Program-made: the position numbers and the translations under genes
Shown: positions 1 to 64,000 of the stretch, one piece after another
How positions within the stretch are numbered: position 1 is the stretch's first letter
Layout of the letters: every line of letters begins with the position of its first letter
NCBI RefSeq assembly: GCF_006345805.1
Contig: NC_043019.1
Span: 1,984,001-2,048,000, forward strand
DNA from: Octopus sinensis
Lineage: Eukaryota
Length of the DNA: 64,000 nt
Direction: 5' to 3'
Notes under the pieces: model-generated
Told to the model about the DNA's origin: nothing
The model's input: only the letters and a program-made list of their open reading frames with translations
The model's database searches: none

Positions 1-611
1 TTTTTCTTTCTTATACTTTGCTTACCAATCATTCTACTACTGTATGTATATATTTACGTTTCATGTTCTTCTTTACATCGTTGTTTAACACTTGGACAAA
101 AGTGATCCGCACATTTGATCAATGGCGATGCAGACGTTACCATTACTGAAGAACCCATTATCCGATATAAAACCTAATATATCCGGGTTTAAAAAGTGTA
201 GGAGAGAGGCTCATGCGGGAGAGAACTATGAGCTATTATTTCCAACAGATTCTACCGATGACTTTGAAGTACTTTGTACTTCGACTTTTCCACATTTATA
301 AATGTATATATTTCTCTTCACGTCACCTGATGGTGATAGTATGGTGTTCCATAGAGTAAGACTCTGTCAAATACTGAACTTCTATTCGCTCACCCCTATG
401 CATCTACAACCTCACTTCAGTGTATGATATGTCCATATACAGATTTATGTTAATGTATTTCATCGTATGATTCTACGCATGTCCAGCTCTCGCTCGTGTT
501 GTCTCATCAAAAATCAGAAACTAAAATTAGATTATAAAACAATATTCCAGTCTTGTGAACTATGATCTCTACCATCGAAACATTTTTCTACACTTATATC
601 AATTTCATGAT

Positions 612-785
612 AATGGTTGGTTTCGGACCATTTTATATATATTTACATAGTCATATTGATTTCAAGATAATGGTTTCGAACTATTTTTGTATATTTATAG
701 TTACATTGATTTCAAGATAATGCTTTCAAAATATTTGTGTATATTTATATATTTATATTAATTTCAAGATAATGGTTTCGAATTT
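612..785. repeat. Degenerate ~50-bp tandem repeat (3-4 units)
   Basis: Recurring ATTGATTTCAAGATAATGGTTTC-like block at roughly 50-bp spacing. Confidence 0.6.
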
Positions 786-1145
786 TCGCACAATTTCCGC
801 ACGTTGAGTGTTGGGGGTAAGGTGATTGCATCGACCTTAGATCGATGTAAGAAAAACTTATTAGGTGCATATCGTTGTCAGCATTAACTCACATCCGAGT
901 AATTTGATCTAGTAAATACTTTTACCCCGCGAGGTCAGGTATTTATCTTCAGTTAAACGGAAACTCTACACATGTACATGATGCAGGTCTATCAGAGTGT
1001 AACTCTTCCCACAAGAGAGCTTAAAAACCATCAAAAATATTTGTTGATTCACTCGTCAAATAAAGAGTACTGCTGCTATCTAAAACGACGGATTGTTCCA
1101 TACACAGCCATATTTATTTCCAACTAAGTGCACTGTAAATTGTAT

Positions 1146-1378
1146 CTATTTCTTTACTACCCAAAATGGGCTAAACACAGAAGGGACAAACAAGGACAGA
1201 TAAACAGATTAAGTCGATTACATCGATCCCAGTGCGTAACTGGTATTTAATTTATCGACCTCGAAAGAATGAAAGGCAAAGTCGACCTCGGCGGAATTTG
1301 AACTCAGAACGTAACGGCAGACGAAATACAGCTACGTATTTCGCCCGGCGTGCTAACGTTTCAGCCAGCTCGCCGCCT
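1146..1378 (-). mobile_element. tRNA-derived SINE, family A (GGCGGCGAGCTGGCAGAAACG head)
   Basis: Reverse complement of the family A consensus seen many times in the window; short flanking duplication TAAATTGT. Confidence 0.85.
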
Positions 1379-1577
1379 TTAAATTGTTGTCATTTGAGAG
1401 TTTAGGGTACTGAACCCTGACACAAAGTTGAGCATAGTATAACTCAATTGTGACTATTGTATATAAAATAGGACCCTAATACAATGCTGAACATAATATA
1501 AAAACTGGACCCTAACATAATACTAGGCATAGCATACGTATCCTAACTTCTCGTTTCGTTATATAGTACCTTGCCTA

Positions 1578-1807
1578 AAGGCGGCGAGCTGGCAAAAACT
1601 TTAGCACGCCGGGTGAAATGAGTAGCCGTATTTCGTCTGATGTTACGTCCTGAGTTCAAATTCCGCCGAGGTCGACTTTGCCTTTCATCCTTTCGGGGTC
1701 GATAAATTAAGTACCAGTTCACTGGGGTCAATGTAATCGACTTAAGCCGTTTTTCTGTCCTTGTTTGTTCCCCCTGTGTTTAGCCCCTTGTGGGTAGTAA
1801 ATAAATA
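1578..1807 (+). mobile_element. SINE family A, full length
   Basis: Head GGCGGCGAGCTGG, B-box-like GAGTTCAAATTCC, central GTCGACTTTGCCTTTCATCCTTTCGGGGTCGATAAA; 18-bp TSD TATATAGTACCTTGCCTA at 1560-1577 and 1808-1825. Confidence 0.92.
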
Positions 1808-2321
1808 TATATAGTACCTTGCCTACTAAGCCATATATCTTCCCTAATTCAACACTCGGTGGCAGATAATTTAGATTAAACGGTCTTGTGGTTTTTGCAG
1901 CAGAGTGCATGTGTAGTCATGAATGCTATGTCTTTCTAAATGGCATTAGTGTTGTTAAATAAAAGGAAAATAGTTGTAACCTAGATTAAGGCTAATTGGC
2001 AACTTTAACGAAGAAAAAAGGCAGAGATTATAATTCATAATTCTGAAATATTTTTGTTATTTTTTCTGTTTTTAGTTTCTGATTCTTGATGAGGCACACA
2101 ATCAATAATCATTGATCTTATGCCTCATTTGCAGAGCAGGAAGGATAGTTAATTTGCACTTTAATTTTGTTTTTCATACGTGTGTGGTTAAAACAAAGCT
2201 CGCTTTGCAGCCACGTCGTTTCGCTTTCACTTTCACTGGGCGGGACTTGGTAATTTCTAGAACTGCAGCCTACAGCCCCGAGCTTAGCAATGACTTGTGA
2301 GTGAATTTCGCAGGCGGAAAA

Positions 2322-2323
2322 TT

Positions 2324-2369
<46 letters not shown>

Positions 2370-2406
2370 CATAAATATATATATATATATATATATACAG
2401 AGAGAG

Positions 2407-2505
<99 letters not shown>

Positions 2506-2529
2506 AAGATAGATAGATAGATAGATAGA
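2322..2529. repeat. Compound microsatellite (CA)n-(TA)n-(GATA)n
   Basis: Seen directly in sequence. Confidence 0.97.
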
Positions 2530-2883
2530 CTTAGGTATAACGCCAGCAATTCTATAACTGATAAGGATGGCGTATCGTGAGGAACAGTAGTGTATTAGGT
2601 AAGATGGCGTAATGCAAGGGAAGCAGGCGAAAGCTGAGTTTTCAGACCTCGGTGGTTTTGGTTCATTGAATGTGCAACGTAACATCGATATCAATCTTTA
2701 CGTTTTGCGTTAAATTTAAATTCTCATGCGAAAGAAAGAAAAAATGACAATAATAGATAGAATTAAAAATTAGTCTACGAACATGTGTATAGTTGATATA
2801 TATATAGTTGAAATTTACTGGAAAACAAAAGACGAAGACAAGTGTATGGACAACAAGCATGTGTATTAGTTTGACGAACGGAA

Positions 2884-3009
2884 AAGATAGAGAGATAGAT
2901 AGATAGATAGATAGATAGATGATAGATAGATAGATAGATAGATGGATGGATGGATAGATAGATAGATAGATAGATAGATCGATAGATAGCTATAGATAGA
3001 TAGGATAGA
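2884..3009. repeat. (GATA)n array at the 3' junction of the Tx1-like LINE
   Basis: Seen directly in sequence. Confidence 0.95.
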
Positions 3010-3418
3010 GTTTCTTTATTAGCCACACAGGGCTGCACACAGATAGAACAAATTACAAGGGTAGAGCTTTTCTTTGAAGGTTTAAAAAAAAAAATAAAAA
3101 ATAAAAAAATAAAAAATAAAATTAAAAATTAAATAAAAATAAAATAAAAAAGGGGTGGGTCGATCAAGGGATCGTAAAGGAGAGAAAGAGGACAAAAAAA
3201 GGGGGGGGTAAAAAAAAAGGGGGAGAGGAAAAGAATTGATCAATAGGGATCGTTATCACAGAAATGTCAATATGAAGTGTAAAGGGAGGACAGGTGAGGT
3301 TTACCCGTGGAAAGAAAACCTACGGAAAAAGACCACGGTAACTCGGTCAATGAAGTCACATTTATATTTCTTTTTTTTTTTTTTGCAAATAAGCAATCTC
3401 TGTATTATTTTTTACGGT

Positions 3419-6400
3419 TCATAGAATCATAGTCAAGGTGGCTTCGTCATTCATACGTGCCATCCTTGCTACATTCACCCATCTTTTTAAAAACATTCAC
3501 TAGACAAAACTTGCCTCTCTACTCTCACTTTTTCTTCAAGTGATACTTGAAGAAGTTGATGAGAGATTGACCAGAGAGGAAAGTGTTTGTCTCTAATCCT
3601 TTCAGACGCGTCCACCAGATACATTCTTTCGCCATAGCCCACAAGTATGATAAAAATAGCTCTTCATTCCCGTTTGAAGGAAGGAGGCGTGAGGCGTGAC
3701 GATATTAACGATAGACTCGGCTGATAAACCGACACGTCCCACACGGACAGCAGTCGTTCGACATAAGCCCACAGGTGGAAATTGTGGACACTGCACGATT
3801 GCGTGCAGAGCGGTTTAGTCGCTCTGCCCGCATCTCGGGCAGGTCGGCCCCGTGTTTCTCGAGCCATGCCTATAGAGCTTATCCCGAACGGGTAGCGCTC
3901 TCGGTAGCACGCCGGCCAGGGATCTCTGGAAGTTGTCCATAGGTCCCGGGCCGAAAGTCGTTTTGAAACAGGAGGGTCAGGTATTCCTCGTCGACGCCCA
4001 GGTTTGCCCGAGCTCATCGTCGTACTCCCCTCCACTAATCCCCTATAGAATGCTTTGGTTGTGTTGAAGTCACTCAAGGTCGAATCGGGACGGGCAGAGT
4101 TGCTTGAGAGCAACGCGACACTCGCGGTGCCATTCGCCCTTCTTCGGCCTTTTTTGATCCACGACTGTAGTTCGGTCATGGAGACGAGTTGCGGGAATGC
4201 GTGCCTCACAAACGGCGACCACACCTGTTCACCGTCGTCTACATAGAGCCGGAGATGTCCCAGTCTCAGCGGTGTCTGCGCATCATCAACCACGGCATGC
4301 CCAGCCCCTTTTAACGAGTGTTGACAGCAAATGGATCGCCTGACATCGGGACGCATCCTTCCACAAGAAGCGAGGAGAGGATGCGTCTAGTTTGGTGATG
4401 GTAGGGTCGGGACAAGGTACGACGGTCAGGCGGTAGTAGATGATGGACGCGATGTACGCGTTCACCACCTCCGCCCGACCTTTTAGGGACAGTTTCCTCT
4501 CGGCCCATTGCTGGGCGAGAGTGACCACCCTACTCGTTATCTCGTTCCAGTTCTTCTCCATTTGGAGGTCCGGACCGAACCAGACCCCGAGCAACTCAAC
4601 CGGGCCGTCTGTCCAGCGTCCCACGACGGAAGGTACTGGTGGACGGCATGGGCTTGCTTCTCCAGGTGCCGAGCCGCAAGCCCACTGACTTTTCCCGGTT
4701 GATTTTTGCTCCTGTCCACGCTTCGTAGTCTTTCAGTGTCTCGCCGACCCGCTCGATGTGCTCGTGGCTTGACACTATGACGGTGACGTCGTCCGCGTAT
4801 GCAGACACGCTCGTCCCGCATCCTAATTCTCGCGGGATGCCCCTCAGAGTCGCCAGCTCCGCAGTAGTGGCTCAAGAGTCAATACGTATAGAAGCGCCGA
4901 GAGGGGGCATCCCTGACGGACCGAACGTGCAATGTCGAAGGGTCTCGATAGATGTCAATTTACGCGAATTACCGAACGGATGCCTCTGTACAAGGCAGCT
5001 ATCCAGCCGCGGAAGACGGGGCCGAACCAGCCGCTCTCAGGACTGCCTCAAGTGTCGATGGTCTACCCTATCAAAGGCTTTCGATGATCCAAGTTGATCA
5101 GGGCCCCACCCATGCCAGGTTCGTTAACTACCCTGCCTATGATGTAGCGCATCAGATGGAGGTTGTAATGGATGCTCCGGCCCGGCACGGCGCACGTTTG
5201 TGCGTTTTGTCGACCAGTTTCTCCATGACAAGCGCCAACCTCTTGGCTAACACCTTTGTCAAAATTTTCAGGTCTGCATTGAGCAGAGTGATTGGCCTAA
5301 AGTTATCTATAATGTTTCCCTTGTTTGGATCTTTCTTCAGCAGAGTTACAGCTCCTCGAATCACAAAACGGGTATGCTCCCGTTTTGCTGCCAGTTGCAG
5401 TATACCGCTGCCAAGACGTCTCCAAACAAGTCTGGCATACAATAGTAAAATTCGTAGGGTAGACCATCCAACCCGGTGTGATTTGTCCCTCGAGCATTCT
5501 GCCATCGCTTCCGCACTTCCGCCGCCGTGATGGCACCTTCGCAGCACTCTGCCTTTCTTGTCGAGAGTCGTGGCAGGCTATGTAGGTAGGCACTGAAGTC
5601 TACCCTACGTTATTGCCCTCCACTCGTCCCGAACAGTCGGGCAAAATGCTGCTGAAAGGCCTCACACATTTTACTTGGCTCGAGCAATTCGCGCCCCTGT
5701 TCATCTACCAGTGACCGAATGGTGGCTTTGTTGCCTGTTGCGCCTCTGCCACCCGGGGCCTCTCTCGCGGCTCCAACACCTTCGTTCCTTAGAGCACGCA
5801 TCCTAGCTCTGACAGCACATCCTTTCGTGTTTGCTTGAAGTGTTGGTCGAGGGCCAACCTCGCCGCCAAAACGTCGGATGCGATGCCGCTTCTAATTGCC
5901 TCTTCTAGCTTCTTAACTAGCTCACCTCTACTCTATCTATTTCTATCTATGGCTAGTGCTTTGCTGTACCTAATCGCTTCTGCTTTTACTGCTCTCTTGA
6001 GGGCAAACCACCATTTGTTGTTGATGATGTCTCCCGTCAAAGCCCTCTTTACTAGTGTGCTAATCCGGTCTCTGAAACTTGTCTGGACGGGAATGATGCG
6101 TGTCAGTTTTCCAGTACCCAGGACCCTGTCTATGTGCCTATATCTAAGTCTAGCGTACACGTCACCAATTTGTGATCCGTGTAGCTGACTGTGTGGAATT
6201 GTGGACATCCTAAGTTATCCTGTGTATATGTCCTACACAGTATCCTATCTAGATACGATCTCGACGACCACTGCGGTTGCTCCATGTCACGTTGGTGCAT
6301 TTGGGTGGTCGAGTCGGTACCTGTCAGACAGTTGGAATCGTCTGAGCAGGTCTCTGAGGCATTTGCATCCCCTTCTGTTTCTGTCTCTACCCACGTAGTC

Positions 6401-6852
6401 TACATGCGTGTCCAAGGTAGCATTCCAATCCCCCACTAAGAGTAAAGGACGAGACGTTCCCAAGAATACTCTAGACGTCGAAGAAATCCGCCCGACCTGT
6501 AAGGTCGGTGCGTAGACGTAGATGATACGAGTCCGAAAAGCGCACCCATTGCTGCCGTCAACATCCAGAACGATCAGTCTTACCCTCCGGGTCTACGAAT
6601 ATCGTCTTGACTTCGAGATCCAGGCTCTTGTGAAAAAGTACCGCGGTGCCACTACCGCCCATCCTCGGCAGACAGGGAGCGAAATAAATGTTAAACTGTC
6701 CGCCAAACATGGACTTTAGGGCCCGTGGCTCGTGGAGTCTGGTCTCACTTATGGCTATGATTCCCAATCATGTGACTTGATGTCATTTAGGAGGTATCCT
6801 TGTTTCAAGGAGACCCCAAGCCACGCGCATTCACACAACCAATCTTGACCAT
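3419..6852 (-). pseudogene. LINE ORF2: APE endonuclease, reverse transcriptase and C-terminal zinc finger, broken by multiple frameshifts
   Basis: Start MVKIGCVNARGL (ATG at 6852); GIIAISETRLHE; NFRPITLLNADLKIL; LDQSKAFDRVDH; AYADDVTVIV; C-terminal CxxC..H..C (clearest in the second copy: CPRCGQSDETALHAIVQC); stop after ...EATLTMIL at 3419-3421 when frameshifts are bridged. Confidence 0.9.
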
Positions 6853-8500
6853 GATTCTATTGGGGTGGTGCTTTTAAAACACACAAATGAAAGTACAGAG
6901 AGTTTATTACTTGTGTCGAAAGTTTTGGCTTCCTCGTTCTTTGATGTGTCTTCGAGGAGGTTTCTATATAGTTTTTGGGACAGATATTTCTGGAAAACCC
7001 CCTACAGCATTTGGGAAGAGGGCTTTGAGTTTGTGGTGTTGGTGTTTGTGTGATGTTAGTATTTTGATGTGTTTGGTGGTGTAGTGCGTGGATGATTGCT
7101 ATTTTTTAAAGTCATCTTCACAAATGTTTGTGTATCCTGTGATTGTACTCCATTAGTTTGGAGTCTTTTGTGTCTATCGCTGATAGCATTGTTTTTGTGG
7201 TGTTGGTGCTTGTTTTGTTGTGTATGGAGTTTTCAGGGTTCAGGTATCTCCCTGCTTTGGTTGCGATTTCTTGTTTGGTTTTTCTTGATCTTTTTCTTTT
7301 ACCCCCTGTAGCTATTTGCCATTCTGTCGAACTTTCATCGTTAGATGAAAAGTCTGACGAATCAGCAAGGGGCAAGGGTAAAGCGTCTGGGTGTGTTGGT
7401 GGTGATGATTCTGTTCTTGGCGCTGGTGTTGGTGTTGTTTGGTTGGGGGGCTTGTTCTTTGTTGTTTTTCCTGCATTTCCGCATACAGCTCTTGACTAGC
7501 TGTCCATAGGGTGGGTGGCAATAATCCTGGCTTTTGTGATTTTTCCTGTGGCTGTTGTTGTTGTTGTAATTTTGCGGCAGATTTGCACTCCTTTTTGAGG
7601 TGTGCCTCACTGCCACATGTATAGCATCGTGGCCTTCTGCCCTCGACTACTACGTATAACTTGCGGCCATCCTCAGATGTACGTGGGTGGGGATTTTATT
7701 TATGTCCTCTTGACTTATGTGGAAGAGGAACTCTATTCTCTTTCCCAGCCAGTCCTTGTTTTCCGAAACACCGATATCTAGGATGTTTATGTCCTCCCAT
7801 TTCGGATGTTAAGGCGGATGTAATCCACAGTGTTGTAGTCACTTGGGGGACACCACTGATAATAACTTTCGTCACCTTTGGCCGAGGTAACTCGGTGTCA
7901 ACGTTAGTTCATCAGAATGAAGGGTTATCGTTGAGAATTTCTTCGCCAACTCTTCATTCTGAAAAACCACCTGTACGTGTGCGAACCGTTCGCCCAAGTC
8001 ACACAATCCTTGTATTCCCCAGATGGGGCGTAAGCACTTTTCGACTTTGTCTGTGCTTGCCTTTTCTGACTTTTTGTTTTTTATTTGTGATTTTATATAC
8101 AATTGTTTTTTTTTCTCCTCATTCAGTATGTGCTGAGGTATGTGTAAGAGTATTTTTCGTTTTGATTTGTAATAAGGTTCTGCAATCTTTAATCTGTTGT
8201 GTAGTAAAGAAACTTTTGTTACCTTTTTTTTATCGCCTCGGCGAAGTGTGTTTGTTGCTTTGTTATTGTTGTTACTGCCGTGGTGGTGTTGGTGTTGATG
8301 GCAGGGGGGTGTGGTTGTAGGTTTGTGGTTGCTGATTATGCAACTAGCAAGGGGGAATATTGCCTGCGTAATTTAGTCCTGCATTAGCGCAAATTTCGGC
8401 ATTTCGTTTGCTTGTCGTCGTTATTTTTTCACTTGTTGGTGATGGAGTGAGCAGTGGTTGAAGGGAATTGTTGTTGTCGTCGTCGTCGTTGTTGTTGTTT

Positions 8501-8535
<35 letters not shown>

Positions 8536-8885
8536 ATTGTCGTTCTTGGTGACGGCGGTGGTGTTAGTAGTATTAGTAGCATTGACGGCACGATCTTTGG
8601 TGGCGGTGATGTTGGTATTGTTATTGGTGGCGACGTCTTTAGTAGGGATAGCAGTTTTAGTAGCAGATTCTGCCATGGTGTTGTTGTCGGTGTTGGTGGT
8701 GGTGGTGGACTCACTGATGGTGTTGACGGTGCTTGGCCTTGCGACCTTTGTTTTGTATTTGTTGCTGTGTGTCGATGTTGATGGTGGCGGAGTTGTCAGG
8801 TTCAGGTAAGGTAACAGAGCATCCTGTTTTTCTGCCTCTGCGTCACGCTGACTTGCACCTCAGCCTCGTGGTGACCAGTGGCCAT
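6850..8885 (-). pseudogene. LINE ORF1 (gag-like; low-complexity N-terminus, RRM-like region, CCHC zinc knuckle), frameshifted; boundaries approximate
   Basis: Manual translation gives ...RKLYVVVEGRRPRCYTCGSEAHLKKEC (C-x2-C-x4-H-x4-C at 7585-7626), preceded by PSYLGQ..KVIISGVPQ; Thr/Asn-rich N-terminus; likely start MATGHH at 8885. Confidence 0.75.
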
Positions 8886-9100
8886 TTTGGAAATAAAATG
8901 GCTAATGAAACCACGAAGGCTATGAGAAATTTTTCTTTAAATTTTGCCCGCAAGGGGCAAAATTTTGTGTAGATATTAATCAGGTTGCAGTGGATGTTGT
9001 TGCACAACTTTTAAACACAAAATATTTCACAATAACAAATTTTCAACGTAAAAATGACCAACTTACGTGGAGCCCATTTGACTAGCGTCCGTCCATGTCG

Positions 9101-9102
9101 AG

Positions 9103-9182
<80 letters not shown>
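9101..9182. repeat. (GATA)n array at the 5' junction of the Tx1-like LINE
   Basis: Seen directly in sequence. Confidence 0.95.
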
Positions 9183-9186
<4 letters not shown>

Positions 9187-9380
9187 TATACGTAATATGT
9201 TAATAGTGAAACATGTATGCGAATAATCCATATTTCTATTACTTTTCTTTTGTCTTGCTCCATTACGTTTTGGTTGTTTTGCTAAATTTTTCTTGAGAAC
9301 ATTTTTAGTGGTAAGACCATAGCGGATCTATTTCTAGCATAAGGATGTCCACATAGTGGTTTCCCTCTAATATGTATATA

Positions 9381-9652
9381 CTCTTTACTCTTTTACTCTT
9401 TTACTTGTTTCAGTCTTTTGACTGTGGCCATGCTGGAGCATCGCCTTTAATCGAGCCGGGACTTATTCTTTTGTAAGCCCAGTACTTATTCTATCGGTCT
9501 CTTTTGCCGAACTGCTAAGTAACGGGGACATAAACACACCAGCCCGAGGCTATAGTAGAAGACACATGCCCAAGGTGCCACGCAGTGGGACTGAACCCGG
9601 AACCATGTGGTTGGTAAACAAGCTACTTACCACACAGCCACTCCTGCGCCTA
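9381..9652 (-). mobile_element. tRNA-derived SINE, family B (TAGGCGCAGGAGTGGCTGTGTGG head, CORE-like GGCACCTTGGGCAAGTG), internally deleted
   Basis: Matches the other family B copies; lacks the internal microsatellite segment. Confidence 0.85.
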
Positions 9653-9757
9653 ATACAATTTTACTGAAATTTCAGTATTTTTATATGCTAGACCACTGGT
9701 GTTAAATCGATGTTAATTAAATTAATATATAATTTCTCACCCTCATTTTAAATTCAT

Positions 9758-9759
9758 AT

Positions 9760-9849
<90 letters not shown>

Positions 9850-9865
9850 AGATATTAGATACATG

Positions 9866-9916
<51 letters not shown>
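9758..9916. repeat. (GATA)n and (TA)n microsatellites
   Basis: Seen directly in sequence. Confidence 0.95.
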
Positions 9917-9917
<1 letters not shown>

Positions 9918-10150
9918 ATTAAAAATGGTTTAAGACAACAAAAGAATGTTAGAGACCTCGATATTATGCAAATAGAGGAATTTATCTGTAAATGTAATAT
10001 GTGATAATTATTCGGTCGGTAGCCATGATAAAACTACACTGCCATCTCTTCATTTATCCGGCTTGATGGCGTGGATTTCCACTCCGGCATCCGAAACTCG
10101 GAATTTTATCATGGCTACCAAATGATTGTCACATATTACATTTACAGATA
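9917..10150. mobile_element. Short Penelope-like remnant with inverted arms and split hammerhead-like pieces
   Basis: 9983-10035 is the reverse complement of 10102-10150; between the arms are GATAAATGAAGAGATG (minus) and GGCATCCGAAACTCGGAATTTTATC (plus). Confidence 0.55.
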
Positions 10151-10906
10151 TACTGTTGTGTCTGGGGAAAGTCATTCTCTTTTAGTGTCTTATAATTTAA
10201 CACACTCGCTGGTAATATTTCCACTCATTTCTTTTTTTCATTTTTCTAAAAGTTTTGTTGCGTCTTCCAACCTTTTCAATAGTTTCGACTCAGTCCGTTA
10301 TTCACACTGCGTTCTTTTTCTTTGTTTGTGCGCATGTGTGTGTGGGTTACTGTGTATGTATGTATCTATTCACGTATGTGTGTGTGTGTGTGCATGTATG
10401 TGTGTGTGAGTGTGTGTGCATATGTGTATATGTATGTATGTGCATTTGTATGTATTCTGCATATTCATGCGTTTGCGTGTCCGTGTTTGTGTGTGTGTGT
10501 TTTACAACTATGTACCGTGTTTGTATGTATGGATGTGTATCTCCATATGTATGGACGTGTGTGTCCATGTGTCCCTGTGTGAAGTAAAGTGTGTGTGTAT
10601 ACATGATCGTGTGTTTCAGTCTTCATTTGTGTATGCGTGCGTATGTGTACTTGTCTGTTCATATAATCTATGTACCATCTCTGTGTATGTTAATCTATTT
10701 ATTTTCATACCCATATGCTTACATACATGCGCATACACATATATATACATACATCCCGCATACACACACGCACATACACACATCTATCTGCATAACAGAC
10801 CCCAAATATTCTACCCTACCTGCGTAATCTACTATGTATATTTCCTATTTAGTACTGGGAAGTTTCATTTATGACGTTATGACGACAAAATAATATTATA
10901 TATATA

Positions 10907-10954
<48 letters not shown>

Positions 10955-11359
10955 GAAGGTCTGAAAATGCAATTTTAAAGATGCTTATTGACTTGACCGG
11001 TTTCACATTTTAGAGAAAGATTGTCAAAAGTGAAATGTAAAGCTTTGTATAAGCTTTGTTGTGTTAAGTACTGGTTGTCACAAAAGTATTGAAGCACATA
11101 TATACATTCTTTGATAATAATAAGAAAATGTTAAAAGCAGTTTACAAGAAAGTATTTAAGAAAGTATTCAGAGCGGGACTACAAAAAGACGGAAAATGTT
11201 AGAAAGGGAGGTCAGTTATTCTTCTCCAATGGTTTGTAAATTCTTAAATAGATCTCCTTCTGTGTATATATATACTACCAAACAAACATGATTTTTATTG
11301 GACTCATAATACATTTTGTAGTCCCGTTCTGAATACTTTCTTAAATACTTAGGCAGTAC

Positions 11360-11860
11360 CGTAGTCAGCATGCAGCAAGCCTGCAACACATGCAAGACTC
11401 CAAGAATTCCAACATGAAAAATAATCTGTGCAAACTTCTTACGTGATTTTACAATGTAAACCTAATGCACTCGGCATCATTATCTAAGCAGAATGGAATG
11501 AAGCGTACGGCCAACTGGTATTTAATTATAAAACACAAACGCTAAACCACACAATAGAACATCACGCGTGTGCAATTCATGCCTAGAGGAAACCCTGGAG
11601 ATCATCTGACCCACAGAAAATATAATTGACATTCCGAAGTAATTATAACATGTTAGCATAAAAGCAAGGCATCATCCCTAGAATTTGTAAAGAACATTTT
11701 GAAAAATGTTCTTTATAATTTTTTTATTTACAGAAAAACACTAACCGTCATAAGCATCTAGTGCAGTGGTTCGCAACATTTTCACAGTGGCTTCCAATCC
11801 TTTTATTTAAATGAACTTTTCTCACGCACCTCTTTTTAATATGCCTATCCTTATATATAT
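11360..11860 (+). pseudogene. Penelope-like element C-terminal (post GIY-YIG) remnant
   Basis: Translates to AKPHNRTSRVCNSCLEETLEII (CNSC at 11571-11582), the CxxC-LxE pattern at the end of PLE endonucleases; homologous to 19810-20228. Confidence 0.7.
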
Positions 11861-11876
11861 AAATATATATATATAT

Positions 11877-12064
11877 CGCGTCTGTACCGTTGGCAATTTT
11901 TTTCCTCTGTCTTCCCTTCTCTGGATTTTTCCTTCTCCTATGTTTCTGACGAAGAGCTCCGTTAAACCCTCCTTCTTCCCTTCCTTCCTGAGCGTCCAAT
12001 AATACTATATTTGTTCCACGTCCTCGCGTTGTTGTGTTCTCTCTTTGTGTTTTCATGTTTGGAT

Positions 12065-12070
<6 letters not shown>
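11877..12070 (+). mobile_element. ~195-bp hammerhead-bearing non-autonomous element ending GGATTAACTATA in (TA)n
   Basis: Second copy at 58942-59145 (minus); motif GTTT-CTGACGA-AGAGCTCC...AAAC with a short internal deletion. Confidence 0.7.
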
Positions 12071-12108
<38 letters not shown>

Positions 12109-12113
<5 letters not shown>

Positions 12114-13330
12114 AGGTGAGAGTCATTGACACCCCTGTGCGACTGGAAGAATGAACTAGCCGAACGCTTATAAAAACTTGCGCCCTGGATGAGACCAGGA
12201 GAAAGTCGTAGGAGTTGTTGAGATCGTTGAGAGTTTCTATGTATTGGAATATCGTCTTTAGTGCAGTATTTTGAAGTAGATCGTGTGATGACAGTTGTTT
12301 TTATCTCCGCTTCGTGAAATCTGAATATCCAACGTATAGAAGGATATAGAAGTGATTACGAGGATAACCACTTATAAAAGTGGCGACGAGTTTATTCGAA
12401 GCTTACGTCAGACGTTAATATTTTTCTATTGAGACAAAATCAAAGAGAAATTAGTTGACATGGAAGACGTATTAGCCTCTGTGGAGCAGTTGCAACAGCA
12501 ACAACTGTTACAGCAGCAATTACAACAACAATTCCAACAGTTGCCGGACTTGATGTTAGAGTCCAAATATACTTCAGCTTCTATCCAGGTGTAGAAAACG
12601 CAATTTCAGAATATAGTTATAACCCAGATGTTATTTTTCTGCATTTTTCTGAATATATGAAGAAATCTTCAAAGAGGAATGCAAAATTAGGACGGACAAT
12701 GAAAAGGTGCGACTACTTTTAAGAAAACTAACCCCTGCCGAACACGAAAAATATTGTAACTACATTCTAAAAAAAATTTGAAATTTGCTGCGATGAAACA
12801 ATCAAATTGTTATCGAAAATTTTCAGTGACAGAAGTTTCCTGTTCAATACTCGCAAGGAGTGTTTGAATTTAGTGAAAAAAATGATGATGAAGATTTCGT
12901 CAACTATGACGGAATCGTCAATAGAGAGTCCGAAAAATGAAAACTAAAAGAATTAACCTCAGACAGGTTCAAATGTCTAATTTTTGTTCCAAGGCTAACT
13001 GCAAGCAAAGATGCAAAGATACATGCCTAGACATAGGCCAAATTGAAACAGGACCAGGATTTGACTCTGCAGACAGTGGCAGAGGAATCTCAAAGGATTA
13101 TTAATCTTCGACATGACGCAAATGAAATCGAAGAGAAGGATTACTCTCACGTACATGCGTGTCGACATATGACTGGAAAGGAAAAAGAAAAGCGAAGATC
13201 AAGACCCAATCCATGCTATGGGCGCGGAGGTCTACATTTTAGAAATAACTCTTCAAACGAACTTTCGCAGGCATGATGGGGGAGAATGTTAGTAGTCATT
13301 TAGCTAGCGGACTTTGGCTGATGAGAAATC
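12109..13330 (+). mobile_element. Decayed Gypsy-type LTR retrotransposon 5' part (LTR, PBS, gag)
   Basis: TG-start LTR candidate ~12109-12379; PBS TGGCGACGAG at 12381-12390; gag remnants EKVRLLLRKL..EHEKYCNYIL, FKCLIF, degenerate knuckle PCYGRGGLHF; homologous to 18320-19020. Confidence 0.75.
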
Positions 13331-13623
13331 ACGCGCCTATTTGGCGCTAAATTTCGAAACCGGTACCGAGTTGACCAGCATTTACTTGTTCTAACCCATT
13401 TGAGGTAAGACATTATTATTGTTCACTGATATTTTTCCTATCTTGTCTGTAATAGACTATTCGGTGGTACAGAAGTATTTTTTTACTTCTATCATTAGTG
13501 ATATAGGTGCTCATATAGCACCCTTGTGTATATATGTACATATCTAATGTTGTATGTATATATTTTATTAATTTGCCTGTATGGCTGATAATTCGCTTAC
13601 CACTTGTGATGGTATTTTAATAA

Positions 13624-13647
13624 TACCATCCCTATATATATATATAT

Positions 13648-13692
<45 letters not shown>

Positions 13693-13798
13693 TAGATAGA
13701 TAGATATACAGACAGACAGACAGATAGATAGATATACAGACAGACAGACAGATAGATAGATATACAGACAGATAGACAGACAGATAGATAGATAGATA
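13624..13798. repeat. (TA)n plus mixed (GATA)/(GACA)n microsatellite
   Basis: Seen directly in sequence. Confidence 0.93.
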
Positions 13799-14819
13799 AG
13801 TGTACAGCACACATATATGTGTATATGTTTTATACATAATTCTATGTGTTCGAGAACTCAGGAATAAATTATTGCATGTACTATTGCATAAAATACTGAT
13901 ATTCATGAGATCGGATTTGAATGAAACGATTGTAAATGGATGTGATACAGTTAAAGGAACTGCCCACTCTATTCTCCTTGTTTGTATCTATATAAAGTTG
14001 CCTACAATAGCACTAACATACATCTACACACACACATAATACTCAGCTTTTCATTTGCTATTTTTGAATTCTATTAAAGTCTTATTCCAAAATGATATGA
14101 ATACATTGATTACGGGAAAAAAATTAAAGAAACAGATCTGAACTAACTAGGGGAATTAGTGTATTCATTAAAAAAAATAATCTTTGAATTAATTTTAATT
14201 TGAAATCTAAATGCAAGTAATTTCAAATTCTGTTTCTTTCTGTTCGATTCCATTTTATAGAAATGCTACCCCTCACACAATGAATGGCACTTATGATACT
14301 GACATAAAAAAAAAGATAATTTCTGTGTATTTTTATGTCTGATACATCTAACCACGAAGCATGCGACTAGAGCACTTTTATACAGGTGCACAGAAATAAA
14401 GCAGATCAATGCAACTATAATAAGCTCTGTCAACAAAATGGGGAACTACATTCCCTACGTCACCTAAAAATAACCCTTAATGAATATGGTTTCTGTTGTT
14501 CTGTTTTGTTTTGTTTCTTTGTGAGTTACTTTAATGTGATAAAACGTTTCGAGTTATATTCAGCCGGCGATTTGGTTCAATTTGCATAATAAATTTTCTC
14601 GTAATTAAAAGCTTTCGAGGATTAAAAAGAAATGATTGAAGAGAACATACGTTTGATGAATGTAACCGGGTAGAATTAATATTAAAGTGTTATAATTTCA
14701 AACAGGCGACTGTCATGATTGTGGGAAATTGCGGTCGGTGTTTTGAGAAAAATATTACAAAAAAAAAAGAAAAATTCTGACAACATGAACAAAATTTAAT
14801 GGTATTATCTTTAAAATGT

Positions 14820-15010
14820 TAAGGCGGCGCACTAGCATGATGCCGAGTAAAATATTTCACAGTATTTCGTCTGTTTTTACGTTCGGAGTTCAAATTCTGC
14901 TGGGGTCGACTTTGCCTCTCAACAAATAGGAGCACTTGGGTCGATGTAATCGACCAGTCCACGCTCTGCTAAATTTTCCCGCCTTCTGCCGATAGTCGAA
15001 AGAATTATCT
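14820..15010 (+). mobile_element. Diverged SINE family A-related copy
   Basis: GAGTTCAAATTCTGCTGGGGTCGACTTTGCC and ACTTGGGTCGATGTAATCGAC motifs. Confidence 0.6.
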
Positions 15011-15199
15011 ACAAACTATTAGAGAAACGTTAATGTGCCATACAAATTTGGAGCCATTTTATTCCCTCACATACATCGCAAATACCTTTCAGTCAAATAG
15101 GAATATCCTAAGACATCATTCTACCACTTAGAAATACAGAGACTAGTGACCTTCTCTAAAACGCATCTACAATTTATATTGGTCTCAAATTTTGGCACA

Positions 15200-15380
15200 A
15201 GGCCAGCAAGCTAAGGGGAAGGGTTACGTCAATTATATCGACACCAATGTACAACTAATTTTATTGACTTTGAAAGGATGAAGGTCAAGATGGATCTCGG
15301 CGGATTTGAAACTCAAAACATAAAGGTAGACGAAATGCCGCTAACCATTCTGCCAGGCGTGCTACCGATTCTGCTAGCTA
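15200..15380 (-). mobile_element. Diverged SINE family A-related copy
   Basis: Reverse-complement motifs GAAAGGATGAAGG..CTCGGCGGATTTGAAACTC..GACGAAATGCCGCTAA. Confidence 0.6.
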
Positions 15381-15418
15381 AGCGTCTTGCATCTACGTAT
15401 GATATTAAGATCTTTGTA

Positions 15419-15826
15419 TAGGCGCAGGAGTGGCTATGTGGTAAGTAGCTTGTTTACCAACCACATGGTTTCGGGTTCAGTCCCATTGTGTGGCATCTTG
15501 GGCAAGTTTCATCTACTATAGCCTCGGGCCGACCAAAGCCTTGTGAGTGGATTTGGTAGACGGAAACTGAAAGAAGCCCGTCGTATATATGTATATATAT
15601 ATGTGTGTGTATGTGTTTGTGTGTCTGTGTTTGTCCCCCTGACATTGCTTGACAACCGATGCTGGTGTGTTTATGTCCCCGTTACTTAGCGGTTCGGCAA
15701 AAGAGACCGATAGAATAAGTACTGGGCTTACAAAAGAATAAGTCCTGGGGTCGAGTTGCTCGATTAAAGGCGGTGCTCCATGGCCGCAGTCAAATGACTG
15801 AAACAAGTAAAAGAGAAAAAAAAGAG
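15419..15826 (+). mobile_element. SINE family B, full length with internal (TA)/(TG) microsatellite
   Basis: Head TAGGCGCAGGAGTGG, B-box-like GGGTTCAGTCCC, CORE-like segment, tail GAAACAAGTAAAAGAG. Confidence 0.9.
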
Positions 15827-15864
15827 TATTTCGTAAATTCGTTTCTGCAAAATGTGTTCTTGCA

Positions 15865-15960
15865 TACGAAAGGGTGGTGAAAAGCTCTTGGCTTTGGGTT
15901 AAAGCAAATACAGGAAGATCAGTTAATCATGAGTTTATTCAACATATTTCCCTTTAAGCT
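15865..15960 (+). mobile_element. Possible Tc1/mariner terminal fragment
   Basis: TA-CGAAAGGGTGGTGAAAAG resembles TA-CGAGGG mariner ends; no partner TIR found. Confidence 0.3.
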
Positions 15961-16609
15961 CTGTAAGCGAACACGGAAGTTTGGGCTTTGTTGTATGGGG
16001 AATCTGTGCACCCTCATGATTGGCTAAGTGAACTATATTAGCCCTAGATTTCGGTTGCAACAGTGCCTGCAAGTTGCACGAGATTTGCTGGGGGAGGAAG
16101 TGTAGAGGTTTATTGCCTCTAATTTGTGTATAGACTGTGATTTTGGGTGTATGGACCTTTTGGTCCAAAAAATTGTATTTTTTTAATAGTAAGAGGGTCA
16201 TTACCTCGGCGTATGTATTTTTTTTTAAATAATGTTTTAGAGAAGCAGAGGGCGCCTTCTGCCTTCTCCCATCTTTATCATTTTTCATCATAATCATCCG
16301 CCTCATTAATGTCTATGTCTAGCCCGCAAGCTACTCTTTGTAATGCCTTTATGGCAAATTTCTATGAAATAAAGTGAACTATACTAGTTAGTATAAATGA
16401 GCATGTGCAGAACAATCTCACATGTGTCAAACGCGCGCGAATTGTGTTAGTTAATTGGTTGAGGAAAGGCGTAAGAGCGGCGAGTGAAATTGAGTCTGTT
16501 GCTTGAAAATTGTTATTTAAAATTGTTATTGTTAAACCTGTTGGTTTTATTGTTGATATTATCGAAATCCCTCTCTACCCATTGTTGGGAATGGAAGCTG
16601 GAAGCTACG

Positions 16610-17790
16610 CTATGGCAGCAGGCAAAAGCCTGTCTGACGACACGAAGCAAATGAAGGAAATTGAAATTAACAACAAGCATTTGAAGAAGCACAATGCATT
16701 ATTTGAGAAGGATGGAGACCGCCTCCGGTTATTACAACCAACAGAAGCAGTGCAGAGGGCTGAAAAGCGAAAAGTAATTTACAGATCTCTCAACTTAGAG
16801 TCTAAAAAAAAGTCGAAATAGCCGCAACTGAAGAAATTGAAGAAGCTTTAACAGTAATTAAGGATGTAGCCACGTTTTACACACGTGGAAGGAAGTTCGG
16901 TACAGTGAAGGTGCGCTTCGGAAGTGACGAGGAAGCAAAAATGCACTCCACTGTACCTTTCAGAACTGCAAAGAGGGGGTATTTTTGCCTACCTATTGCG
17001 GAAAACGCGCCGCTAGAGTGAGAATAGGGAGAGTGCCCCCGGAGATAGACGAGGCGTGGCTGGTGGTAGCCATCCTCTTCAATTGCGAGGAGGAGGTTGA
17101 GACAATTAAAGTGGAGACGTCAAGAGGAATTAACTGGTAGGGGTATGGACTTGAAGTCTTACTCCATATTTCCCTACCAGATCCCCACAAAGTAGTAGAA
17201 GAGCTGGTACTCCTTGATGAGACCAGACTGAGAGTCGTGGTAGAGGGGAGACCCCAATTTGTTACAATTGTAGGAATAGGGGAGACGTGCAAGCAAGGTG
17301 TCTCCATAAAAAAGACCAAATACAGACAGAGGTGGAGGAAGTAGTCGTGGAAGAGACAAAAGAAGAAATGGTGACTAATAGAAAGCGTGTAAGGGTGGAG
17401 TCGCCACCAAAAAACATGAAAAAAGAAAAGAAGAAAAGGAAGTGAGTAATAAAGTTAAAGAGGAAAATAAGGGAGAGAATCGAACTACAGAACCAGAGCC
17501 ATCAACAGGTTATGAGAATGACGTAACCGTCTTAGTGGAGGAATATTTAGGAGAGGAGAGGAGGACGAAGGAAAAGGTGGAAGAACATGACAGACGAAAT
17601 TTGTAATGAATGATTTCGTACACACAGAATGAAGAAATTGATAAAAGTTAAGAAAAAAATGAACAAAACATGGGTGAGAATGGATGAAAAGTGGTTTAGT
17701 AAGGATAGAAGAACGTTACTGGTTGGAAACAGAAAAGCAGAGATGCGACTGGACTTGTTCGGAAAGGAAATAAAAAAACACAGAAATGTA
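16610..17790 (+). pseudogene. Degenerate LINE ORF1-like relic related to the Tx1-like ORF1; no ORF2 follows
   Basis: Bridged translation PTYCGKRAARVRIGRVPPE...RLRVVVEGRP.ICYNCRNRGDVQARC (knuckle 17260-17301 with H replaced by D) aligns by eye with PSYLGQ..KVIISGVPQ...LYVVVEGRRPRCYTCGSEAHLKKEC. Confidence 0.7.
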
Positions 17791-18011
17791 TTTTGAGTAT
17801 AAAGACATGCCGAAAACTGTTGACTTCGATGACCTGGTGGAAACACATATCGATTTTTAAAGTGAAATAACAATGATAAATATATGAACGTAATAGCAGT
17901 TAAATGGAGCTGTGAGCTTTGGGGGGGGGGCTCGTAAACCATTACATTTTTTTATTCGCTCTTATTGTTATCCACATTTTCATTTATTCGTTTTATGTAC
18001 CCCACGTTTTG

Positions 18012-19330
18012 TGTTATGTCTTCGTAATGTCCCTTCTTCTTTAGGCTATATGTAGGTAATAAAGATAAAACGAGTGTCATGTGCGTAGTCATAGTGTACA
18101 GGTCGTAGGAATTATTCAATAGAGATATCGTGGAATGCTTGTTGAAGATACACAGTTGAAGAGTAATAAGAGAACATCAGGAACGTTTGATCTTATAACA
18201 GTTGAGATATAACAATGACGACCAGAAGTCGTACGACATATCAGTGGCGACGAGGATACCTCCCACTGTGTAACACTGTCATTATAACAGTGGTAGCAAG
18301 GTTACGAACACTCGTAGGACTTTCGAAATGGAAGAAGCACTAGCGTCTGTTGTGAAGCAACAAGAATTGCTGCAGCAGCTGTTACAAAAGTAGCAAGAAT
18401 ACCGTGAACAGCCACCACAGCAACAACAACAACAGCTAAACCAGCAGTTGATAGAGTTATTATGATTATATTTTGTTCATAATACTGAAGGTATGAAGAA
18501 ATATTTAAAGAGGAGTGAAAAGGCTGGACAAACGAAAAGAAGGCAAGACTTCTTTTGCGTAAACTAGCTCCGTCAGACCACGACAAATACTGCAACTTTA
18601 TTCTACCAAAAAAACCGCCAGAAATTCGCTTTGAAGAAACGATTAAAATATCAATTAATATATTCAGTGAAAAGAGCTCGCTATTCAACATACGTTAAGA
18701 ATGCCTAAATTTTAAAAAATGAATCTGATGACTTTCTTGTATATGCAGGAATTGTAAAGAAAGCTTGCTAAAAAATTCAAGTTAGAAGAGGTTGTCCCCA
18801 GACATATTTAAATGTTTGATATTTGTCCAAGGCCAAACTGCGAGTCAGGATGAAGAAATGCGGGCGATAATATTAACAAAATTGACACAAGACACTGAAA
18901 TAACCTTGCAAAAACTGGTAGAAGTATGTCAACTTATAACAAACGAAAAATAAAACAAACAACGCCCAAACTGTGTTATGGTTGTGGCGAGTTGCACTTG
19001 AAATGAGACTGCCCCTTTAGGAATAAAGCATATATATATACATAATACAAAATGGGACAAGGACGCAAAACATCCGGACAGTTAGGTGATACAACAATGA
19101 GACAACAAAACATTCAGATAGACGATACAAAAAAGCCAAAGAGGGAAGTTTTCTTTCCTCAATCGAGTACCAGATTATCTTCGCAATTTCAGCTGATTAT
19201 ACTCGATATTGCTCCAATCTGGCCAGCCCCAAGGAAAAACTAAACTAAGAGCATTAGTTTCCTTGGAAGAAAGCAGCGAATGTATACAAAAACAAGGACG
19301 GGAAAAAAACGGACAATGTTACACAAATAG
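18012..19330 (+). mobile_element. Decayed Gypsy-type LTR retrotransposon 5' part (LTR, PBS, gag, possible protease start)
   Basis: TG...CA LTR candidate 18012-18243; gag RLLLRKLAPSDHDKYCNFILPK, FKCLIFVQG; CCHC knuckle CYGCGELHLK.DC near 18975-19020. Confidence 0.75.
18245..18257 (+). promoter_or_regulatory. Primer-binding site, complementary to the tRNA-Ser(GCT) 3' end
   Basis: TGGCGACGAGGAT one base after the LTR-terminal CA; eukaryotic tRNA-Ser(GCU) ends ...AUCCUCGUCGCCA (recalled, not searched). Confidence 0.7.
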
Positions 19331-19599
19331 AATAAAAATGATAACAGGACATAACAACAGGTGTCTTTCGAGTAAGGACGAATTGAATTAAGCTGGCGTG
19401 TGTGGAAATAAAGCTTTACGGCAGGGATACAAGATTTCATAGGCACAGGGAGGAATACACACACATTGCACAGTCGCCGTATGGTAGTAAGCTTGCTTCC
19501 CAACCACAAGGCTCAAGGTTCGGTCCCGCTGCATGGCACTGTGAGCAAGTGTCAAGTCACAACAAGGACCGAAGTTTCAAGTAATGCCGACTTTTGCAA

Positions 19600-19875
19600 A
19601 ACCTGAGAATCCAGAACTGGAAAAGATAATATATCATGTAACTTCAGGCAGAACAAGGAATGAACATCTGCATGATAGAGAATGGAATTTACAAATGTGA
19701 AGTCAATACGAGTACTCAAAACTACGTATACATTAGTAGTATCGCAGCCATGAAAAATCGCCATGAAAAATCGTCTGGGCAAACATCTTACGGGATTTTT
19801 CAATATAAACATCATTATCTAACGTTATATGGAGGCTACAACAGAATGGAGTGAAGCATACGACCAACTGATCTT

Positions 19876-19933
<58 letters not shown>

Positions 19934-20228
19934 CACTGAACCACGCAATAGAACATCGCAAGTGTGCAATTTATGCCTAGAGGAAACCCTGGAGATCATC
20001 TAATCCACAGAAAAGATAATTAATAGATAATTCCGGAGTAATTATACCATGTTAGCATAAAAGCAAGGCATCATTCCAAGAATTTGGGAAGAACATTTTG
20101 AAATAGAAAAGCGCTAACCATCATAAGCATCTGGTGCAGTGGTTCGCAACCTTTTCACAGTGGGGTTCAGAACACTTTTATTTAAATGAGTTTTCCCACG
20201 TACCCTTTTTAATATTCCTATCCTTATA
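19600..20228 (+). pseudogene. Penelope-like GIY-YIG endonuclease remnant with an (AAT)n insertion
   Basis: GIYKCEVNTSTQNYVYIS (19684-19737) followed downstream by CNLCLEETLEII (19965 onward) and a decayed C.HKSK motif. Confidence 0.78.
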
Positions 20229-21080
20229 TAAACAAAGAGGTTGAGTTCCGTTGAGTTCAAATTCCGCCGAGGTCGATTTTGTCTTTCATCATACGATCAT
20301 GTTTTCGAATCGATATTTTAACGGCGATAGTGCGTTCGACATAATCACTTTCTTGCCTGTATCATACGATACACATTCGACGCTTCTAAAACCAGCAAAC
20401 AAATGTAAATTTGTTTATATACACACGGGGCTGTTACATGTGTGTTTGTGTGCGTGCGTGTCTTCAAATATGAAATGGAAGGACCACATACACTTAACGA
20501 TCAAATACACCGTTTTTGCCGGTAGGCTCCGAAATGGCGTGGAGGCGAATACTCCCTCCATGCACCGGGTGTTAAAACACCTGAAAGTCATAGACAGGTG
20601 AGATAATCCACCCCAGATCACATTCAGGATTGATGGACATCGATGTTTCACCATTTTTGTGTCTTATCAACATCACATAGTCGAACCGAATCGTAATAAT
20701 ATCCAGACACAGACTACGGAAATCGGCCAAACATGATTTCCAATTAGAACTTGTGTCAGATTTTGCGTTTCTATTTAATAAGACTTTCTGTCAAATGTAT
20801 AATACAGCGATGAAATTAACATACTTAGAAGCCGAAATTAATGTGATTAACAAAAATATTGTTTTTATATTTTTGCTTGTTCTTTTTGTTATTTCTGAAT
20901 ATCCAATCTAAATTAATGTTAAAAGGAGATACATGATATTTTATACATGGTGACGTAATGAAATTTGAAATTTGAACAGTCAATAATAATGCGATTAATT
21001 AAATGAAGTTTTGTTATTCTTTAATTGTTCTTTTATCTAAATTTTCAATTAATTTTTTTTTGTTACAATAATAAGAGGTA

Positions 21081-21310
21081 TCTTTTATATTTTACTTGCT
21101 TCAACCATTGGACTGCGACCATGCTGGGGCATTCCCTACATGAATTTAGTCGAACTGACTGCATTCAGTATTATTATTTTTTTTAATCTGGTACAATTTC
21201 ATCGGAATCTTTTGCCGAATTGCTAAGTTACGGACTCGTAAACAAACCAACACTAGTTGGCAAGCGGTGGTGGTGTTTACAGACATAACGCAATAAGACA
21301 AACACACATA
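21081..21310 (-). mobile_element. SINE family B 3' half (diverged)
   Basis: TTTTGCCGAATTGCTAAGTTACGG and GACTGCGACCATGCTGG reverse-complement tail motifs. Confidence 0.65.
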
Positions 21311-21352
21311 CACACACACATGCGCGCATGCACACAGACACAGACACACACG

Positions 21353-21390
<38 letters not shown>

Positions 21391-21392
21391 TA

Positions 21393-21468
21393 CAGGGTGT
21401 CCAGACAGTTCGCCCGATTTTTAATTTATTGTACATATATGATCGGGCAAGACTTTCTGGACACACTG
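21393..21468. mobile_element. 76-bp MITE with ~27-bp TIRs, Tc1/mariner-like
   Basis: CAGGGTGTCCAGACAGTTCGCCCGAT ... ATCGGGCAAGACTTTCTGGACACACTG; TA on the left, TG(TA) on the right. Confidence 0.7.
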
Positions 21469-21552
21469 TGTATATATTATATATATATATATATTATATA
21501 TATAATATATATATATATATATTTGTATATATATATATTTGTATATATATAT

Positions 21553-21607
<55 letters not shown>

Positions 21608-21616
21608 CATACATAC
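21469..21616. repeat. Long (TA)n microsatellite
   Basis: Seen directly in sequence. Confidence 0.95.
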
Positions 21617-21948
21617 ATGGCTCAGTGGTTAGAGTGTCGAGCTTATGATCGTGAGGTTGTGAGCTCGAATCCCGGACCGGGCTGCGTGTTCTGTTCTTGA
21701 GCAAGACACATTACTTCACGTTGCTCCAATTAACTCAGCTGTAGAAATGAGTTGCGACGTCACAGGTGCCAAGCTGTATCGGCCCCTTTGCCTTTCCCTT
21801 GGATAACACTGGTGGTGTGGCGAGGGGGGGGGGGTGCTGTATGCATGGGCAACTGCTGGTCTTCCATAAACAACCTTGTCCAGACTTGTGACTGGGAGGG
21901 TAAATTTCTAGGTGCAATCCCATGGTCAGTGTCGTGACCGAAGGGCGT
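21617..21948 (+). mobile_element. tRNA-derived CORE-like SINE with family D-type head and a different tail
   Basis: A box TGGCTCAGTGG, B-box-like AGCTCGAATCCC, CORE-like GTTCTTGAGCAAGACAC..TTGCTCCA; the tail differs from 40450-40774. Confidence 0.75.
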
Positions 21949-22622
21949 CCCGACCCGATATTGGAACTGAACACAAGACCACATGGCTGGGAAGGAAGCA
22001 TTTAACCCACACAGCCATGCCATGCCCGGGCTTATTTGAAGAAGATCGACTAAATGAACGAACAGTTAGACAACTTCTGATTAAGACCAGGGACTGAAAC
22101 AATTTCACTTGAAGTGATATTACTCGAAATATTTCAAGATAATTTGAGATTATTTTTACATCCTACATATTTTCTGCTTTTATATTGGAAAAAGTACAAA
22201 ACGTGCTGTCTATTTGTGTTCTTTCTAATTAGCAGAAGGATTTCAATGTATTTGCTGCCGTAATTATAGCTACAAAATTTTGAATTGTTGCTCGAGCCTT
22301 CGAGCAAATCTGTCGAGGCGTCTATTCGTTCATTTGCGCAAACTTCTTCTTGTATCTTGTTTACACTTAGGCAAAGAATATTTTTGAATCGGGATAGATA
22401 TACTTCAATATTGGTATTGCTTTTGGCGGCCAAAATGTTCCGTATATGTATATGTGTATTTACATGTGTGTAACTGTATGCGGGCATGTATGCAAATATG
22501 TGCATATATATATATATATATAGAATCATATCGAAGGGAAATGGAAATTAATAGAAATTTTCGCTTCCAGTGGCCTAGCGTGTAAAAATTTAGTCCAAAA
22601 ATTAAGTATTACTCATAAAATA

Positions 22623-22895
22623 CAGAGTACATTTAAACACATAAGGAATTCACGCGTGGGATTCAACACGCTAGAAAGAACAGCTAGGTTTTGTAACCAC
22701 AATATTAGAGATAAAATCTGACAGGAACGAAATGAAAAGATAGAAACTTTTTACCATCTAGTTGGTAAAGAGTTTTATTTTTTCATTTCGTTCCTGTCAG
22801 ATTTTATCTCTACTTTTGTGGTTATAAAACCTAGCAGTTCTTTCTGGCGTGTTGAATCCCACGAGTGAATTCCTTATTTGTTTAAATGTACACTG
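22623..22895. mobile_element. 273-bp fully palindromic MITE with TA target duplication
   Basis: ~134-bp inverted arms, loop TCTAGT at 22757-22762, ends TA-CAG(A/T)GTAC...GTACACTG-TA. Confidence 0.88.
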
Positions 22896-23145
22896 TAATA
22901 TACATATATATATATTGCTAAACCTCGCTAAGATAAATATTTCAATTACCTGAAGATTGACTGTAACCATAACTCGAATTATTACGAATTGGACAGCCAT
23001 GAAACAATCGTAGTGTTTTACTCATTATCTTTTTTTAAACTTTTTATACTTTTGATATATATTTAAAATAATATAAATTAATTAATTTTATGTATTGGCT
23101 TATGTTGTTTCATTGTTTGATTTGCTTAATAGTGGTTTTATCTCT

Positions 23146-23238
23146 AATTTAATATAATATATATATATATATATATATAATATATATATAATATATATAT
23201 AATATATATATTATATATATATATATAATATATATAAC

Positions 23239-23269
<31 letters not shown>

Positions 23270-23270
23270 G

Positions 23271-23312
<42 letters not shown>

Positions 23313-23428
23313 TATACAAATATATATATACACACACACACATACATACATGCATACATCCACACACCCAGAGAGATACATACATACATACACACATACA
23401 TACATACACACAAACACACATATATATA
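23146..23428. repeat. (TA)n/(CA)n/(TACA)n compound microsatellite
   Basis: Seen directly in sequence. Confidence 0.95.
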
Positions 23429-23459
23429 GTGGGACCGAGCTCGGAAGAATGTGTTGATT

Positions 23460-23846
23460 TGGGGTGGTGTCTTCCACTGTAGCTTCGGCAGAAGACTTGT
23501 GAGTTGATCTGATAGATAGAAACTGAATGAAGCCTGTTGTATATATTTATGTAAATATGTATGGGTGAGTGTCTGTGTATATGGGTGTTTGTGTGCGTTT
23601 GTGTGTGTTTGTGTGTGTGTTTGTGTCTGTGTCTGTGTCTTTGTGTCTGTGTTTTCCCTAGTGTCCCTTGGTGATTGGTGTGTTTACGTCCCCTTACTTA
23701 ACGGTTCGGCAAGAGAGGTCGATAGAATAAGAACCTGGCTTAAAACAAGAATTAATAGGTTCAATTCATTCGATTAAAAATTGCTAGGGGAGGTACCCCA
23801 GCATAGTTGTAGTCTAATGACTGAAACAAATAAAAGATAAAAGATA
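23460..23846 (+). mobile_element. SINE family B, diverged, 5' degenerate
   Basis: TTTACGTCCCCTTACTTAACGGTTCGGCAAG..GATAGAATAAG..GACTGAAACAAATAAAAG tail. Confidence 0.65.
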
Positions 23847-23976
23847 TATATATTATTGATCTGTAAATATTTATTGCTAGCTTGATGGAGTACCTTTTTA
23901 TTGATTCTACCAATAGTGGGAAGCTACACCATGTGTACGTGGTAAAGATATGTGTGTGAATATATATATATATACT

Positions 23977-24028
<52 letters not shown>

Positions 24029-24399
24029 GCATGGATGTATGTTCGCTCAGTGATATTTATATGGAATGCAAAATACAGACGACAGCAGAGGATTATGTAA
24101 AGTCTTTTCACGCCAGCTGTTTCGGTAACACCATAACTTAGGCTGCATTTACAATCATAAGTAATATGCGCATGATGTCAAAGGTGCGCCCAACGCCATC
24201 AGTACAAATGAAACTGTGACGCTGATTAAGGAGACCCTGCTTTGGAGAAATATGGTGAATGTGCTTTTCATAATAGTTTTTGTGAATATAACGGTTTAAT
24301 GAAAAGAATAAGGTGGTGAGAGAAGTAATTGAGGAAGCAGGGAAAAAATATTTAAGTGAAGCGGTTACAGAAGGCATGCGTGATGAAAATACCAAAAGG

Positions 24400-24595
24400 T
24401 TTTAGTCGAACAACTCGACCCTAGGATTTATTTTGAAGCCTAGTACTTACTCTATGGATCTTTTTTGCCGAACCGCTAAGTTACGGAACGTAGACACACC
24501 AACACCGGTTGTCAAGCAGGGATGAGAGGACGAACACAGACACACATAGATATATACATACTTATATCTACATATATATTTATATATATATATAC

Positions 24596-24637
<42 letters not shown>

Positions 24638-24763
24638 TTATTTATACGACGAGTTACTTTCATTTTTCATCTAACAAATTCACTCACAAGGCTTTGGTCT
24701 GCCCGAGGTTTTATTAGGAGACGCTTGCCCAAGGTGGCATGCAGGGGAACTGAACCCAGCAAC
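24400..24763 (-). mobile_element. SINE family B, diverged
   Basis: Reverse-complement head, CORE-like and tail motifs around an internal microsatellite. Confidence 0.75.
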
Positions 24764-26825
24764 ATCCCTATGATCTAGCGATTCGGTAGATATGACGGAT
24801 GGGGAAGGTGCCTGATTTTAGTACTAGGGTTGCTTTGTTATGCTAAAACCCTTCAAAGCAATTACTAAACATGGATGTTGTCCAGTGACTGAGACAAGTG
24901 AAAGATAAATCACACACACACACACACATACACAGACTCATATATATTCATATGGATGGCAGGGTTATGCACACCCCCATGTATGCGTGCAGATATGTGT
25001 GTGTATAGTATATGCATTCGTGATTGTTCGTATCAGTAGGTTCCTCTCTCGTGCTTCGTTGAAACTTGATAATAGTATTTACATTGGATTGTTGGTAATA
25101 TCTTAGATCCATATGCATTAAATTTTCATTAGTCCAGCATGCCTTGAGATTAGACGGACGAGAAGAAAAAGACAAAATTTGTATCAAAACAAAACTAGGT
25201 AAATATATATGCTGTGCTTTGAAACTATCGATTATTTTTCTTGGTCTCTTCTACGAAATAAATATCATTTGGCGAACTATTATTTTTTTATTCTATTTTA
25301 AAGCGATAGCATTTCTTTGGGCTCTTATTAACTATGTTTATTTATCATTTAGTGTTTCTTGTTTTGGTCACCTGATATCAAGTTCGTTATTTCTACTGCA
25401 TTGGAGACAGACACGTCAATTTCATAAACAAGGCACTATTCAATACTAAATACATTAAGATGGTAAAGTAAAATCATTAATATAATATGAGGACTCTCGT
25501 TGCTGTTCTGCAGTGGCGGGGGGGGAGTGAGGGGATGCATTCGAAAAGAATAATATAGCCGGAAAAGCATATGACTTAACTGACACGATACGAAAGAATG
25601 AGATTCGCTACCAACATTATGAGCGAAAATTTTTTTTATATTTTCTTTTTGGTTGTTCTACGTCTCAACACAAACTTTAGTTGTCCAGTAATTTAATCTA
25701 CAAATTAATTCTAAAAGAATGATTTATTTGTTTCCATACTTTTACATATATAAATAAGGAACAACGCGAACAAGCAGAAGTTTTTAATGTACAGTTTTAT
25801 GTTATGGAATCTTATATACGACATAATGCATTATTATATATTATATATTATATATTATATATTATATATTATTTATTTTATACTACATATTATTTATACT
25901 ACATATTATTCTCAGATACGTGCTTTAACACTGTATATAAAATCAATTTCCTAAATGTAAGCGCACATATCACCGTATGATTATGAAATTATTTCAACAA
26001 ACCTGGTTAGATTCTTCCAACGAATGCTTTCTACTATGTGACAAGAAGCCTATCTTATATGTATGTATTTATCAGCATTATGAGATATATGTATTCCGCC
26101 ATGGATGCATGTATGATGATGTTCGATCTGTACTTAGATTCTATGTGTGCGTATTTTTCTTTTTCCACAAAGCCCCATTATTATTTCGATGATGCTGTCA
26201 AGGATGTTTGCCATCATTGATTCACGTTGATGGACATGCGCAAGACAAATTTTAAAATCTCATTTGTATTTATTACTTGAAGGCTAATTTTCGAAAACGA
26301 AACGAAACGTTTACATGCGAGTAAATCAATCGACTCATATCACTGTGGACGAAAAGTAAATTTTTCGGTAACATTCATCAAATAGTACGTAGTATAGTCA
26401 AAAACAAAATACATTTAAAATAGTATTATTGACAGAAGAGACCTGGGAGCCGAAAATGTTTCAGGAAAAACAGAGGGTAGTTTGGAGAACAGTTATTAAA
26501 TATCAATGTTCACACGCTCCACACCCTTAGGCTGAAACGTTTAAAAGAATAAACTGTTAGAGGGCAGTCAAATTTTATGGATATTTCACTAAATTACATA
26601 TGAACAAAGGACTGCAAAACCATGGATATTAATAGAGCTGCCAGAATAAGGCCAATGATTTTAAAAGGTTCAACTGAGCTAAAGAAATCTGTAACAACGA
26701 AGACTTTGAGCTTAAATAATATGATTATCTATGTATGGTGCAAAAAATCTCTGGACAATGGGACCCGGAATCCAAAGAAGAGTTTAATGTTGAGTGTTTA
26801 GAATGATGGTATTTCGGTCAATTAC

Positions 26826-27016
26826 GGTATTTCGTCTGCCGCTACGTTCTGAGTTCAAATTCCGCCGAGGTCGACTTTGCCTTTCATCCTTTCGGGGTCG
26901 ATAAATTAAGTACCAGTTACACACTGGGGTCGATGTAATAGACTTAATCCGTTTGTCTGTCCTTGTTTGTCCCCCTCTGTGATTAGCCCCTTGTGGGTAG
27001 TAAAGAAATAGGTATT
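26826..27016 (+). mobile_element. SINE family A monomer lacking the head, bounded by GGTATT at both ends
   Basis: Begins GGTATTTCGTCTGCC and ends AAAGAAATAGGTATT. Confidence 0.85.
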
Positions 27017-27029
27017 GGAATATGTTTTA

Positions 27030-27563
27030 TCTTTTACTTTTTACTTGTTTTAGTCTTTAGACTGCGGCCATCCTGGGGCACCGACCTGAAGGATTTTTTA
27101 GTGGAATGAATCGACCCAAATACTGATTATTTTTTAAAAGCCTGGAACTTATTCTATCATTCTTTCTTTGCCGAACCGCTAGTTAACTTGAAGTGAAACA
27201 AACCATCACTGGTTATGTAGTGGTATAGTGGGAGGTGCAAACACAGACAAAAAGACACATACATTGATATAGATAGTGTGTATATGTATATATATATATA
27301 TGTGTGTGTTGTGTGTGTGTGTGTGTGTGTCTATGTATGTATTTATATATATATATATATATACACACGTGTGTGTGTGTGTGTGTGTGTACATATATGA
27401 TGGAACTCCTTCAGCCTCCGTCCATAACATCCACTCACAATATTTTGATCGACCCGAGGCTATAGTAGAAGACATTTGTTCAAGGTGTCACTCAGTGGAA
27501 CTGAACTCGGAACCATGTCTCTGGGATGCAAAGTACTTACACACAGTTACGCCTGCGCCTATA
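27030..27563 (-). mobile_element. SINE family B, diverged
   Basis: Tail, internal microsatellite and head motifs in reverse complement; the head end runs into the minisatellite. Confidence 0.75.
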
Positions 27564-28068
27564 GCTACGAATGCCACTATAACCACGCCTGCGCCTATAG
27601 CTACGAATGCCACTATAACCACGCCTGCGCCTATAGCTACGAATGCCCCTATAACCACGCCTGCGCCTATAGCTACGAATGCCCCTATAACCACGCCTGC
27701 GCCTATAGCTACGAATGCCCCTATAACCACGCCTGCGCCTATAGCTACGAATGCCACTATAACCACGCCTGCGCCTATAGCTACGAATGCCACTATAACC
27801 ACGCCTGCGCCTATAGCTACGAATGCCCCTAAACCACCACCGCCTGCGCCTATAGCTACGAATGCCACTATAACCACGGCTGCGCCTATAGCTACGATGC
27901 CACTATAACCACGCCGCCTGCGCCTATAGCTACGAATGCCCCTATAACCACGCCTGCGCCTATAGCTACGAATGCCCCTATAACCACGCCTGCGCCTATA
28001 GCTACGAATGCCCCTATAACCACGCCTGCGCCTATAGCTACGAATGCCCCTATAACCACGCCTGCGCC
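27549..28068. repeat. 36-bp minisatellite, ~14.5 copies
   Basis: Unit ACGCCTGCGCCTATAGCTACGAATGCC(A/C)CTATAACC. Confidence 0.95.
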
Positions 28069-28266
28069 AATACCTACGCCAACGCCTATGCCCTCGTTTA
28101 GGCTTATTTTTTTAATCTTAAATTTAAAGACATTTAAACATATTTGAATATATATACAAGTTCTTAGTTGAAATGTCTATCAATGAATTCACTGATTTAT
28201 TGTGGGAAGGTCGGGGTCGGGGTGCAGTTAATATGATAATTTACTTAAAGTTATGAAATATAATAT

Positions 28267-28499
28267 GGCGGCGAGCTGCCAGAAACGTTAGCACGCCAGG
28301 CGAAATGCTTTGCGATATTTCGTCAGCCGTTACGTTCTGAGTTCAAATACCGCCGAGGTTGACTCTGCCTTTCATCCTTTCGGGGTCGATTAAATAAATA
28401 CCAGTTACGCACTGGGGTCGATATAATCAACTTAATCCGTTCGTCTATCCTTGTTTGTCCTCTCTGCATTTAGCCCCTTGTGGGTAGTAAAAAAACAAG
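28267..28499 (+). mobile_element. SINE family A, full length
   Basis: Consensus match; 14-bp TSD GTTATGAAATATAA. Confidence 0.9.
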
Positions 28500-30419
28500 G
28501 TTATGAAATATAACAATGATCTTCATTTAGTAAACTTTACAGGATTTATACTCCCACCTTTAGTATTTTGTTTTATTTGTTATTTTTATTCAACTCAAGA
28601 AGGCAGAAAGATAATAAAATGTTTAGGAGTATTTGTTTCCAGCTCTTTCCGACCTGATTTCAAATCCTGACAGTGTGAACTTTGCCTTTCACTCTTTCGA
28701 AATCGATAAAATAAAGTACCACTCAAATACCGGAGTCCATGTAATTGACTTTGTCCCTCTGCTCAAAGTTGCTAGTCGTGTGCCAAAATTAGAAATCAAG
28801 TTATCATTGATGAAATAAAGGCTCTTACCAAACTTTTCTATCAGTTCACTATATTTTTTTTTCAAAATTTATCTAGCACTACATTATCTTAAGTGTCCTT
28901 CTTTTTGTTTGAACCTAGGACAGCTGTGATCCAGAAAAAGAACGAGCTAAAGCATTTTGCATGTTCGTAACAATCTTGCTTTATTTTCCTTGGTAGAGTT
29001 GAAACAAGAACTACATTATCCCTCGGATCCTTCCATTTTCTCTGCAATAAGTTGTAGAAAGATGGAATGAGAATGACTTGGTTCATACTGAGTACAGAGA
29101 AGCTCCTTAAATGACTGGAAAATCTTGGTTTTTATTCCCATTAATCTTCTTTATTCATTTTTATAAGATATGCTTCTTAATCCTAATTTCCTCTAACCGT
29201 TCACCAACCCAATTAATATTTGATGATTCTGTGTGTAGCATTTAGTCGTTTCGAATTCGCGATTCTTGGTCATATTGGAATATCTCTTCAAATAAAACAT
29301 TACGCGAATACATTGGAGAGTTTCTCCAAGCGTTTATTATATCCAATTCTTATGAACAGTGACAAATCTAATTTTTCTGTGGTTTGACCTTGATCTGAGA
29401 GTAACATAGAATGGTGTCATCGTTTTGCTTTCCATGTTGTAAATGGACATATGAATGCATTTCCTTAGTTTTGTACTATCAATAATGCTATTTGCCAGTT
29501 AACTGTAATTATATCCTCTATCAGCTCTTAAGACATCGTTTCTTGAAGTTTGTTCTCAGTGTAAATGCTTGTCATTTAACGGTATGGGTCATTCATTTGT
29601 CATTTCCTTTCCATGAAGGATTAGGTCCTAAAGACATATGCTGGTTTGGCGTGTTAAAATTACCGGGCTTCACAACAACACTCTAGGTCCTAGTGTCTAG
29701 GAACATGATAACATCGAAAAGAGAAAGGCATTAAAATGAAAGTTAGAATCAATCGCCCGAAGAAAACATAAAAATGTGAGTGCACAAATATATATATACG
29801 ATCAAAACGCCCCCCGTCAAATGGACGGTGCTGAATCATATCTGCTGAATAAAAAGCAATCAGTGTTTTCTTTTCATTAAAAAATAATTAATCATGCTTT
29901 TATTTCAATAAATTTTTTAGTTTTGTTAAACGAGGTTAAGGCAAAAAAAAATGGTCTGTCCTTCCTTCATGCCAAGTTTGAAGAAAATATCTCTTTCGCA
30001 TTTTACTTTTTTGGTCTCTTAAATATACTGCATTATGTGGCATTATTTCAAGCCAGCCGGCATTTTTTGCGCAAACTGCACGTGCACTTTTCTCGCGTAC
30101 GTCTCAAGTTGTATAAAAATAGTTATTGTCTGCATCATTCGAAAGAGAAATAAATTCTGCATAAGGTGTAAAAGATAAAAATAATTTGTATGGTGTTAGT
30201 AGCAAAATATCTTGCAAGAAATAGAACTTTTATCATCGGTCTTAAATATATTTTCGACAGTGTATATATATATATATATATATATAAATTAGTAATGCAA
30301 TACTAGAGTATTGCTTTCCAGTAAATAATAGCCCGTGAGGGAAAAATATACAAGAAGTATATATACGTTCGCTATTTCCAGTAAATATCGGTACTTCGTT
30401 GTGCCATATATTTACTTCT

Positions 30420-30459
<40 letters not shown>

Positions 30460-31914
30460 GCGCCCACACATGGGTGTTGCTAAGCAGCATTCAAATGTAT
30501 AATAATTATAGAGAATGTCCTTTTAAAATGGTTTTTGAAAATATAATCTCAGCAATTTAAAGCTAGTGTACTGTGCTCAACAAATGTTGTGATCTAATAT
30601 CTACTGCAGACACTAATATTGTAATTGTTTACTTGTTTCTTTTGGTCCTATTTGTTTGTGTTGTAGCTCCTCGCCCCAGGACGACCATGTAGATATTAGA
30701 TTAAAAGTAATGGAATTCTGAACACACCTTCCTATATTTTTGTATGTCAGAGACTTCATTGTCTAATATATCCTTGTTTATGATGTTTTTTATCTCCCAA
30801 ACCTGCTCCCTGATATAGCAAAATTATAAATAAGTGCATTCCAGCTATTACCATCCACAAACTTCATTCATGTATAATGTATCTTGGTCTATATGTAATG
30901 TGAGCTTGCCTAAGATGATAAGATGTGATATGAATGAGATGATTTGGGATGCTACTTCTAGGATTTCGAACGAACGCAAAAAGATTTCTTCCTTCTCGCT
31001 TAAAAGGCTTGATATGATTTAAGGGGAATTTGTCAGCCATTGCAAGATCAGGTGACCGTATAGATGCTTTTTTTCAGAATGTCGGAAATCAGGAAACCTC
31101 TTCTTTGATATTTGAAAACTCCTCTGCTAATGAACACATTGTTGATTAATATCCACAAAACTCATTAACACTATTAAGGATCATACTGACAAAGAGGGCT
31201 ATAGTAGGCCCCCATTATTGAAAGACTTAAATTAATTTAAGTGACATTGAATATTTAGAGGAGATTACCAAATTTGTAAAGATAAAAACAAAAATGATTT
31301 TTATTTTCGTGAAGATAATAAATTCTGTTAGACATGCTGTGATATTATTAATTTTTAATCAATTTTAATAAATTAAAATTCCTGAGGATATCCTCCTCTG
31401 TTTCTTGAGCGGAGATGCTCATTGAGATAACAGCGTGTTTTTCTCATCACGGATGTAAGATTAATTAAAATTTCATAGTTGTCTCTATTGACTAAGTTTG
31501 TGCTCTTTTTATTAATAATGATATTATTAAGAGGCAGCGGATTAACAACGAACAAAATGCCTTGCGGTATTTGTTGTCCCTTTTTTTTATGTTCTGAGCT
31601 CAAATCCCGCAGAGATCAACTTTACCTTTCAACTTTCCGCGATCAATAAAATAAAGTATATGTAAAGTACAGAGGTCGATATAAAAGCCCAACAATTCAC
31701 CCCCAAATTTCTGTCCCTGTACCTCTGTTAGTCACTACTATATAGTGGATAGATGGTGGTTTGGAAGTGGCTCTGATGAAAGAGAAGTAACTCTTGAAAT
31801 ATGCATATACGCACACGACCTATTCTGTCTAACTCAGATCGCATTATTTTCGTAAACAAAACGTGATAACTTTCAGTGGTAGCTCTGAATTCTATAGCAA
31901 ATCTATAGAGATAT

Positions 31915-32068
31915 AGTGGCTGGATGCTAAGAAGCTTGCTTCCCAACCGCATGGTTCCGGGTTCAGTCCCACTGCGTGGCACTTTGGGCAAGTGTTCTCT
32001 GCTATAGCATCGAAACGACCAAAGCCTAGAGAGTGGATTTCGTAGACGGAAATTGAAAGAATCCCGTC

Positions 32069-32149
<81 letters not shown>

Positions 32150-32365
32150 TTTATCTGTGTGTCCCCCCACACACACACACACACCATCGCTTGACGTATT
32201 TACGTTGGCGTATTTACGTTTCCGTAACACCAGCGCTTCGGCAAAAGAGACCAATAGTATAAGTGATATGCTTACAAAGAATAAGTCCTGGGGTCGATTT
32301 GTTCGACTAAAGGCGGTGCTCAGAGCATGGCCGCAATCAAATGACTGAAACAAATAAAAGAATAA
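31915..32365 (+). mobile_element. SINE family B
   Basis: Head, CORE-like segment, internal microsatellite and tail all present. Confidence 0.85.
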
Positions 32366-32622
32366 ATCTAACTATGACAATTATATGAGTGGTGGATTAG
32401 CACAATCATTAGAGCACCAAATAAAATGCTTTGTGGAATGCGTTCCAGTTCCATTAAAACCAACATTGCCTTCCAAACTTCCGTGTTCAACAGAACAAAG
32501 CAGCCGTAATTTTCCGAGGGTTGAATTAATTGCCTAAACCTTTTTACTTCGACATTTTGTCCCTGTGCATTATTTAGAATCCACCACTTTTAATATTGTG
32601 TATATTGCATTGGGTTGGATGC

Positions 32623-32667
32623 GGTGCTGATGAGAGCGCAATAACTCTCAAAATATGCATATACATC
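32623..32667 (+). ncRNA. Degenerate minimal type I hammerhead ribozyme
   Basis: GGTG-CTGATGA-GAGCG CAATAA CTCTC-AAAA(for GAAA)-TATGCATA-TA-CATC; stem III is the palindrome ATATGCATAT. Confidence 0.55.
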
Positions 32668-33079
32668 CACTAGCAACTTTATCTATTTTTGATCGCTCCA
32701 GAGCAATTATGCAAGGTGAATTAAGTTAGAATATTAATTACAACACTTCCGTCTCCAACTGAACAATTATTACAAGATAAAATCATCTTGAAGAATTAGA
32801 GGAGACTGTAAGTTTAAGTTTTGTTGTAAATACCTAACTCACATATATCTCATTAAAGAATTTGACTCATCAATAAATTCCATCTGTTTCCGTTTTCTCG
32901 GTGTTGATTTACAGAATTAATTAGTCCCCTTGATCTGTGTAGCACTGATATTACAAGACTAATTGATTTTCGATGAAGCACAAGATAACTCGATAGATCA
33001 TATAAACCTGGTCAGGTATCAAATAATAAATCTGTTGGTGTTATATTACCTTCGACAATAAAGAGTGTGAACATTATCA

Positions 33080-33368
33080 CTGGCAAGGACAGAGATAGTG
33101 GGGAGGAGGGAGAGAGGGATGGAGTGAGGGAGGGAGATGGAAAGATATATGAGATAAACCGAGACAGAAACAGAGAGAATGTCTGGGATATACTGACAGA
33201 GAGAGAGAAGAGAAGAGGAGAAAGAAGGAAGAAGAAAGAAGAAAGAAAGAAAGAAAGAAAGAAAAGAAAGAAAGAAGAGAGAAAGAGAGAAAGGAAAAAA
33301 GGAAAAAAGAAAGAAAGAAAGAAAGAGACAGAGAAAGAGAGAAAGGAAGAAAGGAAGAGAGAAAGAAA

Positions 33369-33414
<46 letters not shown>

Positions 33415-33441
33415 CAGAGAAAGAGAGAAAGGAAGAAAGGA

Positions 33442-33479
<38 letters not shown>

Positions 33480-33496
33480 CAGAGAAAGAGAGAAAA

Positions 33497-33527
<31 letters not shown>

Positions 33528-33612
33528 AAGAAAGAAAAGAAGATAGGAAGAAAGGAAGAAAGAAAGAAAGAAAGGAAGAAAGAAAGAAAGAAAGATAGAA
33601 AGGAAGAGAGAA

Positions 33613-33655
<43 letters not shown>
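33080..33655. repeat. Purine-rich (GAAA)n/(GA)n tract
   Basis: Seen directly in sequence. Confidence 0.95.
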
Positions 33656-33658
<3 letters not shown>

Positions 33659-34345
33659 GCTGACAAAGGCAAGGAGACAGGAAAGGAAGTAGATCAATAC
33701 AGTCATAAAGCGAAGCACAACATATAATACGTTGAAAGCTTCCATTTTGTTTCATTGCATTTGCGTTGCTGCTTTTATCATAGTCGTTGTTTTTTGTCGT
33801 GGTTTTTGTTGCATTTGTTGTAGCAGAAGTGGTAGATATCGTTCGTGATGGTGAGGAGCAGGATGCTGATAATATTGTTGTTGTTATTGTTGTTATTGTT
33901 GCTGTTGTTGTTGTTCGTTGCTATTGTTATTGTTTCAAATGACTTTTGACGCTGTTATAAAACAATTGCCGATATATCTTTGCGAGCTTTTCCATTTCAC
34001 GAAATAACATTTTATCGCAAACGCCATAATTCATTATACTGCATCCGTTGTGTAACGGAATAGCTTCCTATCTAAATATTTATGTCTGGAATTGATTAAA
34101 TCTTATTAACATTTATTAATTGACGACTTCCGTCGCATATATTTCAGATTTATTTTAAGTTATCGTCAATTTTGAATATAAATAGGTTGCTTCACATATA
34201 TATATACCAAAGTGAAACAATTGACTTAAAACAGCATACAGTACTTTTGAAGTTAATTATTATACACATATAGAATATTATACTTATCAGTATGAAGTGT
34301 GGAACAATTACGATTTGGAAGAACTTCTTCGTATGTAAAACTATT

Positions 34346-34931
34346 TAGGGTGGCGAGCTGACAGGAACGTTAGCACGCCGCGCGAAATGCGTAGCCGTAT
34401 TTCGTCTGCCGTTACGTTCTGAGTTCAAATTCCGCCGAGGTCGACTTTGCCTCATCGATAAATTAAATACCAGTTACGCACTGGGGTCGATGTAATCGAC
34501 TTAATACCTATGTTTGTCCTTGTTTGTCCCCTGTGTTTAGCCCCTTGTGGGTAATAAAGAAATAGGTATTTCGTCTGCCGCTACCTTCTGAGTTCAAATT
34601 CCGCCGAGGTCGACTTTGCCTTTCATCCTTTCGGGGTCGATTAAATAAGTACCAGTTGCGCCCTGGGGTCGATGTAATCGACTTAATACCTATGTCTGTC
34701 CTTGTTTGTCCCCTCTGTGTTTAGCCCCTTGTGGGTAATAAAGAAATAGGTATTTCGTCTGCCGCTAGGTTCTGAGTTCAAATTCCGCCGAGGTCGACTT
34801 TGCCTTTCATCCTTTCGGGGTATTAAATAAGTACCAGTTACGCACTGGGGTCGATGTAATCGACTTAATCTGTTTGTCTGTCCTTGTTTGTCCCCTCTGT
34901 GTTTAGCCCCTTGTGGGTAGTAAATAAATAG
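34346..34931 (+). mobile_element. SINE family A trimer (one headed unit plus two headless ~184-bp units)
   Basis: Junctions AAATAGGTATTTCGTCTGCC at ~34565 and ~34749; 15-bp TSD GTATGTAAAACTATT at 34331-34345 and 34932-34946. Confidence 0.9.
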
Positions 34932-35868
34932 GTATGTAAAACTATTCTGATAGTAACTGATGCGCATAACATGTGCGTCTATCGCTACAGTGTCAGAGCT
35001 AATACAATTGATACTTTTAAACAAGCTGGATCTCCGAGTTTCCACGAATGTAATTTTATACCTCTGTTCCATCTGGCTCATCTATCATAAAACCCAGACA
35101 GCGTCTAACTCTGTCGTCCAACTCCATTGAAAGTTATAGACAAAAACAGATACAAAGAAATATATCGATCTTGATTGATTGCTAAGGTTTATAGGAAATA
35201 GTCTCACTTTGTCCACCTGGTTTGTGGTTCTTGTTGAAATTCCCAATTCAGATATCAATTAAATATTATCAATAATTATCCATTCACCGCATTTAAACAT
35301 CATGCAATGGGGGATATGTCTATATTTCGGAATTATGGATAGTATAAGCAATACACTGTATCAGGTGAAATTATATTCTGAACTGGCTACAACTTCAATA
35401 ATAAACGTATTGATTTTGTGCGGTATCAATGAAGAAATCAACTTTTGCCATTAAGAAATAGCTAAATAAGAAAGGAATAAAAGAAATCAAAAGTAAAAAG
35501 GCGATGTATGGTGTATCTTTATAAAGTTTAGATTAGTATTTCTCTTTCTGTAGTCATATATAATCACAGGTTTTACCAGCAACTTTTCTATCACTCCTAT
35601 AGATTCATTTCTGCCGTCTGTTCTGTTTAATATTTCAAATGAATAGCCACTCTTCGGGGACTTTGTAATTTGCTATTAAATAGGTTATTCGTTTGTAATT
35701 TTAGGGGGTTCTGAATGATTTTGTTTATGTATATTGCTTATTGTGTTCTCCCCTCAGGTTATCAATCAGGTGTCCACACTAGCTTTTGTAGCATGTAATG
35801 GATAAGGTTCTGTTACTTTCATTTGTTTTGTGAACATAGCTTTGTATGTGCGGACAGTTACATGTTAA

Positions 35869-36088
35869 GGCGGTGAGCTGGCAGAAACGTTAGCACGCCG
35901 GGCGAAATGCGTAGCCGTATTTCGTCTGCCGTATTTCAAATTCCGCCGAGGTCGACTTTGCCTTTCATCCATTCGGGGTCGATTAAATAAGTACCAGCTA
36001 CGCACTGGGGTCGATATAATCGACTTAATCTGTTTGTCTGCCTTGTTTGTCCTCTCTGTGTTTAGCCCCTTGTGGGTAGTAAAGAAAT
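35869..36088 (+). mobile_element. SINE family A
   Basis: Consensus match with a small internal deletion. Confidence 0.88.
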
Positions 36089-36384
36089 CAGTTACTTTGT
36101 TTCGTTTTTCTGTCTTCTTTGTGTGAGTTGATCTATTACTGATTCCGAAATATTTTTGATTATTTGTTATAAATTTATAAACATTCAACAAAGCAGTTAT
36201 ACTGAAAACGTATGTTACCTTGTTTATATATTTATTCATTGCTGTTCAGATTTCTAATATCCCTTTTTTGTCTTCACTTTGTGTTGGGTATAGGGTGTTG
36301 GGTATAGGGTGTTGGGTATAGTGTGTGAGAATTATCTTGGAATTGTTGACTACATCTTTCTATAGTGATCATATTTTCTCATTT

Positions 36385-36769
36385 CGTGGAGGCGCAATGG
36401 CCCAGTGGTTAGGGCAGCGGACTCGCGGTCATAGGATCGCGGTTTCGATTCCCAGACCGGGCGTTGTGAGAGTTTATTGAGCGAAAACACCTAAAGCTCC
36501 ACGAATCTCCGGCAGGGGATGGTGGTGATCCCTGCTGTACTCTTTCACCACAACTTTCTCTCACTCTTACTTCCTGTTTATGTTGTACCTGTATTTCAAA
36601 GAGCCAGCCTCGTCACTCTCTGTGTCACGCTGAATATCCCCGAGAACTACGTTAAGTGTTCACGTGTCTGTGGAGTGCTCAGCCGCTTACACGTTAATTT
36701 CACGAGCAGGCTGTTCCGTTGATTCGGATCAACCGGAACCCTCGTCGTCGTAACCGACGGAGTGCTTCC
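36385..36769 (+). mobile_element. tRNA-derived SINE, family C (GGAGGCGCAATGGCCCAGTGG head; possibly OR1-like)
   Basis: A box TGGCCCAGTGG, B box GGTTTCGATTCC; 12-bp TSD ATTTTCTCATTT at 36373-36384 and 36770-36781. Confidence 0.9.
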
Positions 36770-37341
36770 ATTTTCTCATTTAATGGTTGCTAAAAAATAC
36801 TCTTGTATGTGCTCCTATCAAGAGAAAGTCTCACTCAATATAAAGCTGTTGGTTTTATTGTTATTTAAACCTTGATCAGCTTTAACTGACCAGACGTACT
36901 TCAAAGACATTCTAGCATGGCCATGACAGCTTATTCTCAGGTATTACATATCTAAAACTGCAGTAAAAAAACTGTCCTTCTTGTACGAAGGTAATTTGTG
37001 AGAAATTTGGCTGTTATATCTAGCAGATCGAGCGATCAGGCAGAGGCATTTCGTTGGTTCGATTTGCAGACTCTGTCCCGTACTTGAGTTGCATCTGCTG
37101 TTGCAGACTCGAGTTACGCGTGTAGACAATACGACTGCTTGATTGACATGCAGTATTACTTTTCCGGGTATCATGTGGCAATACAAATTCCGAATTACAT
37201 ATAATTTGACATAGTGTTACATGCTCAAATTACAGGCGATGCTACACGCTCGAGTTACCGATGTTTTACTCGAGTTATAAGTGTGGTAACAGGCTCAATT
37301 AACATGCACGGTTATAAGTTCAAATTACATGCAGTTCATAT

Positions 37342-37727
37342 GGAAGCACTCCGTCGGTCTCGACGATGAGGGTTCCGGTTGATCCGAATCAACGGAACAG
37401 CCTGCTCGTGAAATTAACGTGTAAGTGGCTGAGCACTCCACAGACACGTGCACCCTTAACGTAGTTCTCGGGGATATTCAGCGTGACACAGAGAGTGACA
37501 AGGCCGGCCCCTTGAAATACAGGTACAACAGAAACAGGAAGTAAGAGTGAGAGAAAGTTGTGGTGAAAGAGTACAGCAGGGATCACCACCACCCCCTGCC
37601 GGAGCGTCTTGGAGCTTTTTAGGTGTTTTCGCTCAATAAACACTCACAACGCCCGGTCTGGGAATCGAAACCGCGATCCTACGACCGCGAGTCCGCTGCC
37701 CTAACCACTGGGCCATTGCGCCTCCAC
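37342..37727 (-). mobile_element. SINE family C, full length
   Basis: Near-identical reverse complement of 36385-36769. Confidence 0.9.
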
Positions 37728-38743
37728 CATACTAAATGCAGAAGCGTTGTAATCAGAGAGATTATACCCAAACAGCATTTCTGTCGTCCACGAATTAAAC
37801 GAATATATGAATATATATGCTATCGTATAATATTTAATCAAAAAATCTATGTGAAGTATGTGTCCTCTACCAGACTTGAGAAGATACTGCATCAGAATTT
37901 TCCTGTTAGATGTCAAAACTGTGTCTCGACAATATCTTTAATATGATAATAATGAAAGTAACACTCAAGATAATTGTAGAGAGGAGCAACGCCGTTCCCC
38001 ACCAGTGTATATTAAAATCTGAAGCATTTGAAGACGCCTGGAAGATTTAATAGAAAGATTGATATGATAAACAGATGAAAAGGAAGGCCTAGCCTCGAAA
38101 TTAGTCGTTATCTCCTAGATTCGCCTATGAAATCAGCTTTTGATGGTATCGTATGCAGCTACTGAAAATCAGGACAGTTTTATTTTTAAAAATCATATAA
38201 GAATTTCCAAGCTTACTTCCCTTTCTAGTAAATTTGAAAACGCAGTTACCAGCGACATAACATTTTGAATGTCTTAATGAGAAATGTCATAGCAAGGTGA
38301 AATACATTAGAATGAAAAGAGAAAATTCAAAGAAAATTAGTGATGTTCTGTGTTGGCTAATACTTAATACAAAACGGCATAAAATAAATTGAGGACTATA
38401 GAAATGAAAAGAAGAATAATGTTTCGAGCACAGCCCTTTGTTAGATGAGAAATTAGACGTTTGCTGATAGCATAACTGGATTTTCTTAGAAGCGTACAAT
38501 GCAACGTCGCTGGCATCTCATTATTATTATCTTTATTCAAATTGATCATTTGAAGTATGAATGAGAGTTATATAAGAACTTATAATTTTACCTTGGAATC
38601 CACAAATTCAATAAATTGCATAGTTTCTGTGCCTAAAGATATTTCAGTAACTAGAGAATATTAATTCAAATATCATTAGACAGAAGTTCGTCAATTTCGC
38701 TTAGACTTTGCACATCTTACAAATATATATATATTATTATTAT

Positions 38744-39140
38744 GTTAGCGCGCCGGGTGAAATGCTAAGCGGTATTTCGTCTGCCGCTACGTTTTGAGTT
38801 CAAATTCCGCCGAGGCCGACTTTGCCTTTCATCCTTTCGAGGTCGATTAAATAAGTACCAGTTACGTACTGGGGTCGATATAATGGACTTAATCCGTTTG
38901 TCTGTCCTTGTTTGTCCTCTCTGTGTTTAGCCCCTTGTGGGTAGTAAAGAAATAGGTATTTCGTCTGCCGTTACGTTCTGAGTTCAAATTCCGCCGAGGT
39001 CGACTTTGCTTTTCATCCTTTCGGGGTCGATAAATAAAGTACCAGTTTCCCACTGGGGTCGATGTAATCGACTTAATCCGTTTGTCTGTCCTTGTTTGTC
39101 CCTTCTATGTTTAGCCCCTTGTGGGTAGTAAAGAAATAAA
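38744..39140 (+). mobile_element. SINE family A dimer
   Basis: Same AAATAGGTATTTCG junction at ~38955. Confidence 0.88.
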
Positions 39141-39154
39141 TATACTATTAATAT

Positions 39155-40135
39155 TGTTACGGACCACCTGCCGTCGCTCGGTCGAACGGAGAATTCGCCA
39201 CACAGAGAGAACTCGGTGGGGATGGCAACGAACACGGCAGGACCGGAGAGAACAACAACAACAAACAGCGGCAGGAAGAGATACAGAGAGAGACACACGG
39301 AGGCAATCGGCTACATTTAACAACAGTTTATACAAATATTACAACAAATACAATGTGATACATCAGGTACATCAAAGTAAATACAGGCAACAGAATCAAC
39401 AGCATGCAGATGCAATATACAGTGTTCATAGACAAATAATTCACGTTACAAATCAAAGCAACAATACACGCTGATACAATAAAACAACAGCATTTAAAGA
39501 AAACAACAAATCAATACATTATACAATCTTCAAGTCACAACAGTTCAATTAACGTACACATTAACGATACAGTTCAGAGTTCTTTTCTTGTCTTTTTGTC
39601 CTTCTTTTCTTGTAACACGTATCAATACAATTCACATTGTTCTCTATGACACATCAACAGGTCCTTTACTCAATTCACATTGTTCAATTCTTTTACCTAT
39701 GTAACACAACTCAATAATCAACACATACCGTACAACAGCCAATGCCTCACACCATAGTCCTCTCTATTAGCTGTTTAATACTATCTGTCTGTCTTTCCTT
39801 ACGCCGCCGCCGCCTCAAGCCGTAATCCCATCTGCCTATCTTCCTCTTCCAGTTACCGTCACAGCAGAACAATCACTGGTAACTCAATGAATCCCAACTG
39901 CCAACTGCCTTTCATCTCGCACAGCAGAAACAACCTGTTACTCACTTGCTCTGTCCTCAACTGACTAACAGACTCACATCTCTTTGCTTTTTAAGGGGTT
40001 TCCTCGAACTTTCCTTGACCGGCACAAGGGGAGGGATCCTTCCAAAAGCCATCACTCTTTCGTGAATCTGACAGAACAATGGATTTATTCCAAAAGTATG
40101 TCGCAAACAACTGTCCTTAAATTGAACTCACAACA
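39155..40135 (-). mobile_element. Solo LTR (~981 bp), Gypsy-like
   Basis: TGTT...AACA termini with 4-bp TSD ATAT (39151-39154, 40136-40139); composition distinct from the flanks; orientation inferred. Confidence 0.75.
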
Positions 40136-40449
40136 ATATGTTTATCAGTGTATGATCAATTACTCTGTATATCCATACATATATCTTCCCATTTCACCAT
40201 AAATTCATCTGTGTATAACTTTGTGTGTAAATGTGTATTTTTGTTCTGTTGCTATTGTTCATGATGTTGACGCTTAACACTAGGTCATTCATGATTGATC
40301 AGGCATATAATTGAAACTTTCCATACAAAAAAAAACAAAAAGGCACCCAATATTTTTGACTAATACATTTCAAATTAGCCTTAAATAAGTGATCTATTTT
40401 AGAACTTGTTGGGAATATTCTAATACAAATATGTCAGCTATTAATTATA

Positions 40450-40774
40450 GGAGCAATCCGTCGGTTACGACGACGAGGGTCCCAGCTGATACGATCAACG
40501 GAACAGCTTGCTCGTAAAACTAACGTGCAAATGGCTGAGCATTCCACAGACACGTTTACCCTTAACGTAGTTCGCAAAGAGATTCAGCGTGACACAGAGT
40601 GTGATAAGGCTGGCCCTTTGAAATACAGGTACAACTCATTTTTGCCAGCTGAGTGGACTGGAGCAACGTGAAATAAAGTGTCTTGCTCAAGGACACAACG
40701 CGTCGCCGGGAATCGAACTCACAACCTTACGATCATGAGCCGAATGCCCTAACCACTAAGCCACGCGCCCTCAC
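40450..40774 (-). mobile_element. tRNA-derived CORE-like SINE, family D (shares its 3' tail with family C; possibly OR2-like)
   Basis: Head GTGAGGGCGCGTGGCTTAGTGG, CORE-like GTGTCCTTGAGCAAGACAC, tail ...AACCGACGG; 13-bp TSD CAGCTATTAATTA. Confidence 0.88.
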
Positions 40775-42009
40775 CAGCTATTAATTAATATTTAGCTGAT
40801 TGAACGAGCAACATTAACTACGTAAATCCTCTCCTCCTTGCTTCATGGATGTGCACACATTTCTGTGTTCCTTTATCAGCCTATTTTTGTCTACGTGTGT
40901 AATTTTATTATTCTCATTGCGACTAACAAAATTCCTGATACAGCGAGCCGCAGAGCAGTACGGCCATTTAAAGACGCGTAAAACTAATCTATGTTTAATG
41001 GTATATAAATATCTGTTTGACGTTAGTTAGTAAGACAGTTGTTTAAAAGCAGTGTTCGTGTAATATGGCTGACAATTATCTGCTGATTATGTCTTCTCAA
41101 GAGACACATAGATAACTCGGTACATGTCAGTGTAGAACACCAATTAATGGCATTCAAGTAATTCACTTTGTCCTACCAAGAAATATAAATCAATGGTTTG
41201 TCACCATATAATTTCTTTAATTAATCAAATTTCGTATAATTTCTCTTGCTTTTATACATACATGTCATGTGTACACACACACACTGACATATGTATAGAC
41301 ACACATATGTATGTACGTACGTATGTCTATATATATAATGTGTGTTTCGTTTTTGGATTTGGTTTGCAAGATTCTTTATGTGAGTTCGTGTGTTGAAGCA
41401 TATTCTGTTGTGTCTGGGGAGAGTCATTCTCTTTTGGTGCCTTATAAAGTAACACACTCACCGGTAAAATTTCCACTTATTTTTATTTTATATAACGGCG
41501 GTGCATCAGCATGGCCGCAGCTCTAAGCTGAAACTAAAAAAAAAAGAGAAAAAATATCATGTGGATCACTTTGTGTGGTTGTGTACCTATACATGCATGC
41601 ATGCCTGTATGTATGTATGCATGTGTGTGTATGCATGTATGTGTGTGTGCATATGTATCTATCTGTGTATGTATACTTGTATGTATTCTGCATATTCATG
41701 CGTTTGCAAGTCCGTGTGTGTGTTTTTATGTATGTATGTGTGAATGTGTTTGTATATGTTTGTGTGTATCTCTGTCTCCTTGTGTGTACATGTCTGAGTG
41801 TGTATGTGTGTTTTGCAACTACGTACCGTGTTTGTATGTATGGATGTGTATCTCCGTATGTGTGGACGTGTGTCTCCAAAAGACCGATAAAATAAGAAGT
41901 ACTAGAATAAGTCCTGAGATCGATTTGTTCGACTAAAAGGGATGTCCCAGCATGGCCGCAGTCAAATAACTGTAACAAGTAAACGAACAAAAGAATAAAA
42001 GAATATATA

Positions 42010-42022
42010 TTGAGAGATATAC

Positions 42023-42106
<84 letters not shown>

Positions 42107-42235
42107 GGATAGATAGATAGATGGATAGATGGATATATAGATAGATAGATAGATAGATAGATAGACAGATAGACAGATAGATAGATGGATGGATGGATGG
42201 ATGGATGGATGGATGGATGGATGGATGGATGGATG

Positions 42236-42296
<61 letters not shown>

Positions 42297-42316
42297 ATAG
42301 ATTACTAGATAGATAT
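42010..42316. repeat. (GATA)n/(GATG)n array at the 3' junction of the second LINE copy
   Basis: Seen directly in sequence. Confidence 0.95.
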
Positions 42317-43963
42317 GTTTCTTTATTAGCCACACAGGGCTGCACACAGATAGAACAAATTACAAGGTAGAGCTTTTCTTTTGAAGGTTTTAAAGAAAAA
42401 AAAAAATAATAATAATAATAATAAAAAAAAATAAAATAAAATAAAAAAAAAGGGGGGTCGATCAAAAGGGATCGTAAAAGGAGAGAAAGAGGACAAAAAA
42501 AAGGGGGGTTAAAAAAAAGGGAGAGGAAAAAAAATTGATCAATAGGGATCGTTATCACAGAAATGTCAATATGAAGTGTAAAGGGGAGGACAGGTGAGGT
42601 TTACCCGTGGAAAGAAAAGCCTACGGAAAAGACCACGGTAACCTCGGTCAATGAAGTCACATGTTATATTTCTTTTTTTTTTTTTTGCAAATAAGCAACT
42701 CTCTGTATTAATTTTTACGGTTCATAGAATCATAGTCAAGGTGGCTTCGTCATTCATACGTGCTATCCTTGCTACATTCACCCATCTTTTTTAAAACATT
42801 CACTAGACAAAACTTGCCTCTCTACTCTCACTTTTTTCTTCAAGTGATACTTGAAGAAGTTGATGAGAGATTGACCATAGAGGAAAGTGTTTGTCACTAA
42901 TCCTTTCAGACGCGTCCACCAGATACATTCTTTCGCCATAGCCACAAGTATGATAAAAATAGCTCTTCCTTCCCGTTTGAAGGAAGGAGGCGTGACGATA
43001 TTAACGATAGACTCGGCTGATAAACCGACACGTCCCACACGTGACAGCAGTCGTTCGACATAAGCCCACAGGTGGTAAATTGCTGGACACTGCACGATTG
43101 CGTGCAGAGCGGTTTCGTCGCTCTGCCCGCATCTCGGGCAGGTCGGCCCCGTGTTTCTCGAGCCATGCCTATAGAGCTTATCCCAAACGGGTAGCGCTTC
43201 TCGGTAGCACCGCCAGGCCAGGGATCTCTGGAAGTTGTCCATAGGTCCCGGGCCGAAAATCGTTTGAAACAGGCGGGTCAGGTATTCCTCGTCGACGCCC
43301 AGGTTTGCCCCGAGCTCGTCGTCGTACCTCCCCTCCACTAATCCCCTATAGAATGCTTTGGTTGTGTTGAAGTCACTCAAGGTCGACCCGGGACGGCAGA
43401 GTTGCTTGAGAGCAACGCGACACTCGCGGTGCCATTCGCCCTTCTTCGGCTCTTTTTGATCCACGACTGTAGTTCGGTCATGGAGACGAGTTGCGGGAAT
43501 GCGTGCCTCACAAACGGCGACCACACCTGTTCACCGTCGTCTACATAGAGCCGGAGATGTCGCAGTCTCAGCGCGTGTCTGCGCATCATCAACCACGGCA
43601 TGCCCAGCCCTCCTTTTAACGGGTGTTGACAGCAAATGGATCGCCTGACCATCGGGACGCATCCTTTCCACAAGAAGCGGAAGAGGATGCGTTCTAGTTT
43701 GGTGATGGTAGGGTCGGGACAAGGTACGACGGTCAGGCGGTAGTAGATGATGGACGCGATGTACGCGTTCACCACCTCCGCCCGACCTTTTAGGGACAGT
43801 TTCCTCTCGGCCCATTGCTGGGCGAGAGTGACCACCCTACTCGTTATCTCGTTCCAGTTCTTCTCCATTTGGAGGTCCGGACCGAACCAGACCCCGAGCA
43901 ACTCAACGGGGCCGTCTGTCCAGCGTCCCACGACGGAGGTACTGGTGGACGGCATGGGCTTGC
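42317..43963 (-). mobile_element. 5'-truncated copy of the Tx1-like LINE (ORF2 C-terminus plus 3'UTR)
   Basis: Highly similar to 3010-~4660; zinc finger CPRCGQSDETALHAIVQC; truncation point abuts (GATA)n at 43964-43987. Confidence 0.93.
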
Positions 43964-44347
43964 GATAGATAGATAGATAGATAGATATACTCGCAGTCAT
44001 GAAATGAGTGTAGAATATTTTTTAAAGACAGAACCGATGCATGACTCTTGTTGATACATATGTCAGTATGTCACATGCCTGTAAGCAACTGTGCACGTAT
44101 GTTCATTCCACGAACAATGGATATACACATACGTTTGTAAGTTATTTTATACAAATATTTAGTTTATATAGCACAGACCACCTGTGCTTCTAGTTGCATA
44201 TGAAAATGTAAAGACTGAAGCTTTAAGTTCCGCACCAATTTGACATAATCCTCTTTCTATATGATTTCAGACTAGCCATTCGTATCTCCTGATTTCCATA
44301 ACAGTGCCTGACTTTTGGTGTCAGTGTCATAGAATAAATGTTTCAAA

Positions 44348-44506
44348 CAGGTGTGGCTGTCTGGTAAGAAGCATGTTTCCCAACAGCATGGTTCCGGGTT
44401 CAGTTTTACTGCGTGGCACCTTGGGTGTCTTCGACTTTTCTACTTCAACCTTGGTCGACCAAAGCCTTATGAGTGGATCTGGTAGACGGAACCTGAAAGA
44501 AACCCG

Positions 44507-44509
<3 letters not shown>
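44348..44509 (+). mobile_element. SINE family B 5' half whose internal (TA)n hosts the foldback element
   Basis: Head and CORE-like motifs up to GAAAGAAACCCGTCAT, then (TA)n. Confidence 0.75.
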
Positions 44510-44552
<43 letters not shown>

Positions 44553-44723
44553 ATATTAGGGAATAAATCCAAATTTACAGGGAAAAAAATCAGATTTGGG
44601 ATTAAATCCAATTTTATAGTAAAATATTATAAAATATTATTAGAGACAAAACCACTATTTTGCAAAACAAACAAGGAAAGACTTAATCAATACATAAAAT
44701 TTTAATAAATAGTCAAAAAACCG

Positions 44724-44766
44724 CCACTACAATCGTTTCTTGTTTTGATCGACAATCTTCAGGTGG
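44724..44766 (-). ncRNA. Minimal type I hammerhead ribozyme (left arm; one stem II mismatch)
   Basis: Minus strand: CCAC-CTGAAGA-TTGTC GATCAA AACAA-GAAA-C GATT G-TA-GTGG. Confidence 0.72.
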
Positions 44767-47700
44767 ACTTCCAATCTAAAAAATCAATATTTTAAAATAT
44801 AAAAATAATAATTTTAAAATAATTAAAGTATGAATGAAAAAATATAAGTATATAATCCTATATAACCTATATATAATCCATATATAATCAAAATATAAAA
44901 ACAATATAAACTAAAAAAATATCAACAATTAAATATAAACTATAAAATATAAAATATAAAATATAAAACAAAACAAAAAAATAATAATAATATAATAATA
45001 AACTATATATACACCCATACACATATACCTAATTATATATAACCATATCTAACTACATACACTAAATCACACACCTATATATATATCCCTATACATACAC
45101 ATAAAAACGTCTAGGCAACTATAATAAATAAAATAGCTAAATACTTCAACACAATACTTATTCATACTCCCACACACACACACATACAACCCACATTCAC
45201 GCTCTAGAAAACGGACATCACTCAAAACTATGAACGGAGAAATGGAATAAATGGAATTAAAAATTATATTCACTTGGTAAAACGAAACACTACTTAAAAA
45301 TTATGAATGAAACAATGCAATAAAACAACAGACATCGCAAATAGACACAAATTACTACGAATTCCTTAACAAACCTATCATGATAAACCAAAAACTCATA
45401 AAAACATATAATGATAAAATCTCCCTTTACTAAACTCTATAACAAACCTATAGCAATCCCCCTAACCTAAACATTCACACACAAATACACACACGTAAAC
45501 CACACACCCACGACATATACAAATACCCACACCACTTACACATACCAATACATACATATAAACCTCAACATATACTCCAAAAACCCACTCAACCCCACAC
45601 AGACAAATAAACACAAAAATTATGAATGGATTCATTTATAAAACTACCATGATAAGCTAAAACTCACAAAACAGAAATGATAAAACCTCCCTTTACTAAA
45701 CACTATAACATACTTATATAGCAATCCCTTTAACCTATACATTCACACACAAAAACACACACGTAAACCACACACCATAACAAATACAAACACCCACCCC
45801 ACTCACACACACCCACAAGTACATATAAGCCTCAACATATACACCAAACAAAATTACTTTACCAATGAACTTAACATATGTATAAAAAGTATAACCGCTC
45901 TGGAAACGAACATCTCTAAATTAATGAATGGAGAAATGGAATAAATGGAATTAAAAATAATATTCACGTGGCAAAACGAACACCACTCAAAAATTATGAA
46001 TGAAACAATGTAATAAAACAACCAACATCGAAAATAGACAAATTACCACGAATTCCCTAAAAAAAACATGATAAACCAAAACTCTTAAAAACATATAACG
46101 ATAAAATCTCCCTTTGCTAAACTCTATAACAAACCTATATAATAATCCCCCTAACCTAAACATTCACACACAAATACACACACGTAAACCACAGACCCAC
46201 GACTTATACACATACCTATACTAACTTATAAACCTCAATATACACCAAAACCCACTCACTCCCCACACAAGTGTATCTCCGGTGTATATGTTGAGGTTTA
46301 TATGTAGCGCTGTGGAGGCGAATGTCGTTGAAATTGTGAATGAATGGGTGGAGTTGGGAATTGTAACCGGGTGGTGGACTAGCGTTGCTTGGAATTGTGA
46401 ATGGATTAGTGTCGTAGTGAGGTAGGCATCGAGAATAGGTTTGGGTTACTGCAAGTTGTTTGTTAGAGCTGCTAAGGTGAGCTAAAGCTCATAAATGTAT
46501 ATAATGATTTTTCATGGTAGTTTTTTAAAGAATCCATTCATAATAAATTTTTTAAGTAGTGTTGGTTTGCTACGTGGATATAGTTTTTAGTTCCATTTAT
46601 TCTATTTCTCCATTCATAATTTAAATGACGTTACTTTCTATGGCGCGTATTCTTCTTTTTTTTACATAAGTTATTTCTATGGTAACGTAATTTGGTTTGT
46701 TTTTTTTAACGGCTAAGAATTTAATTTCACTTCATAATTTGAAACTGACTTGTAAGTATGTATTTTATTTATCCTTATATCATATTGTTATTTTTGATAT
46801 TCTGGTTAATTACGATGTATTTAATGTTGTTTTCATAGGAGTGTTTATGTATATGAGATTGTGTGTGAGTTTTTAGTTGTATAATTTATTTATCTGTATG
46901 AGTGTGGGTGTGTAAATATTGTTGTATATATCGAGTTTAGTGAGTATGTATATGCGTATATGTGAGGGAGTATATGTATCTGTTGTGTGTGTGTGTTTTG
47001 CGTGGGTGTGTTTGTGTGTGTGTGTGAATGTTTGTATTTATTTGGGTTTGTTATTTTGTTTTAGGGATGTTTGTGTTTTGTGTTGTGTTGTGTGTGTTGG
47101 GTGGGGTGTGGTTTTGGTGTATATGAGGTTTTAAGTTAGTATAGGTATGTGTATAAGTCGTGGGTCTGTGGTTTACGTGTGTGTATTTGTGTGTGAATGT
47201 TTAGGTTAGGGGGATTGCTATATAGGTTTGTTATAGAGTTTAGCAAAGGGAGATTTTATCGTTATATGTTTTTATGAGTTTTTTTATGAGTTTTGGTTTA
47301 TCATGGTTTTTTTAGGGAATTCGTGGTAATTTGTCTATTTTCGATGTTGGTTGTTTTATTACATTGTTTCATTCATAATTTTTGAGTGGTGTTCGTTTTG
47401 CTACGTGAATAACCGGGTGGTGGACTAGCGTTGCTTGGAATTGTGAATGGAATAGTGTAGTAGTGAGGTAGGCATAGAGAATGGGTTTGGGTTACTGCAA
47501 GTTGTTTGTTAGAGCTGCTAAGGTGAGCTAAAGCTCATAAATGTATATAATGATTTTTCATGGTAGTTTTTTAAAGAATCCATTCATAATAAAATTTTTT
47601 AAGTAGTGTTGGTTTGCCACGTGGATATAGTTTTTAGTTCCATTTATTCTATTTCTCCATTCATAATTTAAATGACGTTTACTTTCCATGGCGCGTATTC

Positions 47701-49621
47701 TTTTTTTACATAAGTTATTTCTATGGTAACGTAATTTTGGTTTGATTTTTTTAACGGCTAAGAATTTAATTTCACTTCATAATTTGAAACTGACTTGTAA
47801 GTATGTCTTTTATTTATCCTTATGTCATATTGTTTTTTTGATATTCTGGTTAATTACGATGTATTTAATGTTGTTTTCATAGGAGTGTTTTGTATATGAG
47901 TTTGTGTGTGAGTTTTTAGTTGTGTATAATTTATTTATCTGTATGAGTGTGGGTGTGTAAATATTGTTGTATATATCGAGTTTAGTGAGTATGTATATGC
48001 GTATATGTGAGGGAGTATATGTATCCGTTGTGTGTGTGTGTTTTGCGTGTGTGTGTGTTTGTGTGTGAATGTGTATATGGGTTTGTTATTTAGGTTTTGG
48101 GCATGTGTGTTATTTGTCTGTGTGGGGGAGTGGGGTTTTTTTTTTTTGTGTATTGAGGTTTATAAGTTAGTATAGGTATGTGTATAAGTCGTGGGTCTGT
48201 GGTTTACGTGTGTGTATTTGTGTGTGAATGTTTAGGTTAGGGGGATTATTATATAGGTTTGTTATAGAGTTTAGCAAAGGGAGATTTTATCGTTATATGT
48301 TTTTTAAGAGTTTTGGTTTATCATGGTTTTTTTAGGGAATTCGTGGTAATTTGTCTATTTTCGATGTTGGTTGTTTTATTACATTGTTTCATTCATAATT
48401 TTTGAGTGGTGTTCGTTTTGCCACGTGAATATTATTTTTAATTCCATTTATTCCATTTCTCCATTCATTAATTTAGAGATGTTCGTTTCCAGAGCGGTTA
48501 TACTTTTTATACATATGTTAAGTTCATTGGTAAAGTAATTTTTTGGTGGTGTATATGTTGAGGCTTATATGAACTTGTGGGTGTGTGTGAGTGGGGTGGG
48601 TGTTTGTATTTGTTATGGGTGTGTGGTTTACGTGTGTGTTTGTGTGTGAATGTATAGGTTAAAGGGATTGCTATAAGTATGTTATAGTGTTTAGTAAAGG
48701 GAGGTTTTATCATTTCTGTTTTGTGAGTTTTAGCTTATCATGGTAGTTTTATAAAAGAATCCATTCATATTTTTTGTGTTTATCTGTCTGTGTGGGGTTG
48801 AGTGGGTTTTTGGAGTATAGTTGTTTGATGGTGTATGTATGTTGGTATGTGTAAGTGGTGTGGGTATTTGTATATGTCGTGGGTGTGTGGTTTACGTGTG
48901 TGTATTGTTGTGTGTGAATGTTTAGGTTAGGGGGATTGCTATATAGGTTTGTTATAGAGTTTAGTAAAGGGAGATTTTATCATTATATGTTTTTATGAGT
49001 TTTTGGTTTATCATGATAGGTTGTTAAGGAATTCGTAGTAATTTGTGTCTATTTGCGATGTCTGTTGTTTTATTGCATTGTTTCATTCATAATTTTTAAG
49101 TAGTGTTCGTTTTACCAAGTGAATATTTTTGAATTCCATTTATTCCATTCTCCGTTCATAGTTTTGAGTGATGTCCGTTTTCTAGAGCGTGAATGTGGGT
49201 TGTATGTGTGTGTGGGAGTATGAATAAGTATTGTGTTGAAGTATTTAGCTATTTTATTTATTTATAGTTGCCTAGACGTTTTTATGTGTATGTATAGGGA
49301 TATATATATAGGGTGTGATTTAGTGTATGTAGTTAGATATGGTTATATATAATTAGGTATATGTGTATGGGTGTATATAGTTTATTATTATATTATTATT
49401 ATTTTTTTGTTTTGTTTTATATTTTATATTTTATATTTTATAGTTTATATTTAATTGTTGATAGGTTTTTTTAGTTTATATATTGTTTTTATATTTTGAT
49501 TATATATGGATTATATATAGGTTATATATGCATTATATACTTATATTTTTTCATTCATACTTTAATTATTTTAAAATTATTATTTTTATATTTTAAAATA
49601 TTGATTTTTTAGATTGGAAGT

Positions 49622-49664
49622 CCACCTGAAGATTGTCGATCAAGACAAGAAACGATTGTAGTGG
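49622..49664 (+). ncRNA. Minimal type I hammerhead ribozyme (right arm; intact)
   Basis: Stem I CCAC/GTGG; core CTGAAGA 49626-49632; stem II TTGTC/GACAA; GAAA 49649-49652; stem III AC/GT around GATT; GTA triplet with predicted cleavage after 49660. Confidence 0.8.
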
Positions 49665-49757
49665 CGGTTTTTTTTACTATTTATTAAAATTTTATGTATT
49701 GATTAAGTCTTTCCTTGTTTGTTTTGCAAAATAGTGGTTTTGTCTCTAATAATATTT

Positions 49758-49807
<50 letters not shown>

Positions 49808-49849
49808 TGTGTGTGTGAATGTGTGTGTGTGCGTGTACTTCCCTTTTTT

Positions 49850-49970
49850 TAATTCTGGTACTTATTCTATCGTTGATTGTTTGAGGAGCCGCCAAATTAC
49901 GGTGACGTAACCAAACCAACACCGGTTGGGAAGCGGTGCGGACGGAGAACAGACACAGACACGAAGACAT
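49850..49970 (-). mobile_element. Diverged SINE family B 3' fragment
   Basis: GTACTTATTCTATCG...AAATTACGGTGACGTAA reverse-complement tail motifs. Confidence 0.55.
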
Positions 49971-50001
49971 ATACATAACAATAATAAATATTGATAGAAA
50001 C

Positions 50002-50124
<123 letters not shown>

Positions 50125-51210
50125 TAAAGTATATGAGAAATTTTCTACACTGGTGATCTAAATGTGTGAGTGGTGGGTAAGTGCTATAGTTGGTGGACCA
50201 TTAGGTTCCATGATCACAGTTAAGGCTGGATCTAGGGATACGTATTAGGGTTCCATTATAACATGTATATATTATATTAGAGGAAAATTCAAAAGCAATG
50301 CAGAACTAGTATTTCAAGTCATTTAGAGTAATTTAATATCATCATTGTAAAGTGAATTTGAAACCTTACAGCTGTTTCTGGGATAACCCAAGTGGTTGGT
50401 TAGCACGTCCGTGCACCGGATATTCCGTCACAGAGACAAAGTATGAATACTTTAGACGTAAAAATTTAATGCAAATAAAAATTGTATTACCTTCTGACTC
50501 ACCGTCGTAGCTTTCTCCAAGTGTCGAAACTCACTTTAAAAGTATGGTGGCCTGATGATAAAATCTTGAAAGACTAAAACAAATTAATAAAAGTTTTCTT
50601 CTCATTTTGTTTTCATTTGCTGTCTGAATTTAATAAAATTAAATTTAAAATTTAATGCCAATAAAATTATATTACAGACGATGTAAACACGTCCAGTTTG
50701 TTAAATTTAGTTCTGCTTAATGAGATTTTCATATTTTGGGAACATTTAAGAGAGCAGAATTATTTTTACTAATCTGCATGTCATTATATCTGAAGTTAAA
50801 GTAAAAGTTTAGAAAAAAATTTTATTATTTTAACAAGACATAAATGGTTTCTGATGGTAGTGGCTGTGAGCGGTTGTTTTTGTTGGTTACTTCCAAGCCA
50901 GCCATTTCCTGCACAGATGAACTTTTTCTAAGTTAAGAACTTTTTCTAAGTTAAGAGCCGGACTTTATGCCGAAGAAAATGACAGAGTACAAAGTAAATA
51001 CCAGCATAAAATGCATAATTTTGTAGTGGCTAAAGGACAGTGGCCCTGTACGTAAAGTACTCACGTGTCTTCTCATCCAAGAACACGTTCGTATCCTAAG
51101 AACTAGCAGTACTTCAGGAAATTCCACGGTTATTTTGGAAACTTAAAATGGTTGGAAGTTTATAGAAAAACAGGAACGTTATATTTACACACATGCACAT
51201 ACTAACAAAC

Positions 51211-51376
51211 ATGGCTGTGTGGTACGTAGCTTGCTTACCAACCACATGGTTCCGGGTTCAGTCCCACTGCGTGGCACTTTGGGCAAGTGTCTTTTGCTAT
51301 AACCTCGGGCCAACCAAAGACTTGTAAGTGGATTTGGTAGACGGAAACTGAAAGAAGCCCGTCGTATATATGTATA

Positions 51377-51432
<56 letters not shown>

Positions 51433-51678
51433 GTGTGTGTGTGTCTGTATGTATGCGTGTGTATATGTTTGTGTGTCTGTGTTTGTTCCCCCAGCATCGC
51501 TTGACAATCGATGCTGGTGTGTTTATGTCCCCGTTACTTAGCGGTTCGGCAAAACAGACCGATAGAATAAGTACTCGGTTTACAAAGAATAAGTCTTGGG
51601 GGTCGATTTGCTCGACCAAAGGTGGTGCTCCAGCATGGCTACAGTCAAATGACTGAAACAAGTAAAAGAGTAAAAGAG
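51211..51678 (+). mobile_element. SINE family B
   Basis: Head (slightly 5'-truncated), CORE-like segment, internal microsatellite, tail GTAAAAGAGTAAAAGAG. Confidence 0.9.
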
Positions 51679-52044
51679 TATACGTATATGCAGAACATTT
51701 TGGTATACGTGTAGCGGACTTTTAAATAACCGTTATTTTTGATACGCTAAAAATACGTTCAGCAAAGGCAGGAAGGAGAATCAGAGAAAATATAAATACG
51801 CAGTCACGTCACAAACCATGCCACGTTTCGTATTGTTTTTTCTCTCTCTTTCTCCATCTCCAGATCAATTTCTCTCTCTCTCTCTCTCTCAACTTTCTGC
51901 TCTTCCTCTTGCATGTATACTTTCACTCCCACTCTTACTCACTTTCTCACACACTTATTTTTTTATTTACATCCACTGACTTACGTTTTCTTTCGATACA
52001 TACTTGTGTGTATTTTTCTCTATGTGTGCGTGTGTGAGTGTTCT

Positions 52045-52459
52045 ATGTCTTTACTACCCACAAAGAGCTAAACACAGAGAGGACAAACAAGGACAGACAT
52101 AGGTATTAAGTCAATTACATCGACCCCAGTGCGTAGCTGGTACTTATTTAATCGACCCCGAAAGGATGAAAGGCAAAGTCGACCTCGGCGGAATTTGAAC
52201 TCAGAACGTAGCGGCAGACGAAATAGCTATTTCTTTACTACTCACAAGGGGCTACACACAGAGAGGACAAACAAGGACAGACAAACGGATTAAGTTGATT
52301 ATATCGACCCCAGTGCGCAACTGGTACTTAATTAATCGACCCTGAAAGGATGAAAGACAAAGTCGACCTCGGCGGAATTTGAACTCAGAACCTAACGGCA
52401 GACGAAATACTGCTAAGCATTTCGCCCGGCGTGCTAACCTTTCTGCCAGCTCGCCGCCT
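52045..52459 (-). mobile_element. SINE family A dimer
   Basis: Junction at ~52220-52230; flanked by the near-identical TGCGTGTGTG(A/C)GTGTTC. Confidence 0.88.
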
Positions 52460-53000
52460 TGCGTGTGTGCGTGTTCGTTTCTTCGCCCTTCTTCCCCAAT
52501 TCGAGCTAGCTTTATATTATATTTTATCTAGTTTCAGCTCACGAGCTCTGGCCATGCTGGAGCACCGCCATTTATATGTCTCCTTTCAGTGAGGTTTCAG
52601 TTTAAAAACTAACACCGCCGCCATCGTCAGCATTTACCATTTCTTTTTCTAACTGCTACACTTTCTCCCTCTTTATCTCTCTTTCCATCTCTCCCTCCTT
52701 ATCTCTCTTTCTCTCTCTCCCTCTCTCTACCTTACTCCATCATCTACAACACTATCGCCGCCGCCCCCACTCTCCCCTCCGTCGCCTCTGCTACCCCCAC
52801 TACTACAACTACCAACTGTTTCTTCGTTTTTTTTTTCGTTTTTTTTACTATTTTAGTTACTTCCTCCGGCGTGACAAAAAAGGCAGGTAGCTACATACTA
52901 TTTTGTATTAGCATACAGGTGTGTCTAAAAGGTCTGATTTCTATCCTCAAGCGGAATGAAGTGTCTTTGGATAGCATGCACATTGGAAGAAGAAAAGCGG

Positions 53001-53431
53001 GGATCTTTTCGGTTTAACCGGTAGTGTTTTAAAATAATTTCCACGTAACTAAACACTTTTAAACTTCGTATACTGGTAGAATGTGTTTATAAAACATCTT
53101 TTTCTCTTGGCTTTATTGAGAAAATTCTATAGTTTGTAAGATATTTGTTGTTGTTTTTTCTTCAGTTTCTGCAATTTCAACCAATCAATGATGTCTATTG
53201 AGGTGAAAACATTCTGTGCCGTATGAATATGTCTCTCGTTTAAGAAACAGATTGGGTTTATTTACATTTCTGAAGAAAGAAAGATACCCTTCCCCCCACC
53301 CCTAACCCTAACTCTAACTTTAACCCTAAAACAGATTGAAATGCAATAGATTGATACTAGGGTCATAATTATGGGTGACAATTTCATATGACACCGCTAG
53401 AAAAAAACTGCCGTTCAAACCGAAAAGATCC
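53001..53431. mobile_element. 431-bp MITE, GG-starting TIRs, 8-bp TSD, internal telomere-like hexamers
   Basis: GGATCTTTTCGGTTT...AAACCGAAAAGATCC; TSD AAAAGCGG/AAAGGCGG (7/8 match); five CCCTAA-like units at 53300-53329. Confidence 0.8.
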
Positions 53432-53834
53432 AAAGGCGGTATTTTCGAGATTGAAGTCTTAATTGACCATAGGTTTTCTCGGTTACAACTCACCCTATGC
53501 TAGCGGTAAGAACAACACGGCAATAACTTGATTCATTGAGAATGCGTTGAATATAGTTTCATGCCCAGCAAGAAACGAAAACGAAGAATAGTTTCGTTTG
53601 ATCTCAAACGTGTTCCTAATTATCTGAAGACATCAGAAGAAATATTTCTCTCAGTATTAACTAATACGTTAATAGTTTTCTTTAACTCTTAATATATGAT
53701 CAGTGTTTCAATGCACTTAATACAACTAAGTATTGTGAATATTAAAATATGAGCGGTGGGTGGGGTTACATTGCTACATGTATGTGTGTATGTGTATTTG
53801 TGTGTGCGTGTGTAAAACAATATATTATTGTAGC

Positions 53835-54150
53835 AGTGAAAGTTCGTGGCTTAGTGGTTCGGGTGTTCAGCTCACGATCACACGGTTGTGAGTTCGATAA
53901 CAGGTGACGCGGTATGTCCTTCGGTAAGCCACTTCATTTCACGTTGGTCCACTCCACCCAGCTCTCAAAAATCGCTAGTACCTGTATTTCAAAGGGCCAG
54001 TCTTGTTGCATTCTGTGTCAAGCTGAATCTCCCCGAGAACAACGTTAAAGTTACGCGTGTCTATGGAGTACACAGCCACTTGCACGTATATTCCACGAGC
54101 ATGTTCTTCCGTTGGTCGCATCATCTTGAACATTCGCTGTCGTAAACAAG
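53835..54150 (+). mobile_element. SINE family D, diverged
   Basis: A box TGGCTTAGTGG, CORE-like segment, shared tail; 12-bp TSD TATTATTGTAGC. Confidence 0.8.
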
Positions 54151-54188
54151 TATTATTGTAGCCCTGTAGCACTGTATTATATAGCCCA

Positions 54189-54414
54189 GGAGCTGGCAGA
54201 AACGTTAGCACGCCGGGCGAAATGCGTAGCCGTATTTCGTCTGCCGCTACGTTCTGAGTTCAAATTCCGCCGAGGTCGACTTTGCCTTTCTTCCTTTCGG
54301 GGTCGATTAAATAAGTACCAGTTACGCACTGGGGTCAATGTAATCGACTTAATCCGTTTGCCTGTCCTTGTTTGTCCTCTCTGTGTCTAGCCCCTTGCAG
54401 TTACTAAAGAAATA
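54189..54414 (+). mobile_element. SINE family A
   Basis: Consensus match; TSD TGTATTATATAGCCCA. Confidence 0.9.
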
Positions 54415-55332
54415 TGTATTATATAGCCCATATTTAACCCAAAATACAAACCCATAAACATGTTAAAATAAAAATATGTCAAAAATATTTTTTTTAATTT
54501 TGATGATTAGTCTTTGATTCAGTTTCGATTCCTAAACTCCGGGTTTTTCTGATCAGACTGTGAACCAAACAATCAATCAATTTATCAAAAGCAGAGCAAA
54601 GGAGAAAATATTTGGTCGTCGAATATGCTATTTATTATAAACGATAATTGTATTGCACAATAGCTGCAGGTGACTTGAAATCCCTCTGTCTTTTTGTTTT
54701 TATGTATTAAACTACGTGGTTTATATTCTATCCTTTATATTCCTATTTGATATATATTTTATGGGTTATATAGTGGGATTTTAGTGCCCTTGAATTGACT
54801 TTTGCACATCTCTGAAGATGATGGCATTAATATACTTTATTTTCAACCTGAGAGCTGCCGGATAGAAAGCGGGAATAGAATTTCAAATGAATCAGAAAGG
54901 ATTAGGTGAAGTGGTTAATGGGAGGAGTGACTTCTCCATAAACCTCAACGATAAATCCTCGAACAGTTATTATATGTTATATATCTATAGAGCTCTTAGC
55001 ACTTCTTTTGATGCTACCAGGAATATTCTACTTGAGCGCAAGCTTTAATAGAAATCACTGTCAAATCTTCTTCAGTTCGTACACTACCGTCTTAAAAGAG
55101 GGAGGACACATTGGATAATATTGATAATTTCCTGTATGGAAAAATGGGATTGTCACGTTTGGAAAATATTTTATCATGTGTTTCATGAATCAGGGACTGA
55201 CTTGTAACTAAACAATAGCAAAGGGGGGGGGACGGCAGGGACTAAGGTCCTCCAAGGTGCAAAATGCCGGATAAAAGACTCTGTTCACATTTTACAACGA
55301 CGGTAACAATGAATGCAACAACAACATCAACA

Positions 55333-55794
55333 GTGGAGGTGCAATGACCCAGTGGTTAGGGCAGCGGACACGCGGTCGTAAGAACGCGGTTTCGATTCTC
55401 AGACAGCGCATTAAGCCACAAAGAATAATCCCTAATTCGAGCCTACTCTAAGCTACTAAGAATGCGTGCGGCAACTTCAAGATCCACCCGCTATACACGA
55501 TACACTGGCGGTTGTATGGGGGCGAAAGCTACGTCATTATCCTCATTCCGTAAACGGTGGCTCTTAACGGGTGGAGAGCTGAACCATCCTGGGGTACAGA
55601 GGATTCGCAATCTAGACTAGGGTCTGAAAGTTTTACCACACCATGACTCCTCTGCTTCGTGGCAGGAGTAGGAAGAAAGAGTGAGAGAAAGTTATGGTGA
55701 AAGAGTACGGCGGGGTTCACCACCACCCCCACCCGCCGGAACCTCGTGGAGCTTAGGTCTTTTAGCTCAATAAATACTCACAATGCGCTGTCTG
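55333..55794. mobile_element. Rearranged family C SINE (head on plus; body and alternative tail on minus)
   Basis: 13-bp CAGACAGCGCATT at 55400-55412 is inverted at 55782-55794. Confidence 0.75.
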
Positions 55795-55849
55795 CTGTTG
55801 TTGTTATTGTTGTTGTTGTTGTTGTTCTTGTTCTTGTTCTTGTTAATCA

Positions 55850-56170
55850 ACAAGACGGGTAAGGGTGATTAGGTGATTGTCTAGGGCTTAGGGGCGGATG
55901 ACCCAAGACCTTGGAAAAAAACTTTGGTCGTCTTGGTGTAGTCGAGGTTTCTTCGTTGACATCCGACACCTCGATATCGCTGGAAATGGACATCTCCAGG
56001 TCCAAATTCTTGAACGGCTGCTGTTGTTCCTGTTGCTGGTTTGTTTGTTTGTTTGTTGAGCGCCTTTGGATTTTCTGTAGTGGGAGAAATCCGAAACGTG
56101 GTCCTTTGCTTTTCGTAAGACCCACAGAAAAGAAAGCAGGTCGACCCCCGACACCGAGAGCATCGACGGA
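55850..56170 (-). pseudogene. 5'UTR/ORF1 N-terminal fragment of a LINE (possibly I/Nimb group)
   Basis: Open frame ...MSISSDIEVSDVNEETSTTPRRPKFFSKVL resembles LINE ORF1 N-termini ending in a P.F..FLVI-type motif; weak, recalled similarity only. Confidence 0.45.
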
Positions 56171-56199
56171 TGAGTGAATGCGCATCCAGGCTCAGCGGT

Positions 56200-56412
56200 T
56201 GCGCAGGAAGTCGGGGACAAGAAACAGGAAGAAAGAGTGAGAGAAAGATGGGGCGAAAGAGTACAACAGGGGTCGCCACCACCCCCTGCCGGAGACTCAT
56301 GGAGTTTTAGGTGTTTTCGCACAATAAACACACAACGCCCGGTCTGGGAATCGAAACCGCGATCCTCCGACCGCGAGTCCGCTGCCCTAACCACTGGGCC
56401 ATTGCGCCTCCA
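56200..56412 (-). mobile_element. Family C SINE head and body without the usual tail
   Basis: Matches 36385-~36580, then diverges into the LINE-like sequence. Confidence 0.85.
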
Positions 56413-57074
56413 CTGCTGTTGTTGCTGGTGGTGCTGGTGCTGGTGCTGCTGACGGTACTGGTAGTGCTGGTGGTGTTGGTGCGGGTCGTGGTCGTGGTTG
56501 TAGTGGTGGTGCCATTGTCAGTGTCATTGTAGAAATCACCCCTGACAGAAAAAATATGTCTGACTTCTTTATTTTGTTTCTTTATTTTCCGACACAGTAA
56601 ACCAAACAGTAACTTTTCAAATCCGTCCTTGAATTTATTTCAATTAGTTTTCTAAATAATGAAGAATTTAGTTGAATAATTTTGCTATTATTTAGCTGAG
56701 ATTTAAAGTTAAATTTGCGTAAAAGTCTGGTGGCAAGTTTTAATTTAAATCGCATTAAAACAAGAAGTTTGAGTCAAAATTGGAGTGGACGGGTTTGGAA
56801 AGGGTAGAGGTTCGATATTGATTTGGTTGTAATTTCAAGCCGATCGAATAACCTCATAGTTATTCCCTGCATGGTGTTGCAATCGACGTTTTGACCATTT
56901 TTATGCAGTTGTTGTACAGGTTTAGAGGTCAACTTTTATAGACTTGACCAACATGCATGCTTCGGAACATCCTAAAAGATAAAAAAAGAATTCAGTCGGC
57001 AAGCACTAGATTTTAAACACTCAAGTACGCCGGACGCCCGCAAACACACAACACACCACACACACACACACACA

Positions 57075-57114
<40 letters not shown>

Positions 57115-57274
57115 CTCTCTCTCTCTCTCACACACACATTCACACATTCACACACATTCTCATGCACACACGCACACATCACAGATGCACGCGCACACAC
57201 ACATATACACACATACACATATATGCACATATATTTATATATATATAGATCGATATAGATATTTGTGCACACAG

Positions 57275-57314
<40 letters not shown>

Positions 57315-58623
57315 CACACATACATGTATGTATATACATAGTTACGTGTACGTGTGTGTGTGTGTGTGTGTGCGTGCATGCATGTGAGATAGATTGAAAG
57401 AGAGTGTATGCATGTATACACATTTGTATATATTACATGCGACATATCAATCTGTGAATATATATATATTCAAAATAGAAACACACATACATACACATGC
57501 ACACACATATGCACAAACATACACATAAACACACACTGGCACATACACAAAAACACATATCCCGTACACGAATGACTGAATCGTTTTGTTGTTGTAGTTA
57601 ATGTGAATATCTTTGTCGTTACTGACTTCGTTAGAAGCGTCTGCGGCAGCGGTGGAGGTATGTTTTGGTGATGAGAGCGGGGGGGGGCGTTGGTGAAATG
57701 TGGTCGAAGTCAGGTGGAATATGGCTGTGGATAAAGATGGGGGAAGGTTATGCATATAGAAAGCGAGGTGGGGATGAGGCGGTGGTATTTCCAGCTGAAT
57801 ATAGCCATTATACAGGAAATGCTGAGTTCCCTCTCACTTATAACTGATAATGTAAAGCGCTTCCCGTGTCATAACTTCAAAAAGACAAAAATATCAATTT
57901 CATAAATTCAGCCTCCTTTGAAAATGGCGGAATTGTTAGTAAATCGATAAACATCAAACAATATTATATTGCAGCAAATATGGCGTCACATTAAGTGGAA
58001 CCTCGGTTCACCGAAACGATGATTATCTAGCATCACAGAGTCCCATCATTTAACTGTGAGTGTCTGTTTAATTGTTGATAGAAGACAAATGTTAGAAATA
58101 TATTCACGCCATATCAAACGTAATTGTTGCAAAATACATTGAAATACAATTTATTATTTTGTATATTACAAGTGATCAAGTTAAGGCAATGGGACAGCCC
58201 CTGCTTGGTCACTTGAATCGCTAGAAGTAACGAAATCGATTGTAATCGGACACTATGGTGGTTTATTTTACGTTAGAGGGACACCATGTTGTGCTATGTT
58301 GTTCTAGATATATATGAGTAACAAAACGTAAGACTAGATGGCCATGTCTGGAATAGCAACTAAATGAACCGCTACGGAAGATTCTACTTCATAATGCCAA
58401 CCAATGTCCTTCAAGCCATCCCCTATCGTCTAAACATGGAAATCTACATCGAATTGTATGTACGTACGTATGAATGTATGAATAGATGGATGAATGGATA
58501 TATGGATGGATGGATGTATACATGTGTGTGCACGTGTGCGAATTAAGGAAGTGTGTACACTGTTTCCCAAAATCTGTACAAGCAGAGACACACACACAAC
58601 ATACACACACACACTCATATATA

Positions 58624-58670
<47 letters not shown>

Positions 58671-58817
58671 CCAATCGGCAAAAGTTGCGAAATGATTCAA
58701 GAGCTGTTGAAATCTCAAGCCTTAAATTAAGTTGTCACTTCTGTTGATTAAAATGTTCAGATATAACAACTACTTAAATTAGTGGGTTCTATTTCTCGAA
58801 AACTATATATATATATA

Positions 58818-58852
<35 letters not shown>

Positions 58853-58908
58853 CTATATATATATACATATATATATAATATTATATATATATATCTATAT
58901 ATATATAT

Positions 58909-58941
<33 letters not shown>

Positions 58942-59145
58942 ATAGTTAATCCAAACATGAACAAAGAGAAAACACAACAAGGCGAGGACGTGGAACAAGT
59001 TTAGTGTTATTGGACGCTCAGGAAAGGAAAGAAAGAAAGAGGATTTCACATTTCGAGCGGAGCTCTTCGTCAGAAATATAGAAAAAAAGAAAAAGTCCAA
59101 GGAAGGGAAGACGGAGAAAGAAAATCGCCAACGATACACACGCGA
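58942..59145 (-). mobile_element. ~200-bp hammerhead-bearing element, same family as 11877-12070
   Basis: Shared sequence TGAGCGTCCAATAA...GTTCCACGTCCTCG...CATGTTTGGATTAACTATA; microsatellite flanks. Confidence 0.75.
59043..59077 (-). ncRNA. Minimal hammerhead-like motif (variant core, G at the cleavage position)
   Basis: ATTT-CTGACGA-A-GAGC TCC GCTC-GAAA-TGT-G-AAAT. Confidence 0.55.
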
Positions 59146-59248
59146 TCACATATTGAAATACAAAGTGTGTGTGCGTGTATATATGCATATATACACACAC
59201 ACAAACACTTTATACATATATACATATGTATACATATATATATACACC

Positions 59249-59282
<34 letters not shown>

Positions 59283-59397
59283 CCCATATATATACACAAA
59301 CATATATATATACATACATATATACATATATATACATACATATGTATATATATATATGCATACATGCACACACACCCACACATACACACACACACAA

Positions 59398-59439
<42 letters not shown>

Positions 59440-60915
59440 TTAAGAGAGAGAGAGAGTTTGTAGGTGTGGCGGGGCTGCATATATGCCTTACGCATTCGAA
59501 AAGTGAGTCTCCGATTTTGACGAATGATGTCTCAAAAGATTCAGTAATCTTTCAGCGACCAAATACACTTAATTTTTATTTACATATTTTCTACATCATC
59601 TCAACAACCAGCAATAGTTATCTGAAATAACTGCTCTAGAACGCCCAGGTTTCATTAGAAAGTGAAAATAGTTGCACACTTTCAATTTGAACCAAAATTA
59701 GAAAGTGCTGCCTTACGTGAGTGACGACGTGTGAATAATGAAAATAGTGTTTCTCCGGATTATTCACATCTGTACCATAATAAAGAAAGCTGCTTATCAT
59801 CTATCTATCTATCAAATTAATTATGTTTTTGGCACAACAACTCTTTTTTACTACTAAAATAAGCTCGGAAACGAGGTCGGGTCGCACAATCTTGAGGTCG
59901 TTTCAAGCAACATCAAAATTGCCAACAACTCACCATACACGTATAAGAAAACGGAATAGAACCGTGAATTCAGGGGCAATTTCATTTGTCATCTACTATA
60001 AATTCATATGTTTGAACCTAAAAAATAAATCAATGATTTTCAGTAAGAAAGGATGATAACTTGGTAGAAACTTTAGAGAGCCAGACTTAATGTATTTCAG
60101 TTTTCAGCTCTGATCATCTGTATGCTAATTAGATTTAACTTAGTAGAATTACAGTCACCCGAGATTCTATAAAATATACATAAGTATTAGTGATATACTT
60201 GGTTTCATTTCGATTGACAATGGGTGGCACTAGGTTAAGGTATCATAGTAATTAGTCAGATTTTCTTTCAAATCAGGTTTAAATATACTTTAGCATTCGT
60301 CTGTCCATGTTTATCATTTAGGTACCATTTCTGTGGAAATGCCATTTGGATTGGTCTTGCTTCACAAATTGATAGCCTTAAATTTTAAGTACAAATAAAA
60401 TATATTCAAAACATACAGTAAATGTTTAAAGAGAAACCTACAACTAACTGAAAAGTTTCAAAACTATTCTATTTTTTAAATGAACATAAAATGTTGAGAA
60501 AATAATCTCTCAAAATGTTTGAAATTAGACACGAATACTTCTCTTCAATTTAAATAAAATGTATATTTGATATAAATATATATATATATAGTTGGATTAA
60601 CTGTTGAAGTGGACGGACGTCTATTTGTTTCTCTCCCAAGTCAGTAGCAAGCTACACAGCTTCAAAACCTAACTGACCTTAAATATATATATATTTGTAA
60701 CCACGTGTTTGCCTACAAACCCGTAAGTACGTTTTCATTTAACTACAAATTGTTATATACACCTGTTTTTCTTTTAATATCCTCAAACAACCAAATAATC
60801 AAAAACTCACACCCTTAAGAGAGAACATTTATATATATATACACTTCTTAACTCCAAGAAAGAATATATATATTTTCAAAAATCAAAAGGAAAACAAACA
60901 AAAGAAAAACAAACA

Positions 60916-61780
60916 TGACTAACTTGCAGGCCTGCAACAGACGAAATTGGTCTGATAACGAAATGATGTTTTAATAAACCATGGTTCTCTTTTCCCAAAC
61001 AGAAAATCTAAATGTTTTGTGTTTGAATGAGATTGCCGAAAAAAATCACAAGTGGTCAACACACGATCCGTCAAACAGATTCATCGCAAACTGAAACATA
61101 TCGAAGTATCTTTCAAACTGACAAAAGGCCATTATGAAAAGCTTCTTCATATTTTCACAGTTCAAGAACAGCAACAGCTAGAAAATCAGCAGCCACAACA
61201 ACAACAACAGAATGAGCCACTCCTGGTTCCCAGCACAATGGCTGACCCTAACATCGGTCAAGCACAACAACAACAACAACAGCCACAGCAACAAGAACAA
61301 CAACAGCCACTCCTCAACTCTAGCTTACTAGATGATTCACTAAATGCCAGTATCTTTTCACCGCTCTCACGGCAACCACCACAATTATCATCATCATCAT
61401 CACCACCGCTGCCACCATCGTCTTCTATCACCAAAAATACCAACAGAAAACCAAATAAGAAAAACCACTGCCCTCTTCCCCCACATCACCACCTCAATAC
61501 TACTGCAGTAACAAAAACTTAAAGAAACATAGGAAGCAGAATGCGCCCCCCACGGCACAAACAAGAAATCCCCAAATTTGCCGCTATTCACTGCGCCAGA
61601 GACTCTGCACAAATAGTGACTGCATCTTCACGCATCTACCCGGCACTAGACGCACTACCGGCCAAGGCCAAAGCACGCATCCCACAATAACATCAACACC
61701 ACCAATAGTAAATCGAAATTCAAAACACACACAACTCGGAGTCCCAAAATCTGCCGGTATTCCCAACGTGAGATAACATG
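60916..61780 (+). pseudogene. LINE ORF1 remnant with Gln/Pro-rich linker and CCCH zinc finger
   Basis: CRYSLRQRLCTNSDCIFTH (C-x8-C-x4-C-x3-H) at 61579-61635; stops and frameshifts upstream. Confidence 0.55.
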
Positions 61781-62189
61781 TCTGCTGAGTGACTGTCCCT
61801 TCACTCATCTTCCAGGGACCCGACGCACAAACAGAAACGGGGCTTCAAGCCAACACACAAACCTGAATAAAAATAAAAATAGAAACACACCATGCTGCAG
61901 TAATGCTGGTCCAGTCTTTTCAGGAAGACACAAAACAAAACAACAACAAAAGTGGAAACTACAACCCTATCCAACAGTGCAACCACACCTCCAGCCAAAA
62001 ACTGCTCCCTAAGCAGGAAAATCTTTTTTAGCCATGTTGAACATGGCAAAAGAGATACAAAAACATTCTAACCATCACTCAACACCATCCTATGCTATTA
62101 CCCCAGTGCACCAATTCCCCACATTGCTGCCACTAACACACACAAAAAATCCAAGCCCCCTGCAACAGTCAAAACCAGCCACTACACTA

Positions 62190-62808
62190 ACCTCCACATT
62201 CCTACTCAATGCACAAGGTGTCAGCCCTTCCATCAATGCACAAAAATGGAAGGTCCAATTCATTGAAGACTGGGTTGGTAACCATTCACACCACATCCCT
62301 TTCTTCATTCTCACTGAGACCCACCTTGACAACTCCCACTTGGAAGCCGAAGTGAGAGTGAAGAATTTCACAACCATCCGCGCGCATCGTATCGGCAGGA
62401 GGAAGGGTGGAACTGCCATTTTCCTGCATGATTCATTTACGGCAGATGGAAATAGTATATTCTCCAACGGCTACTGTGAATCAGTCACCGTGCACAACAA
62501 AGCCAATGACCTGACAGTAATTGGGCTCTATAACATGAAATTCCACCAGCCGAAAGCTAATCCTAGTGACCTTCCTCCAGCCCACCCATTTGACAACATG
62601 GATCTCCATAATGCCAACTGGGATGCAATCAGGAACGAGCTATCGCATGTTGACTGGTCCTTTACACATACACACATCTCCACCAACCATAAGACATCTT
62701 GGCAGATCTTTGTAGACACCGTCACAGACATATGTGCAAAACACTCCCCACCAAGACCTGTGAACAAAAAGTGCAGAATCCCCAAAACAGAAAAACCATT
62801 ATCAGAAA
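62190..62808 (+). pseudogene. ORF2 APE endonuclease N-terminus with an internal deletion
   Basis: FLLNAQG..FFILTETHL..RRKGGTAIFL..VIGLY jumps to NMKF at ~62531; no GDFN or SDH motif is present. Confidence 0.75.
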
Positions 62809-64000
62809 ATAAAAAGAACAAACAAAAAAATTAACAAACTAAAGTACTGCCAACAGCAACACACACATTCGACGGCTATCGCACTGCTTGAATCCAAAAA
62901 ATATAACCTCCAACAATGCATGAAGACCCTCATCAATAACCAAAGATCAGCTGAGGAGAAGTGGGCCATTGAAAAAATCAAACTCAACCCCAAAGTGTTC
63001 TTTTCATTTGCGAGGAAACGCAGGGTCACTGTCTCCACTGTAGGCCCTCTAATTGACGAAACTGGCACTCTCCAAGATAATGCCAAATCCATGGCCGAGA
63101 TACTGCAGAAACAATACTGCTCTGTTTTCAGCAATCCTGATATGGCCGATCTGGGCTGTATCAGTGATGTCAACCCCCAACACACTATATCGGACATAAC
63201 GTTTAGTGCCCCTGATGTCTTAGCGGCGATAAACGAAATAAAACACAATTCAGCAGTAGGCCCCGATAGGTTCCCTGCTTGTGTCCTGAAGGTGTGTCGA
63301 CACCAACTTGCATCTCCCCTTGCTAATCTGTGGAGAAACTCACTGGATGCTGGCTATTTTCCAAAAAACCTTCTGTCCCAGTCTGTTGTCCCAGTTTTCA
63401 AAAAGGGAAACAAGTCCCTTGCAGTGAATTACCGTCCGATCTCACTCACCTCTCATATCATCAAGGTATTTGAGAGGGTGGTGAGATCTCGAATAACCCA
63501 ATTTCTGGAAGGCAACAGACGGCTGATCTCCAACCAACATGGGTTCCGTAATGGAAGAGACTGCCTAACGCAGCTCCTGCATCACTTTGAGGACATTTTG
63601 AGAGCTTTGGGAGAGGGCTCCAACACCGATGTCATCTACCTTGATTTCAGTAAGGCCTTCGACAGGGTCGATCACAAGATCCTATTGAAAAAACTATCCA
63701 ACATTGGTGTCTCTGGAAAGTTATTGAAATGGATCAAGTGTTTCCTGACAGACAGATCTCAACATGTTGTAGTTGAAGGGGTAAAATCAAGCCCAGCCAA
63801 AGTCAGTAGTGGCGTTCCGCAAGGCACTGTGCTGGGCCCACTTCTTTTCATCATTTACATTAATGACATTAATGACATTAATGACATCATCAAGCACAGC
63901 AACATAAAAATCTTTGCAGATGACTCCAAGCTACAGAAGGTCATAAATGAGGCGAGTGACCGGACATGCCTTCAGTCAGATCTACTGGCTGTTATCCAAT
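62809..64000 (+). CDS. ORF2 reverse transcriptase (open frame to the window end; partial)
   Basis: AVGPD, NYRPISLTS, QHGFR, YLDFSKAFDRVDH, SGVPQGTVLGPLLF, IFADD motifs; no stop seen in this frame. Confidence 0.9.
   Translation, partial: MKRTNKKINKLKYCQQQHTHSTAIALLESKKYNLQQCMKTLINNQRSAEEKWAIEKIKLNPKVFFSFARKRRVTVSTVGPLIDETGTLQDNAKSMAEILQKQYCSVFSNPDMADLGCISDVNPQHTISDITFSAPDVLAAINEIKHNSAVGPDRFPACVLKVCRHQLASPLANLWRNSLDAGYFPKNLLSQSVVPVFKKGNKSLAVNYRPISLTSHIIKVFERVVRSRITQFLEGNRRLISNQHGFRNGRDCLTQLLHHFEDILRALGEGSNTDVIYLDFSKAFDRVDHKILLKKLSNIGVSGKLLKWIKCFLTDRSQHVVVEGVKSSPAKVSSGVPQGTVLGPLLFIIYINDINDINDIIKHSNIKIFADDSKLQKVINEASDRTCLQSDLLAVIQ

What the first reader, a model, noticed from the sequence alone, without database searches (positions are those of the whole stretch)
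44549..49760. 5.2-kb foldback element with a hammerhead ribozyme on each strand
Seen: two ~1.64-kb inverted arms with a sharp switch from CA-rich to GT-rich sequence at ~46270, (TA)n at both ends, and no long ORF. Each arm carries, ~100-180 bp from its outer end, a complete minimal type I hammerhead reading outward (49622-49664 plus; 44724-44766 minus). The stem III segment ACGAUUGU pairs with a second copy of itself at all 8 positions (two G-U pairs). Established: Penelope-like elements carry minimal hammerheads whose palindromic stem III supports dimeric folding, and they often insert as inverted, partly duplicated structures. Inference: this is a large non-autonomous PLE/retrozyme-like element. 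Transcription in either direction would give one sense ribozyme plus a kilobase-scale hairpin that could mask it, so it may be a self-cleaving dsRNA source and a candidate ADAR or small-RNA substrate in a heavily RNA-editing lineage.
Basis: partly seen in the sequence, partly recalled or inferred. Interest (0 to 1): 0.85.

Follow-up and report, generated by a model that had tools for sequence, protein, structure and literature searches.

The report
Inverted ribozyme-bearing retroelement insertion in octopod DNA
This is most likely an ordinary, non-coding mobile-DNA insertion of the Penelope-like type: two copies sit head to head in a (TA)n repeat, each with a small hammerhead ribozyme motif near its outer end, which is a known pattern in animals and has no demonstrated function here.

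Summary
Arms 44629-46250 and 49760-48141 are 96.8% complementary, strand composition flips at about 46270, (TA)n flanks both ends, and there is no ORF longer than 71 aa. The structure is not a symmetric foldback. A longer sense copy (about 46281-49760, with an internal 1.04-kb tandem duplication) abuts a 5'-truncated inverted copy (44629-46269) across about 11 nt of filler.

A strict type I hammerhead descriptor hits only 49622-49664 (+) and 44724-44766 (-). It hit about 1 in 1000 shuffled windows. Two copies co-fold into the classical double hammerhead.

A third, about 84%-identical, 233-bp copy of the same 3' module lies at 22916-23148, also in (TA)n. It keeps both catalytic boxes around a replaced but still pairing helix II.

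Several features match published Penelope-like element (PLE) insertion signatures: 3' ends facing out, 5' truncation, a 79-nt tail at one end only, and (TA)n targets.

Against this: there is no RT/GIY-YIG ORF, no Rfam hammerhead hit at any threshold tried, U-A instead of G10.1-C11.1, and only one diverged relative. The flanks are not colinear and there are no A-to-G footprints. The dsRNA/ADAR idea is untested.

Verdict: a new member of a known kind, of modest interest.

The parts
44509..44549 (.). Left target microsatellite (TA)20, which is the internal microsatellite of a SINE whose head lies at 44354-44508
   Evidence: TRF; SINE alignment; sequence
44550..44628 (-). One-sided 79-nt 3' extension ('tail') of the left copy. 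It starts with a repeat of the terminal 10-mer TAATATTTTA and holds two 17-nt direct sub-repeats. It is absent at the right end and in the solo copy
   Evidence: Sequence; unique in the window; the PLE tail concept is described
44629..46269 (-). Left arm: an inverted, 5'-truncated copy of the element. Its sense strand is the minus strand, with the 3' end at 44629
   Evidence: 96.8% to 49760-48141; inner end 98.6% to 48141-48431 against 94.8% to 47093-47411
44724..44766 (-). Hammerhead motif, left copy. All core positions are intact, helix II is weakened (C-G to C.A), and predicted cleavage is after A44728
46270..46280 (.). Hinge: about 11 nt of filler between the 5' ends of the two copies. Only a 20-bp hairpin (46227-46246 with 46281-46301) spans it
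   Evidence: Sequence; weak miRNA-like hairpin hit; arm limits
46281..49760 (+). Right, longer sense copy (about 3.5 kb). It is G+T-rich (A 22%, C 7%, G 24%, T 47%), non-coding, and built of degenerate sub-repeats
46364..48431 (+). Internal tandem duplication of a ~1.04-kb unit (46364-47411 and 47410-48431; 93% by BLAST, 95% of aligned ungapped positions). It carries no ribozyme
49622..49664 (+). Hammerhead motif, right copy: stem I CCAC/GUGG, core CUGAAGA, helix II UUGUC-GAUCAA-GACAA, GAAA, helix III C-GAUU-G, U16.1, A17. Predicted cleavage lies between 49660 and 49661
49665..49760 (+). 3'-terminal block of the element (…AATAGTGGTTTTGTCTCTAATAATATTTTA). It is shared at 84% with the solo copy
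49760..49836 (.). Right target microsatellite (TA)n(TG)n, in the same order as in intact copies of the SINE
22916..23148 (+). Solo 233-bp diverged copy of the 3' module, flanked by (TA)n on both sides. Its hammerhead-like motif lies at 22946-23016 (cores CUGAAGA and GAAA kept, helix II interior replaced, U.U at 10.1/11.1, helix III CAAUCG). It has no terminal inverted repeat

Best explanation
This is a genomic insertion of a non-coding, non-autonomous retroelement that is copied by the enzyme of a Penelope-like element (PLE).

The family's 3' module consists of a small type I hammerhead, with a short helix III that allows dimers, followed by a ~100-nt terminal block. The proposed sequence of events is as follows. 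A PLE RT/GIY-YIG enzyme cut both strands inside a (TA)n tract that lies within a SINE. Each DNA end primed reverse transcription of an element RNA. The two incomplete cDNAs were joined 5' end to 5' end at 46270-46280. The result is a longer sense copy (46281-49760) and an inverted 5'-truncated copy (44629-46269), both with 3' ends facing out. One copy started from a more distal site on the RNA, which left the 79-nt tail.

The hammerhead is inherited from the family, where it would act in tandem or dimeric transcripts. At this locus each strand has only one sense ribozyme, and it would be buried in a 1.6-kb duplex, so it is probably inert here.

Shown: the anatomy, the rarity of the motif, and the dimer fold. 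Inferred: mobilisation by a PLE, priming on both strands, and ribozyme activity.
For: Arms and asymmetric centre.

Both outer ends stop at the same element terminus, which is also the end of an independent 233-bp copy at 22916-23148. That copy shares only this end, has no terminal inverted repeat, and also sits in (TA)n. One-ended homology of this kind is the mark of 5'-truncated retro-copies.

The tail is present at one end only.

The literature lists the same features for PLEs: frequent 5' truncation, partial tandems, an inverted 5'-truncated copy adjacent at the 5' end, a tail at one end, (TA)n targets, and hammerheads near the 3' end (PMC8557442). A purified PLE protein cleaves and extends both strands, and two RT start sites explain the tail (PMC11167929).

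Hammerhead: all invariant core positions and three helices are present, and the descriptor hit about 1 in 1000 shuffled windows. RNAcofold of two copies gives the double hammerhead as its minimum-energy structure, -21.4 against 2 x -6.5 kcal/mol. The diverged copy keeps both boxes while the interior of helix II is replaced by different sequence that still pairs in register (6 of 8 pairs, p about 0.02-0.05). A 2-bp helix III with a tetraloop, and U.U at the base of helix II, both have natural precedents (PMC7229834).

Host context: the window is octopod. A LINE ORF's only organism-named hit is Argonauta hians, and the SINE head recurs in an A. hians locus. Octopus vulgaris has 31 recently active PLE families (PMC13282606).
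Against: There is no RT or GIY-YIG ORF in the element or anywhere in the window, so the PLE link rests on architecture alone.

No Rfam hammerhead model matches, even at E<=10 on a 111-nt slice.

Three of the traits reported for metazoan PLE mini-hammerheads are absent: G10.1-C11.1 (it is U-A here), the unpaired nucleotide after A9, and a 6-8 bp helix II (PMC4209133).

Only one diverged relative exists. Conservation of its core is not significant on its own (about 0.84^13, roughly 0.1), and its helix III no longer self-pairs.

The tandem duplication does not include the ribozyme module, so there is no pLTR-like same-strand pair of ribozymes.

The tail is 79 nt, against 30-40 nt in the literature.

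The flanks are not colinear. The SINE head on the left is followed on the right by the microsatellite and then an inverted SINE fragment. No target-site duplication or empty site can be reconstructed.
Confidence: 0.6

Rival explanations
1. The hammerhead match is fortuitous or long dead. The structure would then be an inverted duplication of a satellite-like G+T-rich repeat, or a retroposon of another class such as a LINE-dependent SINE or SVA-like composite. The 3' module would be just its recognition end.
For: No Rfam hit. U-A at 10.1/11.1 and no loop-loop contacts are evident. The monomer hammerhead fold is not the minimum-energy structure, and the folding z-score is about 0.4. At roughly 0.001 chance hits per 64 kb, a genome of 2-3 Gb would give tens of chance hits (the genome size is my assumption). 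The interior is a VNTR-like array with no ribozyme. LINE fragments are abundant in the window.
Against: The motif sits at the same place in an independently inserted, 84%-identical copy, with both boxes intact and a replaced but still pairing helix II. The dimer fold is the cofold minimum-energy structure. Head-to-head copies with both 3' ends outward plus a one-sided tail are PLE traits rather than LINE traits. My recollection is that L1 twin priming leaves only one 3' end at the target.
Confidence: 0.2
2. Assembly artefact: a chimeric foldback long read, or a false join of two family copies from different loci at the hinge.
For: The arms are nearly identical, with about 1% substitutions outside one 20-nt patch, and most differences are 1-4 nt indels in homopolymer or dinucleotide runs, as long-read errors would be. 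The left and right flanks are not colinear parts of the same SINE. PLE tandem and inverted structures are known to trouble assemblies.
Against: The turnaround is not symmetric. The left arm is complementary to 48141-49760, not to the sequence next to it, and 1.9 kb of non-palindromic, tandemly duplicated sequence lies between. Only a 20-bp hairpin spans the hinge, which is too short for an overlap join. The tail is present on one side only.
Confidence: 0.07
3. The locus works. It would be a transcribed source of a kilobase-long hairpin RNA with a self-cleaving end, feeding ADAR editing or small-RNA pathways.
For: If the locus were transcribed through, 1.6 kb of >=97% complementary sequence would pair, including the ribozyme region (142 nt at 99%). 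Coleoid cephalopods edit RNA heavily (general knowledge).
Against: There are no expression data. There is no A-to-G excess between arms or between sub-repeats, so there is no sign that edited RNAs were ever copied back. The duplex would mask the only sense ribozyme. Any inverted repeat would do the same, so nothing here is specific to this element.
Confidence: 0.08
4. A DNA transposon of the foldback or long-TIR type (a Tc1/mariner-like or FB-like non-autonomous element) that inserted at a TA dinucleotide.
For: Long inverted termini built of sub-repeats, and TA-rich target sites. Foldback elements with such arms are known (my recollection).
Against: The ends are asymmetric, with a 79-nt tail on one side only. 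The centre is asymmetric. The solo copy shares only one end and has no inverted terminus. The termini carry no transposase-type end motif that I recognise, and there is no discrete TA duplication separable from (TA)n.
Confidence: 0.05

Closest known systems
Penelope-like elements (PLEs) with hammerhead motifs in their pseudo-LTRs (Cervera and de la Pena 2014, PMC4209133; Craig et al. 2021, PMC8557442)
   Same: A type I hammerhead with a short helix I and a short helix III that allows dimers, placed near the 3' end. Copies are 5'-truncated. An inverted 5'-truncated copy abuts the 5' end. There is a one-sided tail. Insertion is into (TA)n. Pairs of mini-hammerheads on opposite strands were already noted in Schistosoma.
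   Different: There is no RT/GIY-YIG ORF. Helix II is 5 bp with U-A at its base, instead of 6-8 bp with G10.1-C11.1 and a bulged nucleotide. The tail is 79 nt rather than 30-40 nt. The body is a 3.5-kb G+T-rich array of sub-repeats. The tandem duplication does not include the ribozyme module.
Animal non-LTR retrozymes (Cervera and de la Pena 2020, PMC7229834; Li et al. 2026 preprint, 10.64898/2026.07.22.740005)
   Same: Non-coding, low G+C, and carrying a type I hammerhead with a 2-bp helix III plus tetraloop, as in invertebrate retrozymes. Retrozymes are proposed to be PLE-derived and PLE-mobilised. The 233-bp solo copy is in the retrozyme monomer size range.
   Different: The defining short tandem array (about 170-400 bp units, one ribozyme each), which yields circular RNAs, is absent. 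Here there is one ribozyme per 1.6-3.5 kb copy and no same-strand pair.
Dimeric (double) hammerheads of newt and salamander satellite transcripts (Forster et al. 1988 as cited in PMC4209133; PMC7229834)
   Same: Helix III is too weak for the monomer. Two copies form an extended intermolecular helix III, and the predicted cofold minimum-energy structure is that double hammerhead.
   Different: In salamanders the two ribozymes come from adjacent units of one transcript. Here the two copies are on opposite strands, so dimerisation would need two transcripts.
SVA-like composite non-autonomous retroposons with an internal VNTR (my recollection)
   Same: A non-coding element with a variable tandem-repeat body and a 3' module recognised by another element's enzyme.
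   Different: The presumed partner class differs (PLE rather than L1). This element has a ribozyme module, a microsatellite target, and no poly(A).

Membership tests
Hammerhead ribozyme, type I | Invariant core: C3 U4 G5 A6 N7 G8 A9, G12 A13 A14, A15.1-U16.1, and H17 at the cleavage site | tested here: met
   CUGAAGA ... GAAA ... U-A at 49626-49660. The same is present in the left arm and in the solo copy.
Hammerhead ribozyme, type I | Three helices around the core, with helix I open and helices II and III closed by loops | tested here: met
   Helix I is 4 bp, helix II is 5 bp (4 bp in the left copy), and helix III is 2 bp plus a tetraloop. In the solo copy helix II has 6 of 8 pairs, with U.U at its base.
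Hammerhead ribozyme, type I | Score at or above the Rfam gathering threshold for a hammerhead covariance model | tested here: not met
   No hammerhead hit at gathering threshold. None at E<=10 on 5.8 kb, on a 111-nt slice, or on the solo copy. The PLE mini-hammerhead papers I read detected them with RNAmotif descriptors, so this result is not decisive.
Hammerhead ribozyme, type I | Covariation or compensatory change in the helices across relatives | tested here: inconclusive
   Only one diverged relative exists. The interior of helix II is replaced yet still pairs (p about 0.02-0.05). Helix I loses one pair, and helix III self-pairing is lost. No further copies were found in any collection searched.
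Hammerhead ribozyme, type I | Site-specific self-cleavage | not testable with these tools
   This needs in vitro transcription of monomer and dimer constructs with core mutants.
Metazoan PLE mini-hammerhead (Cervera and de la Pena 2014) | [quoted passage not shown] | tested here: met
   CCAC/GUGG, 4 bp, with no clear extension.
Metazoan PLE mini-hammerhead (Cervera and de la Pena 2014) | Conserved G10.1-C11.1 pair and an unpaired nucleotide between A9 and 10.1 | tested here: not met
   10.1/11.1 is U-A in both arms and U.U in the solo copy. There is no bulge. The traits are listed.
Metazoan PLE mini-hammerhead (Cervera and de la Pena 2014) | Long helix II (6-8 bp) | tested here: not met
   5 bp in the right arm and 4 bp in the left arm. 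The solo copy has 8 positions with two mismatches.
Metazoan PLE mini-hammerhead (Cervera and de la Pena 2014) | Palindromic 15.2-16.2 and loop 3, allowing a dimeric helix III | tested here: met
   ACGAUUGU self-pairs at 8 of 8 positions with two G-U pairs (-5.8 kcal/mol), and the double hammerhead is the cofold minimum-energy structure. This is not kept in the solo copy (ACAAUCGU, +0.3 kcal/mol).
Penelope-like element (PLE) | A single ORF encoding a telomerase-like RT with a GIY-YIG endonuclease | tested here: not met
   No ORF over 71 aa in the element. Among the ten window ORFs scanned, Pfam matched only an RVT_1 fragment (E 0.0027, below its cut-off) and zf-RVT, in ORFs I read as LINE remnants. 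The element can therefore only be a non-autonomous dependant, not a PLE proper.
Penelope-like element (PLE) | Insertion architecture: 5' truncation, an inverted 5'-truncated copy at the 5' end, and 3' ends at the target | tested here: met
   The definition is given.
Penelope-like element (PLE) | Partial tandem (pseudo-LTR) carrying the hammerhead | tested here: not met
   The tandem duplication 46364-48431 lacks the ribozyme module.
Penelope-like element (PLE) | [quoted passage not shown] | tested here: met
   79 nt at 44550-44628, on the left only. This is longer than the 30-40 bp in the literature.
Penelope-like element (PLE) | Microsatellite, especially (TA)n, target preference (Neptune and Naiad clades) | tested here: met
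   Both insertion events in the window lie in (TA)n.
Penelope-like element (PLE) | A 3' end shared with an autonomous RT/GIY-YIG partner in the same genome | not testable with these tools
   The source genome is not available. The public collections searched hold almost no octopod DNA.
Animal non-LTR retrozyme | Short tandem repeats (about 170-400 bp), each with a type I hammerhead, expressed as circular RNAs | tested here: not met
   There is one ribozyme per copy, and none in the internal repeats. Circular RNA cannot be tested here.
Foldback or long-TIR DNA transposon | Two equivalent inverted termini with a discrete target-site duplication, and family copies that carry both ends | tested here: not met
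   There is a one-sided tail and an asymmetric centre. The solo copy has only one end and no inverted terminus.

The most novel reading that the evidence does not exclude
Octopods may harbour an undescribed, abundant family of long non-coding, VNTR-bearing parasites of Penelope-like elements. Their hammerhead would differ from the published PLE consensus (U-A at 10.1/11.1, 5-bp helix II). Their habitual head-to-head insertions would create kilobase-scale, near-perfect hairpin loci that are transcribed and feed ADAR editing or small-RNA pathways.
Probability: 0.1. Interest if true: 0.55.

Novelty: new member of a known kind. Interest (0 to 1): 0.3.

Why it matters
If confirmed genome-wide, this would extend hammerhead-bearing, PLE-dependent non-autonomous elements to cephalopods. 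My literature searches found no description of hammerheads in cephalopods. It would also add a hammerhead variant that departs from the published PLE consensus.

The head-to-head, one-tailed structure is a natural genomic footprint of the both-strand priming recently shown in vitro for a PLE enzyme. Collections of such loci could help test that mechanism.

For genome annotation, the practical value is a seed for masking a repeat family that targets the (TA)n tracts inside an abundant SINE. The dsRNA/ADAR angle is interesting only if expression is shown.

Tried and rejected
(1) Rfam covariance models were run at gathering threshold on the whole window, and at E<=10 on 5.8 kb, on a 111-nt slice and on the solo copy. 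There was no hammerhead hit, only weak miRNA or snoRNA-like noise.

(2) Single-strand folding gave no excess stability. The monomer hammerhead is not the minimum-energy structure.

(3) Harvest of family relatives:
- A metagenome scan with the 21-nt 3' end gave 3 chance hits in coding DNA.
- A viral scan with the ribozyme pattern gave nothing.
- A bacterial and archaeal genome scan gave 2 chance hits without helices.
- nhmmer of the 3' module found only the three known copies in the window and none in the fetched loci.

(4) Independent assemblies of the locus were sought by exact look-up of three ORFs next to or overlapping the element. None is on record.

(5) An attempt to harvest octopod DNA through a LINE ORF and a SINE-derived ORF returned almost no octopod contigs.

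(6) ADAR or deaminase footprints: the substitution spectra between arms and between sub-repeats show no A/G or C/T excess. G/T differences dominate and reflect slippage in (TG)-like tracts.

(7) Empty-site or target-duplication reconstruction from intact SINE copies failed because the right flank is an inverted SINE fragment.

(8) The TIR/MITE reading of the solo copy was rejected, because there is no inverted terminus beyond the (TA)n flanks.

(9) A Helitron reading was considered and dropped. The ends lack the TC...CTRR termini (my recollection of the family), and Helitrons do not make inverted arms.

Full report
**1. What is in the sequence**

The inverted repeat is real. BLAST of the region against itself gives one inverted alignment, 44629-46250 against 49760-48141, at 96.8% identity over 1640 columns. 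It includes stretches of 242 nt at 100%.

A global alignment of the two arms shows 28 substitutions, 14 of them in one patch at 48820-48841. It also shows 19 indels of 1-4 nt, nearly all in T, TA or TG runs.

The strand composition flips at the hinge. GC skew is -0.60 at 46000-46299 and +0.52 at 46300-46599. The sense strand of the right copy is A 22%, C 7%, G 24%, T 47%.

(TA)n lies at 44509-44549 and again from 49760, where it runs into (TG)n. No ORF inside the element exceeds 71 aa, and those present are low-complexity.

**2. It is not a symmetric foldback**

The central 1.9 kb (46251-48140) is not palindromic. It contains a tandem duplication of a ~1.04-kb unit, 46364-47411 and 47410-48431 (93% by BLAST; 95% of aligned ungapped positions). 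The last ~320 nt of that unit are the same sequence as the inner end of the arms.

The left arm's inner end is 98.6% identical to the second unit's end (48141-48431) and 94.8% identical to the first unit's end.

The locus therefore reads as two copies:
- a longer sense copy on the plus strand (about 46281-49760, made of 94 nt, unit A1, unit A2 and a 1.33-kb 3' part);
- a 1.64-kb inverted copy lacking its 5' part (44629-46269).

About 11 nt (46270-46280) between them belong to neither copy. Only a 20-bp hairpin (46227-46246 with 46281-46301) spans the junction.

The body of the element is built of degenerate sub-repeats. For example, 45200-45527 resembles 45896-46216 at 88%.

**3. The hammerhead motif**

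The sequence at 49622-49664 reads CCAC CUGAAGA UUGUC-GAUCAA-GACAA GAAA C-GAUU-G U A GUGG. All invariant core positions are present, and H17 is A49660.
- Helix I is 4 bp.
- Helix II is 5 bp.
- Helix III is A-U plus C-G, closed by a tetraloop.

The left-arm copy (44724-44766, minus strand) has one change, G to A, that breaks the innermost helix II pair.

A strict descriptor written for this purpose finds only these two sites in the window, on both strands. It found 0 of 200 and then 1 of 800 dinucleotide-preserving shuffles of the window. A wider descriptor that allows a missing helix III and a bulge gave 2 of 300. The motif is thus about a one-in-a-thousand event per 64 kb. It would still occur tens of times by chance in a genome of 2-3 Gb (my assumption for the genome size).

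RNAcofold of two 43-nt copies gives, as its minimum-energy structure (-21.4 kcal/mol), the classical double hammerhead. That structure has an 8-bp intermolecular helix III and swapped helix I strands. A single copy has a minimum of -6.5 kcal/mol, against -5.4 for the hammerhead fold. However, given the two pairs the descriptor already requires, a self-complementary tetraloop is only about a 0.14 event (my estimate).

The evidence against is as follows.
- No Rfam hammerhead model matches at the gathering score, nor at E<=10 even on a 111-nt slice.
- The 10.1/11.1 pair is U-A.
- No loop-loop contacts are evident.
- The single-strand fold shows no excess stability.

The PLE mini-hammerhead papers I read detected these motifs with RNAmotif descriptors rather than covariance models. 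I therefore treat the Rfam negative as a caution, not a refutation.

**4. A third, independent copy**

BLAST and nhmmer of the element against the window find one more relative of the outer ~160 nt, at 22916-23148 on the plus strand.

It is a 233-bp insert with (TA)n on both sides. It shares only the 3' end with the arms: the terminal 65 columns are 84% identical and end in AATAGTGGTTTTRTCTCTAAT. It has no terminal inverted repeat.

It keeps CCUGAAGAUUG and GAAAC.AU.GUAGUG. The interior of helix II is replaced by 44 nt of unrelated sequence that still pairs in register (6 of 8 pairs, with a run of 4). Shuffle tests give p about 0.02-0.05.

It also has U.U at the base of helix II, one lost pair in helix I, and a helix III (ACAAUCGU) that no longer self-pairs. 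U.U at that position, and a 2-bp helix III with a tetraloop, both occur in natural animal hammerheads (PMC7229834).

This is suggestive evidence that the motif is a family feature. One relative is not enough for a covariation test.

**5. Ends and flanks**

The right copy and the solo copy end at ...CTCTAAT plus a few A/T bases, directly against (TA)n.

The left copy continues for 79 more nt (44550-44628) before (TA)n. This extension begins with a repeat of the terminal 10-mer and contains two 17-nt direct sub-repeats. It is unique in the window.

The left flank is the head of a SINE up to its internal (TA)n (44354-44556). Intact copies of this SINE in the window run head, (TA)n(TG)n, second half. 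On the right, the (TA)n(TG)n follows in the right order. After about 20 nt there is then an inverted fragment of the same SINE family (49858-50072, SINE positions 363 back to 154).

The flanks are therefore not colinear, and I could not reconstruct an empty site or a target-site duplication. Either a second rearrangement happened here, or two SINE copies were involved.

**6. Host**

The window is full of microsatellites, SINE copies and LINE fragments. A LINE ORF next to the element has as its only organism-named hit a protein of Argonauta hians, an octopod, at 56% identity. A 21-kb A. hians locus contains the SINE head at 85-91%. The SINE also matches my recollection of the abundant Octopus SINE. 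I take the source to be an octopod.

Octopus vulgaris is reported to have 31 recently active PLE families (PMC13282606), so enzyme donors plausibly exist.

**7. Most likely explanation**

Craig et al. (PMC8557442) list the following as typical of PLE insertions:
- frequent 5' truncation;
- partial tandems;
- an inverted 5'-truncated copy next to the 5' end;
- a 30-40 bp tail, often at only one end;
- (TA)n targets in some clades;
- hammerheads near the 3' end.

A purified PLE protein cleaves and extends both DNA strands. It starts reverse transcription at two adjacent internal sites, which accounts for the tail (PMC11167929).

The locus fits this pattern on every architectural point except two. 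The tandem part does not include the ribozyme module, and the tail is longer. It lacks any RT/GIY-YIG ORF.

I therefore read it as a non-autonomous element copied by a PLE enzyme. In this reading it was inserted in one event by priming from both ends of a break in (TA)n, and the two cDNAs were joined at the hinge.

If the arms were identical at insertion, their 0.9-1.7% divergence suggests roughly 1-2.5 million years. This uses the calibration implied in PMC13282606 (JC 0.09 at 25 My) and is a rough inference. The tandem units (95%) and the solo copy (84%) are older or belong to other subfamilies.

**8. What the ribozyme would do here**

In PLEs the hammerheads are thought to process tandem transcripts, but cleavage is weak in vitro and was not needed for insertion in vitro.

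At this locus each strand has one sense ribozyme. A read-through transcript would pair it with its antisense copy 4.9 kb away (142 nt at 99%). I therefore expect it to be inert in cis.

The dsRNA/ADAR proposal is possible for any transcribed inverted repeat. Nothing here supports it. Differences between arms and between sub-repeats show no A/G excess, and no expression data are available.

**9. Rivals**

A fortuitous motif in another kind of repeat (0.2) is weakened by the third copy and the dimer fold.

An assembly artefact (0.07) is weakened by the asymmetric centre, the one-sided tail and the lack of a symmetric turnaround. It cannot be excluded without reads, and the non-colinear flanks keep it alive.

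A foldback or TIR DNA transposon (0.05) is contradicted by the one-ended solo copy and the asymmetric ends.

**10. Comparison and novelty**

The element works like a PLE-dependent non-autonomous element. It is not a PLE proper because it has no ORF. It is not a retrozyme in the published animal sense because there is no short tandem array of ribozyme units.

Its hammerhead meets the general type I definition. It departs from the published metazoan PLE consensus at three points: no G10.1-C11.1, no bulged nucleotide, and a shorter helix II.

Opposite-strand pairs of PLE hammerheads a few hundred bp apart were already noted in Schistosoma. My literature searches found no paper describing hammerheads in cephalopods. 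This is a new member of a known kind, of modest interest.

**11. Limits**

All comparative inference rests on three copies in one window, two of which are near-identical. The public collections available here contain almost no octopod DNA.

Noticed in passing
window 49837-50124, with 44354-44556: The element's flanks are not colinear. A SINE head and its (TA)n lie on the left. On the right the (TA)n(TG)n is followed by about 20 nt and then an inverted fragment of the same SINE family (positions 363 back to 154), which runs into a (GATA)33 array. This suggests a second rearrangement or inversion at the locus.
   Followed up: partly
window 9391-9640 (-), 15431-15820 (+), 31917-32366 (+), 51212-75 (+), and fragments at 19476, 23492-23842, 24401-24757, 27032-27546: There are many copies of a ~460-bp SINE with an internal (TA)n(TG)n microsatellite. 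ARAGORN calls no tRNA in them. The internal (TA)n is the target of the ribozyme-bearing element at 44509. The SINE head recurs in an Argonauta hians locus (L009 1991-2045 and 3466-3562).
   Followed up: partly
window 42778-44000 (-) and 3664-5600 (-): Two G+C-rich (about 57%) fragments that I read as LINE remnants, with near-identical protein segments (…GRWTDGPVELLGVWFGPDLQMEKNWNEITSRVV…). Pfam gives zf-RVT and a weak RVT_1. One lies about 550 bp left of the element. Neither is PLE-type.
   Followed up: partly
window 61052-62834 (+): A Q-rich ORF is followed by a 266-aa ORF containing an …ILTETHLD… segment that I recall as typical of a LINE AP-endonuclease. Pfam gave no hit at E<=0.01.
   Followed up: no
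window 22710-22811: A perfect ~29-bp inverted repeat (GATAAAATCTGACAGGAACGAAATGAAAA … TTTTCATTTCGTTCCTGTCAGATTTTATC) separated by about 45 nt. It lies about 100 bp upstream of the solo ribozyme-module copy. It could be a small hairpin element or MITE.
   Followed up: no
window 27549-28078: A 36-bp minisatellite with 14.6 copies at 95% identity (ACGCCTGCGCCTATAGCTACGAATGCCCCTATAACC). It is open in several frames and adjoins a SINE fragment.
   Followed up: no
window 34455-34935, 38771-39138, 52043-52409: Three short arrays (2-2.6 copies) of a 182-184-bp unit. The unit carries tRNA-like and SINE-like motifs (…GAGTTCAAATTCCGCCGAGG…AATAAGTACCAG…) and appears to be a second SINE-like family that tends to occur as dimers.
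   Followed up: no
window 33198-33653: A 450-bp purine-rich (AGAA/AGAG)n tract.
   Followed up: no
window 46281-49760 (sense strand): There is an extreme strand asymmetry (C only 6-7%, T 47%) across a 3.5-kb non-coding element. Substitution spectra do not point to a deaminase or ADAR origin. It may simply reflect a (TG)n-derived repeat body, but it remains unexplained.
   Followed up: partly
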